DNA of 63,988 nucleotides, counting the filler, from Eremomyces bilateralis CBS 781.70 (Eukaryota), in the NCBI GenBank assembly GCA_010015585.1. It is 5 parts of 4 records of this genome, joined end to end, with 100 filler letters (N's around TTAATTAATTAA, not from the genome) between each part and the next. Parts side by side here need not be neighbours in the genome. Positions count along the whole stretch, not along the records: positions 1 to 20,696 come from ML975169.1; 4 more parts are not named here. One strand, given 5' to 3'. The notes under the pieces are model-generated. The model did not search any database. It saw only the letters and a program-made list of their open reading frames with translations, and was not told the DNA's origin. Below, piece by piece: positions 1 through 63,988 of this stretch (its first letter is position 1; every line of letters starts with the position of its first letter). The position numbers and the translations under genes are program-made.

Positions 1-77
1 AGATCTTCTCCTTCTCTCTTTAGCAATTCAACAGCGTTACCAGCTTACCAAATCCTTCGTGGTTTGGGCCCTTGACA
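1..77 (+). mobile_element. LTR family A, 3' part (cut by window edge)
   Basis: Near-identical to the 3' ends of the LTRs at 51684-51871 and 55012-55205; ends ...TTGACA. Confidence 0.85.
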
Positions 78-2031
78 AGAAGACGGGTATATCGAGTTAG
101 CGGCGTCGGTCGTGCCGGTATAGGAGCTGCTAAAGTCGATTAAGGCGCAGCAAAAGAGCGTCTCGCGCGAGAGAGAGAGGATAATCTAAGGGATTTAGGG
201 GCCGGTCGGGGAGAGTACTACCGAGTTTAGGGCGCCGGACGGTTTCGGGGAGCACGACGTCCATTTCACCGCTCCCGATAAGGAAGGCCCGGGATAGGAC
301 GCCGGTCTATCTATGAATATCTAGCTCGGTCCCTCTATATCGTTTTCTACGGTTAGGAAGGAGTTAGCAGAGGAGTCGTTTACCTTAAATCGAAAGTAGA
401 GTATCGTATTTCGACTTATCTGCCGCTAGCTAGACCGGGTCTACCGCGACGAGTCCGGAGTTCCCTAGCTCTACTAATTTATTAGAGGTGAGGGCGGGAC
501 GGGAAAATCACGGATCATCGGAGCGGTCGCGGCGCTGTTCGCGAGGAAGGGGATCCCGCACCGCCTACTGGTTATAGCGACCTCGGGAACGGCGGCAGCC
601 AATATTAATAGGGTCACTATCTATTCCGCGTGCGGGTTCTCGAAAGATACGACTCGGTCGGTGGGTCGGAGTACGGACCTAGAGAGATTCGCGCCTAGGA
701 GTTTAACTAATCTCCGCGTCGATAGACGAAGCCGGGCCGTATAGTAGGAAAAGCTCCTGCTCATTATCGACGAGGTTAGTATACTGGGTGAGCGGACGCT
801 GTATATGGTAAACGAACAGCTGTACCGACTTCGAGGGTATGCGGACGACTTTGGCGGGATCCCGATTATCGTGTTCTGCGGGGATTTCCGCCAGTTCCGC
901 CCGGTCTAGGAGCGGTCCATCCTTCTCCCTAGCCAAGTTATTGCGTGGACCGACGATACAGCTTTCCGAGTAGAGCAGAGGCACTAGTACGATAAAGCGC
1001 ACGCGCTATAGAACAAGTTTACTACGGTCGTGATACTCGACGAACAAGTCCGTGCCGCCGGAGATCCACGACTCCAGCAACTCCTCAGGCGGATCCGGCA
1101 CGGCGTACAAGATCAGTCCGATATGGATTTTCTGAACGACACGTGCTACCAGGAAGGTCGACGTATCCCATGGGAGTCCGGCATCACGGTTATCACGCCG
1201 CTGAATCGGAACCGCTGGAATCTGAACGTCGAAGCCACGCTGTCCTTCCAACGCCAAAGGCAAAGCGTGCTTCGGATTTTCATGTCCGAGCACAAGTAGA
1301 AAGATGGCCAGCCTACGGAGGAGGAGGCCCTAATGCTGTTAAGTCAGGGGGACGACAGCGCCATCCCCGTCCCCGCCATCTTTATATTCGTCCAGGGGAT
1401 GCCCATCACCGTAAATCAAAACACCCACCAAGGCCTGAAGCTGGTCAATGGCGCCCGCTATACGGCGTTAGACGTCATCCTCGACCTGAAATTCCCCGGG
1501 CATCGCGTTAACGCCGATACCATGCTCCACTTCGGGCCTCCGGCCGGGATCGTGCTGGCGTCCGAGACGACGAGAGACTACGATTTCGTGGGCATGCCAG
1601 CCGGCACCATCCTCCTAGTACCCGTCAGTGTTAAAATCGACTCCTAGAGAAAGCGGCCGTGGCAGATGCACGACGTCAGCCGGCGAGGATTACCGTGCGC
1701 AGCGGCGTTCGCCTCCACGGATTATACGGTATAAGGAAAGACGTTAGACCGAGTGGCGCTAGAACTTCGCGGCGCGAGGACGACGAACATCGATAGCCAG
1801 GCCGTTCCTAGTTAATGCGATACCTACGGCCTATACGTATAACTATCGCGCTGCCTATCCCTAGATAGGATCATGCTTCTATCTCGAGCGCGAGAAAGGG
1901 ACATTATCGGTAATCGAGTGCCCGAGACCATAGTCGCCGCCGAGAATAGGCTAGAACGGCTGAGCGAGGGGATGATTCAAGACGCGGAACGTTGGGACTG
2001 GTCAACAGAAGAGGGATGGACGGTACATTAA
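78..2031 (+). pseudogene. PIF1-family DNA helicase (Helitron-like), inactivated by stop codons
   Basis: One frame (+1) carries Walker A GEGGTGKS (~487-510), Walker B LIIDEVS (~760-780), GDFRQFRPV, LDEQVRAAGD, AFASTDYTV*GKTLD and LYV*LSR. In-frame TAA/TAG fall at Gln/Trp-type positions, the RIP pattern. Start coordinate approximate. Confidence 0.85.
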
Positions 2032-2522
2032 GGGGAAGTAAACGCGGCCTAGATATACAAAGTAGATTGGCTAGCAGAGCGCAAATAGAGCGAGAGACAT
2101 TGAAAACCGACCCTTTGTAACATTGATCGCTTAATGATGGGGAGACTTCGCCTCTTTTTTTTCCCTCGCATCCCTCCTCTTTTTCTCGAGTCTTTATGAT
2201 CGGAGTCAGTCTTGACAATCAGAGTCAAGTCTCAACGATCGGATTGAGTCCCGACGATCGGACTCAGTCAGGCGCGGGGTCAGAATCAGGCGGTGTCAGC
2301 GAACGGCGAGTGAACGATGCCGAGCGTGTAGTTTCATAACTCGTTAGAATCATATCATACGGGCTAAATCGGGCGGCGATCGCGATGTCGACGAAGGTTG
2401 GGGTGAAGGAACCGAAATCACGTGAAACTCACGTGAATATCATGTGATTTAAGTTTGAGTTGGGAGAAAAGTTGGCCCTCAGGCGTCCACAAAGACCTTA
2501 CGGAACTTCGTTCCTCCAGGCA
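78..2522 (+). mobile_element. Helitron-like element, helicase-side arm and terminus
   Basis: Contains the PIF1 helicase remnant. 2091-2522 recurs inverted at 51042-51473 and homology ends sharply at ...CTCCAGGCA (2522), just after a GGAAC-TTC-GTTCC hairpin. Confidence 0.7.
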
Positions 2523-2756
2523 CTTCTACACCATATGCATCCATCATTCATCATTATTCGCATCGATCTCGTCTTGCCACTATACTGTACTGTATAAGTT
2601 GACCAAGGCGACTTCCTCCGTCGCGAGCAGCAGTGTCTCTTATTGCTTCAAACCTCGCCAAGTGCCCGTCGGCGTGAGACGAACCCTTCGTTCTGAATAG
2701 AATTCTTGGTATATAGCGAAATCTGCTGGTCCCTTCCCCGCTTAGCTCCCGGCATC

Positions 2757-4781
2757 ATGACAAACCGATACCAATACCGAACATTACAACGTTCCAGAGG
2801 TGAAGTCAGACTCCTGAAACTTTTACCGTACGATGGCAACGACAAGCTTAAATTCATTCCCACTTGCAATATCTTCCACGTCAGCCTTCATACGAAACCG
2901 AGGTTTACAGCCTTATCGTACGTCTGGGGAGCTGCTGCCGATTCACGTTTGATACTCCTGGAGAGCTCCCCAGTTCTAGTAACCAAAAACCTATACGATG
3001 CGATGATGGCACTTAGACCTACCAATGAACACATTATAATGTGGATCGATTCCCTTTGCATCAATCAGTTGGATGACGCGGAAAAGAGCTGGCAGGTTAC
3101 ACTTATGGCAGATATCTACCGACAGGCGGAAAAAGTCGTTGCATGGCTTGGTGCAGCAGATGATCAGAGCGATTCCGTGATGGACTACCTGAACTCTTTA
3201 GGAGCACAAGCGGAAGCTTGCGGTATGGACAATGGACCGGAACCCTTTCAAGAAATCTGGCAGAAGCTAGCGTCGAACCTCCCAGGAGCCCGTGACCTAA
3301 ACCGATCAAATGTCATGATGATGACACCAGCTGGCAAAGTACGAACGATTGCATATACTCAGGTGTGCAACCTCTTCTACTCCATCAGTGGCCGGCATGA
3401 TCCATGCAATCCACTACCGCTTGCTGGCATAAAACAGCTCTTTACTCGGCCATGGTGGGGTCGTGTATGGGTTTTACAAGAAATAACTCTTTCAGAGAAT
3501 GCTGAGTTCATTTGTGGGACTAAGAGACTCACACGGCGCAGATGCACTGCTGCTTTTAATGCGTATTGTGCTTTGCGGTTTATTCTCATGGAAAAATTCA
3601 CCCGCGAGCGGCTATCATTGACGCGTAATGAACTCGACATTATTCGACTCTTATTTCAACACCGACCGACCGTCATGCTATCGTCTTGGAATATATATCG
3701 GTATGGCAGATTCCCATTGGCAGCGCTCCTCCGTGCAACATGCGTCGGAAGTATCAATCTGCAGAACCATGGTCCACACCACCTAGAATCAACCGATCCT
3801 CGAGATAAAATTTTCGCTTTGTTGAGTCTGGCGGCAGACCAAGAAGAACTGGCAGATCTGGGTGTGTTCCCGGACTATACAAAATCCTGTAAGGAAATAT
3901 ACACGACGACTATGGCGGCTCTACTTCAACAAGGTCATATATCATTGCTCTCGTGCTGTCAAATGCCCAAATCTCAATCCGGCTTACCATCTTGGGTCCT
4001 AGACTGGTCTCGATCTGTGACAGATATGTTGCAAGACGTGGAAAATGATCATATCGTACTTTACCCGCAGTTTAGCGCTTCTGGAACGGGTCCTTCCGAA
4101 ATTACCATCATCAAGAAAAAGGACGTTATTGAGGGGTTATCAGTGGTAGGCCATATATATGACGAAATACGTGAGGTTGGTCGTTTCCCCGGCAGAACTT
4201 CTAGCCACGAAGTGCCTCTTGAAGAGACGGATTCTTGGCCAGTAAAATGGCTAGTTGAACTACTCCGACTCACATATTACGACAACAAACGCTACACAAC
4301 TTTTAGTGATCGCCTACGTGCAGCAGCCAGCACCTCAATCGGGGGTGTCTGGCATGATCAGAATACACGACTGGCAAGAGTTAGAGATGACTGTTTCTTT
4401 GGGGCGGTAGACCTCTTGCAGAATGGCATCAAGTATATCACGGAACACCAAATCAAACGTAAGGTGTACCAGCTCTTGGCCAACAAAGCTACCCAGCTCG
4501 AGGCCAGGGCCAGTGCGGCGCATGTGAAGCTAGACTCAGAGATTATGGGAAAGAGCTTAGGGCGACTTCCATTCATCACTAGAGAAGGCAACCTGGTCCT
4601 CTCTTCCGAGCATGTCAAGCGTGGCGACTTCATTGCACTAATCAGAGGAGCGCAAGTTCCCTTTGTTCTTCGACGTCAAAGCGGTGAAATTTATCAGCTC
4701 ATTAGCGAAGCGTATGTCGATGGGATTATGGACGGTGAGGTGATAGAGCAGAATAATTGTGGCATCATTAATCTTGTCTAG
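2757..4781 (+). CDS. Heterokaryon incompatibility HET-domain protein (HET-6-like), intronless
   Basis: Motifs VRLLKL, FTALSYVWG, WIDSLCINQ, WQVTLMADIY, WWGRVWVLQE, TDPRDKIFALL, LPSWVLDW and YVDGIMDGE; ATG at 2757; uninterrupted ORF. Confidence 0.92.
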   Translation: MTNRYQYRTLQRSRGEVRLLKLLPYDGNDKLKFIPTCNIFHVSLHTKPRFTALSYVWGAAADSRLILLESSPVLVTKNLYDAMMALRPTNEHIIMWIDSLCINQLDDAEKSWQVTLMADIYRQAEKVVAWLGAADDQSDSVMDYLNSLGAQAEACGMDNGPEPFQEIWQKLASNLPGARDLNRSNVMMMTPAGKVRTIAYTQVCNLFYSISGRHDPCNPLPLAGIKQLFTRPWWGRVWVLQEITLSENAEFICGTKRLTRRRCTAAFNAYCALRFILMEKFTRERLSLTRNELDIIRLLFQHRPTVMLSSWNIYRYGRFPLAALLRATCVGSINLQNHGPHHLESTDPRDKIFALLSLAADQEELADLGVFPDYTKSCKEIYTTTMAALLQQGHISLLSCCQMPKSQSGLPSWVLDWSRSVTDMLQDVENDHIVLYPQFSASGTGPSEITIIKKKDVIEGLSVVGHIYDEIREVGRFPGRTSSHEVPLEETDSWPVKWLVELLRLTYYDNKRYTTFSDRLRAAASTSIGGVWHDQNTRLARVRDDCFFGAVDLLQNGIKYITEHQIKRKVYQLLANKATQLEARASAAHVKLDSEIMGKSLGRLPFITREGNLVLSSEHVKRGDFIALIRGAQVPFVLRRQSGEIYQLISEAYVDGIMDGEVIEQNNCGIINLV

Positions 4782-5049
4782 TAGCTTTCCGAAACAGATT
4801 AGCTGTGCTGTACTACATACTATATTGTTTAGCGTTTGAAGGAGTATAAAGTGATCTTGTACGCAGTTAGTCAGGTTAACAAGCCCATTCTATGTTACAG
4901 TCGAGTAGCTTGCCCCGATCGTGTTGCAGTGGCACCACTCCGACCTAAGTTCGAGAATTTGATCTATGGTAAACCGTGCAGGGTTCGCGAAAAAAGAGTA
5001 GACGATCTACGGAGTCCAACACAAGACTTTGGATTGATGATAGTTATTA

Positions 5050-5473
5050 ACGTATTCCACAAGCGAGTGGCCCATACAAGCGAGTGGCCCAGCTCATTTT
5101 ACTAGTAAATTCGACAAAATTCGATATCAATATCTCAACAACCACTGGATAATATAGTCTGAAAACCTAGAGTTAGGTTTTCCTAGCCATTTCTAGCTTA
5201 CTATTGAAATATTAAAGCCCTAGCTTTTACAGGTATAGAGATACCTACTTCTTGGCAAGATTTAGAGACCAAATCTCTATATCTTTATAACTATAAAATA
5301 TAAAGCTCTAAGATTCTAATAATAAGCTAGAAATCGATAGGAAAACCTAATTCTAAGTTTTCAGACTATATTACCCAGTGGTTGTTGAGATATTGATATC
5401 GAATTTTGTCGAATTTACTAGTAAAATGAGCTGGGCCACTCGCTTGTATGGGCCACTCGCTTGTGGAATATGT
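5050..5473. mobile_element. Fot1/pogo-type MITE, copy 1 (424 bp)
   Basis: ACGT...ATGT ends flanked by TA; about 160-bp inverted arms; no ORF; second copy at 56601-57024. Confidence 0.9.
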
Positions 5474-5487
5474 TACTAACTTAACCT

Positions 5488-5525
5488 AAGTAACCTCCCT
5501 CCCTGTGTGGCGGGCATCCCTGCGT
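5488..5525. repeat. 38-bp dispersed repeat, probable DNA-transposon end
   Basis: AAGTAACCTCCCTCCCTGTGTGGCGGGCATCCCTGCGT; inverted copy with 2 mismatches at 21413-21450. Confidence 0.65.
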
Positions 5526-5546
5526 GACGGGCAAATTCCTAGGTAC

Positions 5547-5616
5547 TGTGACAGTCTTGGGCTTCGCCCAGTCTGTGTATTGTGGCCTTGCGGCCTAAGG
5601 TAGGAAGGATAGGTAG
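5547..5616 (+). mobile_element. LTR family A, truncated 5' fragment
   Basis: TGTGACAGTCTTGGGCTTCGCCCAGTCTG... matches the start of 55012-55205, then diverges. Confidence 0.8.
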
Positions 5617-5815
5617 TGTTATTGTAGGGTGACGGGTTGTGTCTAGATTGATTTTATATACACGAGGCAGATTGACTTATTATACAAATTGGATTTTTGG
5701 TTAGAAATAAGAGAAAAATAGAAAGATGGATAATTTTTGAAAAAAGAAAGATTAAGAGAGTATTAAGAGAGGAAGAAGTTTGATTAGAGGAGGTAGAGGC
5801 GGGTCCTATACCGCG

Positions 5816-6151
5816 TTAGGAGGATTGAGAGTTGCCCGTCAAGGAAATTCGACCCCGGATAGTTCTTTTGTAGGTCCCGGTAGAACTTCGCCGTTTGTAG
5901 CTGGCAGAGGCCTCCCACGGAGAGGACGACTGGACGAGGGGGACGAAGTCCTTTCCGTAGGCGCGGTACTTCGCAGTCTTTGCCTTAGCCGCCTCGTCGA
6001 GGACCGGGAGGGGCGCCTTGCCCTTAACTGAGCTGGCGTGGACGGACACGACGGTAAGGTCGTAGAAGGTCTCTCCAGGTGGTCCGAGGACGGAGATATC
6101 GTGTGATGGTCCCATAGAGCTCGGCACGGATAGACGGATATCACGGATCAT
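5816..6151 (-). mobile_element. Non-LTR retrotransposon fragment, restriction-like endonuclease C-terminus (CRE clade-like)
   Basis: HDISV...YDLTVVS...AAKAKTAKY...FVPLV fits the D..D/E..KxxKY RLE pattern; truncated by the Copia LTR at 6152. Confidence 0.6.
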
Positions 6152-6416
6152 TGTTATGGTCCCAGGCCTGCGGCCTGTTCCCTTGGTTGTGGCTGAAGAC
6201 GTGGCTGGTGGATTATATCAGAGAAGCAAACTGTTGATCGTTTTGGCGTGTCAATCAATCACGGAAACAATAGGATACCTGTTCAGAGGCAGTGAGATGC
6301 TTGTATTCGATCCGAAGTATATAGTTTACCTTGACGGGTATATATACCCAGGGCTTATGTAATCTTATGTAATCTACAAGGTGCGGTGACTAAGTAATAG
6401 CCGCGGAGTTCCGACA
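6152..6416 (-). mobile_element. Copia 3' LTR (family C)
   Basis: TG...CA ends; abuts a minus-strand G-run polypurine tract (6417-6425); second, interrupted copy at 54260-55218. Confidence 0.85.
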
Positions 6417-7195
6417 CACCCCCCCAGATCTAGAAAAGATCTGTATATCACAACCATATCGCGGAGTTATCCTTCTGAATCAGTTACGTTCGTTTCAGTG
6501 ACGGATGTGATCATATCTCGTAGGATTGTAATGAGATGCTGGATAGATCGCATATTCAGGTGCTCGAGGAATTTCCGGTAGTTCTAAGGGGAGAGTATCT
6601 TGGTAAGACCGTCGGCGACCATCTCAGATGTGGAGACCCATTCAACGTTAAGGTCACCAGTCTGGACCTCTTGGCGTAGCCAGAACTGATGGATATCAAC
6701 GTGACGGAGGCGTGAAGTGAGCAAAGGGGTTGGCTTAGAGACAATACCAACTGTCTGCTTATTATCACATTAGATCGTGAGTTCTTGCTCTAGATCAAAT
6801 CTGAGTTAACGGAAGAGACGGTTCATCGCGATTATTTCGCGTGCTGCCCAGGAGAGGGCAAGGAGCTCAGCTTCGGTTGTAGAGGTCGTTACCACTGTCT
6901 GACGGGCGGATTGCCAACGAACGGGGCCGTTGAACAGGTAAATGATGTATCCGTTAGAGGACTTGCGAGTCTCTAGATCATCAGCGAAGGATGCGTCAGA
7001 AGCAGCCTGGACGGGAAGTAAGCTAGCATCTGGAGGAGGTTGTGAAGACCCGGAGTATTCAAGTGCGTGGAATTTCGTCGTCTTTAGGTAGGCGATACAG
7101 CGATCAGCCTCTTCTATATGCCTTGGAGACGGATTGATGTTGTGACGGGAAAGCCTGGATACCGCAAGGGCGATATCAGGGCGTGTGGTCACTGC
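6417..7195 (-). mobile_element. Ty1/Copia pol remnant (RT C-terminus and RNase H) with stops
   Basis: TRPDIALAVSRLS, DASFADD...RKSSNGY, TTSTTEAELLAL, CDNKQ, HVDIHQFWLRQ and ADGLTK motifs. Confidence 0.9.
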
Positions 7196-7211
7196 GGCAT
7201 ATACAAGGGAG

Positions 7212-7998
7212 TCTAGACCATGCGTCTACTACCCGGAGGGGGTCTTCTGCCTAGGGGGCGTTTCTAGTCCTTGCGTCTTCTGTACAGTCCGCTGCGTTAT
7301 GGTTGGGGCCTTGGCACTTGAAGCATTGTCTGCTTCGTGGTATTTCGAAGAACTCTTTAATTCTCACGTATGATCCCTAGATAGAGATCGATCCTTCGTT
7401 AAGTAGTCTATCTTTCTCTGCTTGCGATCTATAGAAGACCACTAACTCGATTCTTAGGTTGGCTGATGGCCGGCTGAGTAGTCGTATACCGCGGATCTGG
7501 GCATCGTTCTCGAAGCAGATGGCCTTAATAATATCTTTATCGATCCGTCGACCTGTCTCTAGGTTGCCTACCGAGAATCTGTCGACTCCTGTTGCTTTGA
7601 CTTTGAAATCCTCGCGGATATTCAATTTTATGTCCTGGAGCGTTAGATCGTTGGCCCACGGTAGTGCTATCTCTATAGTTTCGACTTCCTGTTGTGATCG
7701 AAAGACGAAGCCTATGCTCTCTGGTCGGCGGTTTAGTACGGCGGTGTACTTGTAATTCTTCGTTTCGTCGGTTGCCTGTAGGGTCTTGTTCATTATTTCC
7801 TTAAGCTCCTTATTACCGGCCGAACTATATCGAGAAGCCGAAAGGTTAAGGTTAACCGTCGGTGGCCTATGGTTTTCCCTCCTTATCTGGCCGTTTCCTG
7901 GAGAGGGGATACGTGTCACGACGGGGTCGGAGACGGAACGAAGATCTGGGATGGTGTCTGGTGGTATAATGGCGATCGATGGTAAGAGCATCGTCGGG
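7212..7998 (-). mobile_element. Decayed fragment of the Tad1-like LINE ORF1
   Basis: Translation nearly identical to part of 45135-46502 (DTIPDLRSVSDP...LLNEGSISI), with added stops. Confidence 0.9.
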
Positions 7999-8012
7999 GA
8001 AGAGGGGGGTAG

Positions 8013-8229
8013 TGTGATGAAGTGGACTTCCACCATGCACAAGTCACCATATTTGTGTCACGGGACTTACCACTTCATCACCTGTAGACTTTACAACCTC
8101 CTGTTGACGTAGACGTAGATTCTTCCCTCTTCATAGATGAATCTAACTTGTTACGTTACTACCTTGATTTTACATCATCCAGTATCAATCCGTGACAGAT
8201 GACTAAGTAATCAGCTCGGATATCTGACA
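8013..8229. mobile_element. LTR remnants
   Basis: Purine tract GAAGAGGGGGGTAG precedes TG; internal TGTCACGG...CCGTGACA unit (8056-8197); tail GACTAAGTAAT...GACA resembles the LTR-C end; no TSD found. Confidence 0.45.
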
Positions 8230-8291
8230 GAATGAGACCGTGGTGAAATGCCAAGAAATACAGGCATTCTGTGACACTACCCTCTGCATGC

Positions 8292-9927
8292 CTACAACTT
8301 GGCCTTAATCCACAGCTCTTCTTCCTCTTTCTCTGCTTGCTTTCTGGTCTCTTCCCATGCTTGAATCTTTGGAGCGACCATACCGGCCCATACCTTCAAC
8401 CATTCGTCGTCAAACGGCGCCAGTGCGATGCCATTGGTTCCTGGTACCGGATCTCCAGCTATGTTACGAAGGAATTCAAAGTAGTCGCGATAGTTTGGTG
8501 CAATGGAGTAGTAATTCTTCCCGCCAATAAACTCCGCAACCCGTTTAGTCTCCCACTCTTTCTGTTCTGCGGCTGGCGGGAGTGGCTTCGAGCGGCCTGC
8601 TAAATGACGTGCAACTGCGACAGCTTGCCATTCGTACACGCGGAAAGTAAATCCTCCACCGAGCTATCAGGATAGTCAATTTCAAGATCAGTCGGCAGAA
8701 CGTTGCGGCTGGACTCACCATTCCAACGAACGTAAGAGTTGGATCATCGATATTCCATGTGTGCTGGTAGACGCCGGGAAGTCGACGATATGCTCCCTTA
8801 ATTGTCTTTTGCACTTCGGGTATCCACGGTAGGCTGAAAGTGTAGCCGGTCCCAAAGATGACATGATCGACGTTGTCGACAGATGAGCCGTCTTCGAAGA
8901 AAATCCTTCCGCTTTCGGGATCGAACTGAGTGATTTGTTTCTTGACCACTATATGTGGATGAGTCCAAGGAATGAGTCCAAATGCCGGAATTGGATCGCC
9001 CCGTAGCGCTCCGAGTACTGGATGCTGCGCGTATGGTAAAATTTCATGGATGATTTCCGACGAAGACACGGACGCTCCAACGACAATCACGCGCTGCCAA
9101 CAAATCAGCAATTACCCAGTTTTTAGGAAGCGCCACATACCTTTCCCTTGTAACCTTTGGCATTTCTAAAGTGCTTGCTATGGATTATCCGCCCTGGGAA
9201 TCGCGCGTCGTACTCCAAGAGACCAGGAATCTTCGGAAGCCAAGGCACATTATAATGCCCACTCGCCACGACCAACGCATCGAAGCTCTCTTGCCACCAC
9301 CAATTCTTACCCGGCTCTTCCTTTCGAAGCGTCAGCACCCATTTGTCATCAATCTTCTCTGCCTTCTCCACAGTCGTGTTTAACTCTAGAAGCTTGTCGT
9401 TTCCGTTGCGAACAAAGACATCTTCGACCCACTCGCGAATTAGCTCGCGATCCCGGTACGGCGAATCTCGTCCATATTTCTTGCGAAGATCTGGAGAGAC
9501 TGTTGCTGGGAAGGGATATCTGGTGTAGCTCATGATAGGATCTACGATATTGCTGTGCAAGTTCTCATGGAGCGGCGTATCGGAGAAGCGAAACTGGTGA
9601 CTGTTTACGGCCTCCGATTTTGGAGTCACTGCAGGGAGCTGCGAAGGAATTTGTACTGGCACATCTCCATTTCCGGCGATTAAATCGCTCAACGAAGGAA
9701 TTTTTGCTGGGAGATGTGGTGTATAGACCCTATCTCGTAAGTTAAAAACTTCCGCGTTGTTGTATCTTAGGAGGCCGATGTTCAACTTACCAAACACCTC
9801 CGGGAATCGCCTTTCGTTCGAACACTCGGATAGTATCAAAAGCCTGCTCTTTAACGAGAGCATCCGTGGCAATGGCTCCAGCCGGTCCGGCCCCGATTAC
9901 TGCGACGCTCCTTGCTTTAATAGCCAT
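8292..9927 (-). CDS. Flavin-containing monooxygenase (FMO-like), 3 introns
   Basis: MAIKARSVAVIGAGPAG FAD motif, ASGHY, FPGRIIHSKHF FMO signature, VVGASVSS NADPH motif and GTGY; GT-AG introns near 9730-9790, 9095-9138 and 8665-8718. Confidence 0.9.
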
Positions 9928-10358
9928 GGTGCTCTACAATATTCTTTCGCGGTGAGTTTGACTTTGTAAAACCTCTAGGTTAGATCTAGAAACAAGAGCA
10001 GTTCTCCTGCCAATCGGTCTAGAAAAGGGTATCTCCTTATCTCTGTTGCATGGATAGGATACCGATCCCGTAGCTCCATTCCGCCATCTGCGCACCCATT
10101 ACGTCTTCCGTAGCCGCCAGCACACAATGTTCGTAAGTAGTGCAAACGCAGGCAGGAGTCCAGAGAGCAGATCGCCTCCCACGCCGCTTCTCCACCTATG
10201 ATGCCATCTAGTCTAGCATTGACGAATTCGTGTGTTGCGAGGTACGTGCATTCTTGACTAGCCTGAAAACCCCAGCTTGGGCTCTGCAATGATTGTGTTT
10301 AGTGACTATTTACTGAAAGCATGGAGGTTTAGAGGTGGCACGAATATTCGTAGTCGAA

Positions 10359-10519
10359 TGTTATGGGCATGGCCCATGGTTGGCATAGGCTGAGAGCCTA
10401 AGCCTAATCAAAACTAGCGTAGAGATGGAACCTCATCCGGATGAATACACTGCTACCCCTGTAATGCGCTAGGACTGAGTAGGAAACTCCCTTGTCATAT
10501 GGACCGTGCGGTGAGAACA
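10359..10519. mobile_element. Diverged solo LTR related to family B
   Basis: TGTTATGGG...AGGCTGAGAGCCTAAGCCT is shared with 50904 and 54390; the right end is approximate and no clean TSD is seen. Confidence 0.5.
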
Positions 10520-10767
10520 AATCAGAGACTCAGAGTGCAAACCGGAAACCGATTCTGCTCGCGACTGTATATGATACTGTAGCAATACCTGCCGTGAATT
10601 ATGATTCCCTTCCGACGTTGTCCCACCCTCCGCAAAATGACCATGGACTTCTCACCAGGTGACGTATGTGGGGTGATCCATGTCCCGACCTCGCCATCCA
10701 CCTCCCACCCATCTCCTCCCAACTTCGGTCCACATGCAATGGCCCCGGAAGACGTCCAATCTTTAAA

Positions 10768-13725
10768 ATGCCGGACATAGTGCGCCGCATGCTGGTCCTC
10801 GCCGCCATCGACGGCCTGGTCCTCCAACCCGTCCCGCCGAGGAACCAGAAACCCGCCACCGAGCAGGCCATCACGGTCGGCTACAAGACGAATGCGATCC
10901 AGGCACTGCAGCATGATCGGCGCGAGGAAGCGAAGCCGCCGCCGTCGTTTGAAGCGCATGGGGTGGTTGGTACGTCAAGCGGGATACATTCCCTAAACAG
11001 CGTCGATATGCGCTGACTCTGCGTTCCAGGCCTGCTCAAGTTCGCCAGCTCCTCGTTTCTGGTCTTGATCTCCGCACGGGACCAAGTCGCCCAAATCCAC
11101 GGAATCCCCATCTTCACCCTCACCGACGTCGCCATCATCCCCCTCTCCTCTCAACGCGACGCGGAGACGGCGATCGCGCACATCCGCGCGACGCAGCAAC
11201 AGACCGCGGCAGGCGAGGATGCGGAGGATTCGGCGTCGGAGACGGAGTCGATTCTGAGCGAGGACTCGATACCGACGCCGGAGCGAGAGGCGAAAGGGAG
11301 TTCGACTACGAGCGAGGTGGTGGAGGATGTGTTTGGGCGGAAGGGGATGTATGGGCGGTTTGCGCAGCGGTGGTTTTCGCGGAGGAATTGGCGGGGTGAG
11401 CCGGAAGTTGCGGCGGAGAGGAGGGACGAGATGGAGTTGGAGGAGTTGAGGAAGAGGGAGGCGAGGGGGGAGGCTGGTGAAGAGGGCCTTGAGACACCAC
11501 TGGACTCGACGGCTGTAGAGGATGTAAACCAAGACGAGACTCCCGAGCCGGTGAAGGTGGACGATGACATGCCCGAGCCGTTGCTGCCCAAGGTTTTGAG
11601 GGTTGCGAAATTGCTGTTCACGTCGAGGAGTTTCTACTTCTCGTATGACTACGACTTGTCAAGAACGGTGACGGAGCAAGAGAAAGAAGCGGATTCGGTG
11701 CCGTTAAGTCAAAGATTCAATTCATTGGTAAGAGCTCGTCCGATCTATGATACGCGGAATCTAATTCTAGAAGTACTTCTGGAACCGTCATATTACGGAT
11801 CCTTTCATGGAAGCCGGCCAGCATAGCTTTGCCCTACCTCTTCTACAAGGATTCGTTGGGCAGCGCGAGTTCGAGGTGGAAGTATCACCGACTAGCAAGG
11901 AGGGGGCGATTATCAGTGCATCTAAACCGGAAGAGGATGATGAAGAGACGATAGAGAGCGCCGAGTCTTCCGGCGATCCCCGGCAGAGCCGTAAGCAGTA
12001 TCTCTTAACCTTAGTCTCCCGCCGATCCGTCAAACGAGCCGGACTGCGATATCTACGCCGCGGTGTCGACGAGGAAGGGAACGCGGCCAACAGCGTCGAG
12101 ACCGAGCAGATCTTCTCATCCTGCGACTGGGACGACCACGACACGAAGATACATTCCTTTGTCCAGTACCGAGGCAGCATCCCGCTCTTCTTCTCGCAAC
12201 CCCATACAGCTTCAAGCCGATCCCCGCATTCTTCGGATCGCCGGAGACCAACCGGGCGGCGTTCCAGCTTCATTTCTCGTCGTTGATTGAGCGGTATGGC
12301 AAGATTCAGGCGGTGTCGTTGGTGGATAAGAAGGCGACCGAGCGGAAGATCGGACAGGAGTTTGAAAATCATGCGAACGAGGTTGTCGATAGCGGAGTGT
12401 TGGGAGAGGGAAAGTTTGGTTTTCTATGGTTCGACTTCCATCATGTCTGTCGAGGGATGAAGTTCGAAAATGTCTCGATCTTGCTCGACAGCATTTCTTC
12501 TTTCCTGACATCCGCTGCCTGGTCGATTCAAGAAGGGGATCGCCTCGTGCAGAGGCAGTCTGGCGTCATCCGGACAAATTGCATGGACTGCCTGGACCGC
12601 ACGAATGTTGTACAATCCGCATGTGGTCGAGATGTCCTCGAGAAACAACTCGCCACATGTAATGTCTTGATTAACCTCCAGACCGATCCCACCACGTCAT
12701 GGTTCAACACACTCTGGGCTGACAACCGCGATGCGATATCTGCACAGTATGCAGGCACAGCTACGCTCAAGGGCGACTACACGCGGACAAGAAAGCGGAA
12801 TATCAGTGGTGCTCTGAACGACTTCCGGCTTACTTTGAATCGGTACTACAACAACATCGTAAACGACTACCTCGCACAGGCGGTCATTGACTACCTTCTC
12901 GGCCGCGCATCCGCCCAGGTCTTCGCGGACTTCGAGGCCGAGATGATGTCTCAAGACTACGCGGTGGATTTGAAGAAAATGAGACAAGGCGCTATCGACA
13001 ACTGCCTCCAGATCGCCGTCGAAGATGCGCGGGAAGAGTTCATTGCGGGCTATGCTCTGACGTCGCTGCGCAGGGCGTCAACCCTGAAAACGCTGCCGTT
13101 CGAAGAATGCGTGCTGCTCTTGACGGGAAGCGCGCTGTACCTGTGTCGCTTCGACTGGAACACCGAAAAGCTGCGTGAATTCGAGCGGGTCGAGCTAGAG
13201 GACATCATTGACATCACCCGCGGAGTGTACATCACGTCGACGTTAGCGCCGAAGCATTTAGACGAGACGAAGAACATCGGCATTGTCCTCCGATATGTCA
13301 GCAAAGGGCCACGAATGGTGCGGACGAATACCAGGAGCCTTGGAAACAAGCAGAAAGAAGGCGAGACGACTCCCGACGAAGGGGAGGACGATACGGTTGC
13401 GAACCAGCCGACGTCTCAGGAGACCAAGTTCTGGGCGCTGAAAGCCGGCCAACCGGTCTCGACTTTAAAGAGCATACACAGCAGCGCCACCGCGCTGAAT
13501 GAGCGGGAGGTTCTCGACCTCATATGTCAAGATGTAAAGCAAGCAGTCGATCTTCATCGCCAGCCGACATCCGAGATAGAAGGGGAACCTGGTGGAAAGG
13601 AAGCATGGCGGAGGGAGCCGCTCACAGTGGAGGAGGGCGACATTATTTCTGTTGCGGAAGCGAAGAAGAGCACGGGATTGATTGAACAGATGACATATAA
13701 CCTGAAGCGGCTGGTCTGGACATAG
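10768..13725 (+). CDS. Sac-domain phosphoinositide phosphatase (Sac2/INPP5F-like), with an apparent 1-nt frameshift near 12200
   Basis: [37 protein letters not shown] and catalytic [15 protein letters not shown]; introns ~10970-11029 and ~11728-11773. Confidence 0.85.
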
Positions 13726-13993
13726 GGAAGTATATAGCGAGGTCTTGGTTTAGTTAGGGTGGGTAGATAATGGGTATGTAGGACGACCGGAATATGGGAA
13801 TCGGTACTTCTCTGAAGTGTTCAGAAGAAGATTTTCATAGATATCAGCTAATAGGTTCATCCGCTTTGAATATTATGCCTTGGCATTGTTCGTTGGAAGA
13901 ACTTCGTCTCACTTTCTTTTCCTCTTCTTTTTTAACTCTCGTAATAATGAAAATTTCACCACTCTGATCCTAACGCACCCTTAAACCGTATCA

Positions 13994-16900
13994 TTACTGC
14001 CGCCTACTATGATTCTTTTCGTGCCTCTTCCGATCATTGTCCCTTGTAAAAGCCTTCCCACACTCTGTACATTCAAACGGTTTCTCTCCATTATGGCTCC
14101 TAATATGGCTCATCTTGTGAAAGTTCCGCGAAAAGCTTTTCCCGCAAATGTGGCAAACGTGCTTAGAAGACTCTATCACCTTCTTCGGTGTGAGTTTAAA
14201 TAATGCTGACAAGTCGCTCTTATCGGGGTGGTAGTCTCTCATGTGTTTTTCGAGCTCATAGTTAGAGGAAAACCCGAAGCTGATGGAGGTACAGTGCGGA
14301 ACATGGCAGACCCAGGGTCGGTTATGTCTGTCAATGTGCTTATCTCGCGTTTTAGCACTATCAAAGCCTTCGTAGAAATCAGGGCAGGTAACAAACGAGC
14401 ACTTAAAGCGCTTGTGGCCGTAATAGCCCACGAGGGCTCCTTTGGTGGCAGAATTCCTCGAGGATTCCATGGAGAACTTCTTAATGAGCTCCCGGTTCCG
14501 TCCGAATGCTTTCTTGAGCGATTGGAGGCATATTTCGTTGCGGAAGTTTGGTCCTTTCTCTATGTGTCTCGTAACATGGCTTATAATGCGAGTTATATCC
14601 TCGTAAACCTCATGGCTAGCAAGCTTATTGTAGTCGTCTCTCACATCGTCATGGACTGGCTCGTCCGATATATCATCTGCGTAGCGGTCCAGAAAACGAA
14701 ACATGGATCCATAGAGTGAATTCAGAGCTGCCAAGCTGTCTTCGACCTTAAAGCCTTCTTCGTTGTAGATTTTTGCCAAGGCGGCTAGATGTTGAAACCA
14801 TTTGGATACGACGTAGTCTTGCAGAGACAACCATCCATCCAGAGTGTACTGATTGATCTTTGTCTTCTCCAGATCGGGATCGAAAAGGTCCATGGTTAGG
14901 TATCTTAAGCAAAGTGATGCCAATTTACATTCGACATCCGGTTTGCTAATATATTGCGTCTTGGTCAAGTATCTAGCGTGGGTCAGCAAGTGCAGTTATG
15001 GTTTGGGTGGAAAGATCCATACATTCGTGCTGTGCCATGGACCAGCTCCAGTCTCTCTCCAGGAAGCTCACGCACTAATGTCCCGCAAAGCTCTGTTACT
15101 TTCGCGACCAGTCCTCTACTTTCAACGTCATGGAGCGTTTCGTTACTGTCGGTCAACTCCAAGCAAAAGGCACACTGAATCTCGTAGTGTTTAAGTGGCC
15201 GTTTGGCACAAATCATCCACCCCAGAAGATGAGTGATCTAATTCCAAGCTCCTTCTATACCTTTCCATTGTCTCTCAAGACGACCGAGGATCTTTGCATA
15301 CCTGAAGCGTCGTTAGTGATTCACTCCGACAGGACATGCCTATCGGCGGCTTGATTACACTCACGCTGCAGCAATGCCATCTGGAAAACGATGCTCATCA
15401 AGCTCTGTAACCACGTCGTTTTTGTTTGTTTGATTGAATAAATTTTCCAAGACCAGCTTCGCGTATAGGAACATTCCTGTACTCATGTAAGCTGATGAAC
15501 TGACAGAATGTTGGCCATACCATTCGTTCTCGAAGACGTAAGTCTTTCGATGCATTTCACTTCATCGAAGCTAAGTCGAAATTTCCGCCCAATTTGATCG
15601 GTCCACATCCCTACAAAGTCCTCAATCTCTTTTATATTATCCTTCGGGCGTATAGCGAACTGTCCTACAGAAAAATTCGGTCGGGCGCGGGACTCCTTAC
15701 TCAACGTTTCAGCAATATCTGCTTCGTCCTGGCTGACGATCAGCACGCGGAGTTTCCCAGGTTCATCGTCTTCTGCCTCGTCGACAACTTCGGCCAAGAA
15801 AGAGAGCAAAATCCGCCTTTCCTCCTTAGGACACTCGTCCAAGCCGTCAATGATGATAAACTGATTAAGAATTCGCTTGCAGGAAATCTTGATCAAGTTT
15901 TGGGCAAGTTGATGGGCTATTAACGTGACTTGTCCGCTCGATCTCGCCTTCATGAAGAAGTGAGGAATCATGGTTGGTTCTTGTGTGACCAATTGAACCA
16001 AGAGGCCCTGGAGAATGGAAAGAGCATCGCTCTTCTGCGTATCAGACTCCTTGCAGTAGAAGTATGAAGTTTTGAACCCTTTCTTTCTTTCGCACTCTTC
16101 GATGATTCTAGACGCGAGAATTGTTTTCCCTAAATTAGCAGGTTAGCAGCGTGTTTGATTCGGTACAACGCACTCACCCGCTCCAGGTATTCCGTTCAAC
16201 CAGAGTACCGGGTATCTTGGTGTCTCATCATCCATCCAGCTAGCCATCATTTCGTTCTGTATTATCCAGTCCCCACTGCCTGGATTACATTTTCTCACAT
16301 TGCAGAAGAACTCATGGTCGGCGACATGTTCCTGGGCAGTCTTATCCTCTCCTTCTGTCGGCCGCAAACAGGCCAACCATTCTATTACGCGCCAGTATTT
16401 CTTGTCTTTCTCTTCTTTCTCCTTGCTATCTAGTTCTACACGGAGTTTACCCCGCTTCAAGGCATATGTGTTGAGCTTCTCCATAATGGAGTAGATGTCG
16501 ACGGAGCTAGAAGTAACCGTGTACCGCGCAAGCGACTCAACCAGGTCCTTCTGGCGCTGGAAATTGACTAAAATGCCCTGGAAACGTGTGTCAAAGTTGC
16601 CCCAGTTTGCCTTGAAAACCTGTTTCCATCCGCGGTGACGGAAAAACTGCTGTGCTTTGATGTGAAATTCGAGTAAGTCAGCATACACCCAGCCTATAAT
16701 GCGCTGCATGAGCGGGTACTGGGTAAAGACTTTTTCATTTGCAGATAGGAAAGTCAGCTTTTCGCCAATGTCTTCATATGCACTTAGTAATGCATCAAAA
16801 GTTTCTGCGAAATGACTAGCTGCCTGTGGTATTGCTTAGTGATGTTCACGCCGGAGGACTGGGGCAAAAGCTTTTCGTCTGGCGTTACTTACGTGCAACA

Positions 16901-17934
16901 TGAACTTCATCGGACCCAATATATATGCAGCGTAGCTATCCTTGGGAAATCGTGCGCTGGATATTTTGACAATGGTGCTCATTCCCTGTAGGAAGTTGTT
17001 CAGCCGGGAGCAGTTTATTAGTGATTTCTTTCTTTCCTGGTCGCGCTGTAGGTTAAAGACTGCCCTCCTGACATCTTCGACCCGGGTTTCATGGAACTCA
17101 TTTCGTTCCTCGGCGGTAAGCAATGTCGTGAACTCATTCCATGCGTCCTGGAACATTTTCTCTATCCCATGAGATTCGTCACGGATACCGGGGAAGGCGG
17201 GTGGCCTAAAATTCCGCCTGATATCTTCTTTTAACCGTTGGTGCGCCTTGAGAAGCCCTTCACCGTAATTCATCACGAAGGAGACGTCGAATATGCCTAT
17301 TAGCGAGTAGGCCATGTCTTCTTCTCGCTTGGTTTTACGAGAACTGGCCCACTGAAACTTTTCGTCGTTGGTAAACTGAGATCGATCTTGGCCTTGTAAA
17401 GCTGTGACTGGGATCTTCGTTATGTCATGGATAAGCCCTTCTAGGGAGTGTTTGTCGCCGAGGTAGGTGCCTTCAGAGGAGAAGAACCGCACTACCTTTG
17501 GAGCGATAAGCTCCTGAAGAGTCCAGCCTCTGGTAAACCATCTGCTTGCCCGGAATGCCTGCTCCCACTCACATTGTAGACCATCGGCACCGACCGCTAA
17601 AACATCCGATAGATATACATAACATAACTCGGCGTTCTGGTACCAGCGAAACATGGAAGTGATGGCCTCTGTAACCTCACTTGAATCCTCCTTCTTAATA
17701 CAGCATCTATCGACCCAAGAGGAATTCTAGGTTATCAACTGCCGCTTTGTTTGCACAAAATTCAATCTTCTTGTATCCAAGCCTTCCCTTTCCAGAGCTC
17801 TCTGTGACGTCTTTGAAATTGACTTCATCTTCGTCTTCACCCCATGTGTGTGAAAGAATTGCATAAGGGGGTATTTTACCAGGTGTGAACGAGTGGAGGC
17901 TGACTTTGTTATGTCTGAAGTCAAGAAGCCGCAT
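13994..17934 (-). CDS. NLR-like protein: HET + helical domain + NACHT + 4 C2H2 zinc fingers; apparent frameshift near 17720
   Basis: PYAILSHTWG, WVDRCCI and WFTRGWTLQELIAP (HET); WLNGIPGAG/KT P-loop split by an intron; IIIDGLDEC; GMFLYAKLV; C-terminal C2H2 fingers with an NGEKPF linker; five GT-AG introns can be placed in frame. Confidence 0.85.
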
Positions 17935-18143
17935 TGCGGAGACGGCTCTCTGAGTTTGAATGTGATTTTCTAGCAAACGTAATGACTTTTCGATGAAAGT
18001 TTGTTGTTCATGGCAGGTGTAATGTCTCTTACGGATTGTAGGGGCTAAGGTAAGAGTCTAAATATAGAATACGAGATGTGAAGGAGCACTGCATTTTTAG
18101 CCTCCCCCGATTCATTACCCTCAGGCCGTCACTCCTACATTAC

Positions 18144-18259
18144 ACTGCAATTTTAGCGCCAGAGGACTCTTTGAAGCAAGGCTTACGAGACCGAAAGTGT
18201 GTAGTAAGCAAGCTACCTATTTACTGGATCAAAGAGTCCTCGGACGCTAAAATTGCAGT
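18144..18259. repeat. 31-bp inverted repeat upstream of the NLR-like gene
   Basis: ACTGCAATTTTAGCGCCAGAGGACTCTTTGA (18144-18174) pairs with 18229-18259, about 2 mismatches. Confidence 0.75.
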
Positions 18260-18699
18260 CTCCATTAGAATGTACGGGAGTTGTCCAATGGGAGGCGGAG
18301 GCGTCTGCACTGCAATACCAGTAGACTGAAAGGCGTGGCTGTTGATCGAAGGCATCGGACTGGATGACTTGGGCCTTGTCTACTTCGAGCCGGCAGGTTC
18401 GATAATAGCGCTGGCAGGTGGCTTTGCTTACTTAAATAGTGGCAGATTCGTGGCAGATTCGTGGCAGGTTCGATATTAGCGCCAGAATGGGTGTATGTCT
18501 ACTTTTTAATGGTGAAAACCTGCCGGCAGGTCTACATCCCGAAATGTGGCTTTTTTAGCGCAGCGCCACCTCGTATTTCGCTCAATTAGGCAAACCTGCG
18601 GCAGGTTTTTTTCTGCTACATCGATGGACCCGATAATAACGCTCGCTGGCAGGTTCTCTACTCCTCATTGTTATCACAATGGCCCCTCTACATCGTCCC

Positions 18700-18990
18700 A
18701 ACCCCCACCGCCCATTCTAGGCACCTCCACCACCTATTTTAGGCACTCCCCCCCACCGACTTTAGAACCCCATCATCACCCATTTTAAGCACCCTCTATC
18801 ATCCATTTTGGGGTACTCCCACCACCCGTTCTATCACCTGTGCCCAAAACGGGAGGCGGGAGTGATAAACGGTATCCAAAATAGGTGATAGTAGGGCCCA
18901 AAATAGGTGGTGGAGGTGCCCAAAACAGGTGATGGGGGATGCCCAGAATATGTTGTAGGGGTGCCCAGAATAGGTGGTAGGGGTGCCCAC
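18700..18990. repeat. Fold-back array of ~21-22-bp degenerate units
   Basis: Several TTTRGGCACYCCCACCACC-like units followed by several reverse-complement GGTGGTRGGGGTGCCCARAA units. Confidence 0.7.
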
Positions 18991-20696
18991 GCTTTAGGGA
19001 TTTTCGAAATAGACTAATTAGAGCATAGTATTCCTAGGTCACGTGGCTGGGATGTAGCTGCAGGGTGGATGGCGTAGTGACAGCTCGGCTGACCCTGAAA
19101 AAGGTTCGGCTCACCATCCTAATCGGGTTAGGTTAATCACGTGAGGTCAGTTGACCTATATCTATGATCGACGTTGGTCGGCTCACCTTTCTGGATACAC
19201 ACATCTCAATTCAACCCCACACTCCCTCTAACTATATGGATATGGAAAATGCGTAAGATGTTTCAAACATGTTTGAAATATGTATATTAATAACCATGCT
19301 GTAGCTTAATCTCTAATCCTTCTATCTAAAGAGAATTCTGATGATAAGAGTAATGAAGTCGACCAAGAAGATCTCCAGCTTATGTTTGATGATGATTTCT
19401 ATAAAGAATCATATATTGCAATTAAGGATGGTGAAGTAAATATCTTCCTGCGTAATATATTTAGAACATATTCATGTTCTTATCCTTTAATATCTAAACC
19501 TAAATTGCCGCTTACCACAAGAACTAATTATAATAAAAAAAGATTAGAACATTTTTCTGCAAAACAGCCCACAACTTGGAAATTAGCTGAGATTATGATC
19601 GTAATCGATTCTTCACACTTCATTCAATTATAATCAACTATTATAGCCCTCCCAAATAATGGTTAGAGGGCGCATGAGGGGGAAAGGCCCGCAGGCCAAA
19701 GACGCGTCCCCGACGCGTCCCCAGCAGGCGGACCACCCACGACCCAACACCCGCAACGGAGTAGGAGAACAAAATGGACGGACGGATGAGGGGCGGATGC
19801 TCCAAATTATGGAAAACCATATAAAACTCGCGTTGGAGAGCTGCCGTGGATGGGCTAGGGCGGGGTCGCTCCGTGGAGTTCTTGAGGCTTACCTAACGCC
19901 CGTTCTCCGGCTTATTCCGGAGCTAGCATAGAGAAAGAGTATAGAAAAGGCGCAGGCGGGAATACCCGCCAGGGACCTAGCGATGGGTCAAATATTGGAG
20001 CGCCTTGGACGTATTGAAGCTGGAATCGCGAAAGACCGCGGTTGTGAAGATTCACTACCTGCATGAGCCATTTGGGCCCTTTGGGCCCAGATCGGATTAT
20101 CTTTTATCCTTACCCCGCTTTTGAGGTATATAATACCCCGCACGAATCCTACCAACTCTCGACGGTAGCGATTCGCGCTGTTACACATTTACACGATTAC
20201 ATACAATACAAATACGTTGATACAGACTTCTTGATCTATTCAGTTGCCTACAGCAATCCAATATCACCCAGGACTACCAATCCTTGACACATATTCCGAA
20301 TATAACTAGTACTAAACTGATAGTTAACTTAAAGATAGTCTTCTTATCGGGGCGCAACATCGTTTCCGTACTGGTGTGGCGTGTGAGGAATAGAACGATA
20401 CGTGCAGCCTAGTTTTTCGTCAATTGGTGACACCGGTATATAAATATATTTTAAATATATTTTAAACACGTTCTAAAGAGTTCTAAAATCTATAGGACAT
20501 GGCTAGTATCTGCCATCCTTATCTAAGTTATAGTAACTCCACCATTTAGACAATGAGTAGACACTTTATAAAGTATTTACCGCTAAACGGAGAATTCGAT
20601 ACTAGTCATCTTCGAAGCCTTATCGAGAATGGTATACTAGTAGAGTAAGAGGAGTACGGAGTAGTTAAGTAGCAGTCGACTCGAAGACTAATATAT

Positions 20697-20796
20697 NNNN
20701 NNNNNNNNNNNNNNNNNNNNNNNNNNNNNNNNNNNNNNNNTTAATTAATTAANNNNNNNNNNNNNNNNNNNNNNNNNNNNNNNNNNNNNNNNNNNN
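20697..20796. other. Assembly spacer
   Basis: N44-TTAATTAATTAA-N44. Confidence 0.97.
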
Positions 20797-21412
20797 CTGA
20801 AACAGGAGTGTATCTTTTGTCAGGTCAGCCATCAACAGATCAGGAACTAAAGTCGAGCGGCACATCGAAAAGAAGACTTCTCGTAGGGCGGCTAAGAGGC
20901 CTTCTAAGAAAGGCCAAGTAATTAGCGACAGCGTTCCTATCGCAGTTTGTAGCCTCGGACTCCTAGAGCTGATGCCTTGGCCTGCGACAGTTATCTATGT
21001 ATATGATAGATGCATAATCCTTTTATGCTTGCCTGGATTGTTATCGTCTCGATGGGAAGTGTCTACCTGCGTGGCGAACTGCGCAAACTTGCACGCTATA
21101 GCGATTACATCATTGAAAAGATTTCTAGCATCGTTATAGGACTCTAAGGCCTAGATAAGGGCCTTTAGTGAGTTATAAAAGCAACAAGAGCTCGATGGTG
21201 GTGGTATAGTGGCGGAATTCAGTTAAGCTATGAAGAGAAAATCTCCGGAAATCAGGCGAGAACGCGGCACTCCAACGTAATTTTCGCGGGTGAAGGTTTT
21301 CGAACAGCAAGGAATGACTACAGCACACAATTTATATACAACTATTGGAATTTCAATCTGTGTGCAGAGTCTGGCTTGCTCTGAAGTCAAAGTACCCATG
21401 GTTTAGCTCGGT

Positions 21413-21450
21413 ACGTAGGGATGCCCGCCACATAGGGAGGGAGGTTACTT
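21413..21450. repeat. Inverted copy of the 38-bp repeat at 5488-5525
   Basis: 36/38 identity; both differences are G>A transitions. Confidence 0.65.
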
Positions 21451-21556
21451 CTAATCATTGTGGTCCTGGGAACTGCTATTCAGGAGCGTGCCAGTAACTT
21501 ACACTCAGGGGTCCTGGGGGAGAAGGGCAGATATAGCTTCTTGTGACAATAGACCC

Positions 21557-22640
21557 TTACAAAGACCATTCTAGCGTAACATTGTTTTCTAGAAACCAAT
21601 CGATGCTCGTCTTTACCCCATCGTGATCAACCGCCCAGAATTTGTTCTGGACAAGCTCTGCCCACTTTTGTATAATCTGCAAGACGAGGAGAACGAGTGG
21701 GCCCCCAGGGGTAGCGTGGTGGTTGATAATCTAGGATCTTTCGGTTACTATCAACAGAATCGACAAGCCTGACTCCATCAGCGTAGCTTGCGTCCCCTGT
21801 CGTATAAAGACCAGCTCGACGAGAAACTGTAAACCTCGCAAATCCCTCCCTATCGGCGGAGCCAGCCCCCCCGGGATAAGGTATGGAGCATTCGGCCGGG
21901 AGAATAAGCGTCACAACTTCATTCCCGTCTGTATCCTCGTACCGGGGCAATCGTTGAGAATCGCGTGGTTCGGAAGAGTAAACTGCATGGAATAAGTCCG
22001 GAGTGAAATAGGTAACCCCCGGAGCAACATATTTGAATGAAGGCAATCGTGCCCGCGAAAGGAACGCTTTAGTAAATGAACTCAGCGTATACTGGTCGAG
22101 GATATTCGTCGGTAAGGGGTTTTCACGGCGGGACTCGGTAGTATGGCCAGGCATATTTGCCTCGATAACGTTTAAAAGAGTCTCCCATGCTTGAATAGCC
22201 TCTTCTAAGTCTTGGGTAGCCCACGGTACATAAGTAGGATTGTTACTAGAAAAGGAGAATTTTCCCCTTTCGAACTCGGAGAGCCACTTTCTAAGGATAG
22301 AGTCTAATGGCTTCCAATGCTCTTTCGGTGGCATCGGTTGGAAATCGTGGTGCCAATGAGCCAACAGCGTCTCCTGATCGAAGACGAGCCCATCATCTTC
22401 ATAGCAACAGGAGCCACGATAAAGTCGTACAACAGAACTGTATTCGGGGTCTAATACTTCCAGATCGAAGAAAATACTTCCAGGAAACGGCTGACATGCA
22501 AAAGGCGTTAGCTCTGGGAATCGGTCATGGCTGTCCGAAATCATGTCAAATTGCGACAGCAATCGATTGGGAGCTCGATCATATTTGGGATGTCCAAAAG
22601 GTGCGGATACACTCATAATATAAGGTCTGTCAAGTTGCAA
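21557..22640 (-). pseudogene. Uncharacterised fungal protein, frameshifted near its 3' end, start unclear
   Basis: 337-codon frame (WKPLDSILRKWL...GK; EEAIQAWETLL); another frame continues KWAELVQNKFWAVDHDGV to a TAA at 21557; an in-frame TAG lies just upstream of 22640. Confidence 0.5.
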
Positions 22641-23855
22641 CTAGTGGCTGTTTGGAGTTGTTCGGCCACAGGATGGACGAGTCGATTATGAAATGCACTG
22701 CAAGCTTCCGGTGAGAAGGGTTCATCCATTGTGACAACCTTGCTGATAAAACGTGTAAAGGATAACTAGCGAAAGATCCCATAAAGGGGTGTAATTGTTG
22801 CTAAGCCGTTGCAATCTATCGAATAGAACTGTCGCAGGCCAAAGGATTAGATCTAGGACCCTAAGGCTACTTTGGTTGAGTGCATTGCCCGTCACGTCGC
22901 CGAGCCCTAGCTTGCACTCGAACAGTGAATTTGGATATGGTACTGTGTGGGGTCAGAGTAATGAGTCAGTAATGAGTAATCCCCTAATCCGGTCAAATCG
23001 TGCACAGGCCCCAACAACCACGAGACGCGTCAAAACGACTCTAGATTTTAGATGATCAATATCTTCATCAATTTTAATGATGGAACGCTCAATTTTGGGT
23101 GAATTAGCGGCAATTGGCGTAAGGATGCAGATCTTACGCCAGAACAGCGATCCGCAATCATTACAATGGTCGACGCGGGCCTACTGTCTACTATAAATGA
23201 GCGATTGCGCGCGAGGTCAGATGCTCGCCCTCAACCATCGACGCGCTGCATAGGTGCAGGGATCACTCTGTATTTGACGACCATCAGTTGTATTTGCTTT
23301 GCAGCGCGCATTTAGCTTCTACACCGTTTCATGTCTGGATTTTCATCCACATACCGAGCACCTAGGACTAACGTAGAGCCCATACAATTATTAGTAATGA
23401 TTCAATTGGCGTGGTTGACGTTTGAAATTCGATAGCATCATAGGCATATGCAACAAAGTTGGTGGGGACCGGGGCATGGCTCAATTCCAGGTTGGAGAGA
23501 TCCATGGAGAGAGTATGGATAGAGTACCGTATCCATAAAGGAGTTCTGATTGGCGTCAGAGCATGGCAGATTAACTCCATAAAACGGCCTCATAAATGAA
23601 GCTCGACGAGGCCGCCGGCTACATAGGCGATTAGCCGAGCAGCTTTTCCATTATTCCAGTATGATACACCATCCTGTTACTAAAAGACCATCCGTAACCA
23701 TACTATCCCAGATTCCCGAATGCAGCATCATCCAGTGTCCATGATGAATCCATGGGATCGCGTGGACTTCGAATTACTCCCGTTTTCTCTCGCAGATTTA
23801 TGCTAAAGCACTGCATTCCCTGCCGATAACCCTATGAAACGCTCATGAATGTGCC

Positions 23856-26539
23856 TCAATCAATCTCCTTGTCGACCACCTCCCCGCGCGCCGGCGTTCC
23901 GCTTAGGCCTGCCGCCTCGATCAGGCTTTTCGGGACCTTCGCTCCGGCAATCATCACCATCTCCTCTTTGTCGTCATCTTTATCGTCCTCTTTATCCTCC
24001 TCCTTCTCTTCCTCCTTCTCTTCCTCCTTGTTCTTCGAGCCTGAGCTAGTTGCAGTAGCCCCACTGGACGACTTCTCGGGAGAGCCAGTGGGGACAGTGA
24101 GGCCGCCACCCAGACCTTTGAAGACCGCCTTCTCGTCCTCGTTATCTAGGCTGGCCTCGGATTGATCCGTCGGGGGAACTTGGGAAGGTTTCCCACCGTG
24201 CGTCGGTCCAGCGCCGCCGATTCCCATTCGACGATCGCCGACGTTGAGCAAGGGTCCACCAGAACCACGCCGGTGGCTTGCCGAGCCAGAAGGACCAGCG
24301 GAAGAGGGACATGCACTGCTTCTAATCGGGAGTACCGGGTGCGTATCCGGAGGCGAATGCCCCTCTCCAGTACCCTCAACCCCGATGGCAAAGCTCACGA
24401 GCCCTTCGTTCCGTCGGACGTAATCCTCCAGCCGCGTCGCGTACGATGTCTGGTCGGCTAGCTCATCGTCCTCCTCGTTCAAGCGCGCCTTCCCATGGTT
24501 GGCGTCACTCTCACGGAACTCCATGTGGAGAGGCGTGTCATCGTCATTGCCATCCGTTCCACCGGCATCGCCCTCTTCCGAACTAAGCGCCTCGGACGCG
24601 TCGTGGTACGTCTCGTCATTCGCCCTCGTTGCCATCTCTTCGAGACGCTTGGCGACGCGGTCGGGGATGACGAAACCCGGGTTGCGGTAGGTGCTCGGCT
24701 GCGGCTTGGTGAGGGAGATGTCTTCGAAGAAGGAGATGACCCGGCCGAGGAGAGAGGGGAAGACGCATTCTGCGACTTCGTGGTTGGGGCCGGCGGAAAG
24801 CATGGGGAACGCGGACGACTCGATGGCACCCGAGGAGGAGGAGATAGACACCATTGACGCGCTCGGATGGAGCGTACCGCATGCACGCCCCGGGGAGCTG
24901 AAAGTATTTCGACGACTCGTGGCATTGGGAGTCGCGGTGGTCAAGGTCCAGTGCGACGCTGGCGTGTTGTACGGAGGGGAGATGGTGGGCGTGGTGTCGG
25001 TGAGAGTCTCCTCGCTATCGTTCATATCGGCGAAATCTTGCACATGGACGCCTTCGGCTGGCGGGTGAATTGCCCCGGAGGGAAAATTCTCGGAGCGGAA
25101 GGCGGCAACTTGCGCGGCGGCGGCTTCTTGCGCTTGGGTTGGAGGGCTACCGGCACTGCTCTCGCTGGAGTCGAACACCGCATTTTCGCCAAGTCCCGTG
25201 CTGTTGAGTGCGTTGAGGTACGACACGATATTCTCGGTCTGGTCGGCCGAGTTGTCAGAAAGGCGCTGCTCCTTGTTCATAATCTCCGTCCAGAAGACCC
25301 TTCCAGTTTCTAGTGCATCAATCTTCTCCTTGCTGGAATTTCCATCAATATTCCTCCCTCGTACCAAGGCTGCATCGGAATCCACGACTGACTTGGGCTG
25401 GCTGATCGAGTTGGGCGGAATTGAGAGAGGAGTATCTAAGATTTCATCATCTCGAACCCATGAACGGGTACGGCGCGCTAGGAAGGTCGCGAGGTTGATT
25501 TCCTCGATTTCGCTGCAGCAGACCTCGCTTGGGTTGATCAGCGCCATACCGGAGAGTTGACCAACGTAGTCCAGATATTCTTCCTTGAGAAAATCCATCA
25601 GGATGTCCGCCCCGTCGTAGAGCCCGACAACGTAGACTTCGGCCCCGTTCGCAACAAAGGTAGGGTCAGCGACGACCTGTTTGAACACGGAGCTGATATG
25701 GTCTTGGACGGTCTTGTGTCCTTCCACCAGATTGTACTCCTCGTCAATGTTATGTGCGGGATGGACGGCGGAACTACGTCGACGCGCCATCCATGACTGC
25801 TGGGACATGTTCTCCTTCATCTGGAACGAGTAGAGTCGTCCACCTGGGTTGAGGATAACAATACCCGGGATGCCGTCGTCCTCATCGGCTGCGGTAGCAG
25901 TCTTTGTACCTCCGGGCTTCTCGCCGTTCGCACTATCGATTGGGTCGGGTTCTGTCTCATCGAAGATCTCTCCCGCCTTCGACTTCCCATCTTTCTTGCA
26001 GTAAAACTGCTTGCTGCGGCGGATGAGTTCCTGAACGACACCGGCCACGCTCCCTTTGTTGATGCCGCCTTCGCCGCACAAAATCCTGTAGGCGAGGACT
26101 CCGAAGTCCTGTAGCTGATCATTGACCAGGATCAAGACCCGTTTCTTCAGTCGAAGTTTCTCAGGGTCGGTGGCGTAGATGGCGACATGTGGGCCATCGG
26201 GCTTTTCCACGCTGGGGATCTTGTTCGCGTCGAACGGGTACATATAGAGCTTTCGGATGCAGAGTCCAAGGAGACGCCGCTCGACCTCAAGGCGGATGCA
26301 TTCTGGAGATCTCGTGAGTATGACATTTCCTTTGAATGGATGTCGAATCACTCACTGTGCATTGCTTCCCGTTGCACCTCGTTCCATCGCCAAATGTCAG
26401 TGATGTAGAACTGAAATTTCTCATCGGGTTTGTCGATCTTGCGAATTTTGTCGTCTTCCGTGATGTAATAACCCAATTCCTTCAGGTTGGCAGGGAACTC
26501 TGGGTCTTTGGGCAGACCATCCTCCATGAGGCGGAACAT
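23856..26539 (-). CDS. arb2: Arb2-domain protein (Argonaute-associated chaperone subunit-like)
   Basis: N-terminus MFRL...LPKDPEFPANLKELGYYI...NEVQREAM, then KKRVLILVND, GVLAYR and PGIVILNPG; intron 26303-26355; long low-complexity C-terminus. Confidence 0.8.
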
Positions 26540-27451
26540 GATGACGAATTTGGTGTAGCGATTGTTTTGCAGAAGAGGATAACGAAAGATGAAAGATGAA
26601 AGATGAAAGACGTAAACGGAGGTAGAAGTGTTTAGAGAGAAGGAATAAGTGAATGTGACATGACCATTGCCTGAAGGAGGCAGACCATCAAAACGAACTA
26701 CAGAAAGTGGATTGAGTGAATTTCCAGGACGGACTTCCTTCTTCCGCACGCTTCCAATGTCTCAGTTCTTATAAGCACAAATTCCGTTCGTTTATAAAAG
26801 CCCTACCTCTCCTTGGGACTCATGCCGGTTGCGTAACGTGGAAATCTAGGCCCCAGAGAAACTCCGCACTTAACCAGCTTGCCGCCTGTGGAGGAAGGTG
26901 TCACAGTTGCCCGACAACTTGGCCCTGGAAGTAGCGGAGGGCGATTCAGTTGGGTCCAGTCGGAGTATTGGATCCGGCTCAAGGGAATGGGGAAAGCGGA
27001 GTTGATGTGTAAAGCGAAGCGAGTGAGAAAAATAACAATCACGAATGACCAAACGGGAAGATGGCGATCGGATTGACAGCGTCGTTGTTTGTGCGACCAC
27101 CGCGGCAGGATTGCTTGGGAACTGTTGGTTGTTTGACGCAAGACAGCGTGATTCTTCCGATCATTCAATGCGCATCTGACCGCTTTGGCCGTTCACACAT
27201 TCAAGCAAAAAAAGCCGAAGAAAGGAGGAGCGCAATACAATGGAGCGAACAGAGACACCAGTAGAAGGTAGGAGAATCACGGCAAGCTGCAGCAATATGC
27301 GAAGTTTTCCGCGGTTCCAATGCGGAGATGGCCACCTTGATTCTTCCGCTCCCTTTTGTACAGAAGGATGTCCGACCCAAACGCCGCCCCATGCCTTTCT
27401 TTATACAGTGTATCTCTCCTCGTCTATGCCACCCATGGTCGTGCTCCGACT

Positions 27452-28022
27452 TTACCAGCTCGCTTTCTTAACACCAGGAAGATGTCCCTTCAATGCATGT
27501 AATCGAAATTGAAACTGTAGCCATAGTTGTTAGTAAATTTTCCATGCCTTCTCTCATCCAGAGCACCGCAGTCGCATCCTGTGGTTGCTTCTCCGATCGA
27601 CCGTCATGGGCATCGAGTGTACGTACCCTGGCCAACCTAAAATCGCTCATTACGCCTCTGCCTCTCCCTGAAGCAATACAGCGATTCTTAATCTGTGTCG
27701 GGTTCGTGTAGGAATGCATCTGCGTGAGCTTCAACTGCGCGATCGTTCGGGTTCGAGGAGAGAGGGTGGTGTTCCGGATCATGTATCGAAGGGCTTGTCT
27801 GTTGGTTCAACACCCGCATCAGTTACGAGTCCAATATTATTTCCGGCTGCCTCCTCCGGACTGGTTCCAAAGACGATTGACGACGATGCAGGAGACTGGG
27901 GATAAGACATACCGCTCCGTCTCATGCTCCGCAAAGACTTTCCGCTTCGTATGATCGCGGATCACTTTGGCATTGATGAAGCTGCCAATGTCCAGCTTCT
28001 TCGCGCGGAAGATGGCCTTCAT
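27452..28022 (-). CDS. MRP2: Mitochondrial ribosomal protein uS14m, 2 introns
   Basis: KVIRDHTKRK...QALRY...PTQIKNRCIASGRGRGV..FRLAR/FQFR...LPGVKKASW*. Confidence 0.93.
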
Positions 28023-28732
28023 GACTTCGGAACTCCGGGAATCTGCCGCTGGACTGTGTAGTTGGACCTAGCCTGTATGGGTTGTCGAAGATGCGATCAG
28101 CAGCTCACGATGTGACGATGTGCTGCGAACACAACGAGGGAAGGTGAATTGGTGAATTGCAAAGAAATGATTGGCTGACATAATGCGCTAGCCCCTTTGG
28201 GATGCAGCACGACCGATTGCACAGATACGCGTCTCTGAGTGGCCTATATATTACACCATACCAAAATGGGGAAATCCAAAGAATTAGTAAGACGTACCTC
28301 TACCCTCGGTCGACCTCGAGCTCGACTTTTTGATTTCCTATTTAGGAAGGACATTTTTCCCATTTTAGATTTCCTATTTAGGAAGTCACAGCCCCAACCC
28401 CAAGTCCCCAACACAACGACCTGCACGTGACAACCGCCAACTCCCACTGCCCACCGCGCCCACCGCCACCCCAACCGCCTCGATCATTGCCAATCCTCAG
28501 CTGCAGTCATGCTGGAAAGGTTTGCCTACTCCTGCGCAAACAAATGGATTCAAGCACACTTACCATTTAGATGTAAACTTCGAGTAGGCATTTCTATTCC
28601 AAAGCACAACACAAAAATATGTATGATATGATGGTAGTGACATCGTAGACGGTATTTAAATACTTGTCGCGCGCTGCCTATGATCCTACAAGTAATTAAG
28701 TACAGTAGCTGAATAACAGGCTCACACCCGCT

Positions 28733-30623
28733 CTACTTTCGAGCTTTCTTCACGCTCCCTCTCGAGCCTCGACTAGCCTGACTCAGCACGCTTGCACTTC
28801 GTTTCCGTCCTGCTCTGGTGACTGTCGAAAGTGAGCCAGCGGATGTGGGTCTCAGCTTCTCCTCCTCTGGCTCTTCCCGTGCTTGTGGTTCTGTAGCATC
28901 TGGTTCATCCCCGGCATCAGAATCCTCCTCGTTCGCTTGATTCCCTCCCCCATCTGCATCCGCCTCTGCTTCGCTTTCGGCATCCTTCTCCTCGTCCGCT
29001 CCATTTCCATTCTGTTCGACATTCTCCACCTTCATCTTCGGATTCCCTTCCTCCCCCGTACTCAACCCCAACCGCTCCGCCCGCACCTTCTCCGCCACCT
29101 GAATCTCCCCCTCCTCCCGCTCCGCCGTCTTCCTCGCCTCCAACAACCGCCCAATCCCCGCCACCACCTTCTCAAACGCTTCGCACACCCGGCTCGTCGG
29201 CAGCTGGATCAGGTCCGGAATTCCCAGCTCCGCCAGCGCGGCCGCGATCTTCTGCGTCTGCACCCCTGACTTCGCCTGTCGCATCTTGAGCACCTTATCG
29301 CTCCGGAATGTCACCCCAGACGCTAACCGGTCGTGCGTGGTGATGCCGTAGCGCGCTTCCTGGCGCGGCGAGATAGTGCGGACAGGCGTGGGCGCCGCAC
29401 CGGCGGACACGGAGCCTTTCTTTTGTGAGGCGGAGAGGCTTTCGCGGTGGCCGGCGGACACGGGCGTCGTAGTGTTGCCGCCGGCGGCGGTGGAGGGGGA
29501 GCCGTTGGCTGCATCGCCCATGCCAAGGCTGAGTCGTGCGGGGACACCACCGGGACCGGGCAGACGTTTGCGCATGCGCTCGGTTTGGATCAGGGCGGAG
29601 AACAGGGTGGAGAGGCCCTGGCTCGTCTGATACTGTGCGGGGGATGCCACCGAATGTGGATATTCGAGACGCGTCCGCAGCTCGGCGCGTTCGAGGTCGA
29701 AGCGCTGCGAGTTCGCGACGATGCGCTGGAGTTCGGCGAGGAGATGTTCTTCTTCTTTGACTTCGTCAGCGTTACGGGTGAGGAGGGAGTCGGCGACACG
29801 CTTGCGGTCGGAGGCGGTTTTAGGGTTGAAGGAACGGAGGGTTTCGTGGAGGGCGAATTCGGTTTCGTTCATGTTGGAGAGGCCGCCGCGGGTGGACAGT
29901 TCCATCGACTTGGCCCAGATGGTGTAGTAGCGTTTCTTGAGTTCCTCCATACTGCGGGGTTTGATGAGTGAGGTTTGGGGTTCTTCGGTGGGTGTCGAGG
30001 AGTCGCTGCTCGGAGGGCGATAGTCGTATCGATCAGCGATTAAAGGCCATCGATGGTAGTACTCTTTGACGACATCCACGAGGTAGTCGGTCTCCTCCTT
30101 CGTCCAATTCTCGTCGTGGAAATGGGTTTCGTACTGTGAGTCGTCGTAGCTTGCGCCGGTGATTTCGATATCGTACTTTGCGAAGTCATAGGTGACTTCT
30201 AACTCCGGTTCCGGGCTCTCTGCGTCTTCTTCGGTTTCGCCGCTTGCCATCGGTTTCGGCGTCGCCTTCTCGTCCGTCCGTCTCCAGTGGCGGAGTACCA
30301 AACCATCTTTGCGGGCCGGATTTGTGAAAGGTTTGTGTTTCCATTTCCTCACGACGAGATCGCTTCGTATTCGATTCGGCTTGTAGGCCTTGCTACTATC
30401 TGCTAGAACGACTGGAGGGACGCCGCGTTCACCCATCAAAGCCTGAACCTCTCGGCTGATGCCAGCTATTGGAATCACCTTTTAGTACTGATTTTCCTAT
30501 TTCAAAAAGCGAGTCCTTACTTAGTCGCGGTCGTGGTTGCGCCGGTCGATGTTCTTTGATGACGGGTTTAGGACCAGCAGCCCCAAGGCCCATGATCTCG
30601 CGCATATCTTTGCTGGTCGCCAT
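28733..30623 (-). CDS. SWC4: SWR1/NuA4 subunit Swc4/Eaf2 (DMAP1 family)
   Basis: GISREVQALMG, FTNPARKDGLVLRHW, SANT-like WTKEETDYL and RSMEELKKRYY; intron ~30467-30520. Confidence 0.92.
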
Positions 30624-31854
30624 GATGAATGGTTGGGCGTGCGCAGCCCAACTCGGGGATTGTATTGTGAGATATCGAGCAAGAGCTTAATGGTTGGTGA
30701 TAGGATTCACTCATTCACTCATGAACCGATGGACGCGATCGAGATCCATCAGAGGATCCCTCGTCCAAGTCGTTGAGGCGACAAGGTAACAAGGCAACAT
30801 TTTAGAGCCAGGAAATATATTAATGCCTTATTGCCTGCCAATTTCTGCAAGGCACCAACACGTGGCTCCCCACATCACGTGCATCAGATGTTCAATCATC
30901 GCAGCTGCAATTGAATCATTGATGTCGAATGTTCACAATCAATGCTTTCTAGTTGATTCCAATGCTGGTAGTCCGAAGATATCAGGCGGATAGATACCTA
31001 TATTAACTGTCAGATTTTATTTTAACTAGAGCCATAATTCATGTCGGCCATCGGGTTTCAAATACCTCCAACAATCCAACAGTCCAACAGAGACTCAGAA
31101 GCGCCGACTCCCGACCCGTCCCAACTCTAAAGAGCCGCCCGCCGACTTGCCAGCATATCCAGACTGGACTTCAATCTATCGAAGCAAAAGGTTAGGTCTT
31201 CTAATTCTCTCCTTGGAACTTTGACCGTCCTCTATTATCACCCCCTTTTCAACCGGCACGCCAGCGGTATTGAGACTCGAGTCTCGACCTAGACCCAGTT
31301 CCGTGCCATGCCATAGCCGTCATAGCCGTCATAGCAGAGATACGACCCTGGATCCGGTTGATCGAGATACCCCAGTCCGCGCCGCAATCCAGACCAGGAA
31401 CACTCCCGGTTCAACAATAACAATCAACAGGGGATAGTCGAGCTATGTGAAAGTTGAGCGCAAGCATCGTGGCGAAGTCAGGATACCGGGTAGAAGTATC
31501 TGCAACCTCGCTGGTTATTTTCGGATTCTCGTCCGACCGCATTACCGCTCCTTGAATTCGTGCGGGTTGCGCCAGTCACCCTCCATCGCGAAGGAACGTG
31601 AACATTCCGCGGTTAAAGAAGCCGCTCACGCTATTTGGCTGCATCCTACCGGTCCGGCAAACTAAAGACCAACGTGCGGATTGAAGATCTCAAAGGGGAC
31701 CAGTCATCTCCTCACCTTACACAAATTTCACATTCGGTGGTGTAATTACCGCGCTTCCCCGGACTTCTCTCATTCACACACCCTATCCTCCGACATCCAC
31801 TCGAAGCGCTGCATCCTCAACCTCCCTCCCACACCTGGGCACCCGAACCCAGGC

Positions 31855-34229
31855 ATGTCGATGGCTCTAGCACCGCCGGTTATCCCTCCACATTTACGCG
31901 CCGATCCCAACTACGACAGCGATATGAACACCATTCCAGATCCACGGACCCCGAGTCCGCTGTCCGGACATCCGGCACAAGCATTGTCGCGAACCGATTC
32001 GGGGTCAGAGGAGGGCGCGATTCAAAATGAGGTCTCGGTATTGACGACCAAGTTGATCAATGCCATGAATCACCAGACGAACCTGGATGATTCGTTGCAG
32101 CAGACGCGGCATGAGTTAGAGCAGGCGATGGAGAAGCTGAAGACGCTGGAGGCAGAGAATAAACGGCACAAAGTGTCAGTGCAAGAGGGGGTGCTGATCA
32201 AGAGGGAGGACGTAGAGAAGACGGACACGAAGCTTAGGAATGACCTGGCGGAGGAGCGGGAGAGGAGGATAGCGTCAGAGAAGACGAAGGACAAAATCGA
32301 GAAGGAGTTGGAAGAGCTGAGTGCGAACCTGTTTACGCAAGCGAATAATGTAAGACAAAGTGGACAGTTTGAGGACAAGCTTATACTAACCATAGACAGA
32401 TGGTGGCGCAGGAACGGGTTAAAACACAGGAGCAACAAGAATCTTTCGACCGCCGAGCTGAAGGGTTGAAGTCGCAATGGAAGCGAGAAGTGGAAGATCT
32501 CCGAAGACAATCACAACAACAGCTCAAAGATACGAAAGAAAAGAATCAGCGCGACATGGACGAGCTCAAGACCCAGTCCGATCGCACCGCCTCACACCTG
32601 CGCGCTCAGCTACGCGAAGCGGAAGACCTCGTCAAGCAACATCAGTCCCAGCTCACCGACCTGAAAACCGTATTGCAATCCATATCCGAGTCTGGATCCC
32701 CCTCTCAATCCTCACCAACGACACCTCATGCAACACCCGCTCCTCCCACCCCAACCATCCGCCAACCTGACTTTGACGCCGCCAAACACGCGACGTTCAA
32801 GCCCGCAATCATCTCACAAGCATCTGTCACACCGTCCACGGCACTCACCCTCCCCGACCTCCTCCAACCCGTCCTCCGCACCGATCTGCATTCTTACGAT
32901 GATTTCTCCACTCTACTCCGAACTAGCCGTACCCTCCCGCCCACTTCCCTCCCTTCGCCCCCACCGCAACCCTCTTCCGTCTCCGCGCCCGCCAGCCGAG
33001 CGTCCTCCGGGAATTACACCGCCATGGCGCATGCCATCTCTCTCGCACACCCCATATCCCCTCCTTCCCCGACCACCGGCTCCTCACCTACCCTCCACCC
33101 CTCCAACCCCGATACTCTCGCCCCCGGCAGCCAACTCCACCACCAACTCCTCACCTCCACCCTCAAGGACAGCAAATTCTACAAGCGCGTCCTCACTGAA
33201 GACATCGACCCCACACTCCGCCTCGACCTCGCCCCCGGCCTCTCCTTCTTCGCCCGCCGCACCGTCATGGCCGCCCTCGCCGCCGGCACCCTCGTCGTCG
33301 AACCCTTCGGCCCCCCTCCCGCCAAAAACGCCACCTCCCCCCAAACCCCCGGCACCTCCAAGCGCCGTAGCCTCGGCATGCTCGGCGCCGACGCCCACGC
33401 CTCCGCCGAGCGTCTCAACGGCCGCAATCGCGGCCTCACCCACGACTCTGCTGCCACCGGCCCCCCCGAGCGACCCGAGCGATCCGGCATGGCGCTCAGC
33501 CTGACGACCGCGGCGGAGAAGTTCCTCCCTCGGAACCACGGGCCGGTCCACCCGTGCGCGCTGTGCGGGGAGAACCGGAAGGTGGTGACCGGGGCGGATA
33601 AGCGGGGCGGGGGATACGTGGACGAGGCGTACGCACGGCGGCACTGTTTCCGGGTGAGCGAGGAGGGGGAGCGGACGAAGTATCCGTTGTGTGGGTACTG
33701 CGTCGCGCGGGTGCGAGCTGCGGCAGAGCTGGTGGCGTTTTTGCGAAGGGGGGTGGGGGGACATTTGACGGGGGGCACGCAGGGAGCGGAAGATCGGGAG
33801 AAGGAGAAGGAGGTGACCGGGCGGCTGTGGGAGGAGTGCGTGCGGTTGCGGGAGAGGATGTTTTGGGCGAGGATCGGGGGTGGGGTGGTGCCGAAGATCG
33901 AAGTGGATGGGGAGGGGAAGGCGGAGGGGCGGTTGGACGAGGCGGAAACGAGGGACATGACGCTCCGGGTTAGTAGTGAGAGTGCGCGGACAGGCAACAC
34001 GGTCGGTAGCGGGGAAGCGTTGGATTCGGTTGTCGAGGATCGCGCGGTCGAGGAGAAAGGGGAGAGGGAAGATCGGGAGCGGGAACAGCATCAGAAGGAT
34101 GATGTGTCGAGCGGGAGCGTCAGCCCGTCGTTTGGGACGCCAGACGATGAGAAGGAGAACGAGCCGGTTAGCCCATTGGAAGAGAGACGAGCAACCGATG
34201 TGAAGCTTCCAGGGGCGTTCGCCGGCTAA
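31855..34229 (+). CDS. SEC2: Rab guanine nucleotide exchange factor Sec2 (start uncertain)
   Basis: IEKELEELSANLFTQANN/MVA Sec2 motif across intron 32350-32399; LKDSKFYKRVLTEDIDPTLRLD; CALCGE...YPLCGYC; RLRERMFWARIG. Confidence 0.88.
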
Positions 34230-34549
34230 TCTTGGGACGCGTTCCGGCTAATGTTTAACCGGGGTGACGGATGGAAGTTGCATTGGTACCTGGTGATTCG
34301 GTTCTGCCAAAGAGTGCCTTATGAGAGATGGGGAAAGGCTTTTGTATGATAACGGATGTGATTGGAACGGGACTGCGAAGCAGCTAATGAAGGCGACGCC
34401 GGTCATATATATCTCTAGCATTCGAGGAAAGCAGCGCAGTTGGTGATTATATAGAAATAAGCTGCTTAGCATAGCTCCTAATCAAAAAATATTCTACATA
34501 TGCTATCAGGCGAAACTATGTCCGTCGGTCTATGTACAATTGCTCGACT

Positions 34550-36316
34550 TTACAATTCCGTACTCTGGGTATTTCGGACCTTCTCCCACTTCGTCAGCAA
34601 TAGCTTCCACCCATCAGCATCCACGTCACACAAGTATCTCCGTTTTCCAACCCGCTCCATTCGCCTCGCCTCCGCATCCCCATTATCTCCACCGATCGTC
34701 CCGTTCATAACCCTTACCTTCATCCCGCCATCCCTCCCCATCATCTCCTGCGCCAACGTCTGTAACCCCTGCCCTCTCAACCCACTGTCGACGGTCGCGG
34801 ACTCGGGGATGAGTAGCGTCCTAGCTACAGGCGGATAGCGCGCATCATCGCCCTCCGTCCCATGTACGTCTCCCAGGCCGCCGATCGCGAACAGCACCGG
34901 GACACCGTCATCGGACGGTGTCGGCTCGCTCCACGGCAGCAGCACCGGGTCCCCGGGTCGTAGAAAACCCGGTACCTTCACCCATCCGACGCTCCCATCG
35001 CGACACGGCACCGCGATCCCGGTCTCGTTGTCCGCAGTGCTCGTCGGATTGACGGTATGCCAGAGCGGTGTTGGACCTGGCGATGGAACCGAGATATGTT
35101 GGAAGATGACGCGTTTCGCTCCGTGGACCTTCGCCACGAGACCCGAGTTTTCGGACGGGTTTGATTGATCGGAGGAGGGGTGAGGGCTCACCTGGTCCAT
35201 GCAAGCGTCGTACGTCGTGGTGTCCCAGAGGTTCGCGAGGATGCGGGAACGGCGCGCTATGTGGCGAGCGGACATGGTGGGCCAGGCGATGCGGCGGTCT
35301 GAGGGGGTGATTTTGGGGGCGTGGGAGATGATGAGGCGGCGGGGAGATTCGGCCTCTGCCTCTGTTTCTGCATGAACGGATGGCGCGGTGGGTAGGGGCT
35401 GGGCTGGGTCGACGTTCGTGCTTGACTCTGCCGGCTGGGTATCGCTCGATTCTACGACAGTGACACCGTGGCTATCGACGTCTGACTGTCTTCGCACAAA
35501 CTTCCTCCCATCAATCACGGCGCCCAGTACCCTCGCCCCCTCTTCCGTGACCGATCCTACTAACTCCTCCACGCTCATGCCCTCCTCAACCTTTACCCAC
35601 CGCTGCGCCACTACCGTCCCTGTATCCATGCTCGTCTCATGCAGCCTCTGCACGGTCACACCCGTCCACTCCCGTCCTTGCAACAGCGCATGGTGGATGG
35701 GTCCGGCGCCAGGTAGGTCGGGGAGAAGGGACGGGTGGAGATTGATGCCGCCGTGTTTTGCGAGTCGTAAAAGGCGCGGAGGGACCAAAAGGCCGAAGGA
35801 AGCGGTGATGATGAGGGAGGGGGAGGTCGGTGGTGTCCATTTGGTGAATGTATCAGCGGGGAGGACGTGGAGAGGGAGGTTGTGGGATTGGGCGAATATC
35901 TTGAGCGGGACTGGAAGTTAATGCTGTTAGCATGACCAACTCAGTAGGAATACCGTGTGCCTGGTATTTTTACCGTCTCGTATCTCCTTCAGCCCTCGAC
36001 CAACTCGCTTCCCAGGTCGACAGACCACGGACACTGACCCGACCGTCCCATCTTCTACCCGCTTGAGGACCGCTTGAAGGGCCGCGATACTGAAATGATC
36101 GGATCCACAGAACAGAATATGCGGCTTGTCGTCTTCGATGTGCGTTTTATTATGAGACCATCTCGTCTGTCCGAAAGACCATGCGACCAATGCCCTCTCG
36201 TTTCCTCTCAGGTCCAGAGGAGAGGACCGGGCTGCGGATGCCCATCCAGGGCTACACGATGAAGCATGTCGAAGGATTGGGCGGAGGCAGGGTACAATTG
36301 ACCTCGCTCTAGACAT
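34550..36316 (-). CDS. FMT1: Mitochondrial methionyl-tRNA formyltransferase
   Basis: ILFCGSDHFS, ASFGLLVP, GGINLHPSLLP and TGVTVQ; presequence-like N-terminus; intron ~35912-35972. Confidence 0.9.
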
Positions 36317-36622
36317 GTCTGTTCATTGTTATCAATCCTGACTAGATCTCAGTGAGACACGGCGTCTCTTCTCCAGAATATGGGTTTCATTATTTCATAT
36401 CTGTCATGGCTCGTCGCCGACCGAACATCACCGGCGCCCTCACCAAACTAAATTTAAGCTTAACTGAATTATCCCAGGCGAACAGGGGTCGTTTGTTTAC
36501 ATCTAACCGGAGTAAGTTAGCATCATACAGGACTTGTTCAGGTCATATCCTTCGTATGTATCTCCTTGTCTGCACGTTTCATAACTTTGCCGTGTATTCG
36601 GTCTTTGAGAAAGAGTGGTGGT

Positions 36623-36971
36623 TAGGGCTGGACACGAATAAGGATTTTGGCTATTCGTATTCGACTTTTCCCTGGGAACGATTATTCGTATTCGACTAAA
36701 TTTCGAGACGTTTTATTCGTATTATTCGCGAATATTCGTAAATAATGCCAAGACTTATTCGGCAAAAGCCGAGCCAATGAATGAATGCCCAGCAGTCGCG
36801 ACTTTTGTTTACCCAACATGCTCCAACTAGAGGATTTGAGCTCTAAGAGATACAAAGCATATCAATATGTTGCAACTTCTTTCTTAATATGGATGACTTA
36901 TCCATGTCTCTTGGGAAGCGCCGTCTTCGCTCCGAGAGAGTTGATTATCATCTTCTTAATGATGGCAGTGA
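36623..36971. mobile_element. DNA-transposon end with TATTCG subterminal repeats (hAT-like)
   Basis: Starts TAGGGCTGGACACGAATA, followed by many TATTCG/CGAATA motifs; runs into the gap. Confidence 0.55.
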
Positions 36972-37071
36972 NNNNNNNNNNNNNNNNNNNNNNNNNNNNN
37001 NNNNNNNNNNNNNNNTTAATTAATTAANNNNNNNNNNNNNNNNNNNNNNNNNNNNNNNNNNNNNNNNNNNN
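36972..37071. other. Assembly spacer
   Basis: N44-TTAATTAATTAA-N44. Confidence 0.97.
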
Positions 37072-37081
37072 TGTTAACAGA

Positions 37082-38115
37082 TTGAGCTTTTGCTACGTCG
37101 ATCCCCACGACGGCCTGCATTATAATATTCCTGCGATGGTTCAGAAGTCTTGGGCAAATCAGATCGTAGCTGGAGATGCTACCGTGGTTAACCCTAGCCC
37201 GATGACCTTAAATGCGATTCGAGAACAGGGTCCAATCGCGGCTGGCGCTCGGCGGACTAAACCGACGTCGGCATAACGCGTACAGAGCAATATGGAGGGG
37301 ATGATAGGCGGTATAGCCGGCGGGTTAAGGGACTATATGGAGGTGATGATGCAGCAACAGCTGATGTCGTCGATGGAGAACCGAGCCCGTCGTGAGGAGC
37401 GACAAATGGAGAAGGATGAGGAGCGTAATGAGCAGAGACACCTACTCCGGAGTATAAGTATGCCCATTCCTCCTGGTAGTGTCTATCCGACCGCAATGCC
37501 GGGAATACCGCCTGTATTTCCCCATTCAATACCGGTTCCTATGGTTAACCCGTAAGTCGGCATCCGCTTCCTACCGTCAATATATTAACAAATACTTATA
37601 GAACCATTAGCAACCCATATGCGCCGTTCCCTCCCGCAGTACCAATAGATGCCCCTGTTCCGTCTATAACAGGACTTTCCCCTGCCCCTGTCCCTGGTCA
37701 AGCGCAACCGCAACTACGTGCTCAACCGCTTGGGTCTCCGGCTCCCATGATGCCTCCCCCGGCTGCCTATCCTCATGTTGCACCTTCAAGTCCGATCGCG
37801 ATAGACGAAGAGGATTCGACTTTACTTAATGCTTTCTTCGAATAGATAATCACAAAGACAAAGAACCCGGCCAGGGCATTGAAACTTGAGCACATTCGCG
37901 ACATTATCGATGACCAAGATTGGTCGGTTAACGATGTAAAGGCGATGGCAGATCCTTCTTCGTTTATGTATAGGCAGGCGAGAGATATGGGCATTAGCGA
38001 TGGGATAGCACGCAGCCTCCAAAACGACCTCCGCCAGTTTAAACAGGTCTTTCGAAGTCGCAAGAAACATTCCTCTGGAAGCCCTCCGGCGGAAGCTGGA
38101 GCGATGTTAAGCTGA
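37082..38115 (+). pseudogene. Decayed transposon-associated ORF
   Basis: Same-frame pieces (FCYVDP..LHYNI..WANQI..GDATV; MMQQQLM; LEHIRDII) separated by TAA/TAG and a probable intron; converges on the DDE transposase remnant. Confidence 0.45.
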
Positions 38116-38499
38116 CGATTAAGATCGTCACGGGATACGACCTTTTTCTCTACCATTTTGCCTTATTTCTTTACTCATTATGGCCTATATATATCTTCGA
38201 TCTCACTACTTCCTTATTACCTAAAGTTACTCCTCATCTTCCTCATCTTCCTAGAAGGGTTCACCATTATTAACTACTCGCTCGTTAATATCGTTATAGA
38301 CCAGAACGTCGTCCTCGAGAACAATATTCTCCTGATACCCTACCCTCCCATTTTCAAACCCACGGAGTTATACACGAAGCTCATCATATCGCTGGTCAGA
38401 GATATAGATCCCGTGAGCTGCGTTTATAAAATGCTCGAGCCCAAAGCGGTCACATTGACTGCGCGTAATAGCAAAGTCGAGGAACTCGCCAAAGTTGCC

Positions 38500-39362
38500 A
38501 CATAGATGGCGCGTATAGACGTGATTACGTCTAATCTAAGCTTTAAGGACCGACCAGACCATCTCGATGGGGTTGTAGTCTGGGGAGTAGGGTGGCGTAA
38601 AACGTACAAGATGTCCTGCTTCCTCGAGAAGCCTTATAACATCCTCTGAAACATGCGTCGAACAGTTATTAAGTATGATAACGCGTGGACGAGGAGAGTC
38701 TCTAGCCAAAGACGGAAGCAGGACGTCCCGTAGCCACTCAATCAAATGCTCTCGACTGTAGTAGCCTTAGCGTATGCCATAGGCAATTAAGCCTCTGATC
38801 GTATACGCCCCGATAGCAGCCCAAGTCTTTCCCCGATGCATGTTCCTGAAACCGCGGGATTCATGCCCAATGGGCGAATAACAACGGTATCTCCAGCCCG
38901 TCTTCTCATTGAAGATCGACTCGTCAAGGAAGACCATATCATCGGCGTCAAACTGACGAAGCTCCGCTTGATACGCTTCCCGCATCTCTTGTGACCGATT
39001 CCGCGAGATCTACCTCATTCTTTTTCGTGACCAGCGTCTCCGCTTAACCACGCGGCATACCGTAGACTCGCTAACGTGTACGCCTCTTTCCATATCCAAC
39101 CAGAATACGAGTTCATCAAGATATAGCCACCCTTCCTGGAGTAGTTTCTCGAAGAGCGCGTCTTCGTCTGCTTGCGACAATAAACAAGGACGGCCCCGTT
39201 TCCGGCGGTATGGGGCACGAAGAGAGCCATATCGAACAAGATGTGCACGATAGCGGTAGATAGTAGAAACTCCTAGGCCAGTTTCCGCTGCAATAGCTTG
39301 TGGTGACCAACCTAGGAGGAAATATCTAATGCATTGAGCGCGTTTCGTGTCTTCTACGCCAT
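38500..39362 (-). pseudogene. IS630/Tc1-type (DDE_3) transposase remnant
   Basis: MVFLDES, VIILNNCSTH and PPYSPDYNPIEMVWSVLKA; several TAG/TAA stops. Confidence 0.85.
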
Positions 39363-39682
39363 GGTAGTCATACTGCAGCTCTAAAGGCTGGCTAAAATCG
39401 CGTCAGTAATTTAAACTATATTAGTTCTCTAGGAATATATACATTTCAGACATTTGAGCCCCGAATTCAGCGCGTTGTGGCCATAAAATGGGCGATATCG
39501 CGTTTTCTGGTGGAATTGCGGGCGGGACACACACACACTCAAAAAAACGCCAAGCGTTCTCTCACATTTTGCAACCGCCAGCTATATCTCGCGCGCAGAG
39601 GCGCTGGTGGATTTCTTCCTTCTCTCTCTTCAGTTTAGATTAATGGAACTTGGTAATCGCAGACCTTGCACATCCAAACCGT

Positions 39683-39822
39683 GTCATCCGCAACGATTTG
39701 ATGGATAATTATCCGGATAATCGAAAGACCTATCCGTATCCGCGAAATAGGCCAAATTTCCTATCCGGATAGGCCATATCCGCGGATGATCCGCGATATC
39801 CGTGTATTCGTGCCGGGCTCTA
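39683..39822. repeat. Transposon end with TATCCG subterminal repeats
   Basis: Clustered TATCCG/CGGATA motifs ending ...TATTCGTGCCGGGCTCTA. Confidence 0.55.
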
Positions 39823-40457
39823 CCGCCGATTATGTAGGTACTGGTACGGACGAGAATTGGTCGAGCACTTAAAATGGCTCGAAGGTAAACACTAGGGTTT
39901 AATTGACCTTTTATGCAGAATCTTGAAGCATGAAAGGAGCCAATGGCATCCAGTTGCAAGACTGTGTACGTTTTATAGTAAAGCGAAGAGAGTCATAAGA
40001 CTTTGAGCAAAGGTATAAACACAATGACCCAGGCTCAGACAGGAAAGATGATGTACTACCGATGCAATACATAAATGTTCCCATTTGGAGGGCGGACTAC
40101 TGTACATAAGGTATAAACTATCAAGGGAACCGACTCAGATTGTTGTCCGACTCTATTGTTCATCGACCACTTGCAACTCAGGCATGCAATATTCCTAATA
40201 CTTGGCAATCCGCTTTAAGATGTACAGTGTTGCGTGCGTGCAGGAATCCGGAGCGACGCTTTCATTAGTCCTACTCTTCAAGCCTTTTCCACCCTAAATT
40301 ATCGTAGACACTGCTCGACATCGCTCCAGACGGTCGGTGGCTAGTTGCATATGCGACCAAAGCGTGTTGGTCTGGTGAAGTCGCTCAATGGCTGCCAGAC
40401 AGCCTTCCGGAAAGGGTAATACAAGTACGAAAGCACGTTGAGATCGAGATTTTCGCA

Positions 40458-42525
40458 TTATAACGTTCGATCCAAATGCCATGCCGCTCCGTCTTCCTTC
40501 AGTTGGATATCCCTGCTCTTTGCCTCTCTCCTTAGTGCTTCTCCATGTGTCATTCCATTCTTTGGCTCTGTACATATCAACAATGGGAGCGCTGAGGACT
40601 TCCACCCCGGCAGATTATTGGCATGTGTTGACCACATTGTAACTAGCACCAACGCGGTCGTTATGAGCCACGCTAGGGTGGGTAGCGAGAGCCACCAAAG
40701 CTTGACAATATAGTATTGCTCCGCAGAGAACGCTGATCCACTGATAGCGAGGTTGCCGTTCGCGTTTCTGCGCAATCTACAACACAAAGTTAGACCGAAC
40801 TGCCGTTGTGGCTACGGGAAACGTACGTGTTTGTTAGGCTGACGGAAATATTTCGGAGCCGGTTTTCTAATCCGCCAATGTCTGTGTTAGAGTTAAGGGT
40901 GCAATACAAAGGATCCGGGCCGAAGATATCTTGTCCCAGCGCCAGATCCAATGCACTCTCCCAATAGTTGTCTCCGCCTGCTATGAGGTTTGCGGAGCCG
41001 TTCACAGTCTGTTTAATGTTTTCCGCCAGCGCCAACATAGTGCTTCTCTCCATCGAGTAGTCAAGCCTGCCTTCGAGATTTTGTGGATTGTCGACGGGGT
41101 AGAATACGTTGCGTAGGCTTGTATCGATTTGCCATGGTGAACGATCCTCACGACGTACAACCGTAGTGGTTGTCGAGCCGTTTATCGCCGTTGTGTTCAG
41201 TTCCTGTAAACAAAGATTGAAGGTACCTTTTACGGCCTTCCAGTTTTCTTTAACGGCCTGTGACGATTTCCAGGCCTCCATACTGAGATTTCCGGGAGTG
41301 TTGTGGGTGGCAGCGCAAGGCGGAAAATAGACATAATAAACCTCAGCGACCATGTTGACGGGACCAGAGAATGTGCCGTCCGAGCGATTATACAAATTAC
41401 CTACAGAACCCATCCAGAGGTGGTCTCTTCCAGCAGAATCCGTTCGCCCAGAATAGAGCTCCGGTACTGGTAAAGACAAGTTGAGGTAATTCTCCCCAGG
41501 GGGCGGCGTGCTGGAGCCCAGCAGCTCTGAACTAATATCCTCGACTGAGGAACAGATAGCAAGGGTGGTGTACGATTTCCATTCACACCTGCTTGTGGGG
41601 CATTCAGCAGGTATGTCGGATAGACTATGGTTGGCAACAGCCCCTGAAATGAGTGCGCGAGAAAGCAGGGAGTCGGCTAAATTGCATCAGCTAGGTCGTA
41701 CGCGTTGTTTCGTGCAGTACGTACCTTCCGTCCCACCTCCTTGGATATAGCTGAAGGCCATGGTCCCAGACCAAGGTCGAGGTGGAAATGAATCTTCAAA
41801 ACGATAGCTCCGAGCAGTACTTATGCTCCCCATAGCTGTAGTACTTGAGTTCACAAACCGGATACCGGTAGTGACTGACTCTTGTGTGAAGAATCCGAAT
41901 GTAAGCATCATTATAGTTACGAAGGCGCCTGTTAACGCGAGCGAACTATAATCATTAGATTGTCGTTCTCTCCAACCTTACCAGCAACTCACGCCGGTAG
42001 TACACCAAACTTCCGACCACCCGGCTTCATCCGATTGTATAAGATGGCAATCATCTTAAGGCTCCCCTCTGGACCGCGACTTGCTTCGTCAAACGTCTCG
42101 AGTTCTATCATCCGGTTCCTTTCCCGTAGTAAAAACCACTTTGACTGTCCGATGCAGGAGGAGATCGAGATTGCGAGGAACGATTGTGCTGCCTGTGACA
42201 GTACGGCGACAACCGTGGATAATTGAAGCGCTCCATCCCAGTTGTCGAACGCCTGGTCCTGGTAAATGATAAGCAATAAGAATATCGCACCCAGAGCGAC
42301 GCTTCCTAAGAACCAGCCGACGAGCTCCCACCACCACTCGCCCCAAAAAGCCGAACGATCTTTGATGCTTTGTCCAGTTGGTCCAAAACCCGGGCTTTGC
42401 GGCGGTGATGTTTCTACCATCAACGGTGCTCCGGCGGACTCCTTCTCCACACCGACTTCGCGAACGTTGACCACCTGCTTTTGCAGTTCTATACTGCTGT
42501 GGCCGAAAGAGGGTGGTGAGGCCAT
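40458..42525 (-). CDS. DUF3176-family membrane protein, multi-exon
   Basis: WWWELVGW, SSCIGQSKW, FDEASRGPEGS, CPTSRCEW.SYTTLAICS and WKSSALPLL; GT-AG introns join the listed ORF pieces. Confidence 0.82.
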
Positions 42526-44518
42526 ACTCGTGTGCTTTCCGAAGCTCTTCCTTCCCCAATTCAACGGTCAATACAAGATAATCGCGCGTCCTGTTCGATC
42601 CCATCCAGCGAGGTTGATGTCATGGACTTGGTTCGCTCCGAACTTGGCCTGTGATAGAGGACAATTGATCTAATAAATTGGTGGATTTTCAACTATCCAT
42701 TCCAGACGGACCTCGTGTGGAGATAAATGCTCCAGAAATGGTTCTGCACTTCGGAACAGCCGTATGGTTGGGTTCGTATTTTGGCGCCTTCCAACGCCGC
42801 CATGCACGCTGTCGCGCAGCCAAGATTGCAACGGGAACCCCTTTTGATTCCCCTCCCTTTTCGAAACCCGTCGCTCCCTCAGCGGCGTTTACCTTTCGGA
42901 TACCAGCATTTGCGAGAAGTCTCTCTGATGAATTTGGAGGCATACCCTTTTTTCTCCTTTTTTTCGTGGCATTCCACTCATCCGCCCAAAAGTCCGATGC
43001 AGGCAGTAACATACTATGTACGGTATACAGCTTGGCGTTTGTCGTGGGCGACGGCGGCGGCACGAGTTGAATCTCGGGGCATCCGGGTCATGACCGTGCG
43101 TTCTGCATCTCGGTACGCAGACGGGAAAGGATTATTATCCTTCCTGCCTTCCTTAGTGGTTTTCGCCCCCAACTCGCTCAGACACCAACTGGAAGCCTAG
43201 AAGATTTTCCACAGGGTACATGTATCGGTATGTTGGTAATGAGTAATTACCGGTAGTAATTACCCAACGAACCAGTCAGTTTATCGTCTCGTGCTCCGTG
43301 CTCTACTATGTACCTCTTCCTTTGCCTAGACGTTGATTGAGCGGCCAGTTGAAAACCCGGTTTCGTCTTGCAATTGAAAACACTCCGGAACGCGTCCTTC
43401 GGACCCTTTAGACAGCCGTATTATTAGCACGGAAGCGGTCTCGACTCACCGGTGCCGGAAGTCTTCAGGACTGGGCGTCGCATCCACTCTACGATGGCGG
43501 AGAGAAGGATGCGGGAGGAGAGCGGAGCGGAATGCAGGGACCATTTTGAGCATGCTATGGAGATCCGACGCTGTGAGTGCGTGCAAGGTACTGGCGCTGT
43601 GGCAGGGAGTTTTGGGAACCGCCGGTAACGAAACGCTCCCGTTTCGCCTAGGCGGAAAGACCGCAGAAAACGGCGTCAGAAACCTCCCTTTTTGGAGGCA
43701 ATTTCAGTAGTACACAAAGTTACTCCGTAGTCTGCCTCTGCAAATTGGCTGAAGTTTGCGGCCAATTAGATTGCAGATCTACTCGAGTGTGCAAACCTAG
43801 ATCGCGGCGCGTTCTATGCGCCACCTGATTCTGAAGGACCTTCCAGTATGTTAGCTACTGTAGTATTAGTAGCGTAGACAGCCCGCAGATGCCTCCACCA
43901 CTAAGAACGAGAAGCCGAAGGCAATTGCTAGTATGGTTTTGTGATGCCGGAGGTCGCGAGCCAAATTTAGTGCAGAGATAATATAGTACTAATCCTGCCT
44001 TCATTGCCTATCCTTTAGAGGATTATATACTCTAGTACGTACACTCGATCCCCTCGCGTTTAGACATTTCTCCCAGCCGCAAGGTGGATGCCTTATCCTA
44101 GCAGTGACTGGGATATACGGGGAAGCTCCCCTAGCGCCTTGGCAGGATGCACTTGTCTCCCTATTTTCTCCTCCTCTCTCGAAAATAGCTCTTCTCCTTT
44201 GATTGACGAGGAAGTGATTATCTGCCTCATGTTATGGTTCCGCCCTGCAGCGCGTCCCCAGTTATCACCACGTTGTAATGGTCCCAGGCTGGCGGCCTTG
44301 GTCCCAATATTCACTCATTTCCCTTTTGGGAAAGTCACGTAGTAATACAGGATGGTCCTGCGCGTACACGTTGGGTATTCTACACGTACACGTCCCCAAA
44401 TACTAGGCGTACACGTCCCCAAAGATGGTTAGCCTACTAATTTCTGTGACCACCAACTCGCTCAACGTGCAACTGCAGAACTCGCGGAAATGGTGATATA
44501 GAAGTATTAAATATCAAC

Positions 44519-44838
44519 TGTCAGAGATCAGAATGTCTCTGTTTTTCGGGGTCCCCCGGTTTCCTATCTGTGACCCCGTATTCCTAACTATGACAACGCA
44601 TCATGCATCCCGCGATGTTACCTGCCCCTCATTCTTTGCTTTTTCGCTCGTCTTGAGCAAGTCAAGGTCTCTAGGGCCATGAAATGTATACAGAACTTAA
44701 ATATGGGCGTATTCCCGCAGTTTTTATACTCATTAGGATCAAGTCAATCTATCTACGCTCTTTTGGAATCTAACGGTGTTTTCCCACTGTATCGCTGCAA
44801 TGGTCACCTGATTGAGCGAAACCGCCATTTATCTCACA
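44519..44838. mobile_element. Solo LTR (family D-related), 320 bp
   Basis: TG...CA ends; 5-bp TSD TCAAC; last ~100 bp match the reverse complement of 54725-54825. Confidence 0.85.
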
Positions 44839-45134
44839 TCAACGCCAATCCTGTTCTAAATATGGCTATTTTGGAAATGGGCCTATCTACTATCTCTCTT
44901 CCTGCGTGACTAGTTATTATAGTTTGTAATAGCAAGCACTAGAAATTCTGCATCGTAATACGCGTGGGAAGGTAAGGAGATCGGCAACCGAACAAGCGCG
45001 TCGCAACGCGTCAAGAGTGTACACACCCAGCAATAGTCGAGCATCAGGAACCTACCCAGCTAGTGGCCATCGTCCCACTGGAACCCACACTATACAATAC
45101 GTAGGAAGCTGGGCAGTAGAAAGGACCACCAGGA

Positions 45135-46502
45135 ATGCCCTCCCCCCTCCCGAGGGCGCCTCCAGGGAGAAGGGGTACAGCAACACCGACAACCCCAGAA
45201 CCAGAACCACCAAGTACAGGATCGACCCCCATGGCACCAGGAGTCACAACAAGAGCAGGAACGATAGCCCAAGGGATGGCAAAGGCCAGAGCCCAGGAAC
45301 TGAACAAACGACTGCAACAAGAGATGGCGACTAGCCAAAAGAGGGACCACGGCTCGAGTGACGCGATTATCAAGATGTTCCGAGACGGCATCGCGTCACT
45401 AGAAAAAGGAATCAAAGCACAGGCACTAGAACTGAAAACGGAGAACGAAAGGTTGAAGAGTAAACTAAACTATATGACCAACAAATTCGAGAGCGCCACG
45501 AACAAACTCGAAGAAGCTACGAACAAATTCCAGGATATGGAGATCTCGATCGAGACCATAAGGCAAACCCTAGAGAGAGTTGAACAAACGGTGGCGAGCC
45601 AACCTAGTATAGCTAGCCCCGTAGGAAGCGCGCGAACGGGATCATACGCCGCAATTACCGCGGCAGGATCGAACAGCCTGACAGTCCCTTCACCGACAAT
45701 GCTCTCACCATCGATCGCCATCACACCACTAGACACCATCCCAGATCTTCGTTCCGTCTCCGACCCTATCGCGACACGTATACACTCTCTAGGGAACGGC
45801 CAGATAAGGAGGGAAAACCATAGGCCACCGACTATTAACCTTAACCTTTCGGTTTCTCGATATAGGTCAGCTGGTAACAAGGAGCTTAAGGAAATGATGA
45901 ACAAGACCCTACAGGCAACCGACGAAACGAAGAATTGCAAGTGCACTGCCGTACTAAACCGCCGACCAGAGAGCATAGGCTTCGTCTTTCGATCACAACA
46001 GGAAGTCGAAACTATAGAGACAGCACTACCGTGGGCCAACGATCCAACGCTCCAGGACATAAAATTGAATATCCGCGAGGATTTCAAAGTCAAAGCAACA
46101 GGAGTCGACAGATTCTCAGTAGGCAACCCAGAGTCAGGTCGACGGATCGATGAAAATATTGTTAAGGATATCTGCATCGAGAACGATGCCCAGATCCGCG
46201 GCATACGGCTACTCAGCCGGCCATCAGCCCACCTAAGAATTGAGTTAGTGATCTTCTGTAGATCGCAAGCAGAGAAAGATAGACTACTCAACGAAGGATC
46301 GATCTCTATCCAAGGAGCATACGTGAGAATTAAAGAGTTCTTCGAAACACCACGAAGCAGACGATGCTTCAAGTGCCAAGGTCCCAACCATAACGCAGCG
46401 GATTGTATAGAAGACGCAAGGACTAGAAACGCCCCCCAGGAAGAAGACCCCCTCCAGGCAATAGACGCATGGTCTAGAAACGCCCCCCCAGGAATTCTCT
46501 AA
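45135..46502 (+). CDS. LINE ORF1 (gag-like)
   Basis: Coiled coil, SYAA motif and CFKCQGPNHNAADC zinc knuckle; open 455 codons. Confidence 0.85.
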   Translation: MPSPLPRAPPGRRGTATPTTPEPEPPSTGSTPMAPGVTTRAGTIAQGMAKARAQELNKRLQQEMATSQKRDHGSSDAIIKMFRDGIASLEKGIKAQALELKTENERLKSKLNYMTNKFESATNKLEEATNKFQDMEISIETIRQTLERVEQTVASQPSIASPVGSARTGSYAAITAAGSNSLTVPSPTMLSPSIAITPLDTIPDLRSVSDPIATRIHSLGNGQIRRENHRPPTINLNLSVSRYRSAGNKELKEMMNKTLQATDETKNCKCTAVLNRRPESIGFVFRSQQEVETIETALPWANDPTLQDIKLNIREDFKVKATGVDRFSVGNPESGRRIDENIVKDICIENDAQIRGIRLLSRPSAHLRIELVIFCRSQAEKDRLLNEGSISIQGAYVRIKEFFETPRSRRCFKCQGPNHNAADCIEDARTRNAPQEEDPLQAIDAWSRNAPPGIL

Positions 46503-49500
46503 TGCGTGGTAAACCTCTGAAAATACTACAGGCCAACATAAGGAAAATGCCAGAAGCACAGCACGCACTGATGAACGACGAATCACTACAGGATATCAGC
46601 GTTATCCTGATTCAGGAACCATCCTGCTTCCTGACAGACGACGATCGAGTGGTCGCAGCACCATCTACACACTCATATTTCCAACAGTTCATCCCAAACG
46701 AAACCCATAAGACACTACGATACCCAGTGCGGTCACTGATCTATGCAAGCCACCAACTGCGACCCAGGCAGATAGAGGTAGGGTCACCAGACATCACAGC
46801 AATCGAAGTGGAGATCAACGGACGAGAGATGATTATCATATCAGTCTACGTACCAATACAAGCAGCAACAGTCGCGGAGAGCCAAGCCCAGGTTAGAGAG
46901 ATACTAGACTTGGTTGAGAACACGATAGTAAGATTCCCGTCCCATAATCTACTAATTGCTGGGGACTTCAACCGTCACGATCAGCTATAGGGAGGGGACA
47001 GGGTCAGAGACAACCATAGGGAGGATATTATCCAATTCATACATAAGCAAGGATTATAACTTACCCTCCCCAGGGGTACCTCTACACACAACTCAGGAAC
47101 CACGATCGACCTCTACATGGTATCAAGCCGGCTATTCGAAGACATACTCCGATGTACAATCTGGCCTACCGAATATAGCTCGGACCATAAAGCAATCGAG
47201 TCCCAATTTGACCTAGACCTATACGACTGCACGAACGAGCCAAGAAGGCTCTTCCGGAAGACTAACTGGAAAAGGGTAGCAAAAACCACCAAGGAAGGGA
47301 TGAAGAACCTACAAATTCCACCGGACAAGAAGATCCTAAAAGAGAAAATCGATGAGTTCAGCACCCAGCTAATCCAGATCGTTACGAATGCGGTCCTCCA
47401 AGACACCCCAGTCGCTAGGCCATCGGCATTCTCAAAAAGATGGTGGACAATGGATCTCACAGACCTCAAAATTGCGCATACAAGGGCAAGAAACGAAGCA
47501 GCCTCAACGCGAAGAGCAGGAACCCCCAACAACCGCCTAGAAGAGAAAGCCAGAGCAGCTAGGAAAACCTTCCACGACGCGATACGGAGACAACGAAGAA
47601 CATGTTGGAAGGAATTCCTTAGCGACAACAACAACATCTGGAAAGCCGCAAAATTCCTCCACCCAGCCCAGTCAAGCGCGTTTGGGAGGATATCAGTCCT
47701 AAAGTCAAACGAAGGGCTAGCGAAAACAGACCAGGCAATATCAAAGGAACTCCTTACCCAGTTCTTCAGCCAACCGGCAGACGCCCCAGAACCGCCCCAA
47801 ACTAGAGAAATACACCAACACCCGTGGGAGGAGATCACCAAGGAGGAAGTACGAGAGGCGGTCCATAGAGCAAAACCCTTTAAGGCACCAGGACCAGACG
47901 GACTTCCACCAGTAGCCTGGCAGAAGCTGTGGCCAGAAGTAGGAGACCACGTGCATGTACTCCTGCAAGCGTCAGTTAGAGAATCGTACCTCCCAGAGCA
48001 ATGGAAGATCGCGCGGATCGTCCCGCTTAGAAAACAAGGCAAACCAGACTACACCCTCGCGAAGGCATACAGGCCTATCTCCTTGCTTTCCACCCTAAGC
48101 AAGGCGCTAGAGTCGGTGCTCGCAGAACGCTTGTCTTTTCTAGACGAAATGTACGGGATACTCCCAAAGGCCCACTACGGAGCAAGAAAACAGAGATCGA
48201 CGACCGATACCCTCCAGCTAGTTACAGAGCAAATCTACCAAGCATGGAAACAGAAGAAGATACTATCGCTAGTTACCTTCGATATCAAAGGTACCTTCAA
48301 CGGAGTCAACAAGGGAGTACTATGCCAAAGACTCAAGGAAAGAGGAATCCCACCAGAGATTGTAAGATGGGTGTACGAATTCTGCGGAAATCGGAAGGCA
48401 TCAATCATGGTTAATGGCACTGAATCAGAAGTTATGGACATCGCCCACGCTGGTTTACCACAAGGGTCGCCCCTCTCCCCTATCCTCTTTCTCTTCTACA
48501 ACGCAAACCTCGTCGCAGGGAAGCTAACAGACCGCTCGGGAACGATGGCTTTTGTAGACGACTTCACAGCCTAGGTAACAGGCCTAGACATTAAGAGCAA
48601 TATCCAGCGAATCTAGGAATAAATCCTACCGAACACCGAAAAGTGGAGCCAGGAAAGCGGTACGCTGTTCGAACCGGACAAGACCCAACTTATTCACTTC
48701 ACCAGACGCTGGAAACGGGACGAGAACGAGCTCCTGCCACTGGTATTTATGGATAATAAGATAGCCCCAGTATCAGAGATCAAACTCCTTGGAGTCATAC
48801 TAGACCAAAAACTTAATTTCCAGAGCCACGCGAGAAGAGCAGCGAAACGAGGGGAAATCGCGGCAATAGCGCTCCAGAGACTTAAGGGACTCAACCCGAA
48901 AACAGCGAGACAGATCTTTACGGCAACAGTTATACCGACCACCGACTATGGGGCTTAGATATGGTTCCCAGGCTCTGCAGGTACAGTAGCCCACCATATC
49001 GAGAGAGCTACCAAACTAGGGGCGAGTGCAATCACGGCCATATTCAGATCGGCAGCGAGCGAGGTCGCAACCGCGGAAGCAGGAGTCGAAACAGTCCAGG
49101 AAAGACTCCACGAACTCACCCGGAAACACTGGATCAAGATGCATACAAAACCACAGAATCACTACGGATGGAGGCTCATTAAGCGTCTGTTTAAAGCTAA
49201 GACATACAGATCCCCACTCGAAGCTACAGCCGAGCTCTTCCAACACATCAATCTGAAATCGCTTGAGAAGACAGCAGCATTCGTCAAGCCGCCGTGGCAA
49301 GACCCGCCAAGCGTCATCATCGAAGAGGAAGCGGCCGCAACGACAAGGGCAGCCCAGCTAGGCCTAAGAACTATCTTCACGGACGGATCGTACAGAAACG
49401 GCCTCACCGGTATCGGAATCTACGCACCAAGTATCCCAGGACTTGAGAAATCTAGTACAATAGGATTTGCACCGAGTACAGACGCCCTCCAAGCGGAGCT

Positions 49501-50287
49501 TATAGCTATCTCGGAAGCCATCTCGGAAGCAACCGCTAAGATCCCGGCAATAGGCTGGAATCTCGACCAATACTATATCCTATCCGACTGCCAGAAGGCC
49601 CTAGGCATGGTTAAAAGACCGCAATGGAAAAAGAACAAACCTCTCCAGGAGATCTTCCAGAAACTAGCAGAGGCTAAGAAAAGAGGGTTCACCTTCACCT
49701 TCCATTGGGTGCCAGCGCACAAGGGAATACAAGGTAACGAGAGAGCCCACGACCTCGCCCAACTCGCTACTACCACCGGATCTGGACCAGAAGAGCATAC
49801 CATAGTACTAAGACACGCGATCAAGCAAGGAAGGAGCCACCCAGAGGCAAAGAGAAAGGCCTTCCTAGCCAAAAAGACCGGACGCCTCGCGAAGGACCTC
49901 GACAAAGCACTACCGAGCAGACATACAAGAAAGCTCTACGACAAGCTATCGAGAGCCCAAGCAGCCCTACTAGTACAAGCCAGATCAGGATACTGTCGCC
50001 TCAACAGCTACCTCTACAAGATCGCACAGGCCGAAAGCAGCGACTGTGTATGCGGAGCAACAGAGAGCGTCCCCCACTTTATACTAGAATGCACGAAATG
50101 GGACGAACAGAGACAGCAACTGAAGACAGTGGCGGGAGCCCGAGCAAGAGACCTGCCTTTCCTCCTTGGAGCGTACGAATCAGAACAGAAGGACGGCCCG
50201 ATCAAACGATGGTCTCCGAACACGGAAGTAGTTACGGCGACGATACAGTTCATCCAGGATACTGGAAGACTAGACCCAGGAACATGA
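46502..50287 (+). pseudogene. LINE ORF2: APE endonuclease, RT, RNase H and Cys/His tail, with nonsense codons
   Basis: ILQAN, IQEP, GDFN, SDH, KAPGPDG, YRPISLL, GLPQGSPLSP, FVDD, FTDGS and WVPAHKGIQGNERA; all in one frame, broken by TAG/TAA (e.g. 46988, 48572, 48956). Confidence 0.92.
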
Positions 50288-50718
50288 CATCCCTCTACAC
50301 CTTCTCTCCTCCACCTTCTCTCCTAGTTATACATTCCCTTCTACTAACTATATGGTCCCAACCCTCCGATCCGACGCTGTGCCCGAGTAAGAGCAGCGTC
50401 ACTCTAGATCAGAACCTAGAAGAACAGAGGCATTCAGCAAACTGACCATCTTATTCCCTTAACACAGTTATAATATTTCCCTATGTTAGCCGCAGATATA
50501 GAAGCTAGTTAGAAGACCGAAGATAGAAAATGGGGGCACAAGGCCACAAGGCACCAATGTATGTAATTAGTCAGCTTAGGTAGTTCCCCACATGGGCCTC
50601 GCCGAGAGGCCTGACGGGCGTATGAATCTCTCTCTCTCTCTCTCTAAATATGGCTCTCCACCCAACTAATTCGTTGGGCCTAGTCCCGTATCTCGATTCG
50701 TCAGATTTTGATGGAAAT

Positions 50719-50770
50719 GAGGAGGGAAGTGAGGAGGAAAGTGAGGAGGAAAGTGAGGAGGAAAGTGAGG
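50719..50770 (+). repeat. 12-bp tandem repeat, about 4 copies
   Basis: GAGGAGGAAAGT units encoding EEES. Confidence 0.85.
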
Positions 50771-50903
50771 CTGGAGATAGTGATATGGAGGAGAGCTTTG
50801 CGACTGCAGACGAGAAGATTAGCGATGAGATCGACTAAGATATAGAGGACTTACCTGACTCCTTCTTCAACGACTTCCCAAATACGATACAGGAGGACTA
50901 TAT

Positions 50904-51040
50904 TGTTATGGGTTGAAACCCTTGGTTGGCTCAGGCTGAGAGCCTAAGCCTGATTAGGTTAAGGGTAAATCAGAGTCCAACCTCTCCGATGTAAACAAGA
51001 AAGCTTCTGTTGTGAAGACGACAAAAGTAGAAGACTGATT
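50904..51040. mobile_element. LTR family B, truncated
   Basis: First ~100 bp match 54390 onward; followed by the Helitron-like terminus. Confidence 0.75.
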
Positions 51041-51041
51041 A

Positions 51042-51473
51042 TGCCTGGAGGAACGAAGTTCCGTAAGGTCTTTGTGGACGCCTGAGGGCCAACTTTTCTC
51101 CCAACTCAAACTTAAATCACATGATATTCACGTGAGTTTCACGTGATTTCCGTTCCTTCACCCCAACCTTCGTCGACATCGCGATCGCCGCCCGATTTAG
51201 CCCGTATGATATGATTCTAACGAGCTATGAAACTACACGCTCGGCATCGTTCACTCGCCGTTCGCTGACACCGCCTGATTCTGACCCCGCGCCTGACTGA
51301 GTCCGATCGTCGGGACTCAATCCGATCGTTGAGACTTGACTCTGATTGTCAAGACTGACTCCGATCATAAAGACTCGAGAAAAAGAGGAGGGATGCGAGG
51401 GAAAAAAAAGAGGCGAAGTCTCCCCATCATTAAGCGATCAATGTTACAAAGGGTCGGTTTTCAATGTCTCTCG
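51042..51473 (-). mobile_element. Helitron-like terminus, copy 2 (runs into gap)
   Basis: Near-identical reverse complement of 2091-2522. Confidence 0.85.
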
Positions 51474-51573
51474 NNNNNNNNNNNNNNNNNNNNNNNNNNN
51501 NNNNNNNNNNNNNNNNNTTAATTAATTAANNNNNNNNNNNNNNNNNNNNNNNNNNNNNNNNNNNNNNNNNNNN
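51474..51573. other. Assembly spacer
   Basis: N44-TTAATTAATTAA-N44. Confidence 0.97.
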
Positions 51574-51871
51574 AAGATACTGTCGCATTAGATGACTACG
51601 AAGCTCAGACGGGCCGAAACATTGCTTCCGAAGCGTTAAGGGCAGGAGATAGACGGCCTCCTTAAAAGGGAGGAGAGACCTTTTATGACAGTCTTGGGCT
51701 TCGCCCAGTCTGTGTGTTGTGGCCTTGCGGCCTAAGGCAGAAGGGATGGGTAGACCGTTTGCCCATAGATGTAAATAGCAGATCGCAGTAAGAGAGATCT
51801 TCTCCTTCTCTCTTTAGCAATTCAACAGCGTTACCAGCTTACCAAATCCTTCGTGGTTTGGGCCCATGACA
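51574..51871 (+). mobile_element. Gypsy 3' end: chromodomain-like tail, polypurine tract and LTR family A (51684-51871)
   Basis: DTVALDDYE tail, AAAAGGGAGGAGAG tract, then the LTR-A sequence ending ATGACA. Confidence 0.75.
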
Positions 51872-52294
51872 CCATTTCGGTTTTTCGTTCCATGCGTCCC
51901 ATCCTTCATATTGTACTCGGTACATAATACAGCCCTTCTATCCTATCGCTTTGTCCTTCCTTCTATTATCGATTCTACAGTCTACTACCTTTTTTACTTC
52001 GTAGTCTGCCCGAGTTCCGTCGTTATTTTGGTTTTCGGCTTCTGCTCTTAGAGGTCGTTAGCCATCGAATAGCTTGCTATCATCGAGTCGGAGTAGCTAC
52101 GGGTAAAATATAGGGTAGACTCCTTCGAGGGCGTTCGATAAGAGGTCCAGTTTATAAGTAAAGTAATCGATCGCTCGAGTAATCTGGAACGGCCTAATAT
52201 TCTTTAAATCGAGTGATTTCGAAGGTCGAGCTGAGTTAAGGTACCGAGTGTCTAAGTAGACCCAATCACCTACTTTGAACTGCGGAGCCCCCAT
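51872..52294 (-). mobile_element. Gypsy integrase C-terminal (SH3-like) fragment, decayed
   Basis: FKVGDWVYL...RPSKSLD...PFQI...YKLDL...VYPIFYP. Confidence 0.8.
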
Positions 52295-52383
52295 TCAAGC
52301 TAAACAGGAGCACACTTTACCCTCACCCTAATATATCTTTGTCTATTGCGGGAAGTTAAGATAGCCTTTGTTTCTGACACTCG

Positions 52384-53658
52384 TTAAGATTTATATCCTT
52401 GGGTAGCATTCTTAAACGCAAGAATATCCCCTTTAACCGCCTCTATGGCCTCATTGCTCTCCTTAAACACCCCAGCACCTATCTGCGCGTACGTTTTCAT
52501 TGTGTCAGAGTCGGCCTGATACCCGGGCCATGCGGTATTGATATACGTTGCCAGTTTTAGAGCCGGCCTCTCAATTTTTCTGATCAAGTCCTGATATATG
52601 ACCTCAAGCTCCGGTGGATATGCACCGGTTTGTTCACGGGTTACTGTAGGACGGGGACCGGTCGGCGCGGCGTATTTTCCATCATACAAGGGTGGACCTG
52701 GCGGGACCTTTCGGAGATGTTAGTCGGTGTAGCAGGGACGAAAAGACTGGGGTATGAAAAAGGCGCCACACGAATTTGCTATTCTCCTCCGTGAAGCCCT
52801 CCGTACTGTTTAAGTACGTCGCGGCAGGCGCGAAGGTGAAGCTCGGGTCTGTACCCTTGTATGGTCCTGGGAAAGTCACCCCCTCCGGGTTGGCGGTGCC
52901 GGATCCCGTGATCTCGATGCTAAAACAGTACGGGTAGATTTGGATCTGCTCCTTCAGATCATGGGACATGAGCTCCTTCATATTGCCATGAAGGGCGATG
53001 AGCTCGGCGCGGAGGATGTAAGTACCCGGTGCAATGTCGCTAGGGAGTCGGAGCTTGTACATATCGCCTTCGTCGTTGGCGAGCTGGTTTGCCCATTTAT
53101 CTAATGACTCTGCTTAGTGCCTGAGCGGTATATGTGAGAAGCGTTACATACCAGCGGTAGCATCAAATCCCTTCTCGTAGATCTTAAAGAACTTGATATC
53201 ATTTGGCGAGGTTTCCGGCGTGGGAAGACGGCCCAAATACGCAACCCCTGGGCCCCAGTGCATGCGTGTGATCGGCGTCCAGAGGAGGATCACCTCCGCG
53301 CCAGCACGAGCAATTGCCTTCAGCGCTGGTGCTATGGCATTCTTACGGCCTAAAGAACGGTTAGTTCCCGGCGACGTTGCTATATCTTGCTATATGCGCT
53401 TACAGGCAATGTCCGGGCTCGAGAAGTCCGTGACAGGATTAAATGTGGGGGGGACTACATCGTAGGTCCATCCGATGCGTTTAACCGGACCGACAAGATG
53501 GTCAATACGCTCGTCGAAGGGATGGTAGCTTCAGTAGAGTCAGCGAGTGCAAGTGATACAGTAGTGAGGAAGATTTACGCGTTTCCATCGATGACAATAT
53601 TCTTAATGGTCGTATGGGCGCACACAGCGCCGACGAAGAGCAATAGTGAAAGTCTCAT
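52384..53658 (-). CDS. Secreted AA9 lytic polysaccharide monooxygenase, 4 introns
   Basis: Signal MRLSLLLFVGAVCA then N-terminal His; SPDIAC, HWGP, FFKI, IAPGTYILRAELIALH, QIYPYC, FPGPY and PGPPLY. Confidence 0.9.
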
Positions 53659-54054
53659 GATGATCTGTCAACTCGAAGGACTCAAGAATACTCCAAAGCC
53701 GATCTCGAAACGAGATTTGGAGTGGTTATAAGTATCTCTAGAAGCCATGCCGAAGCTCTTCCACGTCCAATTTCAGCATATGAAGCGGATAATACTGTCT
53801 TGCCAATGTGAACGGCATCGGTACAATCGGAGCCATCTCTCTATTGAGCTTTTACAAGTCACCGCATCAGCCCACGGGGTAGTACTATGACATTCTTGAT
53901 GCTTCTTAGAAGTTTGGATATTGGCAATATAATGCTCGAAAGGGTAGGATCCGCCTAGAAGCCCAATATTAGTTGCCGTACGAGGAATACGAATAACTCT
54001 CCCCTGCAAGCTAGGTGAGGACGAGGTTCACCACTCCAGTTAATTGATTGTACC

Positions 54055-54259
54055 TGTCACAGAATATCTGTGTTTCTTGGCGTTTCAGCACGGCTTCATT
54101 ATTACCGTACATATTTGATTATATACCCCTCTTTCTTTCGGTTTTTAGGGAATATATCATCATCGTAAACCATATAAAATAGTTCCAGGAACAGCCTGTT
54201 TTCGTACGATTCCTGCTCTTCAGGATCAATATCAATCTATCTGCGTTTTTGGCCTCTAA
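54055..54259. mobile_element. LTR family D, diverged inverted copy, truncated by LTR-C
   Basis: TGTCACAGAATATCTGTGTTTCTTGGCGTTT matches the reverse complement of the end of 54725-54986. Confidence 0.8.
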
Positions 54260-54389
54260 TGTTATGGTCCCAGGCCTGCGGCCTGTTCCCTTGGTTGTGG
54301 CTGAAGACGTGGCTGGTGGATTATATCAGAGAAGCAAACAAACATGGTAACACAGCATTAGGGATTGGAGAGGTGTTGATCGTTTTGGC

Positions 54390-54579
54390 TGTTATGGGTT
54401 GAAACCCTTGGTTGACTAAGGCTGGGAGCCTAAGCCTGATTAGGTTAAAGGTTGATTCAGAGTCCAAACCTCTTCGATGTAAACGAGAAGGCTTCCCCTT
54501 CTTGTTCTCTTCTTTAGCTTAATCTAGAATACCTTTGGCTATGTGTATGTTGTGTGCATCCAGCTACCGTGCCGTAACA
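54390..54579. mobile_element. Solo LTR family B
   Basis: TGTTA...TAACA ends; TSD TTGGC. Confidence 0.9.
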
Positions 54580-54724
54580 TTGGCGTGTCAATCAATCACG
54601 GAAACAATAGGATACCTGTTCAGAGGCAGTGAGATGCTTGTATTCGGTCAGAAGTACATAGTTTACCTTGACGGGTATATATACCCAGGCTTATGTAATC
54701 TTATGTAATCTACAAGGTGCGGTG

Positions 54725-54986
54725 TGTGAGATAAATAGCGGTTTCGCTCAATCAGGTGATTACTGCAGCGACACAGTGGGAAAACACCGTTAGATTCCAA
54801 AAGAGCGTAGATAGATTAACCTTGATCCTGAAGAGTCGGATCCTACGAAAACAGGCTGTTCCTGCAGCTATTTTATATGCTTTACAATGGTGATCTTTTC
54901 CCTAAGAAGGGAAAGAATAGGGGTATAGAATCGAATACGGAATGAATCCGTGGGAAAACGCCAAGAAACACAGATATTCTGTGACA
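54725..54986. mobile_element. Solo LTR family D
   Basis: TG...CA ends; TSD CGGTG. Confidence 0.9.
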
Positions 54987-55011
54987 CGGTGACTACGTAA
55001 TAGCCGCGGAT

Positions 55012-55205
55012 TGTGACAGTCTTGGGCTTCGCCCAGTCTGTGTGTTGTGGCCTTGCGGCCTAAGGCAGAAGGCTGAGGGATCGGTAGACCGTTTGCCCAC
55101 AGATGTAAATAGCAGATCGCAGTGAGAGAGATCTTCTCCTTCTCTCTTTAGCAATTCAACAGCGTTACCAGCTTACCAAATCCTTCGTGGTTTGGGCCCA
55201 TGACA
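55012..55205 (+). mobile_element. Solo LTR family A
   Basis: TG...CA ends; TSD CGGAT. Confidence 0.9.
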
Positions 55206-56018
55206 CGGATTTCCGATACACCCCCCTAGATCTAGAAAAGATTTGTATATCACAACCGTATCGCGGAGTTATCCTTCTGAATCAGTTATGTTCGTTTCAG
55301 TGATGGATATGATTATATCTCGTGGGATTATAATGAGATGCTGGATAGATCGCATATTCAGGTGCTCGAGGAATTTCCGGTGGTTCTAAGGGGAGAGTAT
55401 CTTGATAAGTCCGTCGTGATATTTGGTGTACAATATGATCCTTAGTTATCAATTTATGAACTACCTGGAAAGGTGGGAAGTCTGCAGGATATATACTCCG
55501 CACCCAGATGCGGTTGACTAATCACCCCTTCAACAATCCTCTCCCCCATTTTACCTCAGACGTGCTTAGAGCGGAGCATAAGGATGTCGAGCCAACTCGA
55601 CTCGAATTTCATCTGGGAGCAGCCATGATCCAGGCGGCTTGAAAGACCAAACTTTCGGTTCCATCTTTCGTATGAAAAATCTACGCGCCAGTTTGGTCTA
55701 CTAACAATCGAGTCAATAAAGCGTGGATAAAGAGCTCCCGGCACGAGAAGATATGCTCTATGGCTTGTTCATCCGCTGCCCGTAGCCGTGAAATGAATTA
55801 AAACAGCTTGGTGGTAATATGAGGTAAGTCCATGCTAACAGTCGTCTCCAGGGATTGAATATTTTGTCTAATCAAGGGCTCCGTATAATCCAGACACCCG
55901 CTTGATGCGACAGTCGGAGGCTCGCATGTTAGGATGTCCATTTGGGCGACGCGTGTTGGATTTCGGCTTCTAATTGACTGGTATTGATGGTCTGATGGCG
56001 ATTCCGAGCGCCTCTAAG

Positions 56019-56206
56019 TGTCATGGGCCCAAACCACGAAGGATTTGATAAGCTGGTAACGCTGTTGAATTGCTAAAGAGAGGAGAAGAAGATCTCTCTC
56101 ACTGCGATCTGCTATTTACATCTGTGGGCAAACGGCCTACCCATCCCTTCTGCCTTAGGCCGCAAGGCCACAACACACAGACTGGGCGAAGCCCAAGCCT
56201 GTCACA
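56019..56206 (-). mobile_element. Solo LTR family A
   Basis: Reverse complement of LTR-A; TSD CTAAG/TTAAG (one transition). Confidence 0.88.
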
Positions 56207-56600
56207 TTAAGGGAGAATTTCTGACGAGTGACCCTACTCCACTCCACCACAATATAATCTGAGGCGGAAAAAATATTATGAGAAGGACAATGTGCATTAG
56301 CATAATGTATTTGATGGATTTTTTAGCATACTAGGCCACTTGTTGTGAGTATTGAGCTGCTTCTGCACGACACGCCGGACGCCCATACAAATCGTTTCGG
56401 TCCTTTTACCCCAACATTATAAGTTCATTTCGATTTGTATATAAGTAAAACTAGATTCAAAAGATAGCCAGTAACCAAGATATATTGTCGAACATAAGCG
56501 CACTTTTGCTGAAGCCTCACGTTGGGAGTAGAGACCGAATTGGACACTTTTTTTTTGGAAAAGGTAGTTAACGCTAACTAACTAGTTAGTTAGATCACTA

Positions 56601-57024
56601 ACGTATTCCACAAGCGAGCGGCCCATACAGGCGAGCGGCCCACCCCATTTTACTAGTAAATTCGATAAAATTCGATATCAATATCTCAGCAACCATTGGA
56701 TAATATAGTCTGAAAACTTAGAATTAGGTTTTCCTATCCATTTCTAGCTTACTATTGAAATCTTAGAGCTTTATCTTTTATAGTTATAAAGATATAGAGA
56801 TTTGGTCTCTAAATCTTGCCAAGAAGTAGGCATCTCTATACCTGTAAAAGCTAGGGTTTTAAGATTTCAATAGTAAGCTAGAAATGGCTAGGAAAACCTA
56901 ATTCTAAGTTTTCAGACTATATTATCCAGTGGTTGTTGAGATATTGATATCGAATTTTATCGAATTTACTAGTAAAATGGGGTGGGCCGCTCGCCTGTAT
57001 GGGCCGCTCGCTTGTGGAATACGT
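56601..57024. mobile_element. Fot1/pogo-type MITE, copy 2 (424 bp)
   Basis: ACGT ends with TA flanks; core inverted relative to 5050-5473. Confidence 0.9.
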
Positions 57025-57030
57025 TAACTA

Positions 57031-58876
57031 ACGTAATCCACCAGCGAGTCGCCCAAACCACCGAGTCGCCCACCTCAACCGTGGCCCACTACCGTAACCT
57101 GAATATCTCAACAACTACTGAAGCAATTTATTAATTAGGAAGTAGGCTAGGATCTACGTTTTCTGTTATAGCTAATTGAGGCATTGAACAGGTCTCAACT
57201 CGATGTCCTGGCTCGCGACAGCGTCCGCAACGTCGCTGGCGCCTTCCAGGAGCGTCACTAGAAGCACCATTTTGACTGATTATATCTTGATCCCGGCGTT
57301 GTTCAACTAATTGAAGCCCATCAGTAATTGAGCGCGTGTCAGCGCCCTTAAGCACCTTTTTTTTGCGTTGTTTGCGCTTTGATAGCGTCTCGTTTGCCTT
57401 CCGAAGCTTTCCTATCTCGACCTCCATGATTGAAGCTCCGTGCGCGACCATTTGAACACCCTTTTCAAGGCTTGAAAAGCTTTCTAAAAGCGGTGTTGGG
57501 GAGGTATTTTGATCTCTTTGAAGGCGCTGTCGTATGTACTCTGTTTGGGACCCTATTTCAGCGACGTTGCGTGGTGTTTGCGACTCCCATTGAGTGGTCT
57601 CTGGTAATGGCGTCGGGGTCCGTAATCGGACATCAAGCTTTGAAATAACAGCTTCTGGATCGAAAGGCATTAATCCTGCGCCTCTGAAGGCGCCCTGGAT
57701 ATTCTCCGTAGCAATTGCTTTTTCGAAGGCGGTCTTGAAAGCAGGTAAAAAGTCCTCTTTCGTGATGTGGTTGATGCGGCACCGGATAAAGTCCTCAATC
57801 TCCTTGCTATACGCGCGCTTTAATGGCCCAAAACAGCCAACGTCGAGGGGTTGTAGCAAATGAGATGAATGCGAAGGCATGCAGAGAGTAATGATCTTCT
57901 GGTCCTTGCAGAAATCCTGGAATTGGATAGTGTCATGGCTGTTATGGCCATCCATAATCAGAAGCCGATAGGCGCCAGTCGTACGGTCTTCTGTGAAGCG
58001 ATTAAAATGCTTTAACCACTCAAATCCATGCTCAAGGGACGTCCAGCCCTTCTCGCTAACTGATAGAACCCAATCAGACCTATCCGCAATCGCCTCGTAC
58101 CAGGTATTGTAATGTCGAGCGCCTTTGAAGATGATGAAGGGTGGGACAACCCAACCTTGCGCGCTGGCAGCAATGATCGATGTCACCCATTCTGTATTGC
58201 CTGGCTGCAAGGTTTTTGGAGCCTGACGTCGTTCGGTACCCGTGATGACCATGCGCGTCCCGATTACGCCCATTTGAAAGCCAACTTCATCAAAGTTGTA
58301 TGTATCTTCATCCAGGATACCGTATTTTGCCTTCACGTTGCGTACGAGGCGAAACCACGCGCCAATAATCTCTGGATCTTCGTTCAGGGCTCTTTTATAG
58401 TCGTACTTTCGATTAACACGTGTTTTGAGCTCTGGAACGCGTTGTACGAATCTTGAAGGCCAATTGATACCAACGTGAGCCTGACCGCGATCGCTGAGTA
58501 GCTTGTTGGCTATATCTCGCAACATATCGTAATTGAGCTGAAATCCGCGCGCGTCGACATCGAGGCAGTAGTCGATAATCACCCTTTCTTCCATATTTGA
58601 GAGCTTTTTCGAATTCGGGACACAATCGCTTCGTGCAGTCATTCCGTTGCGGCGGTCACGTAAGGTACTCCACGGGACGTTGTAAGCTTTTGCAGCTTCT
58701 CGAATTGATTGAACTTGGTCTTGTTCGATAGTCTGGATGGCTAGGTTCATTCTAGCTTCATTTGAAGGTAATTGAGGGCGCTGTTGTTGAGACATTGCGA
58801 AAAAACCGTGATGATCGCTGTTATGGAGATGAGGTGGGCGACTCGGTGGTTTGGGCGACTCGCTGGTGGATTACGT
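57031..58876 (-). mobile_element. Complete Fot1/pogo DNA transposon
   Basis: Perfect 47-bp TIRs (57031-57077, 58830-58876); TA flanks. Confidence 0.95.
57131..58795 (-). CDS. Fot1/pogo transposase, intact (554 aa)
   Basis: N-terminal HTH (AAKAYNVPWSTL), YNFDEVGF, LLIMDGHNSH, HLLQPLDVGCF and C-terminal CGRCREPGH. Confidence 0.95.
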   Translation of the reverse strand: MSQQQRPQLPSNEARMNLAIQTIEQDQVQSIREAAKAYNVPWSTLRDRRNGMTARSDCVPNSKKLSNMEERVIIDYCLDVDARGFQLNYDMLRDIANKLLSDRGQAHVGINWPSRFVQRVPELKTRVNRKYDYKRALNEDPEIIGAWFRLVRNVKAKYGILDEDTYNFDEVGFQMGVIGTRMVITGTERRQAPKTLQPGNTEWVTSIIAASAQGWVVPPFIIFKGARHYNTWYEAIADRSDWVLSVSEKGWTSLEHGFEWLKHFNRFTEDRTTGAYRLLIMDGHNSHDTIQFQDFCKDQKIITLCMPSHSSHLLQPLDVGCFGPLKRAYSKEIEDFIRCRINHITKEDFLPAFKTAFEKAIATENIQGAFRGAGLMPFDPEAVISKLDVRLRTPTPLPETTQWESQTPRNVAEIGSQTEYIRQRLQRDQNTSPTPLLESFSSLEKGVQMVAHGASIMEVEIGKLRKANETLSKRKQRKKKVLKGADTRSITDGLQLVEQRRDQDIISQNGASSDAPGRRQRRCGRCREPGHRVETCSMPQLAITENVDPSLLPN

Positions 58877-59305
58877 TAGTTAACTAACTAACTTAGCGTA
58901 GTAGCGCTACATCAGCAAGGATGTAAATGGACCTTGGAAGGCTTTGAATATTTTGCTTGGAACAACCGAACCAGTTGCCTTGGGAGCGTTGACTCCGGAG
59001 CATTGTCTTGGGACCGTTCCCTCTGGGAGCTCGACTCTGCGCTTCAATCCGACCAGTCCTCATGGTCCGCATCGATTGACCACTGGACCTCAGTCAGGGG
59101 TTAGTGATGTAGTTATTGCATATTTGCTGTCCGGTGGGCCCGACATCTCCACATTACCCCAGATAATTATCCAGTCTTATTTACGGGTCCATTCAGTTCA
59201 CTTGTTCGGTCCGCTCCAGATCTCCACTCTCCGCGTGCGCATCTCTACTCCCTATTACCCCAGGTTCCACTCTAACCGGGGATATCTACGATATCCTTAA
59301 TGGTA

Positions 59306-59517
59306 GTACTTCTCCGCACTTACGGCAGACCCCTCAATAATGCGGGGTATAGTGGACGTCTGGGAGATCGTAGGTACTGGTATCTCGGGTGATAATAGAC
59401 ATCTCTACTATGGATTTACCCCAAATGTCTATAACCCGAGATACCGACATCTACGATCTCCCGGGTGTCGATGTACCCCGCATAATTGAGGGGCACACTG
59501 TGGTTGCGGAGAAGTAC
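59306..59517. repeat. 212-bp imperfect palindrome in the MFS promoter
   Basis: Arms of about 95 bp (GTACTTCTCCGCA...ATAGACAT and its complement) around a short loop. Confidence 0.85.
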
Positions 59518-59591
59518 AGATAATCATTTGATTGACCTTGTTTCGAAGTCTCGAAGTGCGATCTTTTCACCACAGTCAGTCCGATTCTAAC

Positions 59592-61683
59592 ATGGCCAAC
59601 ATAAAGGAGAAAACGATTGATCCTGAGCGTGGTGATGTGAACGAGGCCACAAGCGACGAAGATGTGCAGCAGCTTGAATACGTCGACACCAATGGCGATG
59701 ATCTCGCCTCAGTCGACGTTCAGAACAAGAACGCCGTGAAAGGTGACGACTCGGATGGAAAGGTGGATTGGAATTGGAGGCAGCGTATTGCTGTTATGTG
59801 CCTGGTTGGCTTGTACACAGGTGAGCGGATGGACCTCTTCTAATTTGAAGTGTTACATTTCCCATGCTTACCAGAATTCAAACAGGGTCTCAGATTCCGG
59901 TCTACTTTACTGCCGGTCCTTTGACTTTCATAACTGCTGAACTCGGCGGTACGGCATCTGCAGCATGGCTGCCTGTCTCTTATGGTCTGGCTCTTGCAGC
60001 CGTTGTTCCTATCTGTGGCTATTTCCAAGACCTCCTCGGTCGCCGCTATGTCTGCCTTCTTGGGGGTTGTCTGTTGATTATCGGATGCATTGTTATGGGA
60101 ACAGCACATAAGTTCAGAGATGGTCTTGTCGGCATGGTGCTCTGTGGCAGTGGTGCTGCTATTGGGGAGATGACCGCGCTCGCTGGGTTAGTGAAACTAA
60201 ACGGGTTACTAGCGAGTACTGACTAAGGATGCTTCAGAACCTCTGAACTCGTGCCTGTGAAACGCCGTCCGATCTACGTCGCTATTTTGACTGTCGTCAC
60301 CCTCCCGTTCATCCCGAGTGTTTTGGAGTCACAGTTGCTGGCAAAATATTACACCTGGCGCTGGGGCTACTGGATCTGTCTGTAAGTGATTCTTATGCTT
60401 ACCTCAACCCCAGTATGATCTAATAGGCCCAAACAAAAGGATTTGGAACGCTATCTGCTTCGTGGGGCTCTTGTTTACCTACTTCCCCGTGACACAAACT
60501 CGAGCTCGCTCCAAGGATGTGAAAAGAATTTTCACCAAAATCGATTATCCTGGCATCATTCTCTCACTTACGGGGACAACCCTATTGTAAGTCGCCGATG
60601 TCTGTTCAGGATGCGGACTAACCAGTCATAGTCTTGTTGCTCTTCAAGCTGGGGGTTACACCCATTCCTGGACGAGTGCTTATGTCCTTTGCCAACTCCT
60701 TATCGGCATCGTCCTGATGGTTTGTTTCGTCATATGGGAGTGGAAGTATGCCCGATACCCCATGGTCCCACCTGAACTATTTAAGGGGCAAAGAATCGTG
60801 ACTGTGGCATATTTGGTTTCTGCGGTGGGAGGTATGTTTGCTACGTACTCACCATAAAGAAGAATGACTAATATTTGCTATCCAGGCATCAATTTTGCCT
60901 CCCTAGTCAACCTTCTACCCACAGAATTTAGCACAGTTTACGACTCCGATCCTGTTCAAGTCGGACTCAAAGGATTGTCTACAGGCGGGGCCATCCTGGT
61001 CGGGGCATTCATTGGAAATCTTCTACTTCACAGGCTGATACGCTGGACGAGAGAAGTGGTTTTGTTTTACCTGGTATTGATGAGTAAGTTAGTTCTGCTT
61101 GTCCATTCAATAAGGAAAACAAGCTCACGGAGCTCACGAATCAGCCGCATTCACGGGCGCCTTCTCGATCGCCAATCCAGACAATGCGAAAATGTCAGTC
61201 GCTTTTGCCACTCTAGGCGGCTTCGGTGTTGGCGGCATTATCGCACCCGTGGCCACTATTGCCATGATGGCATGCCCCGATACGCTTATCGCCACCTGTG
61301 CAGCCCTCTCACTCTGCGTACGCGCCCTTGGGGGCGCCATGGGCTATGCAATCTACTTCAATGTCTTCAACAGCAAACTCAAAACGGCCCTACCAGCACG
61401 GGTCGCTGAATACGCTCTAGCGGCAGGACTACCAGTTTCGAACACCGCAACCTTTGTGGAAACGTTTCTTACAGTGCCCCATCAAGTGTCGACTATCCCT
61501 GGCGTCACACCTGAGATCATTCAGGCAGCTATAATAGGCAGTAGGTGGGGATACTCGGACGCATTTCGCTGGGTTTGGATCAGCAGTATCCCCTTTGGAG
61601 TCTGTGCGATAATTGTCGCCTGCTTCCTGCCAAATTTGGCAAAGCACTCCACTAACAGAATCGCCGCGAAGATAGCACATTAG
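59592..61683 (+). CDS. MFS transporter, TRI12/trichothecene-efflux-like family, multi-exon
   Basis: AVKGDDSDGKVDW, GSQIPVYF, QDLLGRR, ELVPVKRR, VRALGGAMGYAIY and SIPFGV; several GT-AG introns. Confidence 0.88.
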
Positions 61684-62334
61684 CCTATACTGGTGAATTT
61701 AGCCAGGATGGCAGGGGTCTTGTCGAACGTCGTCAGAAAACATTCTCTGTCGGACATGTAGGTAACCTGGTATCTTTGAATAGGGAAATCTAAGTTCATC
61801 GCCAAAACATGCACAGAGCGACTTCCTGTCGCATTTCGCTGGGAGGATGATTAAGCACGATCGCTGCTTAAGCTCAGTTACTGTAGGGCAGTGAAAGGAA
61901 TGTTAGGTGGCAGTAGAAACCAACAGGGGCATCTTGTGACACGTCCGTTGATCAATCATTCCATTGAATAATACTAGCACTGCATTCACACATATGGTAT
62001 GTCACGGGTGCAGCTCTGCCCGTACGTAGAATCTCGCAGTGGATGAGTTGTGTGGATGTCCTTCGGAGCCCCCAAGTGTTCTGGGAAAAGACCTCACGAC
62101 TATGGACGATAGAGCAAGGCTTCGACGCTGTGTGCCCCTGGAAGGCCTGAATACTATGTAGGGAGCCCTTATAGAAATGGCGAAGGACGGTGGGATGGAA
62201 GAGGTTGTGGCTCTCATGAAACCACGGACAGCTCCTGTCGAGCGGAGGGGGGCGATACGCATGCGCCCAATTCCAACCACGGATAACGACGATAGTGTGT
62301 GGGTGTAACACAAGGCTGGTCCAGCACATTATAT

Positions 62335-62636
62335 AAGTTCGAACCCCTGCCTGTTGGCCAACCACCTACTTGGCCAGTATCACCATCTTAGCCACCATCA
62401 TGAAAACCGTGACATCTCTACCACCACGTAATTATATTGAAAATTCAAACCATAGGACTATTGTACAGCATCTTGGGGAGCGTCTGGTATAGTTTCAGCC
62501 ACGGGAATACTCTGTTCTAGTATAGTATTTGCCTCCAGAAGCCGTACAGCCTCTTGCGCTACTTTGATCTCTTTAATCTGTGCGAACTTAACATTGGGAT
62601 CTATCCGAACCTTCTTCTTGCGTTTTGGGGCTGAGG
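62335..62636 (-). mobile_element. 3' end of a second pogo/Fot1-like element
   Basis: KRKKKVRIDPNVKFAQIKEIKVAQE C-terminal motif; TTGGCCA direct repeats near the end; cut by gap. Confidence 0.6.
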
Positions 62637-62736
62637 NNNNNNNNNNNNNNNNNNNNNNNNNNNNNNNNNNNNNNNNNNNNTTAATTAATTAANNNNNNNN
62701 NNNNNNNNNNNNNNNNNNNNNNNNNNNNNNNNNNNN
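62637..62736. other. Assembly spacer
   Basis: N44-TTAATTAATTAA-N44. Confidence 0.97.
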
Positions 62737-62738
62737 CC

Positions 62739-63988
62739 CGAGCGCCTATCCTTGAGCCTAGTGAAGGCTATGCCACAACCGAGGAGGAGCTAGAGGCCTT
62801 AAGGGCGATGGTAGAGAAGCATAAGAAGGATCAAGAGCTTCTTCGGCTTCGTGAACTGAAGTCCCGTATCGATAGGGGGCTTCCGATCGAGGATCTACCG
62901 CCAGAATCTTCCGTTGGGACCCAAAAGGCCCTAAGGGAGACCGAGATCCGCCTCGCCATGCCAAAGGCGTCCAACCTCACCCGGTACAAGGGGACATCGA
63001 AGCAACAGTGGCGTGAATGGTACGCTGACAACGAATCGTATCACACGCCTATCTGGAACGACCCCGCAAAGATCCAGTTAGGTCACCAGAACTGCAGCTT
63101 CAACCAAAAGGACCGTTGGACCCGTTACGTGGAGACGAAACGACGGGAAGATGGGGAATATGAACCGACATGGGAGGAGATGAAACAATTTATGCTTGAA
63201 GCCCTTGGCGGGCTAGAACAACGACAAAAAGATGCTCGTCTGAAGCTTAAGCATATCTCACAGAACGGACGAGATCCAACAACTCTCCTTACGCTCATGG
63301 AAGCGGAATGGGAAGAACTGGATTATCCTGAACAGGAGAAGGTGCATCAGTTATACGCTGCACTCGATCTCAAAGTCCGCGACCGTGTCGATTTGAAAGC
63401 AAACTTCCCTAAGACGGTTTCCGAACTCGAAAATCTTGCGAAAGATGCCCATCGGTGGGTAACCGAAACCGAACCGACCGGGAGCAAGCGAAAACGGTCG
63501 AAAGGTGACGATAAGGAGTATAAAGGGTCGAAAAGGAACAAGTTCAAGAAGTTCAAGGGCGAGAAGCCAGAACGAGCCGACGACAAGCCGGACAGGGACA
63601 ACAAGTTCAAGAAGAAGGACCCTTGGTGCCATACGTGCAAGAATCACGACCACTGGACGCGTAAGTGCCCCAAAAACGCCGATAATGATAACGTGGTCGG
63701 CGCAGTCACCTTTGAGGACGGTAGGAACCGACTCCTCATAGATGTGAACCTGAAGGGCCCGAAGGGGTCCGAAGAGGTTCCAGGGCTATTCGATACGGGC
63801 TGTGAGAACACTCTCCTGTCCCAACGAATAGCCGATGCGATGGGGTTGGCCATTGAGCCTACTCCATCGATGACTGCGAAGTCAATCAACGGTCAAATTG
63901 TGCCCATTTTGGGGAAATGCACCCTAGCCATAGGAGTAAAGGACTCTTATGAGTCGCTCCGTACTGGCGAGGTACAATTTTGGGTCGC
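62739..63988 (+). mobile_element. Ty3/Gypsy gag-protease, open frame, partial at both ends
   Basis: PTWEEMKQF, zinc knuckle CHTCKNHDHWTRKC and protease LFDTGCEN in one frame with no stop (hence absent from the ORF track). Confidence 0.85.

Follow-up and report, generated by a model that had tools for sequence, protein, structure and literature searches.

Fungal NLRs of the T-NACHT STAND type are encoded in a single intact reading frame that joins an N-terminal effector to a NACHT domain with Walker A and B motifs, a winged helix and C-terminal superstructure repeats (WD40, ankyrin, TPR, HEAT). HNWD proteins (het-e/d/r) carry HET, NACHT and WD40 repeats with high internal conservation, and HET-NACHT NLRs also combine an N-terminal HET with NACHT (PMC12881547). 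C2H2 zinc fingers at the C-terminal end define a recognised non-canonical class of NLRs; Bonometti et al. 2025 (PMC12258605) counted 34 such C2H2-finger NLRs in Sordariales and proposed the fingers as sensors. Table S3 of that work comprises Goodbye and sesB-Goodbye versions, one Podospora anserina gene among them, with sesB in 6 of 27 zf-C2H2 rows and the domain at the position of DUF7708 labelled Goodbye/NAD1. The Goodbye-like–NACHT–C2H2 chassis has a wide distribution and has been catalogued in the literature; the preliminary description of the locus likewise gave NACHT-C2H2 proteins as known from ascomycetes. Arabidopsis RRS1-R, paired with RPS4, is an NLR with a terminal DNA-binding domain from a host transcription factor family (WRKY), and defence is activated when its DNA binding is lost (PMC4627273).

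The gene studied here is located in a window of 63,988 nucleotides (filler included) from Eremomyces bilateralis CBS 781.70, within the part taken from ML975169.1 (positions 1 to 20,696). Pfam matches in the gene were HET, DUF7708, NPHP3_N/NACHT, winged helix and zf-C2H2. The features of the locus are as follows.

17934 (ATG) to 13994 (end of stop), minus strand: gene, six exons and five introns
16893..17934, minus strand: exon 1, with HET (about 17934-17230), linker and start of the Goodbye-like/DUF7708 helical domain (Pfam, intron listing)
17718..17724, minus strand: lesion 1, one extra base, frame shift inside HET (DNA runs X1 and X2, spliced RNA contig X3)
17511..17531, minus strand: HET motif RGWTLQE, not in the ATG frame (sequence)
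16824..16892, minus strand: intron 1, 69 nt (intron listing, RNA contig)
16178..16823, minus strand: exon 2, with DUF7708 (Goodbye-like; E 2.9e-7), pre-NACHT helix and first half of Walker A (NPHP3_N)
16130..16177, minus strand: intron 2, 48 nt, within Walker A (intron listing, RNA contig)
15521..16129, minus strand: exon 3, NACHT core and Walker B DGLDE at 15848-15834 (NPHP3_N E 1.9e-23, NACHT E 2.1e-6)
15477..15520, minus strand: intron 3, 44 nt (intron listing, RNA contig)
15365..15476, minus strand: exon 4, helical region 3' of the NACHT core (sequence, intron listing)
15302..15364, minus strand: intron 4, 63 nt (intron listing, RNA contig)
15023..15301, minus strand: exon 5, winged-helix domain (GPIID_WHD E 4.3e-9)
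15238..15240, minus strand: lesion 2, a TAG in frame where the winged helix starts, at codon 824 of the shifted frame (unchanged in RNA contig X3)
14973..15022, minus strand: intron 5, 50 nt (intron listing, RNA contig)
13994..14972, minus strand: exon 6, helical domain followed by four C2H2 fingers, with the stop codon at 13996-13994 (sequence, Pfam)
14228..14401, minus strand: fingers 1-2, atypical spacing (comparison of relatives)
14009..14155, minus strand: fingers 3-4, Crz1-like tandem pair with NGEKPF linker (own-genome match, comparison of relatives)
17935..18365, no strand: short unique upstream region, predicted finger and CDRE sites not in excess
18366..20696, no strand: multicopy repeats reaching the contig end, among them a GGCAGG-rich element (99% copy on contig C43); outside the gene (repeat comparison)
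10568..13900, plus strand: convergent SAC1/Sac2-like neighbour, 87% duplicate of a gene on contig C24

A single 4133-nt contig from run X3, which was treated as RNA since this contig proved spliced, covers the locus from its 5' start at 17998 to 13600 with all five introns joined. The locus is therefore one spliced gene, as had been claimed, and it is expressed. Run X4, which bears the same species label, gave no contig over the locus or over the neighbouring duplicate. The GIPGAGKT and DGLDE motifs, the four C2H2 fingers and the NGEKPF linker of the preliminary description were all found in the sequence, and WD40, ankyrin and TPR were indeed without a Pfam match in the gene at E<=0.1. The Walker A motif (GIPGAG|KT) is interrupted by intron 2; with the NACHT nucleotide-binding domain and the winged helix downstream, the NLR core is present. 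Comparison of HETs placed the N-terminal domain, which we take to be ‘HET-E-type’, with the type carried by NACHT and NB-ARC NLRs, and its TIR-like glutamate presumably lies within RGWTLQE. A conserved glutamate is described for HET domains in PMC9815663, where the cell-death activity of Goodbye-like domains is given as unproven. The pre-NACHT domain had no direct Pfam Goodbye match; Atlas feature matches (0.89-0.94) were to DUF7708 and Goodbye clusters, the DUF7708 clusters being linked to Goodbye and NACHT_N, and the Atlas structure search with the N-terminal domain returned only TM values under 0.5.

An intact HET-NACHT-finger protein, as first envisaged, is contradicted by the frameshift in HET and the TAG in the winged helix, both found in DNA and RNA. 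The ATG frame stops at codon 76 (TAG, 17709-17707) after 75 codons, and the spliced CDS of 3667 nt has one base in excess, its true end being codon 1222. Colinearity of exon 1 with the related protein P0004 places residues 1-72 in one frame and those from 73 onward in another. HET and the helical pre-NACHT domain do both start in exon 1, as was proposed, but their frames differ; the two lesions separate the frame of HET from that of the helical domain and sever the fingers from NACHT. At both lesions the contigs from X1 and X2 (DNA) and X3 (RNA) had no other letter and no gap against the assembly, and the RNA contig was unspliced there. Introns removing the lesions were rejected, as no GT-AG candidate had a donor and branch site. 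Heavy RIP was also rejected, given negative indices across the gene. It should be added that the public protein model P0001 masks both lesions by omitting HET and splicing around the stop.

Of 93 columns that 63 other members conserve, the read-through sequence keeps 87 (P0003 keeps 89), and HET keeps 78 of 80 conserved columns. As the conserved residues are otherwise intact, the loss of function is very likely recent, judging from these alignments. The copy is most likely a null allele yielding at most fragments (frames of 75, 730 and 390 aa). The lesions may be strain-specific, since the X3 RNA run is possibly from the same strain.

It seems quite improbable that the locus works via fragments or recoding, that is, by re-initiation (730-aa NACHT and 390-aa finger fragments) or by frameshifting with stop read-through or A-to-I editing giving some full-length protein. 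The fully spliced transcript, the ATG at the start of both downstream frames and the many residues tolerated at the variable stop column agree with it. Against this, recoding would require two independent events, and editing of the TAG was rejected because the RNA contig had no changed letter (contigs lose rare variants, so rare editing would escape it) and Trp, the editing product, stands at that column in 1 of 66 relatives. Moreover, HET is without its first 93 codons in the 730-aa frame, which also misses most of the winged helix, and fungi commonly have NLR alleles pseudogenised by stops and frameshifts (PMC13449251). Read as a null allele, the broken copy is a poor subject for experiments.

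With HNWD proteins the gene has HET and NACHT in common; the conserved WD40 repeats are absent and it was not classed as HNWD. From the HET-NACHT NLRs (PMC12881547), with which the N-terminal HET and the NACHT are shared, it differs by the lack of WD40, the Goodbye-like domain between HET and NACHT, the C-terminal fingers and the broken frame. As regards T-NACHT STAND NLRs, Walker A and B and the winged helix are present and the N-terminal effector (HET, DUF7708) is encoded, albeit with HET frameshifted; the superstructure repeats, found after finger 2 in sister proteins, and the single intact reading frame are absent. The chassis is the same as in Sordariales Goodbye-like–T-NACHT–C2H2 NLRs, whereas HET, present here, is absent from all 27 zf-C2H2 entries of table S3 (PMC12258605).

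A HET is nevertheless not unique to this gene within the chassis. P0090 from Cercospora kikuchii is a complete model with HET plus four fingers, which qualifies the statement that no characterised HET-bearing NACHT-C2H2 protein was known: a complete model exists, and a functional study of it, or of any chassis member, was not found in the literature searched. PNP_UDP was detected in 4 chassis members and weak DUF676 matches in 4; four-finger members mostly lack an added effector, N-terminal extensions over 150 aa occurring in 9 of them besides P0002. A single clade of all HET bearers was rejected (p-AU 0.0001) and so was a Dothideomycete clade (p-AU 0.0002), for groups named only after the trees, computed in quick mode, had been seen. 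On these phylogenies and domain matches, HET joined the chassis at least twice, and PNP_UDP and SesB-like effectors were added as well. In the clade of the gene itself, none of 6 database models is complete from HET to finger 4, and the intact HET-E-type form is a reconstruction.

The preliminary description also considered a recent HET/NACHT-ZnF fusion in this genome, which was not upheld: the HETs of the gene, P0004 and P0006 form one clade (98% SH-aLRT) apart from 13 own-genome HET paralogs. A non-functional own-genome fusion of a HET gene with a NACHT-finger gene, or an assembly artefact, could find an argument in the 53 HET-E-type matches of the genome, several with stops, and in the location on a small, repeat-rich contig. 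However, the same HET-to-NACHT chain recurs in P0004 and P0006 (63% and 54% identity), the genome has no close chassis paralog (best 25-33%), and the assembly is matched by DNA and RNA contigs, all of which make this reading highly improbable. The gene is sister to a Chaetothyriales protein (99% SH-aLRT), with 68-76% identity versus 56% for a SNARE control of one gene, and the HET version is common to distant fungi at 63-76% identity. These values, with the rejection of a Dothideomycete clade, make it somewhat more likely than not that the HET version came to this genome by horizontal transfer. Effector-less sister groups follow fungal orders, with Pleosporales, Helotiales and Chaetothyriales groups.

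The C-terminal fingers fall into two pairs. Fingers 1-2 had canonical spacing in none of 56 four-finger members and are a constant part of the NACHT clade. Among two-finger members with tails over 150 aa, 33 of 37 have ankyrin (31) or WD40 (2) after finger 2; PMC12258605 reported only treble-clef fingers beside canonical repeats, in contrast to fingers 1-2, which precede them here. Fingers 3-4 thus occupy the slot that holds ankyrin/WD40 sensor repeats in sister proteins. The proposal that fingers stand in place of sensor repeats is accordingly retained for fingers 3-4 and dropped for fingers 1-2, which also precede ankyrin/WD40. A search of solved structures gave zinc-finger proteins for all of the best 60 of 277 matches, and a metagenome scan for DNA of close relatives confirmed 2 of 333 candidate stretches, both at only 21% identity.

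The best own-genome match of exon 6 (52%) was locus L002 on contig C5, whose orthologues at 93-95% identity carry the names CRZ1 or crzA; the genome thus has a separate true Crz1. When 8 own-genome C2H2 factors were compared, fingers 3-4 scored best against L002 in 50 of 56 four-finger members. They most resemble the Crz1 DNA-binding domain, from which they probably derive, and correspond to its fingers 1-2, the second having the same R/D/R helix; finger 3 has H at position 3, where Crz1 has N. The third Crz1 finger, kept by half of the relatives (28 of 56 four-finger members at >=15 bits and 26 at >=20 by its profile), is lost in the clade of the gene, which ends four residues past finger 4. 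The gene was not classed as Crz1, since only the DNA-binding part is common and its N-terminus is an NLR body. The Atlas feature search with the Crz1 domain returned generic C2H2 clusters, and the word Crz1 does not occur in PMC12258605; no connection of such NLR fingers with Crz1 turned up in the literature searched. The earlier idea of an integrated transcription-factor decoy, for which a host-derived extra domain is typical, is partly supported, and acquires a specific source in the Crz1 DNA-binding domain.

In the zinc-finger recognition code, bases are contacted from helix positions -1, 3 and 6. Across 55 members finger 4 has R at -1 in 51, D at 3 in 50 and R at 6 in 54, with positions 1 and 5 variable (top residue 16% and 33%); finger 3 varies at positions 2, 3 and 6. 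The fingers therefore probably bind DNA, as far as their residues can tell. Mean identity of the finger pair is 0.43 in members against 0.98 in Crz1 orthologues, the latter value being inflated because that set was picked by likeness to the query.

Kept base-contact residues are equally compatible with a transcription regulator. The chassis might be a nucleotide-switched transcription or chromatin regulator at Crz1-type sites, with HET an occasional, poorly tolerated passenger inactivated here; we consider this possible but rather unlikely. Besides the conserved contacts, it would account for effector-less sister groups sorting by fungal order like an ordinary orthologue, for most members having no added effector and for the gene model of P0002, the closest relative, being joined to an SNF2 helicase. 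Less easily reconciled with it are the replacement of the finger pair by ankyrin or WD40 repeats in other proteins of this chassis, the repeated gain of three kinds of known NLR effector, a finger identity (0.43) low for fixed targets and the lack of an SNF2 gene on the contig of the gene. Of the three options first put forward, a generic nucleic-acid sensor fares worst: direct activation of HET by fingers that recognise nucleic acid of foreign or misplaced origin (virus, transposon, non-self nuclei) appears improbable. The variable positions of finger 3 would suit a diversifying sensor and the atypical fingers 1-2 could bind RNA or protein; however, finger 4 hardly varies, a site of about 6 bp bound by two fingers could not separate self from non-self, and the host factor that the fingers copy has its sites (GNGGCKCA; PMC11087348) in promoters of the host itself.

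As for the surroundings, the gene is on a small, repeat-rich contig that ends 2.8 kb upstream, and its neighbours are the SAC1-like duplicate, in two frames here versus one in the C24 copy, and repeats; no partner NLR is adjacent. Counts of GCKNGG, GCKNAG and CDRE in three flanks were at chance level, and a GGCAGG excess (9 versus 1.1 expected) was discarded as a site cluster because it falls in the multicopy repeat. An SNF2 partner was likewise discarded: neither the window (best E 0.04) nor contig C21 had a significant match. Rfam gave no match in 1-20696.

With Crz1-like fingers 3-4 in the position of sensor repeats, intact versions of the protein are likely DNA-bound tripwires for cell death. 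The locus is a transcribed, spliced but broken NLR gene; the reading as a whole, in which its intact form would be a Crz1-site decoy triggering HET death when its fingers are disturbed, we regard as an evenly balanced proposition. DNA-bound fingers would hold NACHT closed; a Crz1-directed effector of an antagonist, or displacement from DNA, would free it; nucleotide exchange would lead to oligomerisation, and clustered TIR-like HET domains to cell death. The chain as a whole, drawn by analogy from STAND proteins and RRS1-R, is tentative. Resemblance to RRS1-R is an analogy only, since that protein has RPS4 as partner and effector and decoy would here be in one chain. No anti-Crz1 effector, DNA-binding assay or death phenotype for any member was found in the literature searched.

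A host transcription factor domain in the sensor slot names a candidate guarded target, Crz1, and the question of what is guarded becomes testable, as Podospora anserina has a member, the effector-less podans-001_g5255, and the DNA site and base-contact residues are predicted. The repeated gain of HET, PNP_UDP and SesB-like domains argues for a death switch and not a regulator only. It is conceivable, though doubtful, that chromatin-bound NLRs form an RRS1-like class in filamentous fungi, in which a Crz1 decoy, interchangeable with ankyrin/WD40 in the sensor slot, would guard the calcineurin-Crz1 pathway against bacterial, mycoparasite or viral effectors; such proteins would have acquired their killer domains, namely HET (twice), PNP_UDP and SesB-like ones, in independent events, and the HET-E-type version would have moved between three fungal classes and been repeatedly switched off as costly, the gene in E. 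bilateralis being freshly disarmed.

The NLR gene is read from the minus strand of a 20.7-kb contig, from an ATG at 17934 to a stop at 13994, and splice signals divide it into six exons. Pfam domains recovered were HET, DUF7708 (Goodbye-like), NPHP3_N/NACHT, winged helix and zf-C2H2; WD40, ankyrin and TPR repeats gave no Pfam match in the gene, as had been noticed before. The public database model of the gene, P0001 (labelled Eremomyces bilateralis), matches exon 6 at 100%. A 4133-nt contig of RNA run X3, spanning 17998 to 13600, lacks precisely the five predicted introns, and therefore one spliced RNA contig covers both HET and fingers. Contigs carry information on neither strand nor expression level. 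The preliminary description of a single spliced gene joining HET to fingers is thus borne out for domains and transcript, and fails with regard to an intact reading frame. Other features of the window are as follows; as the linkers join separate contigs, genes on either side of a linker need not be adjacent in the genome.

2697-4778 (+): second HET-domain gene on the NLR contig, 694-aa open frame
5819-7225 (-): frames judged by eye to resemble the remains of a copia-type retroelement; no Pfam match
8548-9896 (-): flavin monooxygenase-like gene
10359-10437: 79-bp element, about twenty genome-wide copies at 85-99% identity, no Rfam match
10568-13900 (+): SAC1/Sac2-like phosphatase gene
18144-18259: 31-nt inverted repeat
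18366-19073: multicopy element
20697-20796, 36972-37071, 51474-51573, 62637-62736: linkers N44-TTAATTAATTAA-N44 between the five contigs
39013-39402 (-): transposase-like HTH fragment
45120-50442 (+): LINE-like retroelement; endonuclease, reverse transcriptase and RNase H in several frames
57134-58870 (-): pogo/Tc5-type DDE transposase, 579-aa frame

The spliced CDS of 3667 nt carries two lesions. Because of one surplus base at 17724-17718, the ATG frame ends after 75 codons; in the shifted frame a TAG stands at codon 824 (15240-15238), the true end being codon 1222. The alignment to the database relative P0004 switches frame: its residues 1-72 match one frame and residues 73-1109 the following one. 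Both lesions were unchanged, with no difference or gap, in DNA runs X1 and X2, which may come from the sample used for the assembly, and in the X3 RNA contig, derived from a different sample and study and possibly from the same strain. P0001 bypasses both, its start being placed after HET and the stop spliced around. Read through with X, the product has 1221 residues and keeps 87 of the 93 columns that are conserved across 63 further members, together with 78 of 80 HET columns, and RIP indices are negative over the gene; from these sequence features we infer that loss of function was recent. Broken NLR alleles with such lesions are common in Podospora (PMC13449251). In sum, the gene belongs to an NLR chassis that has already been catalogued, the Goodbye-like–NACHT–C2H2 protein body; this copy is armed with HET and was probably broken recently.

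As to its surroundings, the SAC1/Sac2-like duplication stops 94 nt from the NLR stop. The window copy is broken over two frames, while its 87% identical counterpart on contig C24 of the same genome (G000:C24:219540-222883, L012) is in one frame; differences between the duplicates show no C-to-T bias. The inverted repeat (94% complementary, arms 54 nt apart) lies ~210 nt upstream of the ATG, and no other copy of it was found among the matches listed. All sequence of this contig beyond 18366 is multicopy repeat. The element at 18366-19073 contains nine GGCAG(G/A) motifs as well as internal repeats of 22 nt, both direct and inverted; it has copies on contigs C43 (99%) and C34 (89%) and is likely a non-autonomous transposon. 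The 26.9-Mb genome holds 53 matches to this HET type, 12 of them with internal stops, and near-identical HET pairs occur on different contigs (loci L021/L023 and L020/L022).

The family was searched with a profile from 12 relatives and the best 150 among 1.84 billion representatives were retrieved, a set biased to four-finger proteins because the profile contained them. NACHT was combined with at least one finger in 126 of the 197 proteins collected (four fingers in 58, two in 50, three in 14, one in 3 and five in 1). Named members belong to Dothideomycetes, Eurotiomycetes, Leotiomycetes and Sordariomycetes. NACHT–C2H2 proteins had rightly been described as known in ascomycetes: in Sordariales, PMC12258605 puts the number of NLRs carrying C2H2 fingers at 34 and suggests that these serve as sensors, its table S3 having 27 zf-C2H2 rows with T-NACHT in 24, sesB in 6 and HET in none. 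The literature searched, mostly open-access, yielded neither a report linking the calcineurin-responsive transcription factor Crz1 to NLR or NACHT proteins nor a functionally studied NACHT–C2H2 member.

Fingers 1-2, counted from the N-terminal side, show non-canonical spacing in 56/56 scored four-finger members. Two-finger members have a tail of >150 aa in 37 of 45 cases, and this contains ankyrin or WD40 repeats in 33 of the 37 (31 ankyrin, 2 WD40). Fingers 1-2 are therefore part of the chassis and only fingers 3-4 fill the sensor slot, so that the initial notion of fingers replacing sensor repeats holds for the second pair and not for the first, which in relatives also precedes such repeats. 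Within its own genome, exon 6 is matched best (52%) by a factor on contig C5, and orthologues 93-95% identical to this factor bear the names CRZ1 or crzA; among eight own-genome C2H2 factors it scored highest for fingers 3-4 in 50/56 members. Scored with a profile built on the third finger of Crz1, 28/56 members reached at least 15 bits and 26/56 at least 20 bits; the NLR gene and its clade are without this finger. Among 55 members, finger 4 retains R(-1) in 51, D(3) in 50 and R(6) in 54, with positions 1 and 5 variable, and finger 3 retains R(-1) in 46. Mean pair identity was 0.43, versus 0.98 among 85 Crz1 orthologues, a value that reads high since these were selected by likeness. Under the C2H2 recognition code, the site of the NLR finger pair is presumably about GCK-NGG. 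This predicted site would be close to that of Crz1, GNGGCKCA (PMC11087348). Counts of GCK-NGG/Crz1-type sites in the flanks of the gene showed no excess.

Effectors were joined to this chassis repeatedly. PNP_UDP is N-terminal to it in P0055, P0063, P0073 and P0088, HET precedes it in P0090 (Cercospora kikuchii; 1546-aa model, all fingers present), and weak DUF676 matches (E 0.001-0.05) occur in P0026, P0092, P0120 and P0191. A NACHT tree built in quick mode from 99 rows, which omits P0001, P0002, P0049, P0050, P0198, fingerless rows and those failing the Walker A pattern (P0006 and P0088 included), grouped the NLR gene with P0004, P0003 and P0054 (100% SH-aLRT), and placed P0090 apart from this group and three PNP_UDP members on separate branches; the main ankyrin clade (28 rows) was nested among finger-bearing lineages with moderate support. 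The HET domains of P0090 and the NLR gene share just 23% identity, and one clade of all HET bearers was rejected (p-AU 0.0001, 14 rows). Fungal NLRs are known for such domain reshuffling (PMC4986451), and Goodbye-like domains are frequently paired with a second effector (PMC9815663).

In the HET tree, the HET of the NLR gene sided with those of P0004 and P0006 (98%), away from 13 own-genome paralogs, and the chassis has no close paralog in its own genome; the fusion therefore came as a unit, contrary to the recent HET/NACHT-ZnF fusion first envisaged. Its clade mixes Eremomycetales, Aulographales, Microthyriales, Helotiales and Chaetothyriales. The sister (99% support) is the Chaetothyriales protein P0002, with 68-76% identity versus 34% to other Chaetothyriales members; a SNARE orthologue from the record of P0002, taken as control, showed 56%. 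Trees keeping Dothideomycete, Helotiales or Chaetothyriales members together were rejected, the groups having been chosen after the trees were seen. Judging from these comparisons, horizontal transfer is the likely source of the gene, old paralogy followed by loss being a possible alternative. None of six clade models has the complete HET-to-finger chain: P0004 reaches no further than finger 1, the model of P0006 breaks off at intron 3, those of P0003 and P0054 begin downstream of HET, and P0002 is fragmentary, which may reflect decay or poor annotation. The P0002 model (Chaetothyriales sp. CBS 132003) fuses an SNF2 helicase, fragments of the protein most closely related to the NLR and a longin SNARE, and these are probably adjoining genes merged by annotation. 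Neither the window (best E 0.04) nor contig C21 yielded a significant SNF2 match.

A mechanism may be proposed by analogy with RRS1-R, where lost DNA binding of a WRKY decoy activates defence (PMC4627273), the place of WRKY being taken here by Crz1-like fingers. The fingers would hold the closed receptor on Crz1-type DNA sites; an antagonist attacking the Crz1-like surface, or loss from DNA, would open it, and oligomerisation would bring into a cluster the HET domains, which are TIR-related death domains (PMC10890737, PMC12881547). We regard this DNA-tethered decoy as tentative, somewhat short of an even chance, since most members are without an added effector and the conserved contact residues suit a regulator as well as a decoy. 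The same two observations speak for the chassis being a nucleotide-switched regulator, which we consider rather unlikely and less probable than the decoy. What is of interest is the family rather than this broken allele: a module derived from Crz1 stands in its sensor slot, effectors were added to it repeatedly, and transfer is likely.
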